Shown in pieces: positions 1 to 64,000 of a stretch of 64,000 bases of DNA. The DNA lies in contig CAVXRD010000002.1 in NCBI GenBank assembly GCA_963764165.1, positions 3,072,001 through 3,136,000 on the forward strand, written 5' to 3'. Made by a program: the position numbers and the translations under genes. Every line of letters starts with the position of its first letter. Position 1 is the first letter of the stretch. The notes below the pieces were generated by a model. That model was not told where the DNA came from. It searched no databases and was given only the letters and a program-made list of their open reading frames with translations. This stretch comes from an uncultured Verrucomicrobiae bacterium (GTDB lineage: Bacteria > Verrucomicrobiota > Verrucomicrobiia > Limisphaerales > Palsa-1400).

Positions 1-640
1 CTGAAACCTCCAACTGGAAGAGCTTGATCACGAACTGCGGATCCGCCCGGGAGAGAATAATCTCCGGTCCGTGCGAGCCGCTTTCCACGGCTTTGACGTA
101 GCAGCGAATACGCTCGCCAATCTGGTATTCCTCGGTCGGCACGCGCTCCCGGTTGGGGAGCAGCGCTTCATATTTTCCCAGGTCAATGGTCACATCCGAG
201 CGCTCAAACCGGCGGACGACTCCGCTTAGGATATCGCCCACGCGGTCCTTGAACTCGGTGAAAATCAACTGTTTTTCCGCCCGGCGGACATGCTGCATCA
301 AAGCCTGCTTGGCGTATTGGGCGGCAATTCGGCCAAAGCCAGCCGGGGTCACTTCCACTTCCAACTGGTCTCCCAATTGCGAATCCGGTTTGATGCGCCG
401 GGCGTCAAAAACTGAAATCTGATCGTGCTTCGAGGTGACCTTCTCGGACACGACCAATTTCGCGAAAGCCTTGATATCACCGCCTTTGGTGTCGATAACG
501 CAGCGCAGTTCGCGGGCGGGGCCGACGGCCTTTTTGGCGGCAGAAAGCAAGGCTTCCTCGACGGCCTGCACAAGCACGTCGCGGCTGATGCCCTTTTCCC
601 GTTCCCAAAATTCCAATACGGCTAAAAAATCCGCGTTCAT
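1..640 (-). CDS. nusA: Transcription termination/antitermination factor NusA (5' part; runs off window)
   Basis: Manual reverse-strand translation from ATG 640: MNADFLAVLEFWEREKGISRDVLVQAVEEALLSAAKK...FGRIAAQYAKQ...GDILSGVVRRFE...IILSRADPQFVIKLFQLEV, which is the NusA N-terminal plus S1 domain. Not in the ORF track because it has no stop in the window. Confidence 0.95.
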   Translation of the reverse strand, partial: MNADFLAVLEFWEREKGISRDVLVQAVEEALLSAAKKAVGPARELRCVIDTKGGDIKAFAKLVVSEKVTSKHDQISVFDARRIKPDSQLGDQLEVEVTPAGFGRIAAQYAKQALMQHVRRAEKQLIFTEFKDRVGDILSGVVRRFERSDVTIDLGKYEALLPNRERVPTEEYQIGERIRCYVKAVESGSHGPEIILSRADPQFVIKLFQLEVS

Positions 641-664
641 ATCTGTTTTTCCCCATGTGGGGAA

Positions 665-696
665 TAAAAAAGTCGGCAGAACCTGGCTCTCCGACT
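665..696 (-). terminator. Intrinsic terminator-like hairpin in the nusA leader (putative attenuator)
   Basis: Minus strand AGTCGG-AGAGCCAGGTTCTG-CCGACT followed by a T run, lying between the promoter and the nusA ATG. Confidence 0.7.
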
Positions 697-741
697 TGCG
701 CGCTGAATCCGGTTCAGCAAAACAAATTTACTACGAATCTT

Positions 742-769
742 ATTATAGCCCACCGACCCGGTGAGTCAA
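742..769 (-). promoter_or_regulatory. Sigma70-type promoter for nusA
   Basis: Minus strand TTGACT-N16-TATAAT. Confidence 0.8.
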
Positions 770-811
770 CCGTAAAAAATCCAATCCCCTACCACGCCCT
801 CAGGGACACCC

Positions 812-1648
812 CTAGGGAACCTGATGGCCGTCGCAGGACCAATTGATGTCAGTCTTGCCGGGATCGGCAGGTTTGACGCCATTATTCCAGCATACGTAAG
901 GATATTTGTAGTATCTGGCGTGGGCATCGCTGAAAGATATAATTGAGCCGCCACTGTGCCGTGAGGAAAACCGCGTTGTATAGACTTGGGGCGTGCCCAG
1001 GTCAGTCGCGTTTTCTGACGTTCCATAATACGGTGTTTCGCCGATTAAGAGGCGGCCCTCGGCAAACATGACGAAAGCGGACGGATGCAAAACCATGCTC
1101 GACTTTAAGACTTCGTTGGTGGGATAGCCGTCCAGGGCCTTGGAGTTCATCCCATAATCAAAAATGACGCGCTCGGTCGGAAAGAGGGTCGGATCCAGCA
1201 CGGCGTCAGGGCAATTGAAGATCGACTTCATGGAATTATATTGCGAAATCCCGTTATCCGCCACGGCGGCATACCAGGAAAGCGGCTTTTCGTGGATATA
1301 TGGGGGCAGCGCATTGAACCAGGCGCCGTTGCCCTGGTTGGCGTAAAAGAAATCGGCCAGGTCTGCCCATGTGGGGTTGTCTTCGTTGTAATCCCCGCCA
1401 AGCGGCGGAGTGCCGTCTGGGATTTTGGTGGTCGGAAATCGCTGGGCGTTATCGTCCACATATCCGGTTTGGGCCACGGCCATCTGTTTGAGATTGCTCA
1501 GGCAGACCGATTGATTGGCGGCCTCTTTGGCTTTCGCCATGGCAGGCAGCAGCAAGGCGGCCAGAATGGCAATGATGGCTATCACCACCAGCAATTCAAT
1601 CAGCGTAAAGCCGGATTGTCGTTGTCTATTCATATTCACGTTTGTCAT
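812..1648 (-). CDS. Prepilin-type N-terminal cleavage/methylation protein, H-X9-DG class
   Basis: [30 protein letters not shown], and C-terminal [13 protein letters not shown] (DA variant of DG). Start 1648 or 1633. Confidence 0.9.
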
Positions 1649-1697
1649 GTCTTGTGCGAGCCAAAGGACGTATGGCCAGCTAACCATGCATGAGGCT

Positions 1698-1795
1698 TGT
1701 GACAATCATATGAAGGGAATGTGACAATCGTGTGACAATTCCGACAGTGGGTAAAACGTCACCGAATTGTCACACCAGAGTCGTTGGTTTGCCAC
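1698..1795. promoter_or_regulatory. Bidirectional 11-bp-phased direct repeats (Pho-box/OmpR-family-like)
   Basis: TGTGACAAT at 1698, 1720 and 1731 (degenerate copy at 1709). Opposite-orientation GTCAC/GTCAC/GTCGT/GCCAC at 1758, 1769, 1780 and 1791. Confidence 0.7.
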
Positions 1796-1857
1796 GGAGA
1801 TAGAGGAGATTGCCCGCTCAGTCTTACGCGGTTAATTCAAATAACGAACACAACAGA

Positions 1858-4800
1858 ATGAAAACAATGAGACAATTCATCTTCGCGTCCGGCCTGGCTG
1901 CGGCCCTGATCACGGGCGCCCAGGCTCAGACCAACACCCCGGTTTTCACGCCCGGAAAGCTGGCAGTTTTGCGTGGCGGCGACGGCATCATCACCATCGT
2001 GACGGGCCGCCAGCACCCCATCTTCATCGACGAGTACGATCCTGCCATTTCAAATCAAGCCGCGCCTCTAGTCTCGCTGGAGTTGCCCACGAACGGGCCC
2101 AACGGCATCTTCATGAACGCCCACGCCGGCTCGGAAGGACAAGGGCTGACCCTTTCCGCGGACCACCGCTATCTGGCCACCTGCGGTTACTGCGGCGATA
2201 TCAATTCAATCGTCGGCACCCCTTCGAGCGCGACGAATTCCTCGGGACAGGGCTACAATCGCGGCTTCGGTGTTATCGATGCGTTCACAAACTTCAACGT
2301 TGTTTACCAGAGCGCCGAATGGTTCGGCATCGAGCCCGGCATAACGCAAAACAATCCCCGTGGATTGGCCACCGACGGCTCCAATGACTTCTGGGGCACT
2401 GGCACGATCGCCGGGACTCAAACTGGCGGCGGGTTCGTCGAAACGGGAACGCTGGCCTGGAATGGCAGCGGGCCCTACACCGTTCAAAACCTGGTCAATT
2501 CCGCATACTTCATGAGGATCGTGAACGGGGTTCTGTACATGGTGGCCAAGAATGAGGCCGGCGGCGCGCAAAACAATGGTGTTTATGATTTCGTTGATTT
2601 CAGCGGCACTGTCGTTCCCTTGGATTATGCCCCCGGGAATGAAGCCAGGGTGCTGAACACAAACCTGTTCCTGAATTTTGGCACGACTTACGCCAATGTG
2701 TTGACATTCGACATGGATCCGACCGGAACCTACGCTTATGCGGCGGACAACACTTATGGCATCGTTAAATTCGTCAACAGCGGCGGAACCTGGAGCCAGG
2801 CCTATTTGTTCAACTCGAACAACATCGGCAGCACCAGCAAAACGATCAATCCCAAAGGCGCCACCGGCTGCTTTGGCATCAAGGTCGACTTTTCCCAAAC
2901 CAACCCGGTCATCTACGCCACCACCATGGATGAAGGCGATGGCAAGAACACCTGCTCGAATCGCTTGATTTCGATTGTCGACACCGGCGTCGCCCCCAAT
3001 CCCACCAACATGATCGCCAAAGTGCTGGCCTTTGCCGCCAACACAAACGAAGTGCTGCGTGGCGTTGAATTCACCCCCGACCTTCTGCCCTACTTCCTCT
3101 CGCAGCCTGTCAGCACCAGCGTCACGACCAACGAGGCTGCCAGCTTTTCCGTCAGCGCGAGTTCGCCCTACTCGTTCACATATCAGTGGCAGGACAATGG
3201 AACCAATATCCAAAACGGCGGGGACGTCTCCGGCGTGAACACTGCCACGTTGAGATTCGCAGCCGCCACGCTGGCCGACGCGGGCAACTACACCGTTGTC
3301 ATCTCGAACCAATACGGCGCTGTTACAAGCCAGGTCGCGACTCTCGCTGTTTCCGCCACGGCCAATCCGCCGACGATCACCAATACTGTGGTTCATATCA
3401 CGAATTACATTGGCAATAACCAATCGTTCTCCGTGACACCAAAAGGCACGCCCCCTTTCTCCTTGCAATGGTACTTCGGAACCACCCCGCTCGTGGATGA
3501 CGGCATGAAATATTATGGCTCGACCAATTCGGCGCTCTACATCACGAATCTGACCTTGGCCGATTCCGGCAGCTATTACGTGACGATCAGCAATCAAGCG
3601 GGCGGGATTTCCAACTTGATCGCTGTGCTTACCGTTCAATACGTGTTGCCGAGCATTCCGCTCAGCGGCGAACCTCAGCCGCTCACCCTGCTCGAAGGCC
3701 AGACCGGAACACTGTCCGTCACGGGCGCCGAAGGCACCCAGCCGCTGACCTATCAATGGTATCAAGGCAGCACGGCCAATCCTTTGAGCGATGGGGGCGA
3801 CTTCCTCGGAACTCAAACTTCCACGCTGACGATCACCAACGCGGCGCTCAGCGACGCGGCTAACTACCTTTGCGTGGTCGCCAACGCCGGTGGCAGCGCG
3901 ACCAGTTCCGTGACGTCAGTGACGGTCATTGCTCCCCCGCCGCTTACTTATGTGGCCTACAGCAATCAGATTTATTCGCAGAACTTTGATTCGCTCCCCA
4001 ATCCCGGCACAGCCACCGTCAATACTGTCAGCGGCGGCGGGCCGACCACCATTGGCGGCATCACCTACGATCCATCCAATCCGTTTGACTTCGGCGCTCC
4101 GATTTACACCAACGCCAGCCAGCCGTCGGGAGGCTTGGGTCTCGCGGCGACGATGTCCGGCTGGTACGGCGAGTGCGACGCGGATTACGCGGCCGGCAAC
4201 GGCGCTCAAATCGGGGCCGCCGACGGCACTACAACGACCGGCGGCATTTACAGCTTCGGCCTCGCAACAAGCACAAACGCATCGCTTAATCGCGCGCTTG
4301 GATTGATCGCCACCGGATCATCGGGCGGCACGCATTTCGGCCTCAAGCTGATCAACGAAACGACCAACACCCTGGATTACGTCAGCATGCAGTTCGTGGG
4401 CGAATTCTGGAAGACCGGCACCAAGCCCAAGACGATGGTCTTCACCTACGACGTCGATCCGTCAGGCGATGCGTCGACGCTCTCGACGAGCGAACTCGCA
4501 TCGGCCGCCACGAATCCCGTTCCCGCGCTGACCTTCGCATTTCCGACGGCCGGCGTCGTTGGCGGAACGAACGGAACGCTGCCAAACAATCAGACCAATC
4601 TTTCGGTGACGAATCTGGCGCTGACCACGCCGTGGACTCCGGGTTCGGCCTTGTGGTTGATCTGGTCCATCAATGACGCCACGGGCAGCGGCCAGGGCTA
4701 CGGCATCGACAACTTCCTCTTCGCCGCCGGCGCGACCAATAACGTCTCGCTCGCCCCGCCTGCTGTGACCGCGCCGACACTCGGCAACGTGATATTCAGC

Positions 4801-5007
4801 TCCACCAACGGTTTGACCTTCACCTTCACCAACACGCCGGGCGCGAGCAGCTCGTTCACGATCCTCGAAACGACCAATCTGGCGCTGCCGGTCAGCCAAT
4901 GGGTGAACCTCGGAAGCCCAACGGAAGTTTCCGCCGGCACCTATAAATTCACCGACGGCCTCGCGACAAACAACGCGGCCCGATTCTACACGGTCGAGGC
5001 GCAGTAA
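1858..5007 (+). CDS. Large secreted protein: N-terminal beta-rich domain, three Ig-like domains, a beta-sandwich domain and a conserved C-terminal domain
   Basis: Signal peptide MKTMRQFIFASGLAAALITGAQA; three (Y/L)QW...D.G/A.Y.V Ig repeats; YSQNFDSLP...NRALG...GYGIDNF module. Confidence 0.85.
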   Translation: MKTMRQFIFASGLAAALITGAQAQTNTPVFTPGKLAVLRGGDGIITIVTGRQHPIFIDEYDPAISNQAAPLVSLELPTNGPNGIFMNAHAGSEGQGLTLSADHRYLATCGYCGDINSIVGTPSSATNSSGQGYNRGFGVIDAFTNFNVVYQSAEWFGIEPGITQNNPRGLATDGSNDFWGTGTIAGTQTGGGFVETGTLAWNGSGPYTVQNLVNSAYFMRIVNGVLYMVAKNEAGGAQNNGVYDFVDFSGTVVPLDYAPGNEARVLNTNLFLNFGTTYANVLTFDMDPTGTYAYAADNTYGIVKFVNSGGTWSQAYLFNSNNIGSTSKTINPKGATGCFGIKVDFSQTNPVIYATTMDEGDGKNTCSNRLISIVDTGVAPNPTNMIAKVLAFAANTNEVLRGVEFTPDLLPYFLSQPVSTSVTTNEAASFSVSASSPYSFTYQWQDNGTNIQNGGDVSGVNTATLRFAAATLADAGNYTVVISNQYGAVTSQVATLAVSATANPPTITNTVVHITNYIGNNQSFSVTPKGTPPFSLQWYFGTTPLVDDGMKYYGSTNSALYITNLTLADSGSYYVTISNQAGGISNLIAVLTVQYVLPSIPLSGEPQPLTLLEGQTGTLSVTGAEGTQPLTYQWYQGSTANPLSDGGDFLGTQTSTLTITNAALSDAANYLCVVANAGGSATSSVTSVTVIAPPPLTYVAYSNQIYSQNFDSLPNPGTATVNTVSGGGPTTIGGITYDPSNPFDFGAPIYTNASQPSGGLGLAATMSGWYGECDADYAAGNGAQIGAADGTTTTGGIYSFGLATSTNASLNRALGLIATGSSGGTHFGLKLINETTNTLDYVSMQFVGEFWKTGTKPKTMVFTYDVDPSGDASTLSTSELASAATNPVPALTFAFPTAGVVGGTNGTLPNNQTNLSVTNLALTTPWTPGSALWLIWSINDATGSGQGYGIDNFLFAAGATNNVSLAPPAVTAPTLGNVIFSSTNGLTFTFTNTPGASSSFTILETTNLALPVSQWVNLGSPTEVSAGTYKFTDGLATNNAARFYTVEAQ

Positions 5008-5032
5008 TCTTGCATGCGACTTCGGTCGGACG

Positions 5033-5060
5033 ATGAGGGCGGGCGAAAGCCCGCCCTCAT
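5033..5060 (+). terminator. Strong intercistronic hairpin (12-bp stem, GAAA loop, weak U tract)
   Basis: ATGAGGGCGGGC-GAAA-GCCCGCCCTCAT followed by TCTT. Confidence 0.55.
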
Positions 5061-5092
5061 TCTTCCAACTGTTTGACATTGAGAAGATAACC

Positions 5093-5707
5093 ATGAAAAT
5101 CACGCCCATGAATTGGACCCGATTTAGCCAGATCGCTTTGACGCTTTTTGCGTCTGTTGCGTGTTGCCTCGCCGAGGGATCGGCGGGATTGAGAGACACG
5201 ACGATTCTGCTGATTCGCCACGCCGAGAAACTCGAAACCGGGATGGACCTTTCGCCAGAAGGGTTTAAGCGGGCGGATGCTTACGTCCAATACTTCCACG
5301 ATTTCCAATTGGACGGCAAACCGCTCAAGCTGGACAGCATCTTCGCGACCGCCGATTCCAAGAACAGCCGTCGGCCGCGCCTGACGGTCGAGCCGTTGGG
5401 CAAGTTTCTGCATTTGACAGTCAACTCCACTTTTAAAAACAAGGCAGCCGATCAGTTGGCCGAGGAACTCAAGGCCAAGCCGCATGGCAAAGACATTTTG
5501 ATCTGCTGGCACCACGGCCAGATGCCGGATTTGATTCGCGATCTCGGGGCAGATCCCGAAGCATTGCTGCCCGGAGGAAAATGGCCGGACACTCAATTCG
5601 CCTGGGTCATTGAATTGCGCTACGACGCCGAAGGGAAATTGCTCCCCGACCAATGCCACCGCATCGAAGAACATTTGATGCCAGGCGACCCGATGGCGGC
5701 GAAGTAG
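5093..5707 (+). CDS. Exported histidine phosphatase superfamily protein
   Basis: Signal-like N-terminus; LLIRHAEK catalytic motif, R-P-x-x-T-V-x-P and ILICWHH. Confidence 0.8.
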   Translation: MKITPMNWTRFSQIALTLFASVACCLAEGSAGLRDTTILLIRHAEKLETGMDLSPEGFKRADAYVQYFHDFQLDGKPLKLDSIFATADSKNSRRPRLTVEPLGKFLHLTVNSTFKNKAADQLAEELKAKPHGKDILICWHHGQMPDLIRDLGADPEALLPGGKWPDTQFAWVIELRYDAEGKLLPDQCHRIEEHLMPGDPMAAK

Positions 5708-5715
5708 CTCCCCTT

Positions 5716-5778
5716 GAAGCGCAGGCTTCCAAGCCTGCATGTGGTGTTACGGCAAGCAGATTTGGAAATCTGCGATAC
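5716..5778. repeat. REP-like inverted doublet between convergent genes
   Basis: GCGCAGGCTTCCAAGCCTGC ... GCAGATTTGGAAATCTGCGATAC; each half is a hairpin. Confidence 0.6.
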
Positions 5779-5788
5779 GCAGAAGGCG

Positions 5789-7144
5789 CTACGGACTCCG
5801 CTTGGCCGCCCTTTGCAGCCACACATCGACGCGCGGGGCATTCCAGTTATACGGCTTGTCCAATACGTCCAATTTGCCGTCGCCGTTCAGGTCAGCCACG
5901 CGTGCTTCGTGAAAATCGATGCCGGTGGAGAATATGGTTTTCTTGAAGTTCCCTCTGCCGTCGCCAAATAAAATCCACGCGGTGGCCGTGGGATTATCGG
6001 GGTTTTTCTGGCCTTCGCTCCACTTGGCCATTTCGGCGGCGAAGATGTCGAGGTTGCCGTCGCCGTCGATGTCCGCCACTTGCAGGCTGTGCCCGTGGAC
6101 CATGTCGCGATCCAGCAAATCATGGCCAACCCACGCGCTGCTGTTCTCCGGATTGCCCACGCATTGGTAAAGGCGCAGCGGGCCGATGCCGTCCCCCGGC
6201 GCGATGATCACCTGCGGAATTTTCCCCGGCTTGAATTTTCCCGCCGCAATCCGCCCGCCGATGATGCCGATTTGGATGGCATCGAATTTTTCCCCGCCGC
6301 GATGCTTGAGCCACAAATTTCCCGCCAGCAAATCCACTTTGCCGTCTCCGTCAATATCGCAGACCGCCATCCCTTCGGCGTAATGGAATCCGTTCTTGCG
6401 CGCTTCGCCGGCCTCGCCCGAGAATATTTTGGTCAGCGGCCACGGGCCTGAATGGCGCGGATCGGGCGGAATTTCGGCGAGGTAAATTGATTTGTCGCCC
6501 TGGTTCCAAAAGGCAAGTTGCGGTTTTCCAAGGCCAAGAAAATCGCCCACGGCCTGATCGTGGTGCTGGGTTGCGCCGCCCTTCTTGATGACATGGCGTT
6601 TCCACGAAACGCTGGGATTGTAATTGGAGCCGGGATTTTCCCACCACCAGACTTCGTCGCTTTGCCAGTCGCCGCCGAAAATCACGTCGGGATGTCCGTC
6701 ATTGTCCACGTCGCACACCACGCCGCCGGCTTCGACGGAGAGGAAATTCGATTCGATCACGTAGCGATCCCATCGGCCGCGCGCGGGACGGAACCAGACA
6801 AGCGCAGGCGCCCTCTGGCGAAAGCTCAGGATGAAACCATTCGTGCCGTCGTGGGCAAAGTCGCCGACTACCGCGCCTGTTTGCTGCGTCGAGGTTCCGG
6901 GGACGGGAAGATCGCCCGTTGAACTGGAGAGGTGCTGCCATTGGAGATCGCCAGCGTGGGCGGAGAGCAGAAGAGTGAAAAGCAGCGTCAACACTACTGC
7001 GGCTAAAGGTAGGGACGCCTCGCCGAGGCGTCCGGCGCCGTGGTATTTTTCGGACGCGTTCGGACTTGCGAATGTCCCCGGACGCCTCGGCGAGGCGTCC
7101 CTACCTCGCTTCGCTAAGCACGACAGTTGTCCGCAGTTTTTCAT
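5789..7144 (-). CDS. Exported FG-GAP/VCBS repeat protein
   Basis: Repeated DxDxDGxxD motifs (DVDNDGHPD, DIDGDGKVD, DIDGDGNLD, DLNGDGKLD); hydrophobic signal ending AHA; ATG 1 nt after the uvrD stop. Confidence 0.85.
   Translation of the reverse strand: MKNCGQLSCLAKRGRDASPRRPGTFASPNASEKYHGAGRLGEASLPLAAVVLTLLFTLLLSAHAGDLQWQHLSSSTGDLPVPGTSTQQTGAVVGDFAHDGTNGFILSFRQRAPALVWFRPARGRWDRYVIESNFLSVEAGGVVCDVDNDGHPDVIFGGDWQSDEVWWWENPGSNYNPSVSWKRHVIKKGGATQHHDQAVGDFLGLGKPQLAFWNQGDKSIYLAEIPPDPRHSGPWPLTKIFSGEAGEARKNGFHYAEGMAVCDIDGDGKVDLLAGNLWLKHRGGEKFDAIQIGIIGGRIAAGKFKPGKIPQVIIAPGDGIGPLRLYQCVGNPENSSAWVGHDLLDRDMVHGHSLQVADIDGDGNLDIFAAEMAKWSEGQKNPDNPTATAWILFGDGRGNFKKTIFSTGIDFHEARVADLNGDGKLDVLDKPYNWNAPRVDVWLQRAAKRSP
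7007..7106. repeat. GTAG-type REP doublet (REPIN-like) within the 5' coding region
   Basis: AGGTAGGGACGCCTCGCCGAGGCGTCCGG (7007-7035) and its exact inverse (7078-7106). Confidence 0.85.
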
Positions 7145-7145
7145 A

Positions 7146-9152
7146 TCAATACGCCGAAGGCGGGCGCAAATCCCAGCGCTCCAGCAATTCGTCCGGCAGT
7201 TCCTTGAGGAATCTCGACGGCAATTGCGCTTGCGCCGTCCATGTCCCCCGGGCCACGCGGATCAGCGGATATGTCAAATATAATTCATCCCGCGCCCGCG
7301 TGATGGCGACGTAAAACAAGCGCCGTTCCTCTTCTTCGCCATCCAATTCCTCCACCGAGCGGGCGGAGGGAAACGAGCCGTCCGCCAGCATGATGATGAA
7401 GACCACATCGAATTCGAGGCCTTTGGCTTGATGAATGGTCGAGAGGAGGACGCCGTCTTCATCCGACGGCTTGGGATCGTCGCCTTCGGCGTCGGCGGTC
7501 GTTTCCAGGGACATCTTCGTCAAGAATTCCTCCACGGTCTCGAATTGCACCGCGTAGCTGGCGAGCTTGTCCACGTCTTCTTTTCGCGCCTGATAATTGG
7601 CGAATTTCTCCTGCATGTAATCCTCGTAGCCCGCCTCCAAAACGAGCCGGATCATGCTGGCCGCGCTCTTGCGGGTGGCTGGATCTTCTAATTGACTGAC
7701 AGTGGCCGCGAGCTGCGCCCACGGCCCGGTGGATTTGTTGGGAACGACCGCGCGGATGCCAGACAAAACATTTGCCACCGGTTCGCCGGCAGCAAATTTG
7801 GCCCGGAACGCGTTCCAGATTTTTTCCGCCGATTTTGCGCCGATGCCGGGCAGCAGGCGGACCATCCGCTTGAAAGCCGATTCATCGCGGGGATTGATGA
7901 TGAATTTCAGATGGGCGGCAATGTCTTTGACATGCGCCTGCTCCCAAAAACGAATGCCGCTGGTGATGCTGAACGGAATGTTCCGGCGCGTCAGCTCCAA
8001 CTGCAATTCCAGCGCGTGAAAATGCGAGCGGTAGAGCACGGCAATTTTGTCAAGCGCACGGCCTTCCTCGCGCAATTCCAGGAGGCGCTGGGCCACGAAC
8101 GCCGCCTGCATCGTTTCATCCACGCAGGCGACCAGGGCCGGCTTCGCGCCCGATGGGCGGGCGGCGGCGAGTTCCTTGGGAAATTGCTGCGTGTTGGCGG
8201 CAATGGCGGCATTGGCCAGCCGCAATATTTCCGGCGTGCTGCGGTAATTGGTTTCAATCCGGTAGACGACTGATTTGGCGTGGCGCTCGGGAAACTTGAT
8301 GATGTTTTGAAAATGCGCGCCGCGCCATGAATAGATGCTTTGCGAATCGTCGCCCACCACCATGAGGTTGTCGTGGCGGGAGGATAGAATATCGAGCAGC
8401 GCGCCCTGAATTTTGTTGGTGTCCTGGTATTCGTCCACCATCACAAATTGAAACCGCCGCTGCATTTCCTCGCGCACGGTTTCGTGCTCGCGCAGCAGCT
8501 TCAGCCACAGCGCCAGAAGATCGTCGAAATCCATCGCGTTGGAGGAGCGCTTGCGCTCTTGATAAGCAGCCAGCAAAGCAGTCATGCGCGGCGCTTCCTC
8601 GAGGAAATAATCAAATTGTTTCCGCAAAATGTTTTCGACCGGCTCGTCTTTGTTGACGGCCAGCGAGAAAATATCGCCGAGAACATCCGTCTTCGGAAAA
8701 TGCTCGCTCTTCTGGTCTATGTCCGTCTCGTCCACGCACGCCTTGAGCAGCTCCCGGGCGTCGTCGCGGTCCAAAATGGAAAAATCCGCGCCGAAGCCAA
8801 TATGCCCTGCGTATCGCCTCAGCACCCGCGCGCCGATGGAATGAAACGTGCCCCCCCAAAGCCCCGACAATTCGCCGCCCAGCAGATCATTGACGCGCAG
8901 CATCATCTCGCGGGCCGCCTTGTTGGTGAACGTCAACAATAATATGGCCTCCGGCGGAATGCCCTGCTCCAGCAAATAGGCCACCCGGTAAGTCAGCGTC
9001 CGCGTTTTGCCGGAGCCCGCGCCGGCGATCACGAGGGCCGGGCCGGGCGGCGCGGTCACGGCTGCGTGCTGCTGCGCGTTCAGCTCCTTTTCGTAATCGA
9101 TCCGAAGCGTGGCCGGCTGCCGGGACGGCTGTAAAATATATTCTCGCGGCAT
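7146..9152 (-). CDS. uvrD: UvrD/PcrA/Rep family ATP-dependent DNA helicase
   Basis: AGAGSGKT, TFTNKAA, VDEYQDTN, VGDDSQSIYSWRGA, NYRST, TIHQAKGLEF, EERRLFYVAITRA. Confidence 0.95.
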   Translation of the reverse strand: MPREYILQPSRQPATLRIDYEKELNAQQHAAVTAPPGPALVIAGAGSGKTRTLTYRVAYLLEQGIPPEAILLLTFTNKAAREMMLRVNDLLGGELSGLWGGTFHSIGARVLRRYAGHIGFGADFSILDRDDARELLKACVDETDIDQKSEHFPKTDVLGDIFSLAVNKDEPVENILRKQFDYFLEEAPRMTALLAAYQERKRSSNAMDFDDLLALWLKLLREHETVREEMQRRFQFVMVDEYQDTNKIQGALLDILSSRHDNLMVVGDDSQSIYSWRGAHFQNIIKFPERHAKSVVYRIETNYRSTPEILRLANAAIAANTQQFPKELAAARPSGAKPALVACVDETMQAAFVAQRLLELREEGRALDKIAVLYRSHFHALELQLELTRRNIPFSITSGIRFWEQAHVKDIAAHLKFIINPRDESAFKRMVRLLPGIGAKSAEKIWNAFRAKFAAGEPVANVLSGIRAVVPNKSTGPWAQLAATVSQLEDPATRKSAASMIRLVLEAGYEDYMQEKFANYQARKEDVDKLASYAVQFETVEEFLTKMSLETTADAEGDDPKPSDEDGVLLSTIHQAKGLEFDVVFIIMLADGSFPSARSVEELDGEEEERRLFYVAITRARDELYLTYPLIRVARGTWTAQAQLPSRFLKELPDELLERWDLRPPSAY

Positions 9153-9169
9153 GCGGAGGATGTTGCGGC

Positions 9170-10033
9170 TTACGGCCGCGACCGCGCCGCCAGATCGCGC
9201 TTGAGCCGCGCGATGTTGGCTTCGATGCGCTCGATGTAGGGATTCGGGCCATCGGGGTAGGGATCGTTGAGAAAACGGTAGACGCCCCGGAAATCGCGGG
9301 CGATTTTTGTGCGCACGTAATTTTCCCAGAAGAGCGGCGTCTTCTGCATCAGGTCATCGGCGCTGCTGAAAAATCCGCCCGCCGTCATTTTTCCATTGCG
9401 GTTGAATTCGGCCGACTCGGCGAATTCTGAGTAAAGAATCGGCAGCTTGTCGACATAATCCACCGCCGCCAATTGGCCGAGCAAATCGGAAGTGCCGAGC
9501 GCATATCCCACCAGCCGCTCCAATTCGTCCTGAAATTGCACCGTCTCCAATTTCACATTGACACCCGTGCAGCGAATCATGTTTTGGACAGCGAGGATAT
9601 CTTCCACCGCGTAGTCATTGGCGAGCATTAATTCACCCGCGAACCCGATGCTGCGATCGACATGGATCAAGGTGTATTTCGCGCCGGTGCCTTCGGTGTC
9701 GCCCTTTTTTTTAAGATAGCCGGTGTCATGGGTCAGGATGGCAAGGATGCCCAGCTCGAACATGCGCTGGGTCAGGAGCGGCTCCTCCGGAAGGTGATTT
9801 CGCGCGCGCAAAAGCCGCGCCATGCAAAGGCAGCCCTGCATGGTGTGCTCGAAATCGTGATAATGAGCGTCGATAGCCTGATAGTCGCGATATTTGCCGT
9901 CGAACCATAAATTCGCCCAGCCAAAAACGCGAGGCACGAAACTCTTGTCCCCATGCGGGAACATCTCGCGGTAAACGGCTTGCACCTCCGTCTCCACTGC
10001 CGACGGATCGCGAGTATTCACCGATTCCAGCAT
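9170..10033 (-). CDS. HD-domain metal-dependent phosphohydrolase
   Basis: YHDFEHT...HDTGY...HVDRS...SDLLGQ. Start could be 10048. Confidence 0.8.
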   Translation of the reverse strand: MLESVNTRDPSAVETEVQAVYREMFPHGDKSFVPRVFGWANLWFDGKYRDYQAIDAHYHDFEHTMQGCLCMARLLRARNHLPEEPLLTQRMFELGILAILTHDTGYLKKKGDTEGTGAKYTLIHVDRSIGFAGELMLANDYAVEDILAVQNMIRCTGVNVKLETVQFQDELERLVGYALGTSDLLGQLAAVDYVDKLPILYSEFAESAEFNRNGKMTAGGFFSSADDLMQKTPLFWENYVRTKIARDFRGVYRFLNDPYPDGPNPYIERIEANIARLKRDLAARSRP

Positions 10034-10100
10034 GCTAACACTATTCATTTCACTGAACACAAATGCACGCTTTATTTTGGTTTCTGGGGGAAGAATTGAA

Positions 10101-10249
10101 TCTGGAACTCAGGAAATCAGGAAAAGAGGCGAAATCGTTTTGGGAGCGATGGGAGGGATAGGAATTATGAGGGACCCATGACGCTCTTGATTTCACGAGT
10201 GCGCGCGAGATCACCTTCAGCCTCTTTTCCTGATTTCCTGAGTTCCAGA
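10101..10249. repeat. ~150-bp element with 30-bp perfect terminal inverted repeats (family R1, GAACTCAGGAA core)
   Basis: TCTGGAACTCAGGAAATCAGGAAAAGAGGC at 10101-10130 and its inverse at 10220-10249. Confidence 0.85.
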
Positions 10250-10318
10250 ATAATTTTCTTCCCCATTCCTGCTCGGTGTTGCAGCCCGCTTGCGCTGGCC
10301 ATAAACTTTTGCCGACGC

Positions 10319-10942
10319 ATGCGCCACAAAGCCCAGGAACATCTCCGAAAAGTCGATCCTGTTTTTGAACAGTTGATCGAAAAATTCGGGCATGTCGGCA
10401 TCGAGCGCCGCGGGCTGCCGCCGTTTCAATCCCTCATTCACGCCATCGCGCATCAGCAATTGAACGGCAAGGCGGCCAAGACGATTCTGGCCCGGTTTGA
10501 GGCGCTGTTCAATCATGGCCGATTTCCCACGCCCGAGGAGGTTCTCAAGCTGGAAATCGAAATGCTTCGCTCCGCCGGGTTCTCCCGGGCCAAGGCAGCC
10601 TCCGTCGTCATGCTGGCGGAACGCAGCCTGGCCGGCCTCGTGCCTTCCATGGCCCAATGCGAAAAAATGACCGACGCCGAAATCGTCGAATGTTTGACAG
10701 AGATCAAGGGGATCGGACGCTGGACGGCGGAAATGTTCCTGATGTTCAACCTGGGCCGCCCGGATATTTTGCCGGTGCATGATTTTGGCGTTCGAAAAGG
10801 ATTTCAAGTGGCATATCGAAAACGGAAAATGCCCGAGCCCGAGCAACTGGAGAAATTCGGCAAGCGCTGGAGCCCGCATCGCACGACCGCGTCGCTTTAT
10901 TTATACCGGGCCGCTGATTTTCTCAAAGAGGGTGAGTGGTAG
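10319..10942 (+). CDS. alkA: DNA-3-methyladenine glycosylase II (HhH-GPD family)
   Basis: IAHQQLNGKAA, LTEIKGIGRWTAEMFLMF, RPDILPVHDFGVR, WSPHRT. Confidence 0.9.
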   Translation: MRHKAQEHLRKVDPVFEQLIEKFGHVGIERRGLPPFQSLIHAIAHQQLNGKAAKTILARFEALFNHGRFPTPEEVLKLEIEMLRSAGFSRAKAASVVMLAERSLAGLVPSMAQCEKMTDAEIVECLTEIKGIGRWTAEMFLMFNLGRPDILPVHDFGVRKGFQVAYRKRKMPEPEQLEKFGKRWSPHRTTASLYLYRAADFLKEGEW

Positions 10943-11012
10943 AGGGTCAGTTATGGACAGATCTCGGCAAGGCGAGGCTGCCAATGAACCCCTTTGGATT
11001 CAAGATGGGATG

Positions 11013-11122
11013 CGGGACGCGAGGCGCGTCCCGCTGCACGCGGGGGCGCGTGCGCTCCCCGGAATCAAAGGCCTGGGGAGCACACGAGCCTCGCGTGTCG
11101 CGGTCGGCGCCCTCGCCGACCG
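11013..11122. repeat. REP-like multi-hairpin inverted repeat
   Basis: GCGGGACGCG..CGCGTCCCGC, CACGCGGGGGCGCGTGCGCTCCCC / GGGGAGCACACGAGCCTCGCGTG, CGGTCGGCG..CGCCGACCG. Confidence 0.6.
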
Positions 11123-11332
11123 TTCCCTTCGAGAATTCCGCCGGTCTAACTGTTTCATTGGCACTTCTGACCCGTTTAATGAGTTTCGTTGGCAGCCATT
11201 CGGGCGGTGAATGCAATCAAGCGCCAAGAAATCGCCGGGGAAAGATTCTTGCGAACGGCCATGGCCGAGCGTTTCGGCATAAAAACAGACTCCTCCACAT
11301 TTCCAGTGGAATGAGGGTTTGTCATTTTGTTA

Positions 11333-11952
11333 CTCTGCGCACTCATCTTCTCTGCGCGAAAATTCTTTTCCCTCTGGCAGCCCATCGACAATGCGTGGGG
11401 CTTCCCGACAACCAGATGAGACCGAAACTGCTTGCCATGCAGGGTTCGTGTGGACGCGATACGAAAGATAAGAATGAATTCCCAATTCCCAAGTATCACG
11501 AAATGCTTTTACCTGCTCTGGCTCCCCTCAGTTGATACGGCAAACCAATGTCAATGCGCAAGTTCGCTTTGGAGAGGCCGAACGTGGAAGCGATTTGAAC
11601 ACGCCGGTCAAAACGTCAAGTATTTGTTCAAGAAACGTGCTGAAAACACAAAATGCTCATACTGGCGCTTGCCGGACGACCGGACGTCGAGTGAGTCGCA
11701 TTACCCCAATTTCATTGCAAATGAAACCCGCTGCGTGTGAATCACTTATACCACAAAATCGTGCAATTACAAGCAAAATTGACGCAAGGGCCATTCGCCC
11801 TTAGGTTTCTTCCTGTCGCCGCCATGGCGTGTTCTTTGATATTTTGCGTTCGAATTCAGGCCGGGCGGAACCTCTGCGCGCGAACGCGTTTCATCCGAGG
11901 ATGAAACCACTAGGGAAAAGAGAGATCGCGCAGAGAAGATGAGTGCGCAGAG
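11333..11952. repeat. Inverted pair of dispersed repeat family R2 (CTCTGCGCACTCATCTTCTCTGCGCGA)
   Basis: Copies at 11333-11380 (+) and 11912-11952 (-); further copies at 15140, 38788 and 42730. Confidence 0.75.
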
Positions 11953-12104
11953 GGAACAGTAATTGTGATCGGGGCGTTGCACACTATTGCAACCTTGGTT
12001 TTCGCGAGAAGGCGCGGTGGGCTAGCCTGTTGTTGTTTCATCCGGCTTCTTCAAACAGGTTTCCGGCAAAGGTAGCGGGTTTTTAGCGGCTCTGTAATGC
12101 CAAA

Positions 12105-12169
12105 GGTAGGGTTCTTCCGCTCGCAAGCATGGGGAAAATATCGGGGCGGAGACGCAGCTCCGCCCTGCC
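12105..12169. repeat. Degenerate GTAG-type REP doublet
   Basis: GGTAGGG... paired with the hairpin GGGCGGAGACGCAGCTCCGCCC-TGCC. Confidence 0.5.
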
Positions 12170-12174
12170 GCAAA

Positions 12175-13029
12175 TCATATGTTTTGGGCGATGGCGCGCA
12201 ATTGGCGGTATTCCACCAGAATTGTTTTCAAGGCCGCCGCCGCGGCTTCCACTTGCGAGTAAAGCGAGGCCCGCTGCGGTGTCTCGAATGTCAGCTCGAA
12301 GGGCGGACGCTCGATTCCTGGCGGCGAACGAAGCACCCCTTGGTAAGAGCGGTAAATAACCCCGGCCCGCGCCGGAAAACCGTCGATGATCGGACGGCGA
12401 TCTCGCGGGAGAAACGCCTCCGCTGTGCGCAATGCCGGCTCCAGCAGATTCTCGGAAAGCACTGAGCCGTTGACATAGCCGTAAAGGCCCGTGCTCGTAT
12501 TGTCCGAATGCAGCATGATCAGGCCGTCGAAGGCGTGCAGGTAAATCTCCGATTCCAAGAAGCGCACCTCGCGCTCCTCCGACTGCCGCCAGAATTCGCG
12601 GTTTAGATCCTTTCCGGAAGCCGAATGGCGGGTGCCAGCCTCAAAACCGCTTGGGTTGCAGACCGGGTACAGGAATAGCGCGTAGCCCTTGCCGATTTCC
12701 GGGTCGCGCTCCAGCATGTGAACCAGCCGGCTGATGGCCAGCGTTCCTTCCGGCTCGTCGCCGTGAATCGCGCCAAAGATGCCGAGGCGAATCACATCGC
12801 CGCCGCCGCGCTCGCCAAGATAGACATAGCGCGGAATCGGCGGCTCGCCCGCCCCATTGCGCCCGAAATGAGGCCGCAGCAAATGCTGGGAGCGGCTCGC
12901 GACATCGTCGAGCGGTGACAAAATGCGATCCAGCGGTTTGCGTTCAAAAACCGGGATGCGCGCGGTTGCAACAGATTTTTTTGTATCGGCGGTACTCACA
13001 GCATACACCTTTCTTTCAAATTTCAACAT
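12175..13029 (-). CDS. M14 zinc carboxypeptidase / succinylglutamate desuccinylase-aspartoacylase family
   Basis: GAIHGDEPEG, NPSGF, DLNREF, LH, and terminal FETP. Confidence 0.85.
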   Translation of the reverse strand: MLKFERKVYAVSTADTKKSVATARIPVFERKPLDRILSPLDDVASRSQHLLRPHFGRNGAGEPPIPRYVYLGERGGGDVIRLGIFGAIHGDEPEGTLAISRLVHMLERDPEIGKGYALFLYPVCNPSGFEAGTRHSASGKDLNREFWRQSEEREVRFLESEIYLHAFDGLIMLHSDNTSTGLYGYVNGSVLSENLLEPALRTAEAFLPRDRRPIIDGFPARAGVIYRSYQGVLRSPPGIERPPFELTFETPQRASLYSQVEAAAAALKTILVEYRQLRAIAQNI

Positions 13030-13053
13030 TCACATTTCCAGCCCACACAACCG

Positions 13054-13097
13054 ACTATATCAACAATCCATACTATGTCAATAGACTAATTAGGATT
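13054..13097 (-). promoter_or_regulatory. Promoter with overlapping imperfect palindrome (candidate repressor site)
   Basis: Minus strand TTGACA-N16-TATAGT (13081-13054), overlapped by AATCC...GGATT (13065-13097). Confidence 0.6.
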
Positions 13098-13105
13098 AAT
13101 GAAAA

Positions 13106-13330
13106 ATGAACAACCGAATCAACGAAAAGGTAAGGGCAGCGAACGGCGCACTCGCTTGGTCAGCGGTAAAGTCCGCAGCTTAGGATCTCGTCATTACCGA
13201 TAAATCCATGCCAAAGGTCACAGGCGTCGAGTTGATGGAAACGATTCATCGCGCCAACATACGAAAAGTCTTGAGCAGTGTGAGCGGCGATGCTTCGCAA
13301 GAAAAAAGTCGGATTCCAGCAAACGCGTAG
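13106..13330 (+). pseudogene. Response-regulator receiver domain remnant
   Basis: In-frame ...AANGALAWSAVKSAA*DLVITDKSMPKVTGVELMETI; the TAG at 13181 stands where Tyr/Phe normally precedes DLVITD. Confidence 0.7.
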
Positions 13331-13385
13331 AGCGGAGAAGCCTTCGACGAAAATGCGATGAGTCCGCGCGAAGCGGCCCGCAGCA

Positions 13386-13462
<77 letters not shown>

Positions 13463-13616
13463 AGCCAAAGAGCAGGGAGCTTAATCATTCCCCCTTCATC
13501 ATGCAAGCGCCTTTTCCGACGGCTTTTTGGCCCGTTCTCGATCAGCTTGATTGCGAAATGACGATGGCCCGACGAAATTCCATCCGCGCAGGAGCCCAGC
13601 GGGCAGGCGGCTGTGC

Positions 13617-13772
13617 CTAACGGCCTTGATTAATCGTAGAAGGAAACGGCCCCTCCCAGCCCTGCGGCTGATCCCACGGCACACTCGAATCGGAGTCCGT
13701 GGCGCAGCCAGCCAGCGAGCCAGCGGCGGCCGCGAGCAACAAAACGCAGAGAATGTTGCGCCAAAGGTTCAT
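13617..13772 (-). CDS. Small (51 aa) lipoprotein
   Basis: Lipobox LAG-C after a hydrophobic stretch; mature part PWDQPQGWEG; starts 4 nt after the upstream stop. Confidence 0.75.
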   Translation of the reverse strand: MNLWRNILCVLLLAAAAGSLAGCATDSDSSVPWDQPQGWEGPFPSTINQGR

Positions 13773-13776
13773 CGAA

Positions 13777-14529
13777 TCAATACAGGACTTCGTCGCCTTC
13801 CATGATCTCGCCGCGCTGCTTCCAGCCCGGCAGGATGTTGGCAACGCATTCGGTCTTGGAAACGCTGGAGATTTTGACTTTGCCGAGCAGCTTTCCGTTG
13901 CGGTCCACCATCATTTCACCGCGCTGCCGGACACCTTGGTCCGAACCGATGTTGAGCACAACGAAGTTAAACTTGGGATCGACCGAAACGATTTTGCCGC
14001 GCAAGCCAGGAGGCAGCATGACGGCTTCATCCGGGTTGACCATGGCCAGGTACCGATCTTTCCAATCGGTGGCTTCGGACGCCAGCGCTTTATTTTCCTT
14101 GATAAGAACCTGTTCTGCATTCCTTTTCTTGACGAGTTCTGACTCCATGTCTTTGATCTGCTCCACCGATTTGCCAAGGGCGCGCCAGCGTTCGAGCTGA
14201 GCCTGGGCTTCGTCCCGCTCCGCGATGGCCTTATCCGATTTGTCGGATAAATCCTTGTTTTTCGCGGTAAGATCCTCCACTTGGCCTTTGGCGGCTACCA
14301 GATCACTCTTGGTCTGCTCCAGGTCTTTTTTTGTCGTGGCCAAGGTGGCTTGAGTTTCGTTAAGGGTTTTCTTTGTTTGCTTGTGGTCGGCGACTTCCTT
14401 GTCGTCCTTCTGATGCCACGAATCCCTTTCGGCCCGCGTGTTGACGATGATGTCCTGAACCTTGGTGATGGTCAGTGCGGTTGCGGCGATGCCCGCAACG
14501 ATTGCTATAATCAGAAATATTCGCAGCAT
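13777..14529 (-). CDS. Membrane-anchored coiled-coil protein with C-terminal small beta domain
   Basis: N-terminal TM, long heptad-rich helix, then GKIVSVDPKFNFVVLNIG..QGV...GDEV. Confidence 0.8.
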   Translation of the reverse strand: MLRIFLIIAIVAGIAATALTITKVQDIIVNTRAERDSWHQKDDKEVADHKQTKKTLNETQATLATTKKDLEQTKSDLVAAKGQVEDLTAKNKDLSDKSDKAIAERDEAQAQLERWRALGKSVEQIKDMESELVKKRNAEQVLIKENKALASEATDWKDRYLAMVNPDEAVMLPPGLRGKIVSVDPKFNFVVLNIGSDQGVRQRGEMMVDRNGKLLGKVKISSVSKTECVANILPGWKQRGEIMEGDEVLY

Positions 14530-15678
14530 GATATAAGTCCTTTAACTTTCAAAAAAATTACGACGAACCCGGATGCATGTCAACGATCACTTTATTTTTC
14601 TTTCCGGCGGGAAACCGTCCATCCCCATTTTTTCCGGAGGGGAGTCAAAGAGGCAATGGCGGGTGGAGGCTCTTTTCCTGAGTTCGGTCGTTCCGGATTC
14701 AATTTTCCCAATTTTTTCGTCAAGAATCGTGCTGAAAAACCTCTGGTAGGTTTTCCATCCCGCGCCATCCGTGCCAAAGTGCAGCCATGCTTATGTTGTG
14801 GTTAATGTGCCGCCGTCTCGGTAATCTGTTGTCGGAACCACAGCGACGGAGTTTCCACCGCCTTCCCACGGTTCCGAAACGTTTTCAGCCGAATGAAATA
14901 GGGCCTATGCCACCTGAGAGGCCTCCTTCAAGCGGGTTTCGCCAGAAAGAATTGTTGCACCCTATTGCACCTACCGTTTTGCGGAGGCCAGATTGCGCCC
15001 TCCAGAACCGGTTTCCGGCCGGGATTCTGATTCCGCTGAAGACACTCAGGAATCAAACGTTGCACCCCATCTTGTCGAGATTCAACGGTGTAGCGGATGT
15101 TGCAGTCTTTCGAAGATTATGAATACTCAATGCTTTGTCCTCTGCGAACTCATCTTCTGTGCACGAGAATTCTTTTTCTCTTGGGGCAACGTGCAATTTA
15201 TTGCAGGGCAAACCATTAGGGTGATTCATCCGGGCGCTGGCTGGCACGGCGAACGGATTATGGTGAGCAAAATTTGCGCAAAGTCCGAATTTTCCCATTG
15301 ACGAATTGCCACACGAGTGTAACAATCAATGCTTATCCGGGTCGCGGAAGGATCCGGCGCCAGCAGAGCCACCAGCGCACCGTCTATATAAAACGGGTGT
15401 TTGTGCGGTCACGTGGGCGCCGAAACCAACGCAACGAAAAATGAGATTTTCGCGGCCAACTTAGAACGAGCCGTGTGGCCCCAGGCAACGCGTGCGTCGC
15501 AAATGATGTGCAAAAGAACCATCGTCGGGCGGATGATCAGTCCCCCGATTATCGATGGCGGAATATTGAACAATCCGCATGCGCAGCGGTGTCCTCTGGA
15601 ATCCCCGCGAAAAATTGTCTTAGTGCGTTCTGAAACCATATTAGGAAGTCCGCATCCCTCATTTTAATTGCGAGCATT

Positions 15679-16593
15679 ATGAAAACCAAAAATCAAAGAA
15701 GCGTGCGTTGTGCCGAAGCTTTCACATTAATCGAATTGCTGGTCGTCATTGCCATTATTGCCATCTTGGCGGCGATGCTTCTTCCGACGTTAGCCCATGC
15801 AAAAACACAGGCGCAAGGCGTCAAATGCATGAGCAATGAGCGGCAGCTTTCGCTGGGATGGACAATGTATAACGGGGAAAACGCCGATCACTTCGTGCTC
15901 TCCAGCGCGGATTTGGGGACGAGTGATCCCATGAACAAGTACGCATGGACGCAGCAGACAGAAGATTTCACACCAAACTCTTACAATTGGGATCCAGCGT
16001 GCCCTGTGGTGGGGATGATGAATGGTCCCTTGTATCCGTTTATCAAGAGCGCGGGTGTCTTTGTCTGCCCGTCGGATACTTCGATGGTGCATTCAAATTC
16101 TGCCTCCGGCCCATGGGTTCCACGGACTCGTTCGATTTCGATGAATTATTATCTGGGTGGATTTGGCGACTCGAATTTGGTTAACAGTTACCCCATCTAT
16201 AAGCAAATGTCAGATTTGAGGCCGGGCAAGACTCCCGGGCCGGCGGGAACATGGCTCTTTATGGACGAACGGCAGGACTCCATTAACTGGGGCAATTATT
16301 GCGTGGTTATGACCGGAGATTCTCCATACGCGCCCCAATCTTTTGAGTTCGATCAGGACATGCCAGGATTTCTCCATAATAACGCGGTTGGATTATCATT
16401 TACTGATGGGCATGCCGAAATTCATAAATGGGCGGATCCAAGGACTTGCCCCCCGATGTGGAGCTATGCTCAGTGCAGCGTGAACCCAACTGGGCCTAAT
16501 GGGCCATCGGCGAACGGCTTGCCTGTCCGAGACGATATGGACGTTCGCTGGCTTCAATTGCATAGTGTTTGGCAATCCGATGGCGATTATTAG
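15679..16593 (+). CDS. Prepilin-type N-terminal cleavage/methylation protein, H-X9-DG class
   Basis: [40 protein letters not shown]. Confidence 0.92.
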   Translation: MKTKNQRSVRCAEAFTLIELLVVIAIIAILAAMLLPTLAHAKTQAQGVKCMSNERQLSLGWTMYNGENADHFVLSSADLGTSDPMNKYAWTQQTEDFTPNSYNWDPACPVVGMMNGPLYPFIKSAGVFVCPSDTSMVHSNSASGPWVPRTRSISMNYYLGGFGDSNLVNSYPIYKQMSDLRPGKTPGPAGTWLFMDERQDSINWGNYCVVMTGDSPYAPQSFEFDQDMPGFLHNNAVGLSFTDGHAEIHKWADPRTCPPMWSYAQCSVNPTGPNGPSANGLPVRDDMDVRWLQLHSVWQSDGDY

Positions 16594-17098
16594 ACCCATT
16601 CCGAATGCGATATTGAACGGCAAATGGTTGATCCGCTTTAAATTAAGTTTTTTGGGTTGACGTTCGTGTAATTTTTGGATACGAATATGAAGTGACGATT
16701 GAGTCACGGATCGGAAAAAAATCAGTTTCGCAAATTTTCAAGCTGGATAGAGATTTGCTGGGCACAGTTGTAAATAGGTCCAGTAGTGGGGTTAGGAAGA
16801 TCCGTGATAAGAATTGGATCAGCCATGTGGACTAAACAAACACAGGCGGTTCGAATGTCCGATGGAAGCACTGAGAATCTTGGAATAACCTCCTTTCCCA
16901 GATTTTTTGTCCTGCCTTCAGCGTTTGGCTGCTCGCAAAATGTCGCGGACAAGGCGCAAGTTCGCAAAGGCAGCGGTGTCTCCAGTCTTCCGCGCGCATT
17001 CTGCATCACTTTGGTAAAAAATCATAGCGTTCCTTCCATTAACAACAATCGAACAGACAATTTGTTTCAAGATTTCCGCAAATAACGAATCATTCATT

Positions 17099-18022
17099 AT
17101 GCAACAGTCGAAACTTAAGAGCTTAACCGTCTGCGCAAGAGATCAGCGCTCCGGAGGCTTCACATTAATCGAACTTCTGGTGGTTATCGCCATCATTGCC
17201 ATTTTGGCGGCACTGATTTTGCCTTCGTTGGTGCATGCAAAACAGGAAGCACAAGGCGTCAAGTGCATGAGCAATCAGCACCAGTTGGCGCTCGGCTGGT
17301 ACAACTACGCATTGGATAATAAGGAGCGCGTCCTTTACTCTAGTCTTGGCCCGCCCGGGGATCCTGCCAATGCGGCTGTCTGGACACAGCAAGAGGAGGA
17401 CATGACTCCGGCCCAATACAATTGGGATCCGACTGTGGATATTACTGTCGGTCCAATGTACCCTTATGTCAAGAATTACCTGGTCTACCGGTGCCCCGCT
17501 GATACGTCATTCGTCCATTCCAATTCTCCGTCGGGCATGCTGTTGCCTCGCGTCCGCAGCATTTCAATGAACTTTTTCTTCGGCGGGTTCGGCGGTGAAA
17601 ATGCAAGCTATGCCGCTGGTGTGACTTTTGACGCCGCTGCCTATCCTATATTTTTGAAAACAACGGACTTAGGGCTTCCCCAGCCCGGCCCCTCGGGGAC
17701 TTGGGTTTTCGTGGACGAGCGGGAAGACTGCATCAACTGGGGAAACTACCTGCAAGATATGACGGGGGATGGTGCTCTAGATGGTGCAAGTGGGGCGCGT
17801 CAGTATCAGTTTAATGAGGATATGCCGGGAATGTGGCATAACTTCGGTGCTGGATACGCCTTCGCTGATGGTCATGGTGAAATCAAGCATTGGCAGCAGC
17901 CGAACCTTACGTGCCCGCCGTTGAAGTTTCCAAGTGGTCCCGCCGACCCGAGTCCGTGGAAAGCTGCGGGCGATAAAGATGTGACGTGGATACAGCTTCG
18001 GACTGTGCGTCCGAGCAAGTAA
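17099..18022 (+). CDS. Prepilin-type N-terminal cleavage/methylation protein, H-X9-DG class (paralog of the preceding gene)
   Basis: [40 protein letters not shown]. Confidence 0.92.
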
Positions 18023-18204
18023 CAAGTTAAATTGAGCGGGAGATTGAATTCATCCTCCTCGCCACGTTGATTCAGGAAAAGGTGTTAACAATTACAGAAT
18101 TTGGATTGGCTGATAAGGAAATTGGCAATCGTTGAAGGTGTGACGAGGCCATCATCCAAACAAAAAGACCCTGACAAAACAAAACAAAAAAACGAAAGCA
18201 ACGA

Positions 18205-21200
18205 ATGAAAACACTGAGATCCCGGAAGGTTCGCTCCTCATTAGGCGGGGCGCTTCTCCTCGGCGCACTGGCAACCTCGCCACTGCACGCCCAAACGTAT
18301 CAATCTATCATCGAAGGTGACTCGCCGTTGGATTTTTGGCGTTTCACAGAAACTGTGGCATCACCTCTGCCCAACACGGTCACCAACCTCGGCAGCGTCG
18401 GAGCCGCCGGAACTGGTTATGTCGTTGGGCCCGGCTACTCGGTAACAGGCACCAACGGCATCGTTGGAAACGGCATCTTTCTAAGCAACCCTGGCCAAGG
18501 TTCAGGCACCGTCGATACCAAGATTGATATTCCGAACATTCCGGCGCTGAACCCGAATCCGCCTTTCTCGATTGAGTTTTGGGCGCAACCGAATCCCAAT
18601 GCAACATTTGCACCAAGTGACAGCACCGGTTTGTGTCCGCTTTCATCGCTCTGTCCTGACGGGGATCCGAATTTTTCGGAAAGCGCGCGATCTGGCTGGC
18701 TATTTTACGTGACGCCCACCAGTTGGACAATGCGGTTGGGCGGCCTTCAAAGCTATACGGCTGTCTGCACGTTCGGAACGAACGTCCCCAACACTTCATG
18801 GACGCATGTTGTGGGTGAATTCGATGGTTCGACTGCGTATCTATATTTGAATGGATACTTGGTCAAAACCACGCCTGCGACAAGCAACCCGTTTCAACCT
18901 AACCACTTTCAGGTCCTCCGGTTCGGCGGCACGACGCTGGCCAACAATCCTAACGCAGAGGACGCCAACGGCAGCTCGCTGGTCTCCGGCGGCAACCGTG
19001 GATGGGACGGATTTCTTGACGAAGTTGCCATCTACACCAACCTCCTGAGCTCCAACACGGTCATGTCGCATTACACGGCGGGCATTGCGCATTCAGCCAG
19101 TTACAGTTCCCTCATTCTCGCTTCCTCGCCGGTCGGCTACTGGCCGCTGAACGAAGGCGTGTATACACCACCGAGCGTCGACGGAACGTTTGCCGCCGAC
19201 ATCGGTTCAGCCGCCAACAGCGGAACGAATACCATCGGAACCCTCGCGGACCAGCCCGGCGTTCCGGGCCTTGGCGATCCCTCTGTCTACTATAGCGGCG
19301 CCATCGGATCATTGGTGCTGGACTCGCCCACTCCGGTTAATGTCGCGGGGCAGACTCTCACGCTGGCGGCATGGATCAAGCAGACTGGTTTTGATTACGT
19401 CTCCGACATCATTGCCCAAGGGTTTGACACAACAAACTACTTCGAAAACTTCCTCCGCGTCGGCGATTCGTTCGACTGGGCGAATTCACAGGACAACAAT
19501 TCCGGTGAAAATTACAACACCAATGTCGTGAACAACGTCAACTATTACGAGGTGGGCGCGTACGACGATGGCCCAGGCTATGTTAGCGCGGTTTTCCCCG
19601 TCCCGAATGGAGATCTTGGGCACTGGGTATTCCTGGTCGGCACCTACGATGGAGAGAATTGGAATCTTTATCGCAACGGTGTGTTAGCGGCCCAGTTTAA
19701 CGGCAGCTTTCCCGACGGAAGCGGTTCCGGGCCTGTCGCTGTAAACTATCCGTGGTCGGTTGGTTCACGCAGCGAGCCGAGTCCGTACTTCGGAATGTTT
19801 TTCCCAGGCTATATTGCGGAACCCGCTGTTCTTACCACCGCCCTTTCGGCGGCAACAATTTCCAATCTTTACAACAAAGCAGCGCTGCCTCCTGTCGTCA
19901 CGGCGCCTGCGCAAGTGGTCTCGCCGGCCTACGTCGGTCAGAACGTCGCGTATAGCATCTGGGCCGACGGGCCCGGCGGCCTGCACTATCAATGGTACTC
20001 CAATAACGTTGCCATGAGTGGTCAAACGTCCAGCAACCTCAGTTTGAGCGGTGTTACCCCAAGCTCTGACGCAACCTACTCCGTCGTCGTGTCCAACCCA
20101 TACGGATCAGTCACGGATTCGGTGCCACTCTTCGTAACCCCTTCGCTGCCTGCTGTAACGATCGTGCCGGCGGCGGAAAAGCGGTGGATTGGAACAGAGC
20201 TGAGTTTTGCTCCTGCCAGCCTGCCTTCTGTATCGCTGACCTACCAGTGGTACCTTAACGGAACCAACATCCCCGGCGCGACATCTTCCAATTACACCGC
20301 AGTCACAACCAGCAGCAGTGCTGGCAGCTACACGCTGATTGCGACCAGCACGTACGGCGCGGTTACCAGTTCAGTCTCCACGTTGACGCCGCTGACTCCG
20401 CCGAACTCCTACGTCTCAACGATTGTGGGTGACCAACCGGAAGCGTATTTCCGCCTCGATGAACAGAGCGGCACCGTTGCCCACGATTACGCCGGTGGCA
20501 ACGACGGTCAATATATTGGCGCCCTTACCTTGGGAGTCCCTGGCTATTCGCTGGTCGACACCGATACGGCCGTTTATTTCCCTGGCCAAGCGGTGGATTA
20601 TGTTGGCAACTTTGGGGCCACATCCATTGACTTCCCGGGCACGAGCTCGGAGTTCTCGATTGAAGCGTGGGCCAAGGGGCCGGCGGTCCAGAATGTGGGG
20701 ACAGGCGTGATTGTGGCCAAAGGCCATAGCAACAACGGAACCACTGCCAATGAGCAGTTTAGTCTCCTCAACAACGGCGGCACATGGGAATTCCTGGTTC
20801 GCGACTCACACGCCACCGCGCATACGGCGACGGCAAGCACTGGCCCCGATGGAAGCTGGCATCATCTGGTCGGCGTCTTCGATTCAGCCGGCGGCAGCAT
20901 GTATCTCTATGTCGACGGTGTCCAGGCGGCCTCGGGCAGCGCGACTGGCCTGAATGGCGGCGTCATTGACAACGGGTCTTCGGTAAGCATCGGGTCAGAA
21001 AGTTCCGGCCCGACGCCTGATTATGCTTACGCCTTCGAGGGAACGATTGACGAAGTAGCGATCTATGGGCACGCATTGAGCCCGGCGCAAGTCTCGGCGC
21101 ACTATGCGGCGGTTTACGGGCCGAATACACCTCCGTTTATCACCAGCCAGCCCACTTCGGTGACGAACTACTTCAGCCTCCCCGCGACACTGTCTGTTGC

Positions 21201-22356
21201 CGCCGCCGGCACGACTCCGCTGACGTATCAGTGGAACCAGAATGGCAGCCCGGTTTCGGGTGCGACGACCGCGACCTTGTCGTTCCCCTCATTGGATTAC
21301 AATCAGGCGGGAACGTACACGGTCGGCATTACCAACACGATCAGTGGTGGCGTGGTTACTGGCATCCTCAGCGCGCCCGTGACCGTCACCGTCCTGGCTC
21401 CGCCGACCAATCCGCCGGCGATCCCCGGGATGGTGATGCACCTGCCGTTTGATAATAACCTTATCGACACAACAGGCCGCGGCAATAACGCCACCAATCT
21501 GGCCAGCGGCGGCGCTCCGCTGATTACGAACAACTACGTTCAAGGAGTGATCGGCAATGCCTTCCAGTTCCAAACGACGGTCGATTCGAGCGTAGGAGGA
21601 ACAACGAACGCAAACTATGCAACGCTAGGTGTGCGCCCTGACTTGCAGTTCGGTTCCGGCAGCTTCACGGTCAGCATGTGGATCCAGCTTCCCTACAACT
21701 CCGAGCCATATGATCTGCCGTTCTTCACGGACGTTGTTGGATCCACGTTTGGCGCCCCGGGTTACGTGTTCACCTCTTCCTTCCAACTGGGCGGCTGGGG
21801 TTACTCTGTGTATAACGAAACCGGCAGTGCTGGCTTGGGCGTGTATGGACCCAGCCAATTGCTCAACGATGGCAACTGGCACAACCTTGTCTTCATCATC
21901 GACCAGGTGAATGGGGCAACTGTCTATATGGACGGCGTCGTGTCGCAGGGAACTATCGAGGGTGGTTCCACCGCGATCGGAATGGGCGATATTGACAGCA
22001 CTGAACCAGCCACCATCGGCCAGGACCCGACCGGCCTTTATGAGGGAGGCTTGGTGCAATCAGCAAATACGCTCCAAATCGGGATCGATGACCTCGCGGT
22101 CTGGAAGCGCGCGCTCACCCCGCTGGAAGCGGCTTCGATCTACGAAGCGGGTTTCTACAATGGGGTCGGCATCACCAACGCTCCGCTCACCTTCACCATG
22201 ACGAAGATCGCCGGCCCGAAACTGGTGCTGAACTGGAACGAGGGCGTTCTCCAAACCACGACCAACTTGGCTGGCGCTTGGACGACTCTGTCTGTCACGT
22301 CGCCGTATACCAATACGCCGTCGGGCAGCGATGCGTTCTTCCGCGTCAAGTTCTAA
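18205..22356 (+). CDS. Large secreted LamG (concanavalin-like) / Ig-like multidomain protein
   Basis: Signal peptide ending LHA; four LamG-like domains (LDEVAIY, IAEPAVL, IDEVAIY, IDDLAVW); three YQW Ig repeats; conserved C-terminal domain. Confidence 0.9.
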   Translation: MKTLRSRKVRSSLGGALLLGALATSPLHAQTYQSIIEGDSPLDFWRFTETVASPLPNTVTNLGSVGAAGTGYVVGPGYSVTGTNGIVGNGIFLSNPGQGSGTVDTKIDIPNIPALNPNPPFSIEFWAQPNPNATFAPSDSTGLCPLSSLCPDGDPNFSESARSGWLFYVTPTSWTMRLGGLQSYTAVCTFGTNVPNTSWTHVVGEFDGSTAYLYLNGYLVKTTPATSNPFQPNHFQVLRFGGTTLANNPNAEDANGSSLVSGGNRGWDGFLDEVAIYTNLLSSNTVMSHYTAGIAHSASYSSLILASSPVGYWPLNEGVYTPPSVDGTFAADIGSAANSGTNTIGTLADQPGVPGLGDPSVYYSGAIGSLVLDSPTPVNVAGQTLTLAAWIKQTGFDYVSDIIAQGFDTTNYFENFLRVGDSFDWANSQDNNSGENYNTNVVNNVNYYEVGAYDDGPGYVSAVFPVPNGDLGHWVFLVGTYDGENWNLYRNGVLAAQFNGSFPDGSGSGPVAVNYPWSVGSRSEPSPYFGMFFPGYIAEPAVLTTALSAATISNLYNKAALPPVVTAPAQVVSPAYVGQNVAYSIWADGPGGLHYQWYSNNVAMSGQTSSNLSLSGVTPSSDATYSVVVSNPYGSVTDSVPLFVTPSLPAVTIVPAAEKRWIGTELSFAPASLPSVSLTYQWYLNGTNIPGATSSNYTAVTTSSSAGSYTLIATSTYGAVTSSVSTLTPLTPPNSYVSTIVGDQPEAYFRLDEQSGTVAHDYAGGNDGQYIGALTLGVPGYSLVDTDTAVYFPGQAVDYVGNFGATSIDFPGTSSEFSIEAWAKGPAVQNVGTGVIVAKGHSNNGTTANEQFSLLNNGGTWEFLVRDSHATAHTATASTGPDGSWHHLVGVFDSAGGSMYLYVDGVQAASGSATGLNGGVIDNGSSVSIGSESSGPTPDYAYAFEGTIDEVAIYGHALSPAQVSAHYAAVYGPNTPPFITSQPTSVTNYFSLPATLSVAAAGTTPLTYQWNQNGSPVSGATTATLSFPSLDYNQAGTYTVGITNTISGGVVTGILSAPVTVTVLAPPTNPPAIPGMVMHLPFDNNLIDTTGRGNNATNLASGGAPLITNNYVQGVIGNAFQFQTTVDSSVGGTTNANYATLGVRPDLQFGSGSFTVSMWIQLPYNSEPYDLPFFTDVVGSTFGAPGYVFTSSFQLGGWGYSVYNETGSAGLGVYGPSQLLNDGNWHNLVFIIDQVNGATVYMDGVVSQGTIEGGSTAIGMGDIDSTEPATIGQDPTGLYEGGLVQSANTLQIGIDDLAVWKRALTPLEAASIYEAGFYNGVGITNAPLTFTMTKIAGPKLVLNWNEGVLQTTTNLAGAWTTLSVTSPYTNTPSGSDAFFRVKF

Positions 22357-22387
22357 ACTTGCCGCTCTGAGAAAAGAGCAATTCACG

Positions 22388-22422
22388 CAGAGGCCGGGAG
22401 CAATCCCGGCCTCTGTTGTTTT
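22388..22422 (+). terminator. Rho-independent terminator
   Basis: CAGAGGCCGGGA-GCAA-TCCCGGCCTCTG-TTGTTTT. Confidence 0.85.
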
Positions 22423-22475
22423 CGAAAGTCAAAAATGCTTTGACCATCCCGGCGAACCACTTAACCTTGGCAGTC

Positions 22476-23597
22476 ATGTTGAAACGAACGCCGTTATTTG
22501 GGGCGCACAAGAAATTGGGAGCCCAACTGGTGGAATTTGGAGGCTGGGAGATGCCCGTCTGTTATTCGGGCATTATTGAGGAACACACCACGGTGCGCAG
22601 CGCGGCGGGGATTTTCGATATTTCACACATGGGAGAGATTACCGCGGCCGGCCCGAGCGCCGCGGCGTTTTTGAATTTCATTCTCAGCAACGACATCCTC
22701 AAATTGCAGCCCGGCCAGGGCCAGTACACCATCCTTTGCAACGAGCGTGGCGGAGCCATTGACGACCTCTATGTCTACCGCCTTGGCGAGGAAGACTTTT
22801 TGTTGGTGGTCAACGCTTCCCGAATCGAAGCCGACTTTGCGTGGATCAAGAAGCAATGGGCTGATTTTCCAGCGCACCGAGGGGTTGATCTCAAAAACCG
22901 CTCTGACGAGATGGCGGCGGTGGCGGTGCAAGGTCCGAAGGTGGCCGGATTTATTGACTCTTGCTTTTCCGCCGGAGCCCGGACGGCGGCGTCCTTGCAG
23001 AAGAATGAAATTGGCAAGTTTGATTTCAGCGGGCAGACCGTCTTGGTGTCCCGCACGGGATACACTGGCGAGGATGGGTTTGAAATTGTCAGCGATGCCG
23101 GCATCATCGAGCCGCTCTGGGACAAAATACTTGAAGCCGGAAAACCGGCGGGCATCAAGCCGGCCGGGCTTGGTTGCCGCGATACCCTCCGCACGGAGGT
23201 TTGTTATCCGCTTTACGGGCACGAATTGAACGAAGACACCACCCCTCTTGAGGCGGGACTTGGTTATTTCGTCGCGCTTGGCAAGGGCGAATTCGTGGGC
23301 CGCGCCACTCTGGCAAAGCAAAAGGCGGAAGGAACCCCCCGCAAATTGGCCGCGTTCAAGATGACCGAGCGCAGCGCCCCGCCGCGGCCTGGCTACGCCA
23401 TCTGGAGCACGGGGGAGGCGGCGGAATCGATTGGCATGATTTCAAGCGGGACGCAAAGCCCGTCTCTCGGCTGCGGCATTGGGCTGGGTTTTGTGGCGCC
23501 AAATTTTGCCCCCGCCAATACGGCGATTGCAATTGAAATTCGAGGGAAACGCGTGCCCGCGGTCACCGTGGCCCGCCCTATTTACCGCAAGGGCTGA
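22476..23597 (+). CDS. gcvT: Glycine cleavage system aminomethyltransferase T
   Basis: LKRTPL, FGGWEMPV, FDISHMG, SRTGYTGEDGFE, GLGCRDTLRTE, LYGHEL. Confidence 0.96.
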   Translation: MLKRTPLFGAHKKLGAQLVEFGGWEMPVCYSGIIEEHTTVRSAAGIFDISHMGEITAAGPSAAAFLNFILSNDILKLQPGQGQYTILCNERGGAIDDLYVYRLGEEDFLLVVNASRIEADFAWIKKQWADFPAHRGVDLKNRSDEMAAVAVQGPKVAGFIDSCFSAGARTAASLQKNEIGKFDFSGQTVLVSRTGYTGEDGFEIVSDAGIIEPLWDKILEAGKPAGIKPAGLGCRDTLRTEVCYPLYGHELNEDTTPLEAGLGYFVALGKGEFVGRATLAKQKAEGTPRKLAAFKMTERSAPPRPGYAIWSTGEAAESIGMISSGTQSPSLGCGIGLGFVAPNFAPANTAIAIEIRGKRVPAVTVARPIYRKG

Positions 23598-23632
23598 CGA
23601 TTCGATGCAGGACAAAATTCTTCACGAACAAA

Positions 23633-23689
23633 GTGGCAGCGGCGTCCCGCCGGTGAATCGGCCCGCCAGAGGCGAGACGCCTCTGCCAC
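23633..23689. repeat. GTGG/GTAG-type REP doublet
   Basis: GTGGCAGCGGCGTCCCGCCGGTG ... CAGAGGCGAGACGCCTCTGCCAC. Confidence 0.7.
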
Positions 23690-23795
23690 CTTTAATGAAC
23701 ACCGCGGCGGAAGAATTTTGTTTTGCGCCACCGACTTCGATGCTGCCGAAAAAGATTTTCAAAAACCTTGATCGTCATACACTGGAAGAACTGAT

Positions 23796-24182
23796 ATGAG
23801 CGAAAATGTTCCCGCTGATCTTAAATACGCCAAATCGCACGAATGGGTTCGGATTGAAGGCGACACCGCCACTATTGGCATCACCGACCATGCGCAGCAT
23901 GAATTGACGGACGTTGTCTTTGTTGAAGTGCCGGTGGTTGGCCGAAAGGTTGCCGCAGGGGAACCGTGCGCGGTGGTGGAGTCCGTCAAGACGGCGAGCG
24001 ATATTTATTCTCCACTGAGCGGCGAAATTGTCGCCGTAAATCCTGAACTCGCCCAGCATCCGGAACTGGTCAACCGCGAGCCTTTCGCGGGCGGCTGGTT
24101 CTTCAAGCTCAAGCTCGCGCAGCCCGATGAATCGAGCCGCCTGCTTGACGCCGCGGCGTATACAAAGCAAATCGCGCCCTAA
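23796..24182 (+). CDS. gcvH: Glycine cleavage system H protein
   Basis: YAKSHEW, GITDHAQ, lipoyl site VESVKTASD. Confidence 0.97.
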
Positions 24183-24198
24183 CCGATTTCAGCCTTCG

Positions 24199-24867
24199 AT
24201 GGAAGCCACTTACAAGATCATCGGCGGTGACGGCGCCGAATACGGCCCCGCGACGCTTGACGAACTGCGCGAATGGATACGCGACGGGCGCGTGGCGGGA
24301 AAGACGCAGGTCTGGCGAAGCGACGCGGCGGGATGGTCTCCAGCCGCGCGTTATGCGGAACTGGCCAGCGACCTGGCCAGGCTTGATGCCTCAACCGCCG
24401 CCGCGGCCCGCCCCTGCGGTTTTTGGGCGCGGCTGGGGGCGCACATTATTGACTCGCTCGTCCTTGGCGCCTTGTTCCAACTGGTGTGGTCGCAGTTGAC
24501 ACTCTCTCATGATTGGCCGCTGCCTCCTTTGCCCACCGTGCTCAACGACGAAACGGTGAAACAATTTGTGCAGGACTGCCAAATCTGGGCCAATCATGCG
24601 ATCGTGGTCTACTACCCCATTTGTTTGGTTTACGATATGCTGATGAACGGGCGGTTTGGAGCGACCCTCGGGAAGATGGCCATCGGGGCGCGCATTGTCA
24701 TGCTTGACGGTTCGCACATCGGATACGGCAGGGCGGCCATTCGGGGAATCGCTTCCGTTGCAATCGAGTTATTCTGTTTGCCAGCCAACGTCATCATTGG
24801 CCTTCGCCGCGACAAACGCGCGCTTCACGATTTCGTGGCGGGCACGCGGGTGATTTACAAGTCATGA
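24199..24867 (+). CDS. GYF-like (DUF4339) + RDD family membrane protein
   Basis: YKIIGGDGAEYGP...W...GRV; GFWARLGAHIID, TLGK, HDFVAGTRV. Confidence 0.85.
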   Translation: MEATYKIIGGDGAEYGPATLDELREWIRDGRVAGKTQVWRSDAAGWSPAARYAELASDLARLDASTAAAARPCGFWARLGAHIIDSLVLGALFQLVWSQLTLSHDWPLPPLPTVLNDETVKQFVQDCQIWANHAIVVYYPICLVYDMLMNGRFGATLGKMAIGARIVMLDGSHIGYGRAAIRGIASVAIELFCLPANVIIGLRRDKRALHDFVAGTRVIYKS

Positions 24868-25388
24868 ACAGCTCCCCGAATCGCCGCATCGTCCTGATTG
24901 CGCTAGCGGTGGTGCTGCTGGACCAATGCACCAAGCTGCTGGTTCTGCGCTGGCTTCCGCCTCCCCAGGAATGGGTCGTCATTGATGGATTCTTTCGCTT
25001 CGTGAATTGGAGCAACACGGGCGCGGCCTTCAGCTTCCTGCCGAACAAGAACGATTCCCTCGCGGTTGTATCCGTCTGCGCGCTGGCCGGCCTTATTTTC
25101 TGGCGGAGCCATTTTTATGTGCGCAGCGCGCTCGGCCAGGTCTCCTTTGCGCTCATATGCGGCGGCATCGTGGGCAATCTGGCGGACAGAATTCACTACC
25201 ATCGAGTCGTCGATTTTCTCCGCTTCTATCTTTACCGGCGCAGCGGGGAGGAAATTGGATTCCCGGCCTTCAACATGGCTGACAGCGCGATTTGCATCGG
25301 CGTCGGGCTTCTCATTTTGCTTTCGTGGAAGGAAGACCGGATGGGAGCCGGGGCCCGGCCTGATTCCAAGACGCCCGCTGTCCCCTAA
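24864..25388 (+). CDS. lspA: Lipoprotein signal peptidase II
   Basis: DQCTK, NTGAAFS, GGIVGNLADR, VVDF, PAFNMADSAI. Confidence 0.95.
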   Translation: MNSSPNRRIVLIALAVVLLDQCTKLLVLRWLPPPQEWVVIDGFFRFVNWSNTGAAFSFLPNKNDSLAVVSVCALAGLIFWRSHFYVRSALGQVSFALICGGIVGNLADRIHYHRVVDFLRFYLYRRSGEEIGFPAFNMADSAICIGVGLLILLSWKEDRMGAGARPDSKTPAVP

Positions 25389-25405
25389 GGCGGAGCCCGG
25401 ATTCC

Positions 25406-26341
25406 ATGAAGGAGGAAATCGTCATTGCGGAGACTCTTCCGCACGAGCGCCTCGACATTTTCCTGCGCGAAAAATTTCCCGCCCTGTCGCGCGGCGCGAT
25501 CCAGCGCCTTATTGTTGACGGTGAAATTCGTGTTGACGGAAGAAGAGTCAAGCCCAGCCATCATCCGCGCGCCGGCGAGACCGTCGCCATCGAGCAGCGC
25601 GACGCGCGCCCCGCCGAGGCCAGGGCCGAGGAAATTCCGCTGGATATTCTCTACGAAGACGACGGCATGGTGGTGATTAACAAGCCGGCGGGCCTGGTGG
25701 TGCATCCCGCCTCGGGGCACAACGAACACACGCTGGTGAACGCCTTGCTGCATCACTGCCAAGGACAGCTAAGCGGCATCGGCGGTGTGGCAAGGCCCGG
25801 CATCGTGCATCGATTGGACAAAGGCACCAGCGGCTGCATCGTCGCAGCCAAAAACGACGCCGCGCATGTTCATCTGGCGGCCCAATTCGCGGAACGGAGC
25901 GTGGCAAAAACTTATCGAGCCATCGTTTGCGGCGGCATGACCCCGGCCAAAGGCGAAATCAACGCGCCCCTGGCCCGCGATCCCGTTCACAGGAAGCGAA
26001 TGGCGGTTGTCGCAGGCAAAGGGAAGGGCAGAGCGGCCCGAACAACTTTTCGCGTGGTGGAAAAATGGCTGGCGGCGTCGCTGGTCGAGCTGGACTTGCA
26101 CACCGGGCGGACGCATCAGATTCGGGTTCATCTCAAGCACCTGGGATTTCCGATTCTCGGTGATGACGTTTACGGCGGGCGCGCCACGGCGCGATTGGAG
26201 AAGGCCACTGGCTTTCACGCGCAGCGGCCTTTGCTTCATGCATGGCGGCTTGCTTTAGCAGTTCCAAAGAGTGGAAAGAGGCTGACCTTTGAAGCTCCAT
26301 TGCCGGCCGATATGCGAACAGCCCTTGATTTTTTCAAGTAG
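25406..26341 (+). CDS. RluA/RluD family pseudouridine synthase
   Basis: S4 domain, NKPAGLVVHP, RPGIVHRLDKGTSG, TGRTHQIRVH. Confidence 0.95.
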   Translation: MKEEIVIAETLPHERLDIFLREKFPALSRGAIQRLIVDGEIRVDGRRVKPSHHPRAGETVAIEQRDARPAEARAEEIPLDILYEDDGMVVINKPAGLVVHPASGHNEHTLVNALLHHCQGQLSGIGGVARPGIVHRLDKGTSGCIVAAKNDAAHVHLAAQFAERSVAKTYRAIVCGGMTPAKGEINAPLARDPVHRKRMAVVAGKGKGRAARTTFRVVEKWLAASLVELDLHTGRTHQIRVHLKHLGFPILGDDVYGGRATARLEKATGFHAQRPLLHAWRLALAVPKSGKRLTFEAPLPADMRTALDFFK

Positions 26342-26367
26342 TGGTTCACTATACAAGCGGGTCGCGC

Positions 26368-27015
26368 ATGGATTCCTTTAAACATTCCTGTCCGTTTTGC
26401 AGCCAACGGATTGAGTATACTGCTGGATACTGCGGCAAACAAATGCAGTGCCCAAGCTGCGGCCAGACCGTCACTTTTCCCGCCGTCCCCCCAAAAGCTG
26501 CCGGCCCCTCCCTGAAGTCCAAGAGCTTGAATCGCACAAAGCCAGCCGCCGCGGCCGCGGCGGGAAAGGTCTCAGCGATGTTTGCCGGCTTGCGGAACTT
26601 TGAGCATTGGCAAGTCGTCGGCCAATGCGTGGTGCCCTTCTTGATCATCGGCGCTCTCCTGGGAGGCGCCTTGTTCGTCAAGAATAAATTTGGCTCCCCG
26701 GCGGCGGAAATCGCTGTTCCGACCGTGCAGGCAGATCCCGGCGCATGGGAAAAAGCGTCTGATTTGAACAAGGCGGACACCGCCGTCAAGGCTGCTGTCC
26801 AGACGCTGGCAGCGGCGCACACCGCTTGTGACGCGGCGGAATTGCGCGTCCGCCAGACCAAGGGACTTGAATCCTGGCAGCGCAAGAACGCCGAGGAACA
26901 GCAGGCGCAGGCGCAAGCGAGACTCGGGGCGGCTCGAAAAGAATTCGACCGCGCGTTCAACCGCTATCGCGACCTTGGCGGCACAGTCGATTATCGGGGG
27001 CAGGTTAAATTTTAG
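26368..27015 (+). CDS. Hypothetical membrane protein with N-terminal zinc ribbon
   Basis: CPFC...CPSC, one TM segment, helical C-terminus. Confidence 0.75.
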   Translation: MDSFKHSCPFCSQRIEYTAGYCGKQMQCPSCGQTVTFPAVPPKAAGPSLKSKSLNRTKPAAAAAAGKVSAMFAGLRNFEHWQVVGQCVVPFLIIGALLGGALFVKNKFGSPAAEIAVPTVQADPGAWEKASDLNKADTAVKAAVQTLAAAHTACDAAELRVRQTKGLESWQRKNAEEQQAQAQARLGAARKEFDRAFNRYRDLGGTVDYRGQVKF

Positions 27016-27112
27016 GAAGCGGGCAGCAGGGCTAAATGGGAAGAATGTGAATCGCTCGTCGGGGCCTCGCCCTGGCGGGGTTTGCGGATGATTCGCCAGT
27101 GCTGTTCGGTCG

Positions 27113-28084
27113 TTACTGCTTATCCGGCCACAGCGCCTCAAGAGTGGCGGCGAGCCGGTAGCCAGCCTTTTCGATCTGTTCCTCGGCTGCCTGGTCGGAC
27201 CACTCGATGTATTCCGGAGAAAGGTCTTTGATATGCCATTGGACTCGCGGCGCGCCGGTTCGGGAATCTGTTTGACTGTCGTCCTCGTCGATGACCGTCA
27301 CGTCGTGGACTTTGGCGGATAGCACAACGCTTTCGCTGGCCCAGGCTCGATCCCAATCCATAAAGGGGCCGCGCGTTTTCCAGCGCGGGGCTGGCTTCTT
27401 CAAGAGGAAGGCTGCGTATTCTTTAGGCGTCTCCACGTGCGCTTTGGCCATGTCCGCCCGCACGACCGTTGTGTCCCAATAATAATGCAGTTGGAATTGG
27501 TTCGTGCCGCCATAGAAAAGCTTGTTGCCCCCTTGATCGTCGTGGTACTTGCCGTTGTATCCATTTGGGTCGACGAATTTGGTTTTGTCCAAGTAGCCCG
27601 CGCCGACATGCAATGGTTGATGAAGGTCTTCAATATAATGGGCCAGCAATCTCAAGGCGACACGCGGCGGCACGTCCTTGAAGATCGTTTGCTGTTCAGG
27701 CTTCCCTTGCAAAATCAAGATGCAGGCTGGAATGGCATGAACGACGTCGACATTGGTCGCCCCGATTGAACCATCGCTGTACTTCGTTTCCTCGAATGGG
27801 ATGTCCGTGTAGTGCGAGACGGTGTGATGCGGATTGGCGGTCTTGAACTGAATCATCTCGTCGGTTTGGCCTTCCCGGCCCTTCACCACATCCGCCCAAA
27901 TGGAAGCTGTGGAAAGGCTTTCCTCGCCGAGCAATTCATGGACGTGCTGCGCGGCAACCGTCCCGGCGATCAATTGATCCGCCATTGCGCCAATGGTCTT
28001 GTGCCCTTCGCTGCCCCAAGCGAAAACGGAGGGGCCTGGCCCGGCAACACAAACACACACAAAGACGCCGCAGAGAATTTTCAT
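27113..28084 (-). CDS. Secreted S1/P1 nuclease
   Basis: Signal peptide then WGSEGH, WAD, HYTD, HYIEDLHQPLH, DQGGN, LHYYWD. Confidence 0.92.
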   Translation of the reverse strand: MKILCGVFVCVCVAGPGPSVFAWGSEGHKTIGAMADQLIAGTVAAQHVHELLGEESLSTASIWADVVKGREGQTDEMIQFKTANPHHTVSHYTDIPFEETKYSDGSIGATNVDVVHAIPACILILQGKPEQQTIFKDVPPRVALRLLAHYIEDLHQPLHVGAGYLDKTKFVDPNGYNGKYHDDQGGNKLFYGGTNQFQLHYYWDTTVVRADMAKAHVETPKEYAAFLLKKPAPRWKTRGPFMDWDRAWASESVVLSAKVHDVTVIDEDDSQTDSRTGAPRVQWHIKDLSPEYIEWSDQAAEEQIEKAGYRLAATLEALWPDKQ

Positions 28085-28324
28085 GGCCGCGAGTATGGCG
28101 GGCTGGGGGCCGCAATTCAAGAGCGGAAGGTAACGCGAGACTCCGTCCGGGCGCAATTTGAACAGGAGAAAGACAGAAGGAGCGGAGACGAAAAAATCAT
28201 CCTTGGGCAAAAACAGCGTTTTTCTCTGTGCTCTCGGTTTTCGTCCTGTTTAGATTCGATGTCTGCCGCCCGCCAAAGTCGGAAACATTGGAATGGGCTC
28301 GACGGAGTCTCGCCCTGCCGACCG

Positions 28325-28765
28325 CTAAGCTATCGCTCGACTTTTCGAGGTTTGCGCTGTATCAAGTGCCTGGCGTACGGCTGGAACCAACGCGGCAAGT
28401 TCGCTCTTGAGCACGCGCAAGGGCAGCGCGGCAGAATTTGCATCCGCATCCTCGAAGTTATCCAGATTGCCCGAAAGCACAACGACCGGAGTCGCCGGTT
28501 GCAAGGTGCGGGCCAGTTGGGCAGGGCTGGCGCCGCTCCATCCTGGCACGTTTTGGTCGCACAAAATCAGATCATAAACGCCATCCGCCAGCGCTTTCTC
28601 GAACGCAGGCATCTCGCCGACCAGCGTGATTTTGCACGGCACGCCGCCATTCTGGAGATAATAACTGACAATCTCCGCGTCCAGTTTGGAATCCTCCAAA
28701 TGAAGAATCTTCACCGCAGCCGGTTGCGGATCGGAATGCCTTGTCGTTGGTGTGACCACGTTCAT
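28325..28765 (-). CDS. Stand-alone response regulator receiver domain (C-terminal half divergent)
   Basis: ILHLEDSKLD, YDLILCDQNVPGWSG, PVVVLSG, VLKS. Confidence 0.75.
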   Translation of the reverse strand: MNVVTPTTRHSDPQPAAVKILHLEDSKLDAEIVSYYLQNGGVPCKITLVGEMPAFEKALADGVYDLILCDQNVPGWSGASPAQLARTLQPATPVVVLSGNLDNFEDADANSAALPLRVLKSELAALVPAVRQALDTAQTSKSRAIA

Positions 28766-29146
28766 TTCTTATCGGCAGGAACCTTCTGGCGATTCAACGG
28801 CTCCCCCCAATGACACGAGCATCGCACCAGAGGGATGCCAATGTCACTAGGGATTTCCCTGATTATTTAGTGAGGCGCCTCCGTGCGCTTTCCAGTGTCG
28901 GCCATTGAAAATAAGACTTTGCAGCGACGCCCGTCCATTGTATGGATATGGTCATGGAACGAATCCATGACGTGTGATTGATGCCGGGCCGCGCGAAATG
29001 AACGGATGGAGGCAAAAAGCGATCACTTGAAGGTGGTGTTATTAATCGGACTGCGCAACTCTGCGCATTCTGAAGGGCGAGCTTTTGCCGCCGGACCCCT
29101 CGTGCATGCATAAAAGTCAATTTTGTTTGATTCTTCAGAGCCAATT

Positions 29147-30802
29147 ATGAGCAACAAATCCCTGCAATTCAAAGTCGCAACCGAGGACTGGGAATTTGAA
29201 CAGATCCATGAGCTGAATTACCGCACTTTCGTCGAGGAAATCCCTCAGCATCAACCGTCAGGCACTCCGCGCCTGGTTGATAAATTTCACAACGAGAACA
29301 CCTACTTGGTCTGCCTGGCCGACAAGCGGGTGGTGGGGATGATCGCGGCCCGGGGCCGCCGGCCGTTCTCGCTGGACCAGAAGCTGCCCAATCTCGATTC
29401 CTATTTGCCGCCGGGCCGCCGCGTTTGCGAAATCCGCCTGCTTTCAGTGGAGAAGGCATTCCGGAACAGCCAGGTTTTCCGGGGGCTGACCGCGCTGATG
29501 TGGCAATACGGCTTGGAGCATGGTTACGATCTGGGGGTCATTTCAGGCACGACCCGCCAGACGAAACTCTATCGCCATATTGGTTTTGTGCCATTTGGGC
29601 CGCTGCTGGGGTCGGCGGAAGCCTCATTCCAGCCTATGTATTTGACTCTGGAGAACTTTGAGAAGCAGGCGGAGGAATTTTTGCGCCAGCCGATCCGCCG
29701 CCAGGGCCCGGCCAGCTTTTTGCCAGGCCCCGTTTCGATTCATCCGCTCGTTCGCCGCGCTTTCGAGAAGGCTCCAGAATCCCATCGCGGCGACCAGTTC
29801 ATGGTGGACTTCCAAGCCACCCGCCGCCGCTTGTGCCAATTGGTGGGCGCCCAGCAGGTTCAGATTTTGCTCGGATCGGGCACGCTGGCCAATGATACCG
29901 TCGCCGCGCAGCTTTCTCTCGAAAAGAAACCAGGTTTGATCCTGAGCAACGGGGAATTCGGGGAGCGCCTCATTGATCATGCCAAACGGTTTGGCTTGAT
30001 GTTTGACACATTGAAATTCCGCTGGGGTGAACCTTTCAATCTCTCCGCGGTCGAACAGTTCCTGTCCCGTTCGTCCTCGGTCGGCTGGATGTGGTGCGTG
30101 CATTCCGAAACATCCACCGGCATGCTCAATCCGCTGTCGACTCTTCAAGCGCTCTGCGCCAAAGCCCGGGTGAAGCTATCGGTGGATTGCATCAGCTCCA
30201 TCGGCGTTGTGCCGGTAAATTTGGAAGGCATCTATCTGGCTTCGTGTGCCAGCGGCAAGGGGCTGGCGGGCTATCCAGGTTTGTGCATGGTGTTTCACAA
30301 CCACGCCTTGACCTCCTCGAAATCGCTTCCGCGTTACATGGATCTCGGCTGGTATGACGAGCATCAGGGCATCGCCTTCACGCATTCCTCGAATTTGATC
30401 TATGCGTTGGATGCCGCTGTCCGCCAGCCCAACTGGGCGGAGAAGTTCGACAGCGTCGCCGCGGTTTCCGCGCACCTGCGGAATCGCCTGCGCGAAATTG
30501 GCTTCACGCTGATTGCGCCCGATTCTGAAGCGACTCCGGGAGTGGTCACCATCGCCTTGGCGCCGTCCCAAAGCGCGGTGAAGCTGGGCCAGCAATTGCA
30601 CGGCGCGGGCTTCCTCTTGAGCTACAACAGCGATTACCTCCGCCAGCGGAACTGGATTCAAATTTGCCTGATGGGCCAATTCTCGCAGGAAAAGCTGGAG
30701 TCGCTGGTTAACTGGCTTGCCAAAAACCCAGTTCCCGTGGCGAACCCTCCCTTTGCGCCCCTCCAAAACGGATCGCCCGCCGCTCGCATCGCGACAGCGT
30801 AA
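29147..30802 (+). CDS. Fusion: GNAT-fold acyltransferase + class V PLP-dependent aminotransferase-fold domain
   Basis: N-terminal IHELNYRTFVEEIPQH...CEIRLLSV...LYRHIGF; C-terminal FLPGPV, GSGTLAND, NGEFGERL, VHSETSTG, VDCISS, SGKG. Confidence 0.88.
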   Translation: MSNKSLQFKVATEDWEFEQIHELNYRTFVEEIPQHQPSGTPRLVDKFHNENTYLVCLADKRVVGMIAARGRRPFSLDQKLPNLDSYLPPGRRVCEIRLLSVEKAFRNSQVFRGLTALMWQYGLEHGYDLGVISGTTRQTKLYRHIGFVPFGPLLGSAEASFQPMYLTLENFEKQAEEFLRQPIRRQGPASFLPGPVSIHPLVRRAFEKAPESHRGDQFMVDFQATRRRLCQLVGAQQVQILLGSGTLANDTVAAQLSLEKKPGLILSNGEFGERLIDHAKRFGLMFDTLKFRWGEPFNLSAVEQFLSRSSSVGWMWCVHSETSTGMLNPLSTLQALCAKARVKLSVDCISSIGVVPVNLEGIYLASCASGKGLAGYPGLCMVFHNHALTSSKSLPRYMDLGWYDEHQGIAFTHSSNLIYALDAAVRQPNWAEKFDSVAAVSAHLRNRLREIGFTLIAPDSEATPGVVTIALAPSQSAVKLGQQLHGAGFLLSYNSDYLRQRNWIQICLMGQFSQEKLESLVNWLAKNPVPVANPPFAPLQNGSPAARIATA

Positions 30803-30889
30803 ACCGAGCGGGAAGATTGCCGCCGATTAATTGGAGCGGCGCCTCCGCGATGACGCGAACCGCGGAGGACGCCAGGACGGAACTGAAGG

Positions 30890-31594
30890 CTAGAAGGAAT
30901 AGCTGACGCCGAGTGTCAGCACCGGCCAGAACTCCGCATAGCGGGCGTCGTGCTTGATTTTGCCGTCGACGGTGGCCAGATCGGAGTTGAATTGTCTTTG
31001 AACATACGGGTTGGGGTTGCTTTCCGATCCCGACAAGCTCACCCGCGGATCGCCCGCGTACATCGCGCCCAATTCACCGACGAGCGCCCAATGATGCTCA
31101 CGGTCGAAATAGCAAAGATTGCCGCGGATGCCGATGTACGGATCGACGGGCTGCTGCTGGATGCGCAGCGCAACACTGCCATCGTAGTGATCTCCTTCGA
31201 CCGTGATCCTGCCAGAGGCGGAGCCGTCAAGCATCAGCTCGTTGATGACCGCGCCCACGCAGATGTGAAATGAGCTGGTTTTCCAAGGATAAATATCCAA
31301 GGTAAGCGGTGCGAACAGGAACTGCGCATGGCCTTGGTAATCGATGTTCTGAATCGTGTCACTGCCCGAGAATGAGAGATAATTGATCCCAGCGCGCAAC
31401 CCCAGGTTATCAATAAATCGCCAACTCACCGTGCCGCCAGGCCCCATCGTGCTGATGGGATCCACTCCCAGCGACAGGGAGCGGTAAGGCGGGGAATTCG
31501 TCAAATCTGTGGCGGATGCGGATCCGACAGCCCCAAAACACGCGACCGCCGCAAGGCCCGCGATAATCGAATATTTGATTGGATATGTTTTCAT
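30890..31594 (-). CDS. Putative outer-membrane beta-barrel protein
   Basis: Signal peptide, amphipathic strands, PYIGI, terminal LGVSYSF. Confidence 0.8.
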   Translation of the reverse strand: MKTYPIKYSIIAGLAAVACFGAVGSASATDLTNSPPYRSLSLGVDPISTMGPGGTVSWRFIDNLGLRAGINYLSFSGSDTIQNIDYQGHAQFLFAPLTLDIYPWKTSSFHICVGAVINELMLDGSASGRITVEGDHYDGSVALRIQQQPVDPYIGIRGNLCYFDREHHWALVGELGAMYAGDPRVSLSGSESNPNPYVQRQFNSDLATVDGKIKHDARYAEFWPVLTLGVSYSF

Positions 31595-31866
31595 AGGTTG
31601 ACTGAATTTTCACCGGCCCGGCACGGACCAGCCCGCGCCCGAGGGCCAATTCATTTTTGATCGCCAGTTGCTTCTCAGAAAGATGAGGGCATTGCAAGTA
31701 TTATTTGACAGAAGCCGCATAAGGTCCGCTTTTTCTGGTTGCCAAATCCTCATCTTCTGCTAGAAGAATGTGATTGCCAATGAGAAGGGTCTGATTTCCG
31801 TTTGTGCCGATCAAAGAGGGGGGTATCCGGTTTGGAGCCACCGACGGAACGGGGCCTGTGAAAACT

Positions 31867-34800
31867 ATGAAAACAAACTTGCTGCCGCCGCCGACCCTTC
31901 ATGCCGGAATTTCCTGGCTTGCCCGAATGCCATGGGGCTTCGCAGCGGCCCTGATCCTTTTCGTTGGGTCTTCGGCCTTTGGCCAGAATTCCTTTTCGGT
32001 GGGGACAAACTTGGTCGACATTTCGCAGAAGACCGGAAACGAAACGGATCCATCCATTGCCATCAGCCCCCTGAACTCCAGCAACATGGTGGTCGCCGCG
32101 GCGACGGATGCCCAGCAGCCGGGCCTTTTTTTTGCCTTTACTACCAACCTCGGCAAAACGTGGTACACCAATTACATCGCCACCAATTCGGATTCCCAAG
32201 GATTAACCCCGGGTTATGGCGAGCCCTCGGTGGCCTGGGATTCCTTCGGGAATTTGTTCCTGGCGTATATGCCCTACACTTTCGAGGGCGTTGCCATCGC
32301 GGTGAGCACGAATAACGGCAGCAACTTCATGTTCGTCACCAACCTCGCCAAATTTGACTCGACGGATCAGCCGCGCATCACCTCCGCCTACTCGGGGAAG
32401 GGGGCTGGCAGCGTCTGGGTCGTCTATAAAGACTACACGACGACGATGCCGATCTTTTCCCCGCTTCAGGTTCAATCCGCTCTCTCCACCGGCCTCGGGT
32501 CCATCGGGACGTTTGGCGTTCCCCAAATTGTGCCGGAATCGACCGACGGCGGATTCGCGGACATCGCTGTCGGGCCGCTGGGACAGGTCATGGTGGCGTT
32601 CCAGGACAATCTCGATGGCGATCCAGATCCCGCCGCCTATCCCACCGCCAATATCTGGGCTGCCTTCGAAACAAACGATTACACCGGCGGCATCATCACC
32701 AACAGCGGGTTTTTGGACGCGGAAATCATTGCCTCGGATGCGATTGGCGGGCGCACTTACATTGCGGCGGCGCCCACGGGTATCGGCATCAACGCCGCGC
32801 CGGGATTGATGTGGAATTGCAATGCAAATTCCACCAATTACGACGAAGTTGGCATCGTCTATACCGCCGTTGGCCCGAACCAGAGCGCGGTGATCAATTA
32901 CCTGACTTCGACGGATTTTGGAACCAACGCCTTGGGGGTCTCGACCAATTGGAATCAAACCTATGTGGACGACGACGCGGCTCAAGGCAACGCCGACCAT
33001 TTCCTGCCCCGCACGGCCATCGACCAGGAAACGGGCATCCTCGTGTGCTCCTGGTTTGACTGCCGCAACGATCAGGGCGGCGCTTCGGCGCCGATCACAA
33101 ACGTGTTTACGGCTAAGTTCACCTTCAGCAGCCTTTCGATGGTGACGAATGTCTTTTTCACCAATGACATTCCGGATATTTCGGAAACGTGGACAACGAG
33201 CACCTCCGGCAAAACGACCAACATCAGCATCTTCCTCACCGCCGACAACGCTGGAGGAACCGTGATCACCAATGACGGCATTTCGCAGATTTTCGTAGGC
33301 GATTCCACCACGACAAATTTCATCATGGATCTGGCTGGGACAAACGAGGGCAGCGTGACGGTCACGATCACTGTTACGAATCTAAACACGGAAGGTTACA
33401 CGGGCGGAACTCCGAATTCGGAACCTGTCATGTACTCGACCATCAGTTTTGACGGCGGCAGGACGTTTCTCGCGAATCAACAATTAAGCCCAGCCAATCA
33501 GCTTATTGTGAAACCGGCGGTTGGGGTTGCTTCCGAGGTGTCCGGGTCGACCAGCCTGACGGGCTGGGGCCATTACACGGGCCTGGCGGCGTATGGCGCG
33601 AGCTTCTTTCCTGTCTGGCCGGATAACTCCGATGTCACCACCAATAATCCAGACGGGGCGCACAAAAATTTTGATCTTTACATGATCACTTCCGGGCCGG
33701 GCCAATCCGGGATCTCCGTGCCGGTTGCGAATTTGAGGATTTGGGTGACGAATTCGCCCAACCCCGTCATTTCCGCCGGGGTGCTCGTTTATTCCGTCAT
33801 CGTCAGCAACGGCGGCCCCAAGACCGCGACTCCGCTTACGGTTACGAATATACTCTCGACCAATGTGACGCTTATTCCAAACGGCGTCATTCCGGCCTTG
33901 GGCGGAACCTACACGGTCGACTACACAACCAACGGCCAGGAGGAAGTTATTTTCAATCTGCCGTCGCTCCCCGCCTTGGGTTTGCTGACGAACACGATTC
34001 GTGTCACCGCAACCACTTCGGGTATCGATACAAATTTTGCCTCGGTGTATACTCCGTTCATCAATCTCTCGCCGACCAACGCGACCAATCAACTTGTCGT
34101 TATCGTGGAGGGCCAGGATTTGACGATGAGCCTCGGCGCCTCCGAGACCAATGTGCTCATTGGCGACACCGTCGTCAGTTGGGTAACGGTGACCAATCTT
34201 GGCCCCGCCACCAACGGGCCGGTCTACATCACCAATTATTTCTCCCCCAATTGGACAAACGTCACGATCCAAGCCCAAGGCACCAATCTCGTCACCAACA
34301 CGCCGTCGGGAACCATCGTCATCGCGGATTTGGGGCTTTTGCCAGTCGGCAAGCCCGTCACCGCCTATTTCACCGCTGTGGCGCTGAGCGGCGACGCCTT
34401 TGGAGACACCACCAACGCATCCGAATACGCGGTCGTTTCCAGCCAGGACTACGACACGAATTTGCTCGATAATGCGGCGGCCCTGAACTTCTACATCAAC
34501 GGCGAGAACCTTGCAGTCGGTTTGGTGACACCCGCCACCAACGTCGATCAGGGTGTTCCATTCGTATATTCGATTTACGTCACGAACCTGGGCAATTCAT
34601 ACTCGGGGCAGGTCGTTGTCACCAACATGCTTTCCACGAATTTGCAGCCGCTGTCGATATTGCAATCGCAGGGCACAGTTACAAACTACGGCGTCAGCAA
34701 TCAGCTCGTCTTCAACCTTGGCACGATTGGCGCCGGAGAAATTGCGGAGATGTCCATCACCGCCGAATCGATCGGCCTGCCGCCGGTCGCCACAAGCTCA

Positions 34801-36678
34801 GTCACTGTGTCCAGCTCTGACTTTGACTTGAATCTTGTCAACAACAGCGTCACCAACGCCATTGGCATTAACGGGGAAGATCTTGCCGTCGTCGTGACTC
34901 CGTCGAGCGCGAGCGTCGACTTGGGGCAATCCGTGACGTTCTCCATCGTGGTCGACAATTTCGGGCTTTCCTACAACGGCGTGATTACAGTGACCAACGT
35001 CGTTTCCTCAAACCTTGTGGTGACGGGCGAGACTCAATCACAGGGCACAAACGTCACCACCGGCAATCAAACGGTGTTCACGCTCGGGGCGCTCGGAGTC
35101 AGGCAATCCGCGGTTTTGACAGTGACCGCGATGGCTGTCTCCGGCCCGGCGCCTGCCACTGACGTGGCGCTAGTGTCGGAAACCGACTTCGACCTTTTCC
35201 CGGCCAACAACGCGGCAACCAATGCCATCACTGTCAACAATGAGGATTTGGCCATCGGAGTGACCGTCTCTCCCTCTACCCAGCAAGTCGGCCAGCCGGT
35301 GACCTTCAATGAAATCGTCACGAACATAGGGCTGTCCTTTAACGGTGATGTCCTCGTGACCAACACGATTTCCACCAACCTTGGCAGCATCACCGTCCTG
35401 CGCCCATCCAGCTACACCATCAATGGCAATGTGATTGTTTTCGATCTCGGGCAATTAAGCGCGGGCCAGACGGTTCCGATCGCCGTATCGGCCATTCCCA
35501 CGAGCGTTGGCACCGGCTCGCTGGCGGCGGGAGTGAGCAGCCTCAGCTTCGACACAAACCTTGCCAACAATTCCGCCACCGCCAAGCTCACCATCACCAA
35601 GGCGCTGCCGATGATCAGCAATATCGTCGTGACCCCGCTGGCCAGCAGCGCGTTCATCTCCTTCAAGACGGGCTACCCGGCGACGGTGCAGGTGCTTTAC
35701 GGGAACACGACAAACTACGGCAGCGTCACATCCGAAACTTCCGCCGCCACGACCAATCACGCTGTGTTATTGACGGGATTGGCGGGCGGCACCAATTACG
35801 ATTTTCAAATCCAGGCCACCGTGTATTCAAAATTATACACGACGAATGGAACATTCAGCACCACCACCAATTTAATTCTGACCACGGTGGACGCGCGTTA
35901 CTCGGGCTTGTGGACAGAAGGCGCCGGCATTCCCGGGATTTATGACACGACATATCAGTACACGCGAACCACCAACAGCAACGCAAATGCCTGGTCGAGT
36001 TTTGATCCGTCTATTCCGGCATCCGGATTATACAACGTGTACGTTTGGTATCCACAAAACGTGAATTTCACCACCAACGCCCAGGTTTACTTTTACGGCG
36101 CGACGAATCAGTTCAGCCTTTCGGTCAACCAAACCACCAACGGCGGAGCCTGGCTGCCGCTGGCGACCAACATGTATTTCAGCAGCGGCACCAACGGCGC
36201 TGTGCTCTATTACAACGACACTGGCGAAACCAACAAGTACCTCGTCGTCGACGCCATGATGTGGACATACGACGCGGCGCAGGATTATCCGACGAACGGA
36301 ACTGTGCCGGCGTGGTGGGCGAATTTTTATTTTGGCACCAACGTCAACGGCTACGTCAATGGCGCCAGCGACGTGAATGGAACCGGCTATTCTGTATTTG
36401 ACGATTACGTGCTTGGCCTCAATCCGACAGACACGAATTCAACCGTGAATTTCACTGTGGCCCCCATGCCGGGAAGCCAGGTCGCGGTGACATTCTCGCC
36501 ATGGCAGGGCGGCCGCAATTACGAACTGCAAAGCACGACCGACCTATCACAAGGCGCTTGGACCACGCTGACGAACACTTACACAGTCGGCACGAATGGA
36601 TCTGGAACATTTATTGTTTCCCAGCCCAATGCGGTCAATGCCTTCTATCGGTTGCAAGCCCAATTGAGCGGGCAGTAG
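31867..36678 (+). CDS. Very large secreted protein: sialidase/BNR-like propeller, five DUF11-like repeats, FN3-like domain, carbohydrate-binding-like domain and conserved C-terminal domain
   Basis: Asp-box-like TTNLGKTW, STNNGSNF and SFDGGRTF; repeats DL.V....V..G....Y/F...V.N.G...D.N..NN; PASGLYNVYVWYP...VDAMMW. Confidence 0.85.
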   Translation: MKTNLLPPPTLHAGISWLARMPWGFAAALILFVGSSAFGQNSFSVGTNLVDISQKTGNETDPSIAISPLNSSNMVVAAATDAQQPGLFFAFTTNLGKTWYTNYIATNSDSQGLTPGYGEPSVAWDSFGNLFLAYMPYTFEGVAIAVSTNNGSNFMFVTNLAKFDSTDQPRITSAYSGKGAGSVWVVYKDYTTTMPIFSPLQVQSALSTGLGSIGTFGVPQIVPESTDGGFADIAVGPLGQVMVAFQDNLDGDPDPAAYPTANIWAAFETNDYTGGIITNSGFLDAEIIASDAIGGRTYIAAAPTGIGINAAPGLMWNCNANSTNYDEVGIVYTAVGPNQSAVINYLTSTDFGTNALGVSTNWNQTYVDDDAAQGNADHFLPRTAIDQETGILVCSWFDCRNDQGGASAPITNVFTAKFTFSSLSMVTNVFFTNDIPDISETWTTSTSGKTTNISIFLTADNAGGTVITNDGISQIFVGDSTTTNFIMDLAGTNEGSVTVTITVTNLNTEGYTGGTPNSEPVMYSTISFDGGRTFLANQQLSPANQLIVKPAVGVASEVSGSTSLTGWGHYTGLAAYGASFFPVWPDNSDVTTNNPDGAHKNFDLYMITSGPGQSGISVPVANLRIWVTNSPNPVISAGVLVYSVIVSNGGPKTATPLTVTNILSTNVTLIPNGVIPALGGTYTVDYTTNGQEEVIFNLPSLPALGLLTNTIRVTATTSGIDTNFASVYTPFINLSPTNATNQLVVIVEGQDLTMSLGASETNVLIGDTVVSWVTVTNLGPATNGPVYITNYFSPNWTNVTIQAQGTNLVTNTPSGTIVIADLGLLPVGKPVTAYFTAVALSGDAFGDTTNASEYAVVSSQDYDTNLLDNAAALNFYINGENLAVGLVTPATNVDQGVPFVYSIYVTNLGNSYSGQVVVTNMLSTNLQPLSILQSQGTVTNYGVSNQLVFNLGTIGAGEIAEMSITAESIGLPPVATSSVTVSSSDFDLNLVNNSVTNAIGINGEDLAVVVTPSSASVDLGQSVTFSIVVDNFGLSYNGVITVTNVVSSNLVVTGETQSQGTNVTTGNQTVFTLGALGVRQSAVLTVTAMAVSGPAPATDVALVSETDFDLFPANNAATNAITVNNEDLAIGVTVSPSTQQVGQPVTFNEIVTNIGLSFNGDVLVTNTISTNLGSITVLRPSSYTINGNVIVFDLGQLSAGQTVPIAVSAIPTSVGTGSLAAGVSSLSFDTNLANNSATAKLTITKALPMISNIVVTPLASSAFISFKTGYPATVQVLYGNTTNYGSVTSETSAATTNHAVLLTGLAGGTNYDFQIQATVYSKLYTTNGTFSTTTNLILTTVDARYSGLWTEGAGIPGIYDTTYQYTRTTNSNANAWSSFDPSIPASGLYNVYVWYPQNVNFTTNAQVYFYGATNQFSLSVNQTTNGGAWLPLATNMYFSSGTNGAVLYYNDTGETNKYLVVDAMMWTYDAAQDYPTNGTVPAWWANFYFGTNVNGYVNGASDVNGTGYSVFDDYVLGLNPTDTNSTVNFTVAPMPGSQVAVTFSPWQGGRNYELQSTTDLSQGAWTTLTNTYTVGTNGSGTFIVSQPNAVNAFYRLQAQLSGQ

Positions 36679-36699
36679 AGAAGAAGAGGGAAGAATTTA

Positions 36700-36851
36700 T
36701 TAATCAGGAACGACCGAACTCAGGAAAGGAGGCTTGGGATCGTTGTCCGAATTATGGGAGTAATGGGAATGAGGGGAGCGATGGGAGCGAACTAACGATG
36801 CGCGTGAGACCACTTTGGCTTCTTTTCCTGAGTTCGGTCGTTCCTGATTAA
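36700..36851. repeat. Second full copy of family R1 element
   Basis: TTAATCAGGAACGACCGAACTCAGGAAAGGAGGC (36700-36733) and its near-exact inverse (36818-36851); internal ATGGGA repeats as in the 10101 copy. Confidence 0.85.
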
Positions 36852-36876
36852 AAACCCCTTCCCTTTCCCCTTCCCC

Positions 36877-38457
36877 TCAGTTCGTGGCCCAATAACAATA
36901 TTCGATGTTCGGGAAGATATTGTCGCTCTGTTCGACTTGTGAGAGCCACGGCTCGTCCACTTCGCCGGCGGTGATTTGCCGGTGCAATTCGAGAAATCTT
37001 GCCAGATGGTCCTTCACCCGCCGCGTGGCGTATTCCGGGCTTGTGCCGGTGCGAAGGATGAATGGCCAATCGCTTGACTGTGCCAGCATGAGTTCGCGCC
37101 CAGCCTGGCAAAGCGCGCGGCGCAGGGTGCCTTCCGCATTTGGAAATGCGTCCGCCAATTCCGTCATGCGCGCTTGCGCGATGCGCAGATGCGGATAAAT
37201 CCATTCGTTGGATTCGTTGAGCCATACCCGCCAAAATCCTTCCTCGCCCCAGCTCGATGCCGCTGGCGTGGCGACTTGCTGGGTCGGCTGCTTCTTCAAG
37301 TATTCGCTCGGGGTAACCAGCGTAAAAACCTTTTGGTCAAAGTAGGCCTTGCGCATGAAATAATTCAAAAACTCCGGCCCTTCATACCACCAGTGGCCAA
37401 ACAACTCCGCGTCATAAGGAGACAAAACTAGTGGCGGCTTGTCCATGATCGCGCCCAGCTTGCCCAATTGATCCATGCGCGCCTGGAGAAAATGCGCCGC
37501 GTGCTCGTCCGCCGCGCGAAGAGCGGCAGTCCGGTCGTAAACCTGCTTGTCAAATGTATCGCCGGTGATGCGATGATATTTGATTCCCGTGAAACCTCGC
37601 ATGTCCGGGGTCGGCAAATAGGGTTTGATGTAGTCGAAATCCAAATCGAATCCAATGTCGCGGTAGAAATCGCGGTAGCGCCCATCGCCCGGATAACCCT
37701 GCTGCTTGCTCCAAACCTGCCGCGCCGATTCAAAATCGCGCCCGAAAGCGGCGACGCCATTCGGCGTGAAAATGGGCGCGAACACGCCGTAGCGCGGCCG
37801 GGGCGTGGCGTGCAAAAGCCCGTGTGTTTCCGTCACGAACCAGCGAATGTTCGCTTCCGCCAAAACTTCCTCGATGCCGTGCGAATAAGCGCACTCGGGA
37901 AGCCAGATGCCGCGCGGGTCGCGCCCGAAACACGAACGGTGGAAATCACGCGCCACCAAAATCTGCGCCCGCAGCGAAGGTTTGTCGTCCGCCAGCAGCG
38001 GCAGCAGCGCATGTGTCGCGGAGCACGTGGCGATTTCAATGAGATCGTCCTCCTCCATCCGCCGGAACGCGCCGACGATGTTCCGCCCGTAATCAAAATA
38101 CGTTTCGCGCAGGCTGGTGAATCGGTGGTGATACATCCACGCCAATTCGCGATAAGTCTTGTCCCAATGCGTGCGATGAATTTCGCTTTCCGCGAGTTGA
38201 ATCAGCCCGTCCAGATGGCGCACGTAGCGCTCCTGCAGCATCGGGTCGAGCAGCATGGCGCAGAGCGGCGGCGACATGGTAAGGGTCATGCGGGCCTTCA
38301 TGCCGTCGCGCTGCCACGATTCCATGATTTGGATCAGGGGCAGGTACGTTTCTGTGATGGCCTCGAAAAGCCAGTTCTCCTCCAGGAACTTCGAATGTTC
38401 CGGATGCCGGACAAACGGCAGGTGCGCGTGCAGCAATAGGGCAAAATGGCCTTGCAT
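36877..38457 (-). CDS. GH57 1,4-alpha-glucan branching enzyme (DUF1957)
   Basis: LHAHLPFVRH, EAITETYLP, GIWLPECAY, PYDAELFGHWWYEGP, QSSDWPF. Confidence 0.95.
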   Translation of the reverse strand: MQGHFALLLHAHLPFVRHPEHSKFLEENWLFEAITETYLPLIQIMESWQRDGMKARMTLTMSPPLCAMLLDPMLQERYVRHLDGLIQLAESEIHRTHWDKTYRELAWMYHHRFTSLRETYFDYGRNIVGAFRRMEEDDLIEIATCSATHALLPLLADDKPSLRAQILVARDFHRSCFGRDPRGIWLPECAYSHGIEEVLAEANIRWFVTETHGLLHATPRPRYGVFAPIFTPNGVAAFGRDFESARQVWSKQQGYPGDGRYRDFYRDIGFDLDFDYIKPYLPTPDMRGFTGIKYHRITGDTFDKQVYDRTAALRAADEHAAHFLQARMDQLGKLGAIMDKPPLVLSPYDAELFGHWWYEGPEFLNYFMRKAYFDQKVFTLVTPSEYLKKQPTQQVATPAASSWGEEGFWRVWLNESNEWIYPHLRIAQARMTELADAFPNAEGTLRRALCQAGRELMLAQSSDWPFILRTGTSPEYATRRVKDHLARFLELHRQITAGEVDEPWLSQVEQSDNIFPNIEYCYWATN

Positions 38458-38474
38458 GGATTCGTGAGGGTGTC

Positions 38475-38741
38475 TTATTCGAGGTCTTTCGTCAAATGCG
38501 CCGCCATCGCTTTTGACTTAGCATAGACCGCCAGTCCCAGGACCATCGGAATCCCTTTCAAAATCAGCATGACCGGCCCCGAGGGCTGCGCCTCGTGCTG
38601 GAAGTATTGGGAAAATGCCGAAGAATGGTGCAACAAGTATAAAAAAATATCTGGCGAGCAGAGCGCCAGGCTGATAATCATCAACCCGCACGCCACCAGC
38701 CGAATCGTGAACAAGGCGGCCTTGGCGTAAGGGCTTGTCAT
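38475..38741 (-). CDS. Small two-TM membrane protein
   Basis: MTSPYAKAALF... with two hydrophobic segments; the 20 extra N-terminal codons in the ORF track come from the MITE. Confidence 0.7.
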   Translation of the reverse strand: MTSPYAKAALFTIRLVACGLMIISLALCSPDIFLYLLHHSSAFSQYFQHEAQPSGPVMLILKGIPMVLGLAVYAKSKAMAAHLTKDLE

Positions 38742-38742
38742 T

Positions 38743-38999
38743 GGTTCCTCACTGTTTTCAGTGGAGTGCGGATATGTCTTTGTGCTCCTCTGCGCACTCA
38801 TCTTCTCCGCGCGAGACTTCTTTTCTCTCTGGCAGGCCGTTGGCCATGCGTGTGATACCGTCCAAGATTTCCGGTGATCTCATTTTGTTTCATCGTGTCA
38901 TTAAACGCAATCGCGCGCAGAGGCGCAGAGAACGCAGAGTTTCCTCGCCGAAATGAATCAGATTTGCCGCTGCTATTCCACCGAAATCTTCGAGGAACC
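38743..38999. mobile_element. ISL3-type MITE (257 bp) with perfect 8-bp target-site duplication
   Basis: Ends GGTTCCTCACTGTTTTCAGTGGA / TCCACCGAAATCTTCGAGGAACC; TTGTCATT flanks both sides (38735-38742 and 39000-39007). Confidence 0.85.
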
Positions 39000-39048
39000 T
39001 TGTCATTCGTTCACAAGGCTTGAACCGGCGCTGCTGCGGATTCCACGC

Positions 39049-40911
39049 TTATGCCACCGAACTGACCAGCGGCGGTTTCAGCGTCTTGTCCTGCGGATGC
39101 GTTCCAACATCACCCTTGTAGGAAGTGTCGCGGCTGAACGTCAGGCTCGCCACGCGAGTCTCGACCCCGTCGGCGGAATGCGCGGCGGCGGGCAGGGAAT
39201 AATTTCCGTCCGGCAGCGCGAATCGGAAACTGAACGAACCGTCCGGGCGCAATTTGATCGGGCGATCGCCGATGGTGACTTTCGCGTCCGGCTCGGTCGC
39301 GCCGTAGATGATCAATTCCGCGTTCACCATGAACCAGAAACCGCGCTTCTTTTCCGCCGCGCCGCCAAACGGGCTGGAGACGCTCGACTCCGCGCCAAAT
39401 TGCGAACTCGGCAAGCTGAATTTCGCCGCGCCCATCGAGGAAATATTTTCCAATAGCTGGCGGCGAATCAATTCCGTGATCTCGAGCGAACCGATCCAAA
39501 TGCGGCGCACCTGATCGATGGAAATGACTTCGGCCAGCGCCTTTTCCTGGGCGGGCGTCCATTCGGCAGCATGAACGGCTTCCGGCGTCGGAAGACTGCG
39601 ATAACCTTGCGTGCGCATCTGCTGCATCGCTTCCACCAGCGGCGTGTGTTCGCGAACGGCTCCTTTAACGAGAGACAGCAATTCGGTAAACGGCACTTCG
39701 CCCGGGATCGTGGCAAAGCGAATGGACGTGTCATCGGAAAGGCTGTCGGGCGGGGTAAAGGTCGCCGCCGAGCGGGCCAGCGAGACCCACTTGTGGGTGG
39801 TGTCCAAGTAGCCGATTTCGCCAAGATACTTGGTGGCCACCGAAGGCACCGGCGCAAACCAGGTGCGCGATTCGGGATGCACATGAATCTGCGAAATGGG
39901 CTCGCTTTCAAACGCGCCCTTGTAAATCCGGAGAATCAAATGCCCGTCCGCCGAGAGTCCGTTATACATCTTGAGCTGTTCCCGGCTGAAATCCCAATGC
40001 GCATAAAGCCAATGCGGGTCGCGCGCTGTCAAAAATAATTTCTGCGTGCCGTAGGATTCCGGCAACTCTGCCGCGGCAGCCGGCGCGGCTGTGCCGGGTG
40101 CGGACGGAGGCGTCGGCCCAAGCGCATAGCGCTGTCCGGGACCGCTTGCACTGGGCGCGGCGGGCGCATCTCCTTCCAGGAGAATCGGCGGAATCTTCAA
40201 CTTAGTGACACGGGAAGTCTTTTTGGCTTTCGCCTGCGTGGCCGCTGGAGCTGCCGGGGCCGCAGGAGTTGCAGGAGCTGTGGCAACGGAAGTTGGCGCC
40301 GGAGTTGGAGCTGGCTTTTTGGCGGGCGTGGGCGTCGGCTCGGGCTTGGGAGCGGAGACAGATGCCGGGGCTGGAGCAGACGCCTTGGATTTGGCGGCTG
40401 CTGGCGCTGGAGTCGGGGCCGGGACTGGCTTCTTAGCGGGCGCGGGCGCGGGCTCAGGCTTCGCAGCAGGCGCTGGTGCCGGTACTGCTGGTGCCTTGGG
40501 CTTGGCGGCCACTGGAACTGCAGCCGGGGCCGGGGCCGGCGCGGGCTTCTTAGCGGGCACCGGAGCAGGCGCAGATTTGGGAGCAGGCGCCGGGGCCGGA
40601 GCTGCCGTTTTGGACTTGGCGACGGCGGGAATTGGAGCCGGAGCGGGAGCAGGGGCCTTGGATTTCGCGGTCGCTGGCGCGGGAACCGGAGCTGAGGCAG
40701 GCGCAGGGGCAGCGGGTTTCTTGGCTGGAGTTGGAGAAGGTGCCGGAGCAGCGGGTTTTTTCGCAGGCTCGGGGGCTTTTGCCTTCGCAGCGGAAGCTGC
40801 TGGAACTACAGGCGCAGCTGGTGTGGTGGCTTTGGAAACGGTTGCAGTTTTCGCGGGCTTTGCCGGCTCGGCGGCAGCTTTGCGCGATCCTTTTTTGTCT
40901 TTCTTGCTCAT
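39049..40911 (-). CDS. DUF4912 family protein with long Pro/Ala/Lys-rich N-terminal region
   Basis: ELPESYG...ARDPHWLYAHWD and FWFMVNAELIIYGATEPDA...DGSFSFRFALPDG; upstream of a GH57 gene, the usual context for this family. Confidence 0.88.
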   Translation of the reverse strand: MSKKDKKGSRKAAAEPAKPAKTATVSKATTPAAPVVPAASAAKAKAPEPAKKPAAPAPSPTPAKKPAAPAPASAPVPAPATAKSKAPAPAPAPIPAVAKSKTAAPAPAPAPKSAPAPVPAKKPAPAPAPAAVPVAAKPKAPAVPAPAPAAKPEPAPAPAKKPVPAPTPAPAAAKSKASAPAPASVSAPKPEPTPTPAKKPAPTPAPTSVATAPATPAAPAAPAATQAKAKKTSRVTKLKIPPILLEGDAPAAPSASGPGQRYALGPTPPSAPGTAAPAAAAELPESYGTQKLFLTARDPHWLYAHWDFSREQLKMYNGLSADGHLILRIYKGAFESEPISQIHVHPESRTWFAPVPSVATKYLGEIGYLDTTHKWVSLARSAATFTPPDSLSDDTSIRFATIPGEVPFTELLSLVKGAVREHTPLVEAMQQMRTQGYRSLPTPEAVHAAEWTPAQEKALAEVISIDQVRRIWIGSLEITELIRRQLLENISSMGAAKFSLPSSQFGAESSVSSPFGGAAEKKRGFWFMVNAELIIYGATEPDAKVTIGDRPIKLRPDGSFSFRFALPDGNYSLPAAAHSADGVETRVASLTFSRDTSYKGDVGTHPQDKTLKPPLVSSVA

Positions 40912-41246
40912 AGCTAAACGTCCGAAGAACCAAGTGAAAATCAATCTGCCGGTTCACTATGGACGACCCGCCAGCCCCGCGCAAATGGAAAATTCCTCCT
41001 TGAAAATCAACGTGCCAACTGGCACGCGAATCCAATATCAAATCAAGCAATCTCGTCGCCGGGGATGATTGCGTCGTCGCGCAAGAATGCGGGGACCGGC
41101 CTGCTGACTCCTGCGCCACATCTGTTCGCATCGGAATGCGCATTAGGGCTGCGGAAACTTGCATAACGAACTTCTTTCGGCCATCCGATCACATCTATTC
41201 TGCCAAACCGTCACCGCCCACTTGACAGGCAAATTAGAATTTGACC

Positions 41247-41795
41247 ATGACTAGTTGCCCTTGCCAGCATTGCAATTCCGAACTTGAAATTGATGACCAA
41301 TTCATGGGGCAGACCGCAACCTGTCCATCGTGCGGGGCGGAAACTCGATTGGTCCCGGTCATTCGGGTTTCATTGCCAAAACCGGAGCCATCGCCCGCTG
41401 AGTCCGAGCCTGTCATTCTGAGAAGTAAAAACGTGGTCGTTACTAAGTCCCGATTTATCGTTGGTTCGAAGACTTTTTCCGTGCGCGGCATTACATCGGT
41501 TCAAGCGGTGGAAATCCCGGCGAGTTACTCCGGCCAAATTGTGGTCATTATTTTTGGAATTGTCATGGGACTGGCTGCCTTTGCAAACGATTTGCGCGGA
41601 GCCGGAGCTGTTTTGCTGGTTATCGCGCTGATGCTCTTGATCACCGGCGTCACATTGCTCTTCACAGTTAAGCCCAAATACCAGGTAGTAATTACCACAT
41701 CGAGCGGCGAGATTACTGCCTACGAGAGCCGGGACGACCAGGACATTTCAAGTGTCGTGCATGCCGTCAATGAAGCCATTGTCGCTTTGGGATGA
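41247..41795 (+). CDS. Zinc-ribbon + DUF6232-like two-TM protein
   Basis: CQHC...CPSC; VTKSRFIVGSKTFSVRGITSV; two TMs; VVHAVNEAI. Confidence 0.7.
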   Translation: MTSCPCQHCNSELEIDDQFMGQTATCPSCGAETRLVPVIRVSLPKPEPSPAESEPVILRSKNVVVTKSRFIVGSKTFSVRGITSVQAVEIPASYSGQIVVIIFGIVMGLAAFANDLRGAGAVLLVIALMLLITGVTLLFTVKPKYQVVITTSSGEITAYESRDDQDISSVVHAVNEAIVALG

Positions 41796-42096
41796 GAAAA
41801 CCTGTGCTCAACCGGAAGTAACCATGGAGGCGGTTTTCCGAGATTATGCACATTCAATGCTTCGCCCAAATTCAAGCCACGCTTGCTCTCTCCAAGCAAG
41901 CGTCCTGGCAACGGCTGGCGTGGAAATTCTCACCCACTGAAGAAAGTTCGAGGAGCCGGCAATTTCTCTGCATTCTCGGGGCCTTGGCCTTTTGCAGTTG
42001 AAATTCCCCTGTTTCATTTTCCTACATTGGAACAAAGGCATTTCAACGCAAGGGCGCAGGGGCGCAATCTGAGACGGATTCTTGTCCCGTCCGGAT

Positions 42097-42185
42097 GAAA
42101 TGTAGCAGTCCTGTTGCACTAATCTTGCGCTCTATCTCATTGATAATCAACAATGTAGAGGATGTGTCGGTATTTTTGAGGTCAC
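42097..42185 (+). repeat. Dispersed repeat family R3 (phased TGTTRC + TTGATAATCAA palindrome)
   Basis: TGTAGC/TGTTGC/TCTTGC at 42101, 42112 and 42123, then TATCTCATTGATAATCAAC. Other copies at 42964-43066, 42813-43246 (split by a MITE) and 15058-15120 (degenerate). Confidence 0.7.
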
Positions 42186-42249
42186 GCATTCAATGCTTTA
42201 GCATATTGGTTGTGTGGTTTATTGGGTGGGAAGTTGTTAAGTAGACAAG

Positions 42250-42330
42250 ATGACGAGCAATGAATTGATCCGCTGTTACCTGTCCGAACGCTCCGAGACG
42301 GCTTTCGCCGAATTGGTCCGGCAGCACGTC
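42250..42330 (+). pseudogene. N-terminal fragment of an ECF sigma-70 factor
   Basis: MTSNELIRCYLSERSETAFAELVRQHV matches the usual start of these sigma factors; similarity is lost afterwards and the frame stops at 42459. Confidence 0.65.
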
Positions 42331-42854
42331 CTCGCGCCAGCGACAGACGGTGGCATGGCCAGGCTGTTTTGCCAGGCCGAGCTGCCGCTGGTCATTGCCG
42401 AAAATTCAAGTGACGGCGTGGTGGACGTCGGTGAAGTCATGCTTCGACCGACTCCGTAGCATCGGGGGTATCTGCGAGACACCGGGGAAGGACACGCGTC
42501 ACGCCCTGATATACCACATAAGGGTGTAATTGCACTCTTAATTGACAAACAAGGCTTCAGCCTTATGCTCCTGCTTGCCGCCATCAGGGCATGTTCTTTG
42601 AAATTTTGCGAATGCCTGCGCCCGGGGAGCAGTTGGCTTGTTAACGGACTCCCCGGCACGGGATATAACTAAGCCGTATTCGGGCATTGCACCCTATTGC
42701 ACCCTTGGCTTTTCACGACAAGGATCTTCAGGGAAAAGAACGTGCGCCCAGAGGCGATGAGTGCGCAGAAGGGCACAAAGCCAAAAAAACTATGGATAGA
42801 AAGCGGACTGGCAAAATGTTACCATGTGTTACCGGTCTGTTACCATTTTTGTTA

Positions 42855-43173
42855 GGTTCCTCGCTGTTTTCAATGGAACAAATGATGGTGCAGGCATCTT
42901 GATGAAAATTTTCAGGGAACGACGGAAAGAGGCCGCGTTTCATGCAACCCGACAGCGCGGGAAGAAATGTTGCGGGTTTGTTGCGGGTTTGTTGCTCTTT
43001 TTGTTGCCCCTTATCTCGTTGATGGTCAACCGTGTAGCGGGTGTTGCCCCTTTTTCGAGATCACACATTATACCGAGCTTTCGCCAAGCCAGTGCCAAGC
43101 CTGGATTCCAAATGGGTTGTCCCGCAGCGACGGCTAACGAGTTGTCTCATTCCACCGAAAATGGCGAGGAACC
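42855..43173. mobile_element. ISL3-type MITE (319 bp) with 7/8 target-site duplication
   Basis: Ends GGTTCCTCGCTGTTTTCAATGGAA / TTCCACCGAAAATGGCGAGGAACC; flanks TTTTGTTA and ATTTGTTA. Confidence 0.8.
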
Positions 43174-43264
43174 ATTTGTTACCAATTATCTCGTTGATAA
43201 TCAACGATGTAACCAATGTTACTGATTTTCCGAGATTATATATATATTCGATGCTTTCCTCAGC

Positions 43265-43939
43265 CTAATTCGGATTCTGCCGGTCATTCCAAAGGACGGC
43301 TTCGCGCAAAAGTTCGACGGCGTTCTTGAGATGCAATTTCCGTTTGATGCGCGCGCAGAAAGCCTGCACGGTGCCGAGAGTCACGCCGAGTTCTTCGCCG
43401 ACCCGCTGGGTGGTGTAGCCGCGTCCCAGCAATTGAAACACCTCCAACTCGCGCCCACTCAAGGAAGCCAGGGGTGAGGCGGCCGGGGCCAGGCCGCCCT
43501 CGACCAGCTTTTCCGCCAGCAAGGCCGTCGCGCGCTCGCTCAGGTAGCGTTCGCCCCGGAGGACGCAGCGAATGGCTTCGAGAATTTTGGAAGTCACGTC
43601 GCGCTTCATCACGTAACCCCTCGCCCCGGCGCGCAAGGCCCGTTCCGCATAAAGCGATTCCTCGTGCATGGACAAGACAATGGCGCGGACGCCGGGAAAT
43701 TGCGATTTGAGCTGCGAAATCAAATCGAGCCCCGATGCGCCCTCAAGAGAAATGTCAACCACCGCCACGTCCGGCTTGGCCGCGCCAATTTTTTCCATGG
43801 CTTGCCCAACGTTTGAGGCGTCGCCGGCGATCATCAAATCAGCCTGCTGATTGATCAACTGGCTGAGCCATTCCCGAACGAGGGGATGGTCATCCACTAT
43901 AAATACGCCGCGTTTTTCGCTTGATTCTTGATTTTCCAT
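43265..43939 (-). CDS. NarL/LuxR family response regulator
   Basis: VFIVDDHPLVR, PDVAVVDISL, LSMH, GARGYVMK, LSGRELEVF. Confidence 0.93.
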   Translation of the reverse strand: MENQESSEKRGVFIVDDHPLVREWLSQLINQQADLMIAGDASNVGQAMEKIGAAKPDVAVVDISLEGASGLDLISQLKSQFPGVRAIVLSMHEESLYAERALRAGARGYVMKRDVTSKILEAIRCVLRGERYLSERATALLAEKLVEGGLAPAASPLASLSGRELEVFQLLGRGYTTQRVGEELGVTLGTVQAFCARIKRKLHLKNAVELLREAVLWNDRQNPN

Positions 43940-44122
43940 GTCAGTTGCCAGCTGGCTCGGGCGCTTGGATTCCTCCACTTGATGCGGCTCCGGGCTTTCA
44001 ATTGTCAAGTGGCTGGCTTCAAACGCACAACCCCGACTGCGCATAATATTACCAACCGGGCAACTGGGTGTCTGTAGGACGTGGCCTAATAATCGCACAA
44101 GGCGAAATCGTACGCCAGTGTA

Positions 44123-45307
44123 CTACTTCTTTAAGATCTTCTCGAAAACTACGGTTTCCTCTATCTCGATCCTGCCGGTTTCCGCGCGGTCGGCCTGCGG
44201 CGGAGGCGGAGTTTCGGCGGGATGTGCAGCGGGCGCCGTGGAAGGCATCACTCTGGGCAGCGACGCTTTGGAAGGCGGCGCGATTTCTTCATCCGGCTCG
44301 TTTTGCAAATCCGGCATCTGAAAGCCGGTCCGTTTCTCAAGCCAGGAACGGTAGCGCTGGAAAGTCCACATGCCGTATTCGGCGCCGGTTTCGATGGAGG
44401 AAATGATTTTGAAAAATTCGCGGTTGCGGATGAAATTCTTGATCGGCAGCGTCGCCTTCAGCACTTCGCATTCCGGCACGCAGATGTTCATTCCAGCCCG
44501 GAACTGGAGGCGCTGGGAAATCACGCCAATCAAGCAGTCCGCCAGTTGGGCCGCGACATTGCTTTGGATCTCCGCCGGGAATGCGCCGACCACTCGCTGC
44601 AGCGCCTCCGCGCAATTGGCCGAATGCACCGTCGCCAAGACCAGGTGCCCCGTTTCCGCCGCGCTGAGTGTCAAACGCATGGTCTCCGGCTCGCGCATTT
44701 CGCCGACCATGAGCACGTCCGGATCTTCGCGCAAGCTATCCAGCAGCGCCTGCTCGAAACTCGGCGTGTCGCGCCCGACTTCGCGCTGGCGGATGAACGA
44801 ACGTTGCGGGCGAAACGTGTATTCGATGGGATTCTCGATGGTGACGATGTGCTTGGCTTCGGTTGCGTTGATCGTTTGAATCAAACCCGCCATCGTGGTG
44901 GATTTGCCGCAGCCGGTTGGCCCGCTGACCAGGATCATTCCGTGCTGGTGCTGCACCAATTGCTTCAAGTCGGGATTAAGATTCAGCGACTCGATTGTCG
45001 GCGTAAAGGGCGGGAGCAGCCGGATGGCAAAGCCGACGCCGCGCGCCGTGTGCAAAACGTTAATGCGGCAGCGAACGCGCTCGATGGATTTCGAAAGATC
45101 GAACGACCGGCGTGTTTGAAAAAAGGCCCATTCGTCCGGCGGGATGATGTCGCGCGCCCAATCCAGCGAAAGCCCCGGGCTGACCGGCTCGCCGATGGAA
45201 CGCAACTGTCCTCTCACCCGCAGCATCGGCGCAAGTCCGGGTTCGATGTGCAAATCACTGGCGTTCTCCGCCTTGGCCGCCGCGATGAGTGAGCGAAGGG
45301 TTGTCAT
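44123..45307 (-). CDS. pilT: PilT/PilU family type IV pilus ATPase
   Basis: [54 protein letters not shown]. Confidence 0.9.
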
Positions 45308-46350
45308 GCCGAAAGTTGCTGGTAGCCCCAGCGCAGCATTCGTTCCGTCATTTCCCACCCGACACAGCCGTCGGTGATCGACAAGCCGTAGCGCAGTTCG
45401 TCCGCCTTTTTCGGAAACGGCTGCGCGCCTTCCTCAAGATAACTTTCCACCATCAGGCCAATCAACGACTTCGTGCCCCGCGAGCGCTGCTCGATGACGC
45501 TGTGCCAGACATCTTCCTGGCGAGTCGCCTGTTTGCCGGAATTGGCATGGCTGCAATCCACCATCAACACGCGCGGCAACCCATGTTCCGCCAAAGTGTC
45601 TTCGGCCGTCTGGATGCTGGTGGCGTCGTAATTCGTGCGCAAACGGCCGCCGCGCAAAACGACGTGCCCGACAGGATTTCCCGTCGTGCGAATAATGCTG
45701 GTGACGCCGTCCTGGTCGACACCAATAAAACTGTGGGCGTGCTTGGCCGCGCCCATCGCATCAATCGCGATTTGCAGGCTGCCATCCGTGCCATTTTTGA
45801 AACCGACCGGCATGGAGAGTCCGCTGGCCATTTCGCGGTGCGTTTGCGATTCGGTCGTCCGCGCGCCGATGGCGGCCCAACTCACCAGTTCCGCAATATA
45901 CTGCGGGATAATCGGGTCCAGAAATTCCGTCGCGGCGGGGATGCCCATTTCCGCGATATCGAGCAAGAGCTTTCGGGCGATGCGCAGCCCGGTTTCGATG
46001 TCATGCGAATTGTCCAGATGCGGATCATTGATCAGCCCCTTCCAGCCGATGGTGGTGCGGGGCTTCTCGAAGTAAACGCGCATGATGATTTCCATACGAT
46101 CATGGAATTCAACCCGCAATTTGCTCAAACGTTGCGCGTAATCGAGTGCGCCTTTGACATCGTGAATTGAGCAAGGCCCTACCACGACCAAAAGGCGCGG
46201 ATCCTTTTGGGAGAGAATATTAAAAATGGCTTCGCGGCCGCGCACGACGGTGGCATTGGCCTTTTCGGTTTCGGGCAGCGCCTTTTTCAAGGCAAGCGGC
46301 GTCGAAAGCCGGACAATTTCATGAACATTTAGATCCTGCGTCCGTAACAT
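45304..46350 (-). CDS. 3-deoxy-7-phosphoheptulonate (DAHP) synthase, class I-alpha
   Basis: [49 protein letters not shown]. Confidence 0.96.
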
Positions 46351-46484
46351 CAGGCGGCCAGTATACGCCGGGAAGCCCGCAACAAAAGCGCGAAAGAGGA
46401 AGCGTCCGGCAAGTGTCTCATGGGAGGAATGGGACTTAACCCAGACTTCCCATTCCTCTCCTCATTCCCATTTCACTAAGCCTC

Positions 46485-46512
46485 TTGACATGCAACCAAA
46501 AGGTTGCATAAT
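46485..46512 (+). promoter_or_regulatory. Promoter with ArsR-type palindromic operator
   Basis: TTGACA-N16-CATAAT containing ATGCAACC-AAAA-GGTTGCAT (46490-46509). Confidence 0.85.
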
Positions 46513-46523
46513 GGAAACCGAAA

Positions 46524-46847
46524 ATGGATGCAGTGTTCAAGGCGCTGGCGGATGAAAGCCGCCGCACGTTGCTGGACGAATTGTTCAAGAACAATGGGCA
46601 GACGCTGACGCAGTTGTGCCAGCACCTTGAAATGTCGCGCCAGGCGGTCACGAAACACCTGGGCTTGCTTGAGAAGGCGAACCTCGTGGCCACGGTTTGG
46701 CACGGGCGCGAGAAGCTGCATTATCTTAATCCGGTGCCGTTGCACGAGATCTACGAGCGGTGGATTAACAAATACGAGCGCCACGGCCTCCAGGCCTTGA
46801 GCGATTTGAAAAAAGGTCTCGAAGAACAGCAGGACGAAAGGAAATAA
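46524..46847 (+). CDS. ArsR/SmtB family transcriptional regulator
   Basis: VFKALADESRRTLL, MSRQAVTKHL, GREKLHYLN. Confidence 0.93.
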   Translation: MDAVFKALADESRRTLLDELFKNNGQTLTQLCQHLEMSRQAVTKHLGLLEKANLVATVWHGREKLHYLNPVPLHEIYERWINKYERHGLQALSDLKKGLEEQQDERK

Positions 46848-46848
46848 G

Positions 46849-47310
46849 ATGACGCAAAAACCGAAATTCGTTTACGTGACTTACATTCGCACCACGCCGG
46901 AAAAACTCTGGCACGCGCTGACCGACCCCGAATCCATCCGCAAATTTTGGGTGGGCATCCGCGTTGACACCGACTGGAAGGCAGGCTCGCCGTGGCGGCT
47001 GATTTTTGCCGACGGCAGCGTGGCGGACACCGGGGAAATCCTGGAATCAGTGCCTCCTCGCAAGCTGGTGATCCGGTGGCTGAATGAGTTCCGGCCGGAA
47101 TTGAAAGCCGAAGGCTATTCCCGCTGCACGATGGATCTGGAGCCGGTGGAGACTTCTGTCAAATTAACGATTACCCATGAAATGGAGGGCGAAAGCGGCG
47201 TGAAATTTATCGAGGCAGTGTCGGGCGGCTGGCCGTTTATTCTCTCGAACCTCAAGTCATTGATCGAGACGGGAGAAATCGTGACGGGCCACAAGCCCTG
47301 CAAAGGATAA
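46849..47310 (+). CDS. SRPBCC/AHSA1 family protein
   Basis: YVTYIRTTPEKLWHALTDP...GWPFILSNLKSLIE; typical partner of this ArsR type. Confidence 0.9.
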   Translation: MTQKPKFVYVTYIRTTPEKLWHALTDPESIRKFWVGIRVDTDWKAGSPWRLIFADGSVADTGEILESVPPRKLVIRWLNEFRPELKAEGYSRCTMDLEPVETSVKLTITHEMEGESGVKFIEAVSGGWPFILSNLKSLIETGEIVTGHKPCKG

Positions 47311-47535
47311 TGCGGTGGGCTCGGACAGTGTCGCAGACCAGTCGCAGCACGCTGAACTCAAAGGCGCGCTGCGCCTGATTTTTCATCGCATTGCTCCTTC
47401 GAACACGTCCGCGCACCGCTCCACGGCGACGCGGATGCAAATCTGATTTTGTAAACTTATTTGCCCTCTTCCGTGCCGTCGGCTCCGATTTGGTTTGCTT
47501 GGATTTGAATCGCAGTTGCGCCCGATGCTTTTCCA

Positions 47536-47585
47536 AACATTGGCACGGGGGCATTGTTTGGCCTCAATGCCCCCGTGCCAATGTT
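47536..47585. repeat. Perfect 21-bp inverted repeat
   Basis: AACATTGGCACGGGGGCATTG-N8-CAATGCCCCCGTGCCAATGTT. Confidence 0.85.
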
Positions 47586-47768
47586 AATGACGAGATCGTT
47601 GTGTCTTCAAGAAAAAAGAATAGGTCATCCCGAAAGAGGCCAATCAATGCCGCCGCGTCTTGGCATCGGCGCGGCGCGGCGAGCCGAGCTGATCTGCGCC
47701 CGCGGCGCGCCTCGGCCATTTTTGAACTTTCGCCGAGCGCCGGTTTGGCACATGTTGATTCTCTGAGC

Positions 47769-48554
47769 GTGAGTGATCATTCTACATTGGTCGTCGCCGG
47801 CAGGGAGTTCCGGTCGCGGTTGCTGCTGGGGACTGGCAAGTTTTCGTCTCCGGAATTGATGCGCCAAACGCTGGAGGCCAGCGGAGCGGAAATCGTCACG
47901 GTGGCTTTGCGCCGGGCGGATTTGAGCGGCAAACGCGATCCGTTCGCCAACATTCTGGAATTCATTGATCCCGGCAAGTACCTGATTTTGCCCAACACCA
48001 GCGGCGCGATAAACGCCGCCGAAGCGGTGCGCCTCGCCCGGTTGGCGGCGGCGGCGGGTTTGCCCAAATGGATCAAGTTGGAAATCCATCCCGATCCGCG
48101 CTACCTCCTGCCGGATCCGGTCGAAACGTTGGAAGCCGCGCAGATACTCGTTCGCGAAGGCTTTGTCGTGCTTCCCTACATCAATGCCGACCCTGTGCTG
48201 GCCAAGCGATTGCAGGAGGTTGGAACAGCAACGGTGATGCCGCTGGGTTCGCCCATTGGCTCGAATCGCGGTCTGGAAACGCGCGAGCAAATCCGCATCA
48301 TCATCGAGCAAGCCACCGTGCCAGTCGTTGTCGACGCGGGCATTGGCGTCCCTAGCCATGCGGCGGAAGCGATGGAGCTTGGCGCGGACGCCGTGCTTGT
48401 CAATACTGCGATTGCCGTGGCCAGCGATCCTTGCCGGATGGCCCGCGCCTTCGCCGAAGCGGTGCATTGCGGCCGCGAGGCGTTTGAAATCGGACTCGCC
48501 CTGACCCGCCCCACCGCCGAGCCGACCAGCCCCATCACCGCTTTTTTGAATTAG
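47769..48554 (+). CDS. thiG: Thiazole synthase
   Basis: [50 protein letters not shown] start inferred. Confidence 0.95.
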
Positions 48555-48559
48555 GTTTG

Positions 48560-49609
48560 ATGAAGAACCATGTGCAAGTCTTGAAGGGTTTCGCGCCGCC
48601 ATTCGCGCGCATCCGCGAATTGCTGGACGCCGCCACTCGCGCCCGCGTGCTGGTGATGGGCGATGTGATGCTCGATCAATTTGTGCGCGGCCGCGTGGCC
48701 CGCATTTCGCCGGAAGCACCCGTGCCAGTCGTCGATTTTGAAAGCGAAAGTTTCGTTCCCGGCGGCGCTGGAAATGTCGCCCGTAACCTTGCCGACATGT
48801 GCGCGGCCACTGAATTGCTCGGGGTTGTCGGCGAAGACAACGCGGCGCGGCAATTGAAGGAAGTGCTCGCGCATGACCACATCGGCTGCGGCGGTTTGCT
48901 GGTGTGCCCGGAACGCGCGACGAGCATCAAGACGCGCATCGTGGCGCATCGCCAGCAAGTGGTGCGGGTGGATCGCGAGAGCCGCCATAGTATTGACGCT
49001 GGCACGACGCAGCGCTTGCTCAAGCAATTGGAAAAGGACCTGGCCGCTGCCGACGCGGTCATCATTGGCGATTACGCCAAAGGCGTCGTGACTCAGGAAT
49101 TGCTCGATGGCGCGAAGAAGCTTTGCCGCGCGCGAGGCGCGTGGCTGAGCGTCGATCCCAAGCCCTCCCACCATCTCGATCTTTCCGGAGTTTCGCTGCT
49201 GACGCCGAACCGCAAGGAAGCGTTTGAATTGGCGGATATGGCCGATTTGACACCGAGCGCTCCCGCCATCGAAGATTTGAATTTGATGGCAGCGGTCGAA
49301 AAATTATTCATCGAATTCAAACCCGCCCTTCTCCTCGTGACACTCGGCGACCAGGGCATGATGCTGTGCCAGCGCGGCCAGGCGCCGCTCCTGTTTCCAA
49401 CAGTGGCGCGGGAGGTGTTCGACGTTTCCGGCGCGGGCGACACGGTCATTGCGTCGTTCACGCTGGCCATTGTGGCGGGCGCTTCGCCGCAGGAAGCGGC
49501 GATTATTTCCAATCACGCGGCGGGCATTGTGGTGGGCAAACTCGGAACGGCCACGGTGCGGCCCGAAGAGCTGCTCGAAAGTTTTCGCCAGGAAGAGGCC
49601 GTTAAATGA
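48560..49609 (+). CDS. rfaE1: D-glycero-beta-D-manno-heptose-7-phosphate kinase (HldA / RfaE domain I)
   Basis: GDVMLD, RISPEAPVPV, GGAGNVA, DYAKG, TPNRKE, DVSGAGDTV. Confidence 0.93.
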   Translation: MKNHVQVLKGFAPPFARIRELLDAATRARVLVMGDVMLDQFVRGRVARISPEAPVPVVDFESESFVPGGAGNVARNLADMCAATELLGVVGEDNAARQLKEVLAHDHIGCGGLLVCPERATSIKTRIVAHRQQVVRVDRESRHSIDAGTTQRLLKQLEKDLAAADAVIIGDYAKGVVTQELLDGAKKLCRARGAWLSVDPKPSHHLDLSGVSLLTPNRKEAFELADMADLTPSAPAIEDLNLMAAVEKLFIEFKPALLLVTLGDQGMMLCQRGQAPLLFPTVAREVFDVSGAGDTVIASFTLAIVAGASPQEAAIISNHAAGIVVGKLGTATVRPEELLESFRQEEAVK

Positions 49610-50379
49610 CGCCCGACAAAGTTCAAAGAATTCGCGCCATGAAAGGCCGCGAACGCATCGCCGCCCTCACTGCCTACGATTTCCCGATGGCGCAAATGCT
49701 CGATGCCGCCGGCATTCCGCTGCTGCTGGTGGGCGATTCGCTGGGCATGGTCGTGCTGGGCTATCCCAACACCACGCTGGTCACGATGGATGACATGGAG
49801 CATCACGTCCGCGCGGTGGCCCGGGCCAAGCCGCAGGCGTTGCTGGTGGCGGATATGCCTTACGGCAGTTGCGCCACGACGGCGAAGGCGGTCGAGAACG
49901 CGCGCCGTTTGAAAGCCGCAGGCGCGGAAGCTGTCAAAACCGAGGGCGGACGAAAAATTCTTCCGCAAATTGAGGCCATTCTCGCCGAGAGAATTCCGGT
50001 TGTGGGCCACTTGGGAATGCTGCCGCAAAACGCCGTGATCGAGGGCGGCTATCATGTGAAAGGCAAAAGCGAAGAGGAGCGATCGGCTCTGATCGCCGAC
50101 GCCAAAGCCGTGGCGCAAGCCGGGGCATTTGCGGTGGTGCTCGAATTGGTCACAGCCCCTGTCGCGGCGGAGATTACGGCGCAAATTCCGATTCCCACCA
50201 TCGGCATCGGCGCGGGCCGGAAATGCGACGGCGAAATTTTGGTGATCACAGATTTATTGGGGACTTCGCCCGGCGGCTTCATTCCGAAGCATGTTAAAAA
50301 AAACTGGCATTTGTCGGAACAAATTCGCGCGGCGGTGGTTGAATGGAAGGAAGGCGTGGTGCATCCGGGCCAGCCATGA
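49606..50379 (+). CDS. panB: 3-methyl-2-oxobutanoate hydroxymethyltransferase
   Basis: LTAYD, LVGDSLGMV, ADMPYGS, GHLG, PTIGIGAG. Confidence 0.96.
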   Translation: MTPDKVQRIRAMKGRERIAALTAYDFPMAQMLDAAGIPLLLVGDSLGMVVLGYPNTTLVTMDDMEHHVRAVARAKPQALLVADMPYGSCATTAKAVENARRLKAAGAEAVKTEGGRKILPQIEAILAERIPVVGHLGMLPQNAVIEGGYHVKGKSEEERSALIADAKAVAQAGAFAVVLELVTAPVAAEITAQIPIPTIGIGAGRKCDGEILVITDLLGTSPGGFIPKHVKKNWHLSEQIRAAVVEWKEGVVHPGQP

Positions 50380-50828
50380 AACAATTTTCGCATTTGGACG
50401 CGCGGGGGCAGATCAGCATGGTCGATGTCTCCGCCAAGCCGCCCGCCAGCCGCGAAGCGGTGGCGCGAGGGGAAATCCATTTGCAATCCGAGACCATTGC
50501 GGCTATCGAGCAGGACCAAATCGCCAAGGGCAACGTGCTGGCCTGCGCCCGTGTGGCCGGAATCATGGCTGCTAAAAAAACGGGCGAACTCATCCCGCTC
50601 TGCCATCCCCTCAGCATTACGCATTGCTCGGTTGAATTTGAAATTCCCGCTTCGCGCGACCGCATCGTCATCACAAGTTCTGCCCGCATCAACGCCTCCA
50701 CGGGTGTGGAAATGGAAGCGTTGACGGCGGTGAGCATCGCGGCCCTGACGATTTACGATATGTGCAAGGCGGCCGACAAATCGATGCGGATCACGGACAT
50801 TGTGCTCGTGTCAAAAACAAAGAAATAA
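50376..50828 (+). CDS. moaC: Cyclic pyranopterin monophosphate synthase
   Basis: MVDVSAK, AGIMAAKKT, LIPLCHP, TGVEMEAL, YDMCKA. Confidence 0.96.
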   Translation: MKQFSHLDARGQISMVDVSAKPPASREAVARGEIHLQSETIAAIEQDQIAKGNVLACARVAGIMAAKKTGELIPLCHPLSITHCSVEFEIPASRDRIVITSSARINASTGVEMEALTAVSIAALTIYDMCKAADKSMRITDIVLVSKTKK

Positions 50829-50835
50829 CGCGCCC

Positions 50836-51318
50836 ATGCAAATCGAAGCCGGCATTCTCACCATTTCCGATCGCGCCTCGCGCGGCCAATACGACGATTT
50901 GGGCGGCCCCGCCCTGCGCCAGGCGGCGACGGCGCGAGGTTGGAAAATCGCGGCGGAAGCGCTCGTGCCAGACGAGAAGCGCGACATCCAGCGCGCCATA
51001 CGCGAAATGATCAACAAAGGCTGCAACGTTGTCCTGACGACAGGCGGAACGGGCGTGGCCATTCGTGATGTCACACCTGAAGCCGTGAGAGAAATTGCGG
51101 TGCGCGAATTGCCGGGCTTTGGCGAGGTGATGCGGATCGAATCGATGAAGATCACGCACAACGCCATTTTGTCGCGGAATCTCGCCGCTATTGTGGACAA
51201 GGTTTTGGTGATCTGCCTGCCGGGCAAGCCAAGCGGCGCGGTGGAGTGCCTTGGTTTCGTGGCTGCGGCGGTGCCGCATTGCGTGCAGGTTCTGCAGGAA
51301 GTTCCAACGAGTTGTTGA
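50836..51318 (+). CDS. mog: MogA/MoaB molybdopterin adenylyltransferase
   Basis: LTISDRAS, TTGGTG...RDVTPEA, PGFGE, LPGKP. Confidence 0.92.
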   Translation: MQIEAGILTISDRASRGQYDDLGGPALRQAATARGWKIAAEALVPDEKRDIQRAIREMINKGCNVVLTTGGTGVAIRDVTPEAVREIAVRELPGFGEVMRIESMKITHNAILSRNLAAIVDKVLVICLPGKPSGAVECLGFVAAAVPHCVQVLQEVPTSC

Positions 51319-51320
51319 AC

Positions 51321-51965
51321 ATGAAATCGCATAGACAAAACTATCTAGTTGAAGCGCAGGGCGCGTCTGCCGAAGATGCCGGAGGCATCACAGCTTGTAG
51401 CCGGTGGTTGAGCGAAGCGACACCACCGGACCCAGCGATAATAATGGCTCATCCCGGCAGGGATGACAGCCGCGTGGCGGTGCGACGGCACAGGGTGGCA
51501 TCCTTTCAGGATGCAGGGATTATTGAACATTTTTCCGGTGGAGTCGCTTCGCTCAACCACCGGCTGCTAGCTTGCAGCCCTTCCGGGATGCTGCTCGCAT
51601 TTCTCCTCATCGCGGCCACCGGCTGTGTCAGCCAGAAAAAGGCGAACGAGCGAGCGCGGGAAGCTTATATGCAGGGCCAGCAGCAGGCCATGCAGACGGC
51701 GATGCAAACACGGCAGGACCAGCAAGCCGCCGAGGGCCCGGTGGTGTACGTGCAGGGCCCGGTGCGGCATTCGCAAGTGCCGTGGGAGGAAGGGATGAAA
51801 CTAAGCCAGGTTGTCGCCGCGGCGGAATACACCGGCTTCATGAATCCGCGCCACATTCGCCTGCTGCGCAACGGGCAGTTGGCGGGTGAATTGAAGGGCG
51901 TCGATCTTCTGCGCCACCAGGATTTGGATGTGGAAAAAGGCGACACCGTCCTTGTCGTGCCATAG
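51321..51965 (+). CDS. Lipoprotein with SLBB-like domain; palindromic element in its 5' end
   Basis: LLAFLLIAATG-C lipobox; VYVQGPV...GMKLSQVVAAA...GDTVLV. Alternative start is ATG 51588. Confidence 0.7.
   Translation: MKSHRQNYLVEAQGASAEDAGGITACSRWLSEATPPDPAIIMAHPGRDDSRVAVRRHRVASFQDAGIIEHFSGGVASLNHRLLACSPSGMLLAFLLIAATGCVSQKKANERAREAYMQGQQQAMQTAMQTRQDQQAAEGPVVYVQGPVRHSQVPWEEGMKLSQVVAAAEYTGFMNPRHIRLLRNGQLAGELKGVDLLRHQDLDVEKGDTVLVVP
51375..51590. repeat. Multi-hairpin REP-like palindromic element
   Basis: AGCCGGTGGTTGAGCGAAGCGACACCACCGGA (51399-51430) with near-exact inverse (51534-51565); small hairpins GATGCCGGAGGCATC, CATCCCGGCAGGGATG and GCATCCTTTCAGGATGC. Confidence 0.8.
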
Positions 51966-52053
51966 AATTCCTCGCGAATCTGCTGCAACGGCATGCAATT
52001 ATGTTGGCAGCCAATTTTTGTTCGTTTTTTCCGGGCGGCGCACCCGCGCCGAT

Positions 52054-52239
52054 TCCGTTGAGAGCATTGACGATTACGCCACCCCAGAGTTGGAAGCGGC
52101 CTGGGACGATGAAATCGAGCGACGCGTGAAGGATATCCAGTCTGGCGAGGAAAAAGGGATTCCAGCCGAAGACGTGATGAAAGAGGCTCGCCGCGCGTTA
52201 AATGAAACCCGTCGCCTGCCATCGGCTCGCCGCAAGTGA
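52054..52239 (+). pseudogene. Addiction-module antitoxin component, apparently 5'-truncated
   Basis: SVESID...LEAAWDDEIERRVKDIQSG...IPAEDV is the C-terminal half of this antitoxin type; no convincing start or N-terminal helix. Confidence 0.6.
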
Positions 52240-52498
52240 GTTGATCACGTCGGCGAAGTTCTGCGATCATCGGAATCCAACCCTCGGCGAGGCTTTTCTT
52301 TCCTTTGTGGAAGCAGCACTGCCGAAAATCCAGCGCAATCCAGAACTCGGCACGCCTGGCAAGCTCGGAACCCGCAGTTGGAAAACGAAACGCTTTCCTT
52401 TCCGAATTGTTTATCTGGACCAGCCGGACCGATTTTGGATCGTGGCCGTCGCGCACTTGAGCCGCAGACCGGATTATTGGGTTCGGCGATTGCAGTGA
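52202..52498 (+). CDS. RelE/ParE family toxin
   Basis: H..A..EL..., LG..F, RFPFRIVY, IVAVAHLSRRPDYW. Confidence 0.85.
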   Translation: MKPVACHRLAASELITSAKFCDHRNPTLGEAFLSFVEAALPKIQRNPELGTPGKLGTRSWKTKRFPFRIVYLDQPDRFWIVAVAHLSRRPDYWVRRLQ

Positions 52499-52568
52499 TT
52501 TTTCTCTGCTCCTCTTTTAATGCTGATGGCGCTTTTTTCGGATCAAAAGGCTGGGGTTCACATCAGTG

Positions 52569-54770
52569 CTAGCGCAAAAACGCCTCGTGCAAGCCGCCGT
52601 CCACCGTGATGATCTGGCCGGTTGTTTTTGACAGGCGTTGCGAGACGAGCAGGAAATACGCTTCGGCCTGGTCCGCGGGCGTAATCGGCGCTTTGGTGAG
52701 CGTGCGGTCGGCGTAAAATTGCGCGAGCTTTTTTACTAGCGATTCCGTCGCCTCGTCGTTCTGGTAAGGAATGTTGTATTTCGCGAGCGAGCCGATGACG
52801 CGATCGCGCGGGAACATCGCCGAGCCTTGCACGACAGTCGCCGGCGCGACGCCATTCACGCGCACCAGCGGCGCAAGTTCGATGGCGAGCTCGCGCACGA
52901 GATGATTGCCTGCGGCTTTGGAAACGTCATACGCGACGGAGCCTTTTTTCGCGACCGCGCCGTTGGCTGAAGTCGTCAAAACCAACTGGCCTTTCAATCC
53001 TTGTTCCTTCCATGTCTTGAACGCTTCGTCGCCGACGAGATAACTGCCGGTGACGTTGATGTTGAACGTCAGCGCCCATTTGTCGTCGGGAATGTGGCCG
53101 GTCGTGTCGCTCGGCACAAAAATGCCGGCGGTCACGCAGATCGAATCGAAGCCCCCGTAAGCGAGCGCGACTTGATCGAGCATCTTGCGAATGCTCGCTC
53201 GGTCGGTGATGTTCGCGGCGAGTCCAATGGCCGGGCCGCAATTGGAAATTCCCGTGCCCGCCACGCCGATGCCCAAACCAAATTTGTCCGTGATTTCCTT
53301 CGCGGTCGCCCGCGCCGCCGCTTCATTCAAATCCACGCAGACAATATGCGCGCCGTCTTTGACCAGCCGATGGGCCGTTTCTTTGCCGATGCCCGAGCCC
53401 GCGCCAATTACGACAATGATTTGCCGCGCCAACTCTTTTTCGGCCGGCATCCGCTTCAATTTTGCTTCCTCCAGCAGCCAGTATTCGATGTCGAACGCTT
53501 CCTGCTGCGGCAGCGCAATATATTTGTCAATCGCCTCCGCGCCGCGCATGACTTCGACAGCGCAATTGTAAAATTCCGCCGTGACGCGTGATTCGGATTT
53601 GTCCTTGCCCCAGGCCACCATGCCGAGCCCGGGAATCAAAACGACGGTCGGGTTCGGGTCGCGCATCGCGGGCGAATTCGCGTGCTTGCACTTATCGTAA
53701 TACGCGGCGTAATCCTTGCGGTATTGCACGAGGCCCTCGGCGAGTTTTTTCTTCAAAGCCGCCGCGTCCTCCGTCTGCGGATTCCACGCGACGTAAAGCG
53801 GCTTGATTTTCGTGCGCAGGAAATGGTCGGGACAGCTCGTGCCGAGTTCCGCCAGGCGCGGCGCATCGGCGGAATTGACGAAACGCAAAATCTGTTCGTC
53901 GTCCTGAACCGTGGCGATGAAACGCTTTTGCTGTGAAACCTGCCCGCGCAGCCACGGCAGAACGGCGGCGAAAACTTCATGGCGCTTTTCCTGCGCCAGC
54001 GTCTGGTATCTTGCGCCGCCGAATGCCTTCGCGTCGCCGCCTTTGGCCTGATATTTCGCCTCGATGAATTGCGACGCGCGTTCGATGAAATCCAGCGTGC
54101 GCAAATAACATTCCCTGTCGTCGTCCGCCCAGGAAATAAAACCGTGCTGGCCCATCATGATCCCGGTCGCCTTTGGATTCTTCTTCACGATTTCCTGCAT
54201 CGCGAGGCCGAGTTCAAAACCGGGCCGCATCCATTTCACATAATCCATTTCGCCGCCGAAAACTTCCTGGGTGAGCTCTTCGCAATTCGCCGAGGCCGCG
54301 ATGGCGATGACGGCGTTCGGGTGCATGTGATCCACGAACTTCGCGGGAATGAAACTGTGCAGCGGCGTGTCAATCGAGGAGGCGCGCGGATTCAAATTAA
54401 ACGTCGTGTGGTTGTAGGCCGCGACCATGTCGTCCTCGGCCTGGGATTTCAAACCCTTGTCGGCGCGCGCGGCGTAACTTTTTTGCAGTCCGATCAATTT
54501 GTCCTGATAGAGCGAGGAAAAGTTTTCGCGCAAGCTCGTCCGCAGATCGCCGCCGGAGCCTTTGACCCAAAGCACGTCCACCTTCTCGCCTGTGAGCGGA
54601 TCGGTCTCGGAAATTTTCGACGACGTGTTGCCGCCGCCGGTGTTGGTGATGCGCTGGTCCGCCCCGAGTTTGTTCGAGCGATACACGAGCCGGTCCACGC
54701 CCGCGAGCTTCGCGGCGTCGGCATCAGTCCAAAGATTGTTGACGAATCGAAAGAATTTTTCCGTTTGCAT
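52569..54770 (-). CDS. rhaD: Bifunctional rhamnulose-1-phosphate aldolase / short-chain dehydrogenase
   Basis: GGGNTSSK, VKGSGGDL, SIDTPLH, DHMHP, GTSCPDHFLRTK, EYWLLEEAKL; SDR GAGSGIG and YDVSK. Confidence 0.92.
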   Translation of the reverse strand: MQTEKFFRFVNNLWTDADAAKLAGVDRLVYRSNKLGADQRITNTGGGNTSSKISETDPLTGEKVDVLWVKGSGGDLRTSLRENFSSLYQDKLIGLQKSYAARADKGLKSQAEDDMVAAYNHTTFNLNPRASSIDTPLHSFIPAKFVDHMHPNAVIAIAASANCEELTQEVFGGEMDYVKWMRPGFELGLAMQEIVKKNPKATGIMMGQHGFISWADDDRECYLRTLDFIERASQFIEAKYQAKGGDAKAFGGARYQTLAQEKRHEVFAAVLPWLRGQVSQQKRFIATVQDDEQILRFVNSADAPRLAELGTSCPDHFLRTKIKPLYVAWNPQTEDAAALKKKLAEGLVQYRKDYAAYYDKCKHANSPAMRDPNPTVVLIPGLGMVAWGKDKSESRVTAEFYNCAVEVMRGAEAIDKYIALPQQEAFDIEYWLLEEAKLKRMPAEKELARQIIVVIGAGSGIGKETAHRLVKDGAHIVCVDLNEAAARATAKEITDKFGLGIGVAGTGISNCGPAIGLAANITDRASIRKMLDQVALAYGGFDSICVTAGIFVPSDTTGHIPDDKWALTFNINVTGSYLVGDEAFKTWKEQGLKGQLVLTTSANGAVAKKGSVAYDVSKAAGNHLVRELAIELAPLVRVNGVAPATVVQGSAMFPRDRVIGSLAKYNIPYQNDEATESLVKKLAQFYADRTLTKAPITPADQAEAYFLLVSQRLSKTTGQIITVDGGLHEAFLR

Positions 54771-55012
54771 ATTTACAAGATTACCAGACCGCCAGGGAAA
54801 GCGTTTGGGTTTTTATTATGGTGTCCTTGGCATTTTTCAATGTGAAAAAGATTGCCGCAGTATAAGCGCATGCGCTTTTGCAGTCCACCCCCGGGCTTTT
54901 GTCCCGGCGACCTCATGGGATCTAAATAATCTGGAACGCCCGAACTCAGGAAAAGAGGCCACGGTCGTTTTTCAGACGATCGCGGTAATGTCGCTGCGTC
55001 GATTCGCTCGCC

Positions 55013-56347
55013 CTACACCAGAGCGAGTGGAGCAAATTTTTTTCCGAGAATCGGAACGCTCGGCGTTTTGAGCCACTCTTCCAGAAGCCCGGCGTAAACC
55101 GAGCGGAAATCGACGTTGTATTTCAAGTCCCCTTGGAAAAGGTCGCCGGGCGCGAGGCTCGGATACTCGCCGTGCAGTCCCGATTTAACTTTGTCGCCGA
55201 TGACGAACATGGGCGCGGCAGCGCCGTGGTCTGTGCCTCCGTTGGCGTTCTCGGCCACGCGCCGGCCAAATTCGCTGAAAGTCATGATCGTCACGCGCCC
55301 GAGATTTCCCTGCGCTTTCAAATCTTCAACAAAAGCCTTCACCGAATCGCCGAGCTCCGTCATCAAGCGGTCATGCTGCCCGCCTTGATTTGTGTGCGTA
55401 TCGTAACCGCCTTGTGAAACATAATAAACACGCGTGGGCAATCCGCCGGCGATCAACTGGCCGACCAATTTCAGCGAGCGAGCCAATTGCGTCGTTGGAT
55501 ACTCCGCCTTGTTTTCCACGCGCTTGGTGATGGCCAGAATTTTGTCGGAGCTGACCTGCGCATCCATCGCGGTGCGCGAAAGAAAATCCGCCACTGAGCC
55601 GTGGTGCGCGACCGGGCCGCCAATGGCCCCAATGGTCGCGCCGGAGTTTTCCGTCTGGCCTTCCTCCATCGCGGGCTGGTTTAATTCGCGATAGGATTTT
55701 TCATCGGCGTTCATTTCGCCGTCCGCCTGGTGCTTGCCGCCGTTGAAACGGTAGCTTTGCGGATTGTCCAGGCAAACACCGGTCGGGGTGTGCGCGCTGA
55801 AGGCTTGCGGCATTTGGCGCCCGATATTCACGCCGACGGTTGGATCGCATCCTGCGCACGCGTTGTCAAAATAACGGCCGAGCCAGCCGTAGCTTTCCGT
55901 TTTCTCGGCGTCGCTGGCGGTCTGCCAGATTTCCGTGGAGCGGAAATGGGAGCGATTCGGGTTCGGATAACCGACGCCCTGGATGATGCTCAAATGCCCG
56001 CCATCATACAAATCCTTGAAGCCGGAAAGCGACTTGGGCAACGCCACTTGATCGTTGATTTTCAGGAGCGAGTTCTCCTTCAAACCAATGCGAGGGCGGG
56101 CTTTGAAATAATGATCGTTCGCATAGGGCACCACGGTGTTGAGGCCGTCATTGCCGCCAGCCATCTGCAAGACAACAAGAATATTCCCGTCCTTGCCGTT
56201 CGCGGTTTGCGTGGCGGATTGGTCAGCCTGCGTGTGCAGCGCGGAAAAGGTGTTGGCCAGAAAAGCGGGAACAGTCCAGCTTAGCGCGCCACCAAGAATT
56301 CCGGTGCGAATAAATTGGCGGCGGGTTTGCAATGAGAACGGTTTCAT
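55013..56347 (-). CDS. DUF1501 family protein (Tat substrate)
   Basis: TRRQFIRTG; GGNDGLNTVVP, GYPNPNRSHF, GYDTH, SEFGRR, GTDHG. Confidence 0.92.
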   Translation of the reverse strand: MKPFSLQTRRQFIRTGILGGALSWTVPAFLANTFSALHTQADQSATQTANGKDGNILVVLQMAGGNDGLNTVVPYANDHYFKARPRIGLKENSLLKINDQVALPKSLSGFKDLYDGGHLSIIQGVGYPNPNRSHFRSTEIWQTASDAEKTESYGWLGRYFDNACAGCDPTVGVNIGRQMPQAFSAHTPTGVCLDNPQSYRFNGGKHQADGEMNADEKSYRELNQPAMEEGQTENSGATIGAIGGPVAHHGSVADFLSRTAMDAQVSSDKILAITKRVENKAEYPTTQLARSLKLVGQLIAGGLPTRVYYVSQGGYDTHTNQGGQHDRLMTELGDSVKAFVEDLKAQGNLGRVTIMTFSEFGRRVAENANGGTDHGAAAPMFVIGDKVKSGLHGEYPSLAPGDLFQGDLKYNVDFRSVYAGLLEEWLKTPSVPILGKKFAPLALV

Positions 56348-56354
56348 AAAATCT

Positions 56355-57875
56355 TCAAGTCACCTGGTATTCGGGAGTGCACATCAAGAGCCGGATGGCG
56401 TGGCGAATCTCGTCGTCGCCAAATTGCGTCCGCGAACCAAGGTAATCGCCCAGAATCTGCCGGTGCTGGCTGGTCAGGCGGTCCTGCATAAACCGCCGTC
56501 CAAGCGCGGCAATCAACGTTTTCACATCGCGGCGATCACCTTCGTCAATTATAGAATCCACCTCAACCGGAGTCATGCGCCGCGCCTGCATGTTGGCGAA
56601 TTGCGCGACCATATTCTGCCCCGGTTTCCCTCCGCCCTGCGCGCCGAGTTCTCCCTGGCCCATCACGAGCGTGGCGGCCTGATTGTAACGGGCCAGAAGC
56701 GTATTGGTGGTAATCCAGCTTACGCCGCCATCCCAGCCCTTCACATTCGGCGGAACGAGCAAATCCTGCCCCAGCGTTTTCAGCATTTCCGTCGAGACGA
56801 TGGGCGGCGGCATGGGGCGATCGAGAAAGCGGATCGAGCCGACCAGCCATTGCACAGGACTCTTGACCTGATTGGCCACCACGGTGTCCGAATAAAACTC
56901 CTCGCTCCGAAACATCGTGTGAAGAAGCGGCTTGAAATGGTTGCCGTTGGAGCGGAACGCATCGGCCAGCGCATCGATCAAAGCCTTGTCCGGATTTTCG
57001 CTGGCGAAAAATTTCCACAATTTCCCCGAAATAAACCGGGCCGATTGCGGCTGCGCCACGATGATTTCCAAAACATCGCGTCCGTCGAAATTTCCTGTCT
57101 TGCCGAGAATCGTCTTGGTTCCCGTGTCATGGGCGAAGGGGCGGTAGATGTATTTTTCGTTGATCCGGTCGAGTGACCATCCCGTCATCGCGCGGGCGGC
57201 TTCCGTGACATCCTTCTCCGTGTAATGCCCTTCGCCGAGCGTGAACAACTCCATGCACTCGCGCGCGAAATTCTCGTTGGGATGCTGTTTGCGGCTTTGC
57301 GCCTGGTCGAGCCACACCAGCATCGCTGGATCGGTGGCGACGGCCTCGAGGAGCGTGAGCCAATCCCCGGAACCGAGTTCGCGGAAGGTCTCGATCTGCT
57401 TCCACATGAAATAGGCGTCGCGCACCTTGACCGCGCTGGTGGCAAAATGGCCGTGCCAGAATAGTGTGAGCTTTTCCTGCAACGGATGCGGGCCTTTGGC
57501 CATGCGCTGGATCCATTGCCCGCGCATCTGCTGCAAATTGCGCAGTTGCTCCTTCTGCACCTCCTGCACCGCTTTGCGCCGTTTCTCGGCTTCCTCTTTT
57601 TTCTCCTCTTCGGTGAGGTTTTCGCTCATTTCTTCGCGCTGCTTTTGATAAGCCTCGCGAACTTTTTCGTTGCGCTCGGGATCAGCCTTGGCCCATTCCG
57701 GGCGCTCGTCCGAGTCGGGTGTTTTCTCGAAATCGACAAAATAGGAAACGGCCTTATCTGGCCCCAATTGGACCAGTTTCTCGATTTCCGACGGCGTTCC
57801 CCCGAAACCGGCGCGGTTGTACAGATGAGCCGCGGCGGCATAATTCCACTTGGATGCTGGCAAAGGGTTCAGCAT
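56355..57875 (-). CDS. DUF1800 family protein
   Basis: HLYNRAGFG, LQEKLTLFWHGHFAT, PNENFARECMELFTLG, PPNVKGW, PEYQ. Confidence 0.93.
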   Translation of the reverse strand: MLNPLPASKWNYAAAAHLYNRAGFGGTPSEIEKLVQLGPDKAVSYFVDFEKTPDSDERPEWAKADPERNEKVREAYQKQREEMSENLTEEEKKEEAEKRRKAVQEVQKEQLRNLQQMRGQWIQRMAKGPHPLQEKLTLFWHGHFATSAVKVRDAYFMWKQIETFRELGSGDWLTLLEAVATDPAMLVWLDQAQSRKQHPNENFARECMELFTLGEGHYTEKDVTEAARAMTGWSLDRINEKYIYRPFAHDTGTKTILGKTGNFDGRDVLEIIVAQPQSARFISGKLWKFFASENPDKALIDALADAFRSNGNHFKPLLHTMFRSEEFYSDTVVANQVKSPVQWLVGSIRFLDRPMPPPIVSTEMLKTLGQDLLVPPNVKGWDGGVSWITTNTLLARYNQAATLVMGQGELGAQGGGKPGQNMVAQFANMQARRMTPVEVDSIIDEGDRRDVKTLIAALGRRFMQDRLTSQHRQILGDYLGSRTQFGDDEIRHAIRLLMCTPEYQVT

Positions 57876-58006
57876 GAAGAGTTAGACGGCTGGCGAAATC
57901 CCGGGTTACAACTATTTTGTGTGCGGCGTGACGCACATGCCCTTGCGCGGCGATTCGCCTTGATGCGCCGCGCCGGCTGCAAGCATGATGGATTGGAATA
58001 AATTGA

Positions 58007-58783
58007 TTGAATATTGAGTGGCCCATTCTGACCCGCACTGGAGTCGCCTTCGTCGTCGCCATGGTCGGTGGAGTTTTGAGCGCTTTGCTGGCGCGGACGC
58101 ATAAGCAGCTTTGCGCCATGATCAGCCTTGGGGCGGGCACGCTGCTGGGCGTCACGTTTTTTGCCATCGGGCCGGAGTGCTGGCATGATTCGCAGAAAGG
58201 CGGAGTTTCACCGTGGTACTTGCTGATTTCGGCGGCGGCGGGCTATCTGCTTTTCGCGCTCATCAGCAAATACGTTTACCACGTCTGCCCGGCTTGCGCG
58301 GCAAGTCACTTCGATGAGGCGACAACGCATCACTTTGCCGAAATCGCGACGGCGATGATGATCGCGCTGGGGATTCATTGCACCATTGACGGATTGGCGG
58401 TGGCGGCTGGCAGCAAAGAATTGTGGCTTGATATGTCGCTGACGATGGCCGTTTGCGTTCATAAAGCGCCAGAAGGCTTGGCGCTGGGGGCTTTGCTGCT
58501 GGGGGCGGGAATTCCCAAAGGCAAGATGCTTTGGTACGTGGCGGCGGTCGAATCGACCACCATTGTCGGCGGAGTGCTGGGCTGGTATGTTTTCGGCGGT
58601 GCCACGAAAATCTGGGTGCCTCTGGCACTGGCCAACGCAGGCGGCGGATTCATTTTCCTCGCGGCTCACGCCGTGCTTGGCGAAATCATGAAGCACGAAA
58701 AGAAGATCGTCATCATCAGTTTCGCGGTCGGGTTTTGCGCGATTGCGGCCCTGGTGCTTGGGTTCCGCTTGCAGGCGGATTGA
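58007..58783 (+). CDS. ZIP family metal transporter
   Basis: Multiple TMs; GAGTLL, IHCTIDGLA, HKAPEG; TTG start. Confidence 0.85.
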   Translation: MNIEWPILTRTGVAFVVAMVGGVLSALLARTHKQLCAMISLGAGTLLGVTFFAIGPECWHDSQKGGVSPWYLLISAAAGYLLFALISKYVYHVCPACAASHFDEATTHHFAEIATAMMIALGIHCTIDGLAVAAGSKELWLDMSLTMAVCVHKAPEGLALGALLLGAGIPKGKMLWYVAAVESTTIVGGVLGWYVFGGATKIWVPLALANAGGGFIFLAAHAVLGEIMKHEKKIVIISFAVGFCAIAALVLGFRLQAD

Positions 58784-58889
58784 AACGCGGGCCACCTTCG
58801 CGTTTCATCAAAATGACAGAGGTGCCACTGAAAACGGGCGGGTCCTTATATGTTGGGCCATGGGAGGCTTTTCTTGTCTTTTACACTTG

Positions 58890-58904
58890 GTATGATAATC
58901 ATAC
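58890..58904. promoter_or_regulatory. Palindromic operator of the TA operon
   Basis: GTATGAT-A-ATCATAC, ending 3 nt before the antitoxin ATG. Confidence 0.7.
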
Positions 58905-58907
58905 TCC

Positions 58908-59156
58908 ATGACGACAAACATTGGACAGCGGGGCCAGCTTGTGATTCCGAAGGCGATTCGGGCCAGCCGGAATATTGAACCTGGTGACGATTTTGAAGTG
59001 ACGGCGGACGAAGATGACTTCGATCTGATTTTGCTGCGCCGAATCCGGCCGCATGCGAACGCGGGGTTGGTGGACTGCCTCAGTGCCTGTCCCGTCAAAG
59101 GGCCACTTGTCAAACCGCCCCGGCAAGTCGAACCGATGAGGAAGATCACTCTGTGA
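58908..59156 (+). CDS. AbrB/MazE/SpoVT family antitoxin
   Basis: IGQRGQLVIPKAIR....IEPGD. Confidence 0.9.
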   Translation: MTTNIGQRGQLVIPKAIRASRNIEPGDDFEVTADEDDFDLILLRRIRPHANAGLVDCLSACPVKGPLVKPPRQVEPMRKITL

Positions 59157-59569
59157 ACTATCTTGTAGACACGAATGTCTTGTCCGAACCGCGGCAAAAG
59201 AGGCCTGAAACCAAAGTGGTGCAATGGCTGAAGGCCCACGAGTCCAACATTTACACCAGCGCTCTGGTCGCTGGAGAAATTCGTTTCGGGATCGAATTGC
59301 TTCCGGCCAACAGCGCCAAACGCGTGGCTCTGTTGAGTTGGTATGAGCGGCTCCTGGCGATTATGGCCGGACGGATCCTTTCGGTGAATGCACGGGTCGC
59401 TGAGGAATGGGCCAGATTGCAGGCGGAAGCCCAGGCCAAAAACCTTCTTTTGCCAACGGTTGACGGATTATTGGCCGCAACGGCGCGCCGGTACCAATTG
59501 ACTGTCGCCACGGCCAATGTGAAGGACTTCAAAGCTGCTGGTGTTAAAGTATTCAATCCTTTCGATTGA
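59153..59569 (+). CDS. vapC: VapC (PIN domain) toxin
   Basis: YLVDTNVLSE, EIRFG, DGLLAATA, ATANVKDF, NPF; GTGA overlap with the antitoxin. Confidence 0.93.
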   Translation: MNYLVDTNVLSEPRQKRPETKVVQWLKAHESNIYTSALVAGEIRFGIELLPANSAKRVALLSWYERLLAIMAGRILSVNARVAEEWARLQAEAQAKNLLLPTVDGLLAATARRYQLTVATANVKDFKAAGVKVFNPFD

Positions 59570-59580
59570 CTCACCGCAAA

Positions 59581-59613
59581 ACGAGGGTTCGATTCCCTTC
59601 GCCCCGCTCTCCA
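59581..59613 (+). other. Degenerate tRNA 3'-end fragment (tRNA-Gly-like; possible att-site relic)
   Basis: ACGAGGGTTCGATTCCCTTCGCCCCGCTCTCCA is a T-arm plus acceptor 3' strand and CCA, with no 5' half. Confidence 0.65.
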
Positions 59614-59627
59614 ATGTTGTTCAAAGT

Positions 59628-60836
59628 TTAAAAGTGCGTCGGAATCCAGCCGATGGTGCGGTCCATATAAGTTGGCGCGCCGGGGTGCTTGTTGCGCAGA
59701 TTCAGCTCGAAAAGAATCCCAATCGTTTGCGCGCCCCGGCCATTGGATCGAATTGCCTCAAAACCGTAGCCGTAATTAAGCATCGCCTGCCATGCCCCCG
59801 AGGGAGCCTTGTATCCGAACGCCAGTCCCACCCCGGAATTGAAGGCGTCGGATTGCTGCATTCCGGGCAGGTAATCCACCGCCGCCACTGCGCCCATGGG
59901 CGTGATATTCCACGTGTTTTCCGCGTTCAGCGGGATGGTGTATTGGCCATTGAAGCAAACAAAATTGCGCGCGCTCAATTCCTGGTAAAAATAGCCTGGA
60001 ATCAGCAGCGGGAACTCCGAAGCCAACGGGAGCGAGCCACCCAGCCGATAAGCGCTGAAGCGGTCGGCCCGGCCGCTGGTGCCTGCGGTGAAGTTGACCG
60101 CAAAATTCTGTTTCGACTCAGGCATGGTATAAACCAGCAGGGACCGCATCCACCACAAATCCGATTCATTCTGCAACATCCGGTCGCCGTCGACTCCGTA
60201 AGCGCCGGAATCGGTGCGGTATTGGCCTTCATACCAAACGGAAATTTCCCCGGCCAGTTCCGGGGTCAAGAGCGGCTCGCGGCCGCCCAATCGCAAACCA
60301 GCCCTCCAACTAAACGTCGAATGGTCATGGGGCAAATCAAAATTGGCCGCAGTTTCGTCGGTTCGATCGTAGTCGGAAAAGTGTTCCTTTACGCGCAGCA
60401 CTCCGAACAGCGGTATCCGCTGGCTGGGATTAAACGTATGATAAAGCGATAGGGAAGCTTCGGCGCTGTCGCCGTTAAAGGACTGCTCCGGGAAGTATTT
60501 GCCGTGTTGGTATTCGTAATAGTTGTCGGCGAAACCGCCGCCAGCCAAACCGATTCCCAAGTCCGTATGCGGCCCGAGCAGCCCAACAATCCCGAGTTCC
60601 GAGTCAAGATACACCGGCGCGAGAGCAAGCCTCAGCGTCAGATTGGTGCGGTAAAAATCGGGCTCGTTCAGGTAATAATATCCGTAGGCGGCCACCGGGG
60701 ACGCGCCTTGCGTCGATTGCGTGCCGCCAAACTGGATAAGCTCGCGCCGTTCAGGGTCGACCTGTCCGCTGGCCGAGCCGGCCAGGCCGCAAATGGCAAC
60801 AATACCCGCGAGCAGAAGCCCACTGTAGTTTCGCAT
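59628..60836 (-). CDS. Putative outer-membrane beta-barrel protein
   Basis: Signal peptide, many aromatic amphipathic strands, YRLGG...IPGY loop reminiscent of Omp85-type barrels, terminal Phe. Confidence 0.7.
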   Translation of the reverse strand: MRNYSGLLLAGIVAICGLAGSASGQVDPERRELIQFGGTQSTQGASPVAAYGYYYLNEPDFYRTNLTLRLALAPVYLDSELGIVGLLGPHTDLGIGLAGGGFADNYYEYQHGKYFPEQSFNGDSAEASLSLYHTFNPSQRIPLFGVLRVKEHFSDYDRTDETAANFDLPHDHSTFSWRAGLRLGGREPLLTPELAGEISVWYEGQYRTDSGAYGVDGDRMLQNESDLWWMRSLLVYTMPESKQNFAVNFTAGTSGRADRFSAYRLGGSLPLASEFPLLIPGYFYQELSARNFVCFNGQYTIPLNAENTWNITPMGAVAAVDYLPGMQQSDAFNSGVGLAFGYKAPSGAWQAMLNYGYGFEAIRSNGRGAQTIGILFELNLRNKHPGAPTYMDRTIGWIPTHF

Positions 60837-60959
60837 GGCCCCATTTAGACACAGTTTCCGAAAGGCGCAAGCGGGTTAACGAAGCCTGTCAACCATTCGG
60901 CGCTTCTTTTATGGGCTTGGCCGGGGAAGCGTCAGCCGGACCTCAGATCTTTGAAATTA

Positions 60960-61046
60960 AACAGGAGGAAACCGAGAGGACCGAGAAAAATGCCCTTAGC
61001 CCAGCGATGATTTTCTCATCTCCGTTCCCTCGGTCTTCCTCCCGTT
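60960..61046. repeat. Imperfect inverted repeat of purine-rich 9-mers
   Basis: AACAGGAGGAAACCGAGAGGACCGAGA ... TCTCCGTTCCCTCGGTCTTCCTCCCGTT. Confidence 0.6.
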
Positions 61047-61114
61047 CAAATTTTTCAAATCCCGAAATTCCTGTTTCCTTTTCGGGAATCGACCGTCTAA
61101 TCTGGCAGACACCT

Positions 61115-62146
61115 ATGCCACAGAAATATAAGTTTTGTTTCGGACCCTGGAACATCAGCGAAGGCACGGATCCTTATGGGCCTCCCACCCGCGCGCCCAA
61201 GACGTTTGATTGGAAGCTGGAGGCGATGAAGAATCTTGGCTTCGATGCCATGATGTTTCACGACGATGATGTCGTTCCTGATATTGACACGAAATCGCCG
61301 AGGCAAATCCTGGCCGAGGCCAAGGAAGTCAAAAAGAAATTATCGGATGCGGGGCTGGTGGCCGAGATGGTGGCGCCGCGCCTTTGGTTTTCGCCCAACA
61401 CGATCGACGGCGCTTACACCAGCAACAATGTGGCCCATCGGCAGTACGCCATCGACCGCTCGCTGCGCTGCATCGAGATTGCCAAGGTGCTCGGCACCGA
61501 TGTGATTGTGCTGTGGCTGGCGCGCGAAGGCACTTACATGCGCGAATCCAAGAGCGGGCGGCAAAGCATCGAACTGCTTGTTTCGGCATTTGACAAAATG
61601 CTGGGCGCGGACAAAAAAATCCGCCTCGCCATCGAGCCGAAACCCAATGAGCCGATGGACCATGCCTATCTTCCGACCATCGGCCACGCGCTGGCGGTGG
61701 CGCATTTGACCCGCGATCCAAAACGCGTGGGCTGCGTGATCGAAAGCGCGCACGCCATTCTGGCAGGGCTTGATCCGGCGGATGAAATTGACTTCGCGAT
61801 GAGCTTCAACAAACTGTGGTCGCTGCATTTGAACGACCAGAACGGATTGAAATTTGACCAGGACAAACCGTTCGGCAGCGCCAATCTTCGCGTCGCGTTC
61901 AACCAGGTTCGCGCGCTCGAACGGAACCACTACGGGAGCGACGGCCAGTTTGTTTGCTTTGATGTGCATCCATTCCGAACGACAAAAGAAGAGCATTGGC
62001 TGGCGCATTTGGACAACAGCCGCAAGACGTTTCTGCGCCTGCTGGAAAAATCGCGAAGCTTCGACGAGAAGCGCGCCAAAGCTTTGATTTCCAACCGCGA
62101 TTACCAGGGGTTGGACCAAATGATGATCGAGCATTTGCTCGGCTAG
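61115..62146 (+). CDS. Xylose isomerase-like TIM-barrel sugar isomerase
   Basis: FCFGPW...DPYG, FHDDD, W.AREG, IEPKPNEP, E.AH, KFDQD, FD. Confidence 0.88.
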   Translation: MPQKYKFCFGPWNISEGTDPYGPPTRAPKTFDWKLEAMKNLGFDAMMFHDDDVVPDIDTKSPRQILAEAKEVKKKLSDAGLVAEMVAPRLWFSPNTIDGAYTSNNVAHRQYAIDRSLRCIEIAKVLGTDVIVLWLAREGTYMRESKSGRQSIELLVSAFDKMLGADKKIRLAIEPKPNEPMDHAYLPTIGHALAVAHLTRDPKRVGCVIESAHAILAGLDPADEIDFAMSFNKLWSLHLNDQNGLKFDQDKPFGSANLRVAFNQVRALERNHYGSDGQFVCFDVHPFRTTKEEHWLAHLDNSRKTFLRLLEKSRSFDEKRAKALISNRDYQGLDQMMIEHLLG

Positions 62147-62187
62147 CGCAGAGACTCGACGCGCGCCAGAAGGAGCCCGCACGAAGC

Positions 62188-64000
62188 TCAGGGTCCCACC
62201 GAAAGGGCTACGCGGTAATATTCCGGCGAGCCCGCACTGATCGTCTCGGATGCGCTCACAACGCCGCCCGTGCCAGCAATCGCCGAGCCCACATTGGCCC
62301 ATTGCGGATGATTTAGATTCGACGTCACTTGCACCTGATACAAGGCGTTGGCCAAACTGCTCCAGGAAAAGTTGATCGCGCCCGCCGCATGAGTGACCGC
62401 TTCCAAAACCGGCGCGGGAACAGTCTCGACGCTGACGTCGTCCAGCCCAAAAGCCGCAGGCACGTTGTAGAAATCGAACTCCAGCGTGGCGCTGGCCGAG
62501 GTGGCGTGAACAACAAATTGCATATTGGTCCACGCCACGGCGTCCATATTGGTCTGGGCAAAAAGAATAGAACCGTCCCAAATCGCCGCGAAATTGTTCG
62601 GCGTGGTCGATCCGTCGGAAGCGACGCTGGTAAACCAAAACGACACCAGATATTGGCGGCCCGGCGTTGTCGCCACCGTTTGCGAGAGCGATCCTTCCGG
62701 CGGCTCGCCATTCCAGTCAAATTGGCCAAGGTAGCCGCCGTATATTCCACTATGCACAAAGTCCCAATCCGGGACGTCCTGGAGCGCGTTGGTGCCGGCC
62801 ACGTCCACATCGTCGCCAGCCAGCGCGAAGACAAGGGCCGGGTCGCCGTTCAAAGTCCAGTCCGTCAGGTCGCCCGTTTCAAATCCTCCGTTGCCAACGT
62901 ATAAATCAAATTCGCGGTTTTGAACTGTGTCGGAAGTTTGGTCAAGAATGGTGATGTTCCCGCTGGGGCTGCCAATCAACAGATCGTTCGCCGCAGAGCT
63001 GAGGCTCACTGTCACCGTCGACACTCCGCCGGGCTGAAGCGTTCCGGAGGAAGCCGTAACAGCCAGCCAACTGGAAGTATTGACGAGGCTCCAATTCAAA
63101 GGCGAGTCTCCGATGTTTGACAGCGTGAATGCCTGCGACGTGACCGAAAACGGCCCCTGCCCGGGACCGAACGAAGCAAAGCCAATCGGCGGCGTCACGA
63201 GCAGGTTTTCAACTGGCGGGGCCAGGATGGCGTTGATCAGGTTGCTGCCCGTGGGCGAGCCCCAACCCGTGCAGAGATCATAACCCGCCACGGCCGCGAA
63301 CCGGCTCGGATTGCTTGGGGTGTAATTATTCCCTGTCTTTACGTCATGGAAGCAGGCGCTGTATCGGGAGCTTTTGCCAATGGCATAGAGCGCGGGATTC
63401 GCAAAACCCACCCGCGGCTGGCCATTGGCAGCCGCTTGCTGGTTCACCAGGGCCATGAAGCTGGCCCACAACGGTGTGGCCAGGCTCGTGCCCGCCTCGG
63501 GAAGATCAATCGACTCACCGATCAAGTCATTTCCCCAAACAACGTCCACGTTGTTGGCCACCATGGCCACGTCTGGAAGATTTCTCATGGTCGTTGATCC
63601 CTTATTGGCCGTCATGCTGATGCCTTGCTGCCACACGGGCATTGGGTAAGCGAGACTGATGCCGCCTCCGGAAGCAGCCTCAGGAGTGTTCCCGAAAAGC
63701 GGGTCCTGCGACGCGGGAGTAAGCCAGACGGTCTCCGAAGTCCAGGCACCCGAGCTGGACGTCGACAGCGTCGTGCCGCCCACGACAGTAAGGTAGGGAT
63801 CATCCGCCGGTTCGTCGATGGAGGCGGGATAGGCGCCGGAGTCGCCGCTCCCCGTGAACATGCTCTGCCCTTGCACCGCGAATTGCTGGAAAATTTGAAC
63901 GGTCGACAAATTAATATCCATCTCGTACGAGCAGCTAATCTGACTGGCCAGATTGTCGGTGGCTATTTGGTTGAAAACGTCGTTGATCTGGGCGGTCGTC
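62188..64000 (-). CDS. S53 (sedolisin/kumamolisin) peptidase with accessory beta domains (3' part; start outside window)
   Basis: SGDSGA, VGGTTL, SGGGIS, RNLPDVA, GTSLATPLWA, GYDLCTGWGSP; then a BACON-like domain, an NGGFETG domain and the conserved C-terminal domain. Confidence 0.92.
   Translation of the reverse strand, partial: TTAQINDVFNQIATDNLASQISCSYEMDINLSTVQIFQQFAVQGQSMFTGSGDSGAYPASIDEPADDPYLTVVGGTTLSTSSSGAWTSETVWLTPASQDPLFGNTPEAASGGGISLAYPMPVWQQGISMTANKGSTTMRNLPDVAMVANNVDVVWGNDLIGESIDLPEAGTSLATPLWASFMALVNQQAAANGQPRVGFANPALYAIGKSSRYSACFHDVKTGNNYTPSNPSRFAAVAGYDLCTGWGSPTGSNLINAILAPPVENLLVTPPIGFASFGPGQGPFSVTSQAFTLSNIGDSPLNWSLVNTSSWLAVTASSGTLQPGGVSTVTVSLSSAANDLLIGSPSGNITILDQTSDTVQNREFDLYVGNGGFETGDLTDWTLNGDPALVFALAGDDVDVAGTNALQDVPDWDFVHSGIYGGYLGQFDWNGEPPEGSLSQTVATTPGRQYLVSFWFTSVASDGSTTPNNFAAIWDGSILFAQTNMDAVAWTNMQFVVHATSASATLEFDFYNVPAAFGLDDVSVETVPAPVLEAVTHAAGAINFSWSSLANALYQVQVTSNLNHPQWANVGSAIAGTGGVVSASETISAGSPEYYRVALSVGP

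Follow-up and report, generated by a model that had tools for sequence, protein, structure and literature searches.

The closest described system is the general O-glycosylation of Bacteroidota, which according to PMC12871550 is directed by the motif D-(S/T)-(A/L/V/I/M/T) and has a transferase still undiscovered; a Man-Rha-GlcA core glycan and an LFG locus belong to it. Bacteroidota are also the only bacteria which that source names as having motif-directed general O-glycosylation. A second point of reference is human TMEM260 (PF11028; 9RQL, 9RQM and 9RQN), described as a protein O-mannosyltransferase that transfers mannose (PMC10214176; 10.64898/2026.03.17.711096), with distant bacterial homologs noted in PMC10214176. 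The human enzyme is reported to work on extended chains with Thr preferred and Ser tolerated, to have D52, H67, R264 and Y267 as essential residues, and to use as its sequon a long IPT motif, not T-N, in which the modified site is an upstream Thr (10.64898/2026.03.17.711096). In the N-X-S/T glycosylation of the STT3/PglB/AglB type, Pro after Asn blocks, the Thr form is favoured, and selection acts both for and against sites (PMC5562741): as reported there, eukaryotic secretory N-sequons were gained where the glycan is harmless and lost where it is obstructive. HMW1C-type N-glycosylation is described as linked with two-partner secretion, the substrate being a TpsA protein modified in the cytoplasm. 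In the account of PMC5422565, TpsA crosses the periplasm unfolded and passes through the TpsB barrel, with some C-termini staying periplasmic.

Here we compare with these systems a Thr-Asn (TN) bias in the exported proteins of an uncultured Verrucomicrobiae bacterium (Limisphaerales, Palsa-1400; GCA_963764165.1), as found in a stretch of 64,000 nucleotides of contig CAVXRD010000002.1 (hereafter, the window) and in the rest of its genome. Like the Bacteroidota system, it involves a short linear motif enriched lineage-wide in non-cytoplasmic proteins, with interchange of Ser and Thr, and takes in periplasmic proteins and those en route. Unlike that system, the determinant is an Asn after the hydroxyl residue instead of an Asp before it, and Thr is strongly preferred, where the Bacteroidota motif slightly prefers Ser. 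D-(S/T) itself is not enriched (DT at 0.80 of expectation in the signal-peptide class; DT and DS mostly about 1 or lower in relatives). The block by Pro, the favoured Thr form and the selection in both directions are shared with STT3/PglB/AglB-type sequons, unlike which the hydroxyl residue precedes the Asn instead of standing two positions after it, in a genome where no STT3 was matched. As in the HMW1C system, glycosylation would be linked with two-partner secretion, but here the motif is shunned by TpsA proteins, and those of the cytoplasm show no bias either way. The TN system is akin to Bacteroidota O-glycosylation without being a member of it, and it is not STT3-type N-glycosylation. Among the titles and abstract openings consulted, we found no description of a bacterial T-N motif.

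Thr-Asn in the proteins of the window

An earlier note on the window had put the content of a protein of about 1600 aa at some 65 to 70 TN dipeptides and fewer than 10 NT. Counting gave 68 TN, against 18.7 expected, and six NT, and the shuffled control that the note had called for never reached the observed value (10,000 shuffles; mean 18.7, SD 3.9, maximum 33). Ser-Asn (SN) occurs seven times for 12.9 expected, and N-X-S/T is not above chance in this protein (27 versus 31.6 expected), in keeping with the view that the pattern is not simply the N-X-S/T sequon. TN is two- to four-fold above expectation in all of its domains (Table 1), and among the 68 sites there are no T-N-P and no T-N-x-K/R. 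The figures of about 27 TN and about 10 NT given for a second exported protein (1858-5007) were likewise borne out (Table 1), and all the quoted strings (VVVTNMLSTNL, VLVTNTISTNL, DLTNS, GGTNQ, DGTNG and YRTNL) are present. The statement that TN extends to further exported proteins stands for the LamG protein, but not for the S53 protease, with 6 TN versus 4.1 expected over the whole gene and 3 versus 3.1 in its in-window part. Cytoplasmic proteins of the window carry 8 TN versus 12.7 expected over 27 genes, without the enrichment, as claimed.

Table 1. Features of the window and their TN content (observed versus expected)
Position	Strand	Feature	TN content and remarks
31804..36678	+	Exported 1624-aa protein	68 TN; probable start 31867; beta-propeller, five DUF11 Ig-like repeats, FN3-like domain, Golvesin_C, FYRL-type C-terminal tail
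31867..31983	+	Putative Sec signal-peptide region	Hydrophobic core up to SSAFG; from sequence
31984..33723	+	N-terminal beta-propeller region with insert	TN 20 vs 5.5; NT 1
33724..35613	+	Five DUF11 repeats	TN 30 vs 8.2; NT 3
35617..36675	+	FN3-like domain (label taken from PF16656 on homologs), Golvesin_C, C-terminal tail	TN 5 vs 1.5, 7 vs 1.7 and 4 vs 1.8
1867..5007 (ORF 1810-5007)	+	Exported Ig-domain protein	TN 27 vs 11.4; NT 10
18205..22356	+	Exported LamG/Ig protein	TN 17 vs 9.5, modest
30890..31594	-	Outer-membrane-barrel-like protein	Single TN right behind the signal peptide (DLTNS)
27113..28210	-	S1/P1 nuclease	TN 2 vs 0.4

The 1624-aa protein has 114 similar-length matches, itself counted. 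In 45 close homologs, the residues of its TN sites are better conserved (T 65%, N 67%) than other Thr (43%) and other Asn (51%). The DUF11 positions that the earlier note gives as usually VTD are mostly TN in these homologs, with TD, ID, LD, SD and SN as variants, and where a site has been lost, Asn is kept (SN 127, AN 90) more often than Thr (TD 58, TS 47).

Genome-wide enrichment and its context rules

The gene set comprised 5001 genes from our own gene-calling model, with protein classes and signal peptides assigned by a home-made hydrophobicity heuristic. TN was the most enriched of all dipeptides in the 694 signal-peptide proteins (3370/1544 = 2.18, observed/expected), where the related patterns stayed at SN 0.94, NT 0.80, T-x-N 0.92, N-x-T 1.15 and N-x-S 1.00. 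In a strictly filtered cytoplasmic set of 2171 proteins, TN ranked 113 of 400 dipeptides, at 1152/1085 = 1.06, or about 1.02 without the 1624-aa window protein, which falls into this set through a mis-called start; the raw cytoplasmic class stood at 1.45 because mis-started exported proteins sit in it. The comparison of signal-peptide and cytoplasmic proteomes proposed in the earlier note thus came out, in this genome, as 2.18 against 1.06. Its suggestion of selection for (T/S)-N holds for Thr; SN is not positively enriched, either in the 1624-aa protein or genome-wide, and Ser takes part only in the avoidance described below.

The bias also follows topology within single proteins. In 17 Ser/Thr kinases, TN was 7/7.2 inside versus 53/20.4 past the membrane helix, and in eight histidine kinases, 13/3.9 in the periplasmic loop versus 5/4.4 inside. 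Proteins whose route does not take them unfolded across the periplasm were neutral, as seen in a Tat-motif set (29 proteins, some of them false positives; 14/18.6) and four flagellar axial candidates (13/19.5). Only segments delivered to the periplasm by Sec show the enrichment, and confinement to non-cytoplasmic segments is a trait of the Bacteroidota system as well. A set of PEP-CTERM patterns gave TN 1 versus 11.1 expected, a lead only given its false positives and small counts, and a PATR regular expression found few matches for beta-helix regions.

Sequence context modulates the enrichment in exported proteins only: it is cancelled by Pro after Asn (T-N-P 1.00) and reduced in T-N-x-K (0.66) and T-N-x-R (0.77), most other contexts lying at about 2-2.8. 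A T-N-(not P) site occurs in 527 of 775 signal-peptide proteins, and sites are many and dispersed per protein, with a median spacing of 15 aa. TN is equal with and without a C-terminal FYR tail (2.10 versus 2.16), and charged periplasmic proteins still have a ratio of about 2. The underlying hexamers are enriched in the coding frame alone, over the codons ACC, ACG and ACA, while ACT-AAY codon pairs are under-used; a DNA or codon artefact was rejected on the frame specificity and the three Thr codons.

Range across Verrucomicrobiota

For one gene of the genome, the nearest relatives bear the label Limisphaerales or Verrucomicrobia subdivision 3 wherever their lineage is stated. LamG-type exported proteins were used to survey relatives, and 41 of 49 genomes passed the composition filter (G169, G174, G175, G069, G096, G033, G010 and G097 were dropped). 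TN stood at 1.59 in the genus, 1.91 in the family and, patchily, 1.73 in the other families of the order, versus 112/131 = 0.85 in the other orders first sampled, whose genomes are without the enzyme gene described below. In other classes of the phylum it was 1.74, with families f25, f28, f31, f35 and f24 at 2-3.7 and f26, f21 and f30 at about 0.7. In BamA of the bacterium's own family, stretches around residues 575-610 are rich in TN; BamA counts are noisy because the longest-ORF rule took antisense frames at several loci.

Loss of the motif from two-partner-secreted exoproteins

TN depletion within the genome is strongest in two TpsA exoproteins (both above the TIGR01901 cut-off), and each adjoins a TpsB (ShlB/POTRA_2) gene, an adjacency checked for these two. 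They have TN 0/34.6 and 1/12.4 and SN 0/21.7 and 0/13.6, with NT at 33/34.6 and 10/12.4. In 24 further TPS-domain proteins of the order, TN was 3/309 and SN 44/265, so that the 26 exoproteins together hold 4 TN versus about 356 expected. By comparison, 12 TPS-domain proteins from other orders had TN 120/158 and SN 89/158, with baselines of NT 0.63 and NS 0.67 (39 of 43 TPS matches were used for these counts). NT, NS, TD and TQ are far less reduced than TN and SN, at 0.55-1.00. Up to the last 150 aa, the 17 TpsA of the own family hold TN 0/202 and SN 9/183. Of the 21 TN sites that survive in them, 10 precede a Pro and 10 belong to the final 150 aa; in this family, Pro after Asn spares a site from the purge, just as it cancels the enrichment elsewhere. 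Taken together, the TN signal is real and extends over the lineage, with strong selection both for and against it.

One reading of the bias would make it a by-product of beta-rich extracellular domains, or of DNA and codon pairs. Distant propeller homologs (n = 14, mostly of unknown origin, from BNR/sialidase-type Pfam families) have TN at 1.35 times expectation, DUF11 proteins without the lineage's C-terminal tail range over 0.9-1.8, so that part of the DUF11 TN may be structural, and the under-used ACT-AAY pairs are a codon effect of a sort. Against this, LamG-type proteins of other orders without the enzyme lie below expectation, charged periplasmic proteins keep their ratio, the hexamers are enriched in frame only, and in a predicted model of the 1624-aa protein the TN sites lie on strands and loops as other Thr do (strand-strand 25/50 versus 52/100). 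Moreover, a near-total, lineage-specific purge of both TN and SN, with far smaller losses of NT, NS, TD and TQ, cannot be due to fold alone. We consider this reading largely refuted by the homolog-matched controls and very improbable.

The pattern resembles the gain and loss of eukaryotic secretory sequons. We infer that (T>S)-N-(not P) is modified covalently in the periplasm, probably with something bulky. In a rival reading, which needs no transferase, TN is a sorting or quality-control tag for a binding protein, chaperone or protease of the periplasm, since whatever reads unfolded chains in the periplasm would fit both the enrichment and the purge. Yet dispersed sites, the preference for Thr over Ser and the exclusion of Pro are features of glycosylation sequons, the C-terminal FYR tail makes no difference to TN, and the pattern tracks a GT-C gene (see below); we regard such a reader as quite improbable. 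That TN carries a covalent modification is, in our judgement, very likely, and that this is a sugar is likely, if less firmly so.

Candidate enzymes

The predicted transferase is a TMEM260-like protein of 1304 aa encoded outside the window (G000:C4:588331-592245), which matches human TMEM260 9RQL with an E of 1e-15 and has a PF11028 domain, a GT-C fold and a C-terminal TPR. It resembles the human protein in its GT-C core, periplasmic (there luminal) domain and C-terminal TPR, and the equivalents of D52, H67, R264 and Y267 are kept (D81, H96, and the R and Y of SRGQY, align). Among 38 orthologs, D81 and H96 are found in 37, the remaining one being cut off at that end, and R and Y in all 38, with E, S, T and A as variants beside them. 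An invariant Asp of the motif GGTD(P/A)GRF, D656, has the same spacing from the preceding DA as the catalytic base D441; its equivalence would rest on this spacing, because the alignment is out of register there and 9RQL is missing from the fold searches. R355 was not matched in register in the alignment to 9RQL, and searching with the 140 aa around the putative base brought up chance matches only. In the predicted model (pLDDT 86) the fold is of GT-C type; Pmt4 is the top VIA match (Z 23.6), and STT3 stands near Z 22, within about 1.5 Z of Pmt4; human TMEM260 is absent from the fold-search matches.

The human enzyme has few clients, which it recognizes by a long Pro/Gly sequon of IPT domains. 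The TMEM260-like proteins of bacteria, of 1000-1500 aa with inserts, would instead serve hundreds of proteins via a two-residue motif, so that enzyme specificity would have changed. The human preference for Thr with tolerance of Ser matches the T>S order of the sites. A reading in which TMEM260 recognizes G-(T/S)-N of IPT domains was ruled out, as the modified site is the upstream Thr. The gene has a sigma factor gene, dnaJ, grpE and rsmE as neighbours and is unlinked to sugar or substrate genes, and no plasmid record matches the enzyme. The genome has 14 PMT_2, three TMEM260-like and eight Wzy_C matches in all; one TMEM260-like copy, of group B (C2:413416), was rejected, being without the active-site motifs.

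Modification of the Asn instead, by another enzyme, whether through a non-sugar adduct or through a non-canonical N-glycosylation whose hydroxyl residue stands at -1, would account for an Asn that is invariant while Thr and Ser interchange, for lost sites keeping Asn more often than Thr, and for the block by Pro, as in N-X-S/T. It is nevertheless unlikely. STT3 (PF02516) had no matches in the bacterium's genome (97% complete), where the same search matched the controls in four archaea, and it was above cut-off in 4 of 151 genomes of the phylum; N-X-S/T is not enriched, and the co-occurring TMEM260-like enzyme appears to keep a hydroxyl-activating type of active site. A canonical N-sequon with STT3 was rejected on the first two grounds, and the enzyme is not an oligosaccharyltransferase of the STT3/PglB type.

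Several further GT-C proteins were set aside. The presence of a TMTC-like protein (GT105) does not track the purge: with the query used, it was not found in purging genomes G180, G171, G173, G169, G175 and G007, and it is present in non-purging G060, G048, G045 and G108. The PF08409 profile had no matches anywhere, and this search is uninformative because the controls gave none either. An Agl23-like protein, two PMT_2 proteins and an EPS-linked GT-C either lacked a match in part of the purging genomes or had one in a genome that does not purge (five-genome tests, weak in that two of the four matched nowhere).

Among the Wzy_C proteins, one of 421 aa was found in 5 of 8 purging genomes. Another, encoded at G000:C1:1348468-1350462 and combining Wzy_C (above cut-off) with TPR, would be the ligase that attaches an outer glycan, or else a competitor for the role of transferase. 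As the transferase, it would act like PglL/WaaL and add a whole oligosaccharide to Thr; PglL-type enzymes are described as Ser/Thr oligosaccharyltransferases, and the protein occurs in six of eight purging genomes (G171, G175, G217, G186, G317 and G299) and in neither of two non-purging ones (G060 and G081). In these 10 genomes, though, the query used did not find it in purging G007 and G228; O-antigen ligases serve ordinary LPS roles, and bacterial O-glycosylation outside Bacteroidota is described in PMC12871550 as generally without a sequence motif. We hold this alternative to be improbable.

Co-occurrence of the candidate gene and the purge

In a first survey, the PF11028 profile matched 20 of 20 genomes of the order and none of 10 from other orders; the Bacteroides thetaiotaomicron control genome also has PF11028. 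That survey proved too narrow: with a protein query, TMEM260-like orthologs were found in 30 of 30 other genomes of the order and in 79 of 170 from other orders, and those were tested prospectively, 30 of 63 TPS matches entering the counts. The gene was not found in 21 of a set of 25 genomes, including all nine behind 11 control TpsA. When TPS proteins were counted over their first 740 aa, those of the order had TN 0/134, and those of other orders had 44/128 where the genome carries the gene but 31/48 (NT 21/48) where it does not; LamG proteins of other-order genomes had TN 154/96 with the gene versus the 112/131 without it.

By family, 20 of 26 with the TMEM260-like gene purge TN versus one of seven without it (Fisher p 0.005; Mann-Whitney p 0.053, and 0.15 for other orders alone), statistics in which kin are not independent. 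Six families carry the gene without a purge (f3, f72, f73, f79, f21 and f25), each represented by one TPS protein, and the single purging family without the gene has TN 0/2.9. In G035, G080 and G008, the gene is present on long branches, with TN at 0.35-0.73 and no enrichment. The co-occurrence of gene and purge is partial.

Proposed pathway and its meaning

We favour, with moderate confidence, a reading in which TN marks the acceptor sites, (T>S)-N-(not P), for general O-glycosylation of proteins in the periplasm, with the TMEM260-like GT-C protein as the predicted transferase. A new sequon in a known kind of pathway, with an enzyme that can be named, is the most likely description. Chains still unfolded as they leave Sec would come upon the enzyme and receive from it a lipid-linked sugar on the Thr, or less well the Ser, before Asn. 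A bulky outer glycan may next be attached by the O-antigen-ligase-like protein considered above; such a step has been proposed for Bacteroidota, whose two-step model of a core plus a ligase would fit the TN system. Surface and periplasmic proteins would gain TN sites, and TpsA, for which a bulky glycan would mean a blocked TpsB pore, would lose them; against this pore-block reading, HMW1, a TpsA, is described as itself glycosylated, so small sugars need not block two-partner secretion. The earlier note's proposal that a periplasmic modifying system reads (T/S)-N is consistent with every test run, the modification itself being predicted.

More tentatively, and with rather less confidence than in the pathway itself, we suggest that much of Verrucomicrobiota may share an undescribed general O-glycosylation with the two-residue sequon (T>S)-N-(not P), an ancestral single-copy TMEM260-like writer and extension by a ligase. 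Its effect would be strong enough to remodel surface proteins by the hundred and to clear the motif from all proteins threaded through an outer-membrane pore. By extension, bacterial TMEM260/DUF2723 proteins could be general motif-reading O-transferases, including the missing enzyme of the Bacteroidota D-S/T system.

A named enzyme, a sequon and T-N-P as negative control are available for testing, and the TpsA purge offers a general route to hidden modification motifs from genomes. If the proposal is true, the homologs of TMEM260 in bacteria would have a function, Bacteroidota would have a candidate enzyme, and glycoengineering would possibly have a two-residue tag. It would be the second motif-directed general O-glycosylation in bacteria, beside that of Bacteroidota, and it would redefine the cell surface of abundant soil and freshwater Verrucomicrobiota, for which hundreds of glycoproteins per genome are predicted.

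Thr-Asn sites in barrels and other exported proteins

In the source genome, Thr-Asn (TN) lies within 8 aa of the signal-peptide cut in 21 of 263 signal-peptide proteins (7.2 expected). Among its outer-membrane barrel-like proteins (n = 24, picked by a heuristic), TN is clustered directly behind the signal peptide, and over the final 180 aa TN is neutral to low (16 observed, 18.6 expected), with Ser-Asn (SN) at 10 against 20.5. The BamA proteins of the organism's own family (loci L040-L061) carry 2-4 TN sites at about residues 575-610, which are missing in most other families. This part of the essential barrel may be a surface loop that bears glycans.

Pilin-like proteins of the source genome (n = 80) show only a mild TN enrichment, of 1.42. 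In the seven evident PEP-CTERM proteins of the same genome the TN count is zero, with about 9 expected, and in one PEP-CTERM protein N-X-S/T occurs 9 times against 3.5 expected. PEP-CTERM proteins may avoid the TN system or use another. Examples are listed in the table together with further genes of the window, among them a fusion that could possibly act as a single-gene N-acyl amine synthase.

Positions of additional features in the window and in the source genome (G000)
Feature	Location	Adjoining genes
Three N-methyl pilin-like genes	window 812-1687, 15736-16593, 17099-18022	large exported genes
FeeM-like GNAT domain fused to class V aminotransferase (PhnW-like)	window 29123-30802	
DUF4912 protein, long N-terminal linker rich in Ala/Pro/Lys	window 39049-40944	GH57 branching enzyme
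True PEP-CTERM proteins, examples	G000 C2:644887-647757, C2:2689938, C2:2895951, C2:3553807	

Additional GT-C genes and Thr-only loss of sites

TMTC-like GT-C/TPR genes are expanded and arranged in tandem in the organism's own family (e.g., L167, G000:C1:704733-710336), with up to 34 matches, the maximum being in the relative G168. The TMEM260-like gene is duplicated in tandem in several relatives (L243, L244, L247, L251), and the source genome holds a truncated copy of 479 aa (G000:C1:270625-272064) in which the periplasmic domain is missing. A second TMEM260-like TPR protein (L170:2420-5344, corresponding to G000:C2:413416-416343; also L292) lacks all active-site motifs, and since in genome G050 such a motif-less gene adjoins the intact TMEM260-like gene, its product may be an inactive partner subunit.

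In the two-partner-secreted exoproteins L318, L328 and L326 (families f84 and f88), TN has been purged and SN kept, the latter standing at 14 against 14.9 expected in f84, which suggests that some lineages have a Thr-only version of the enzyme.
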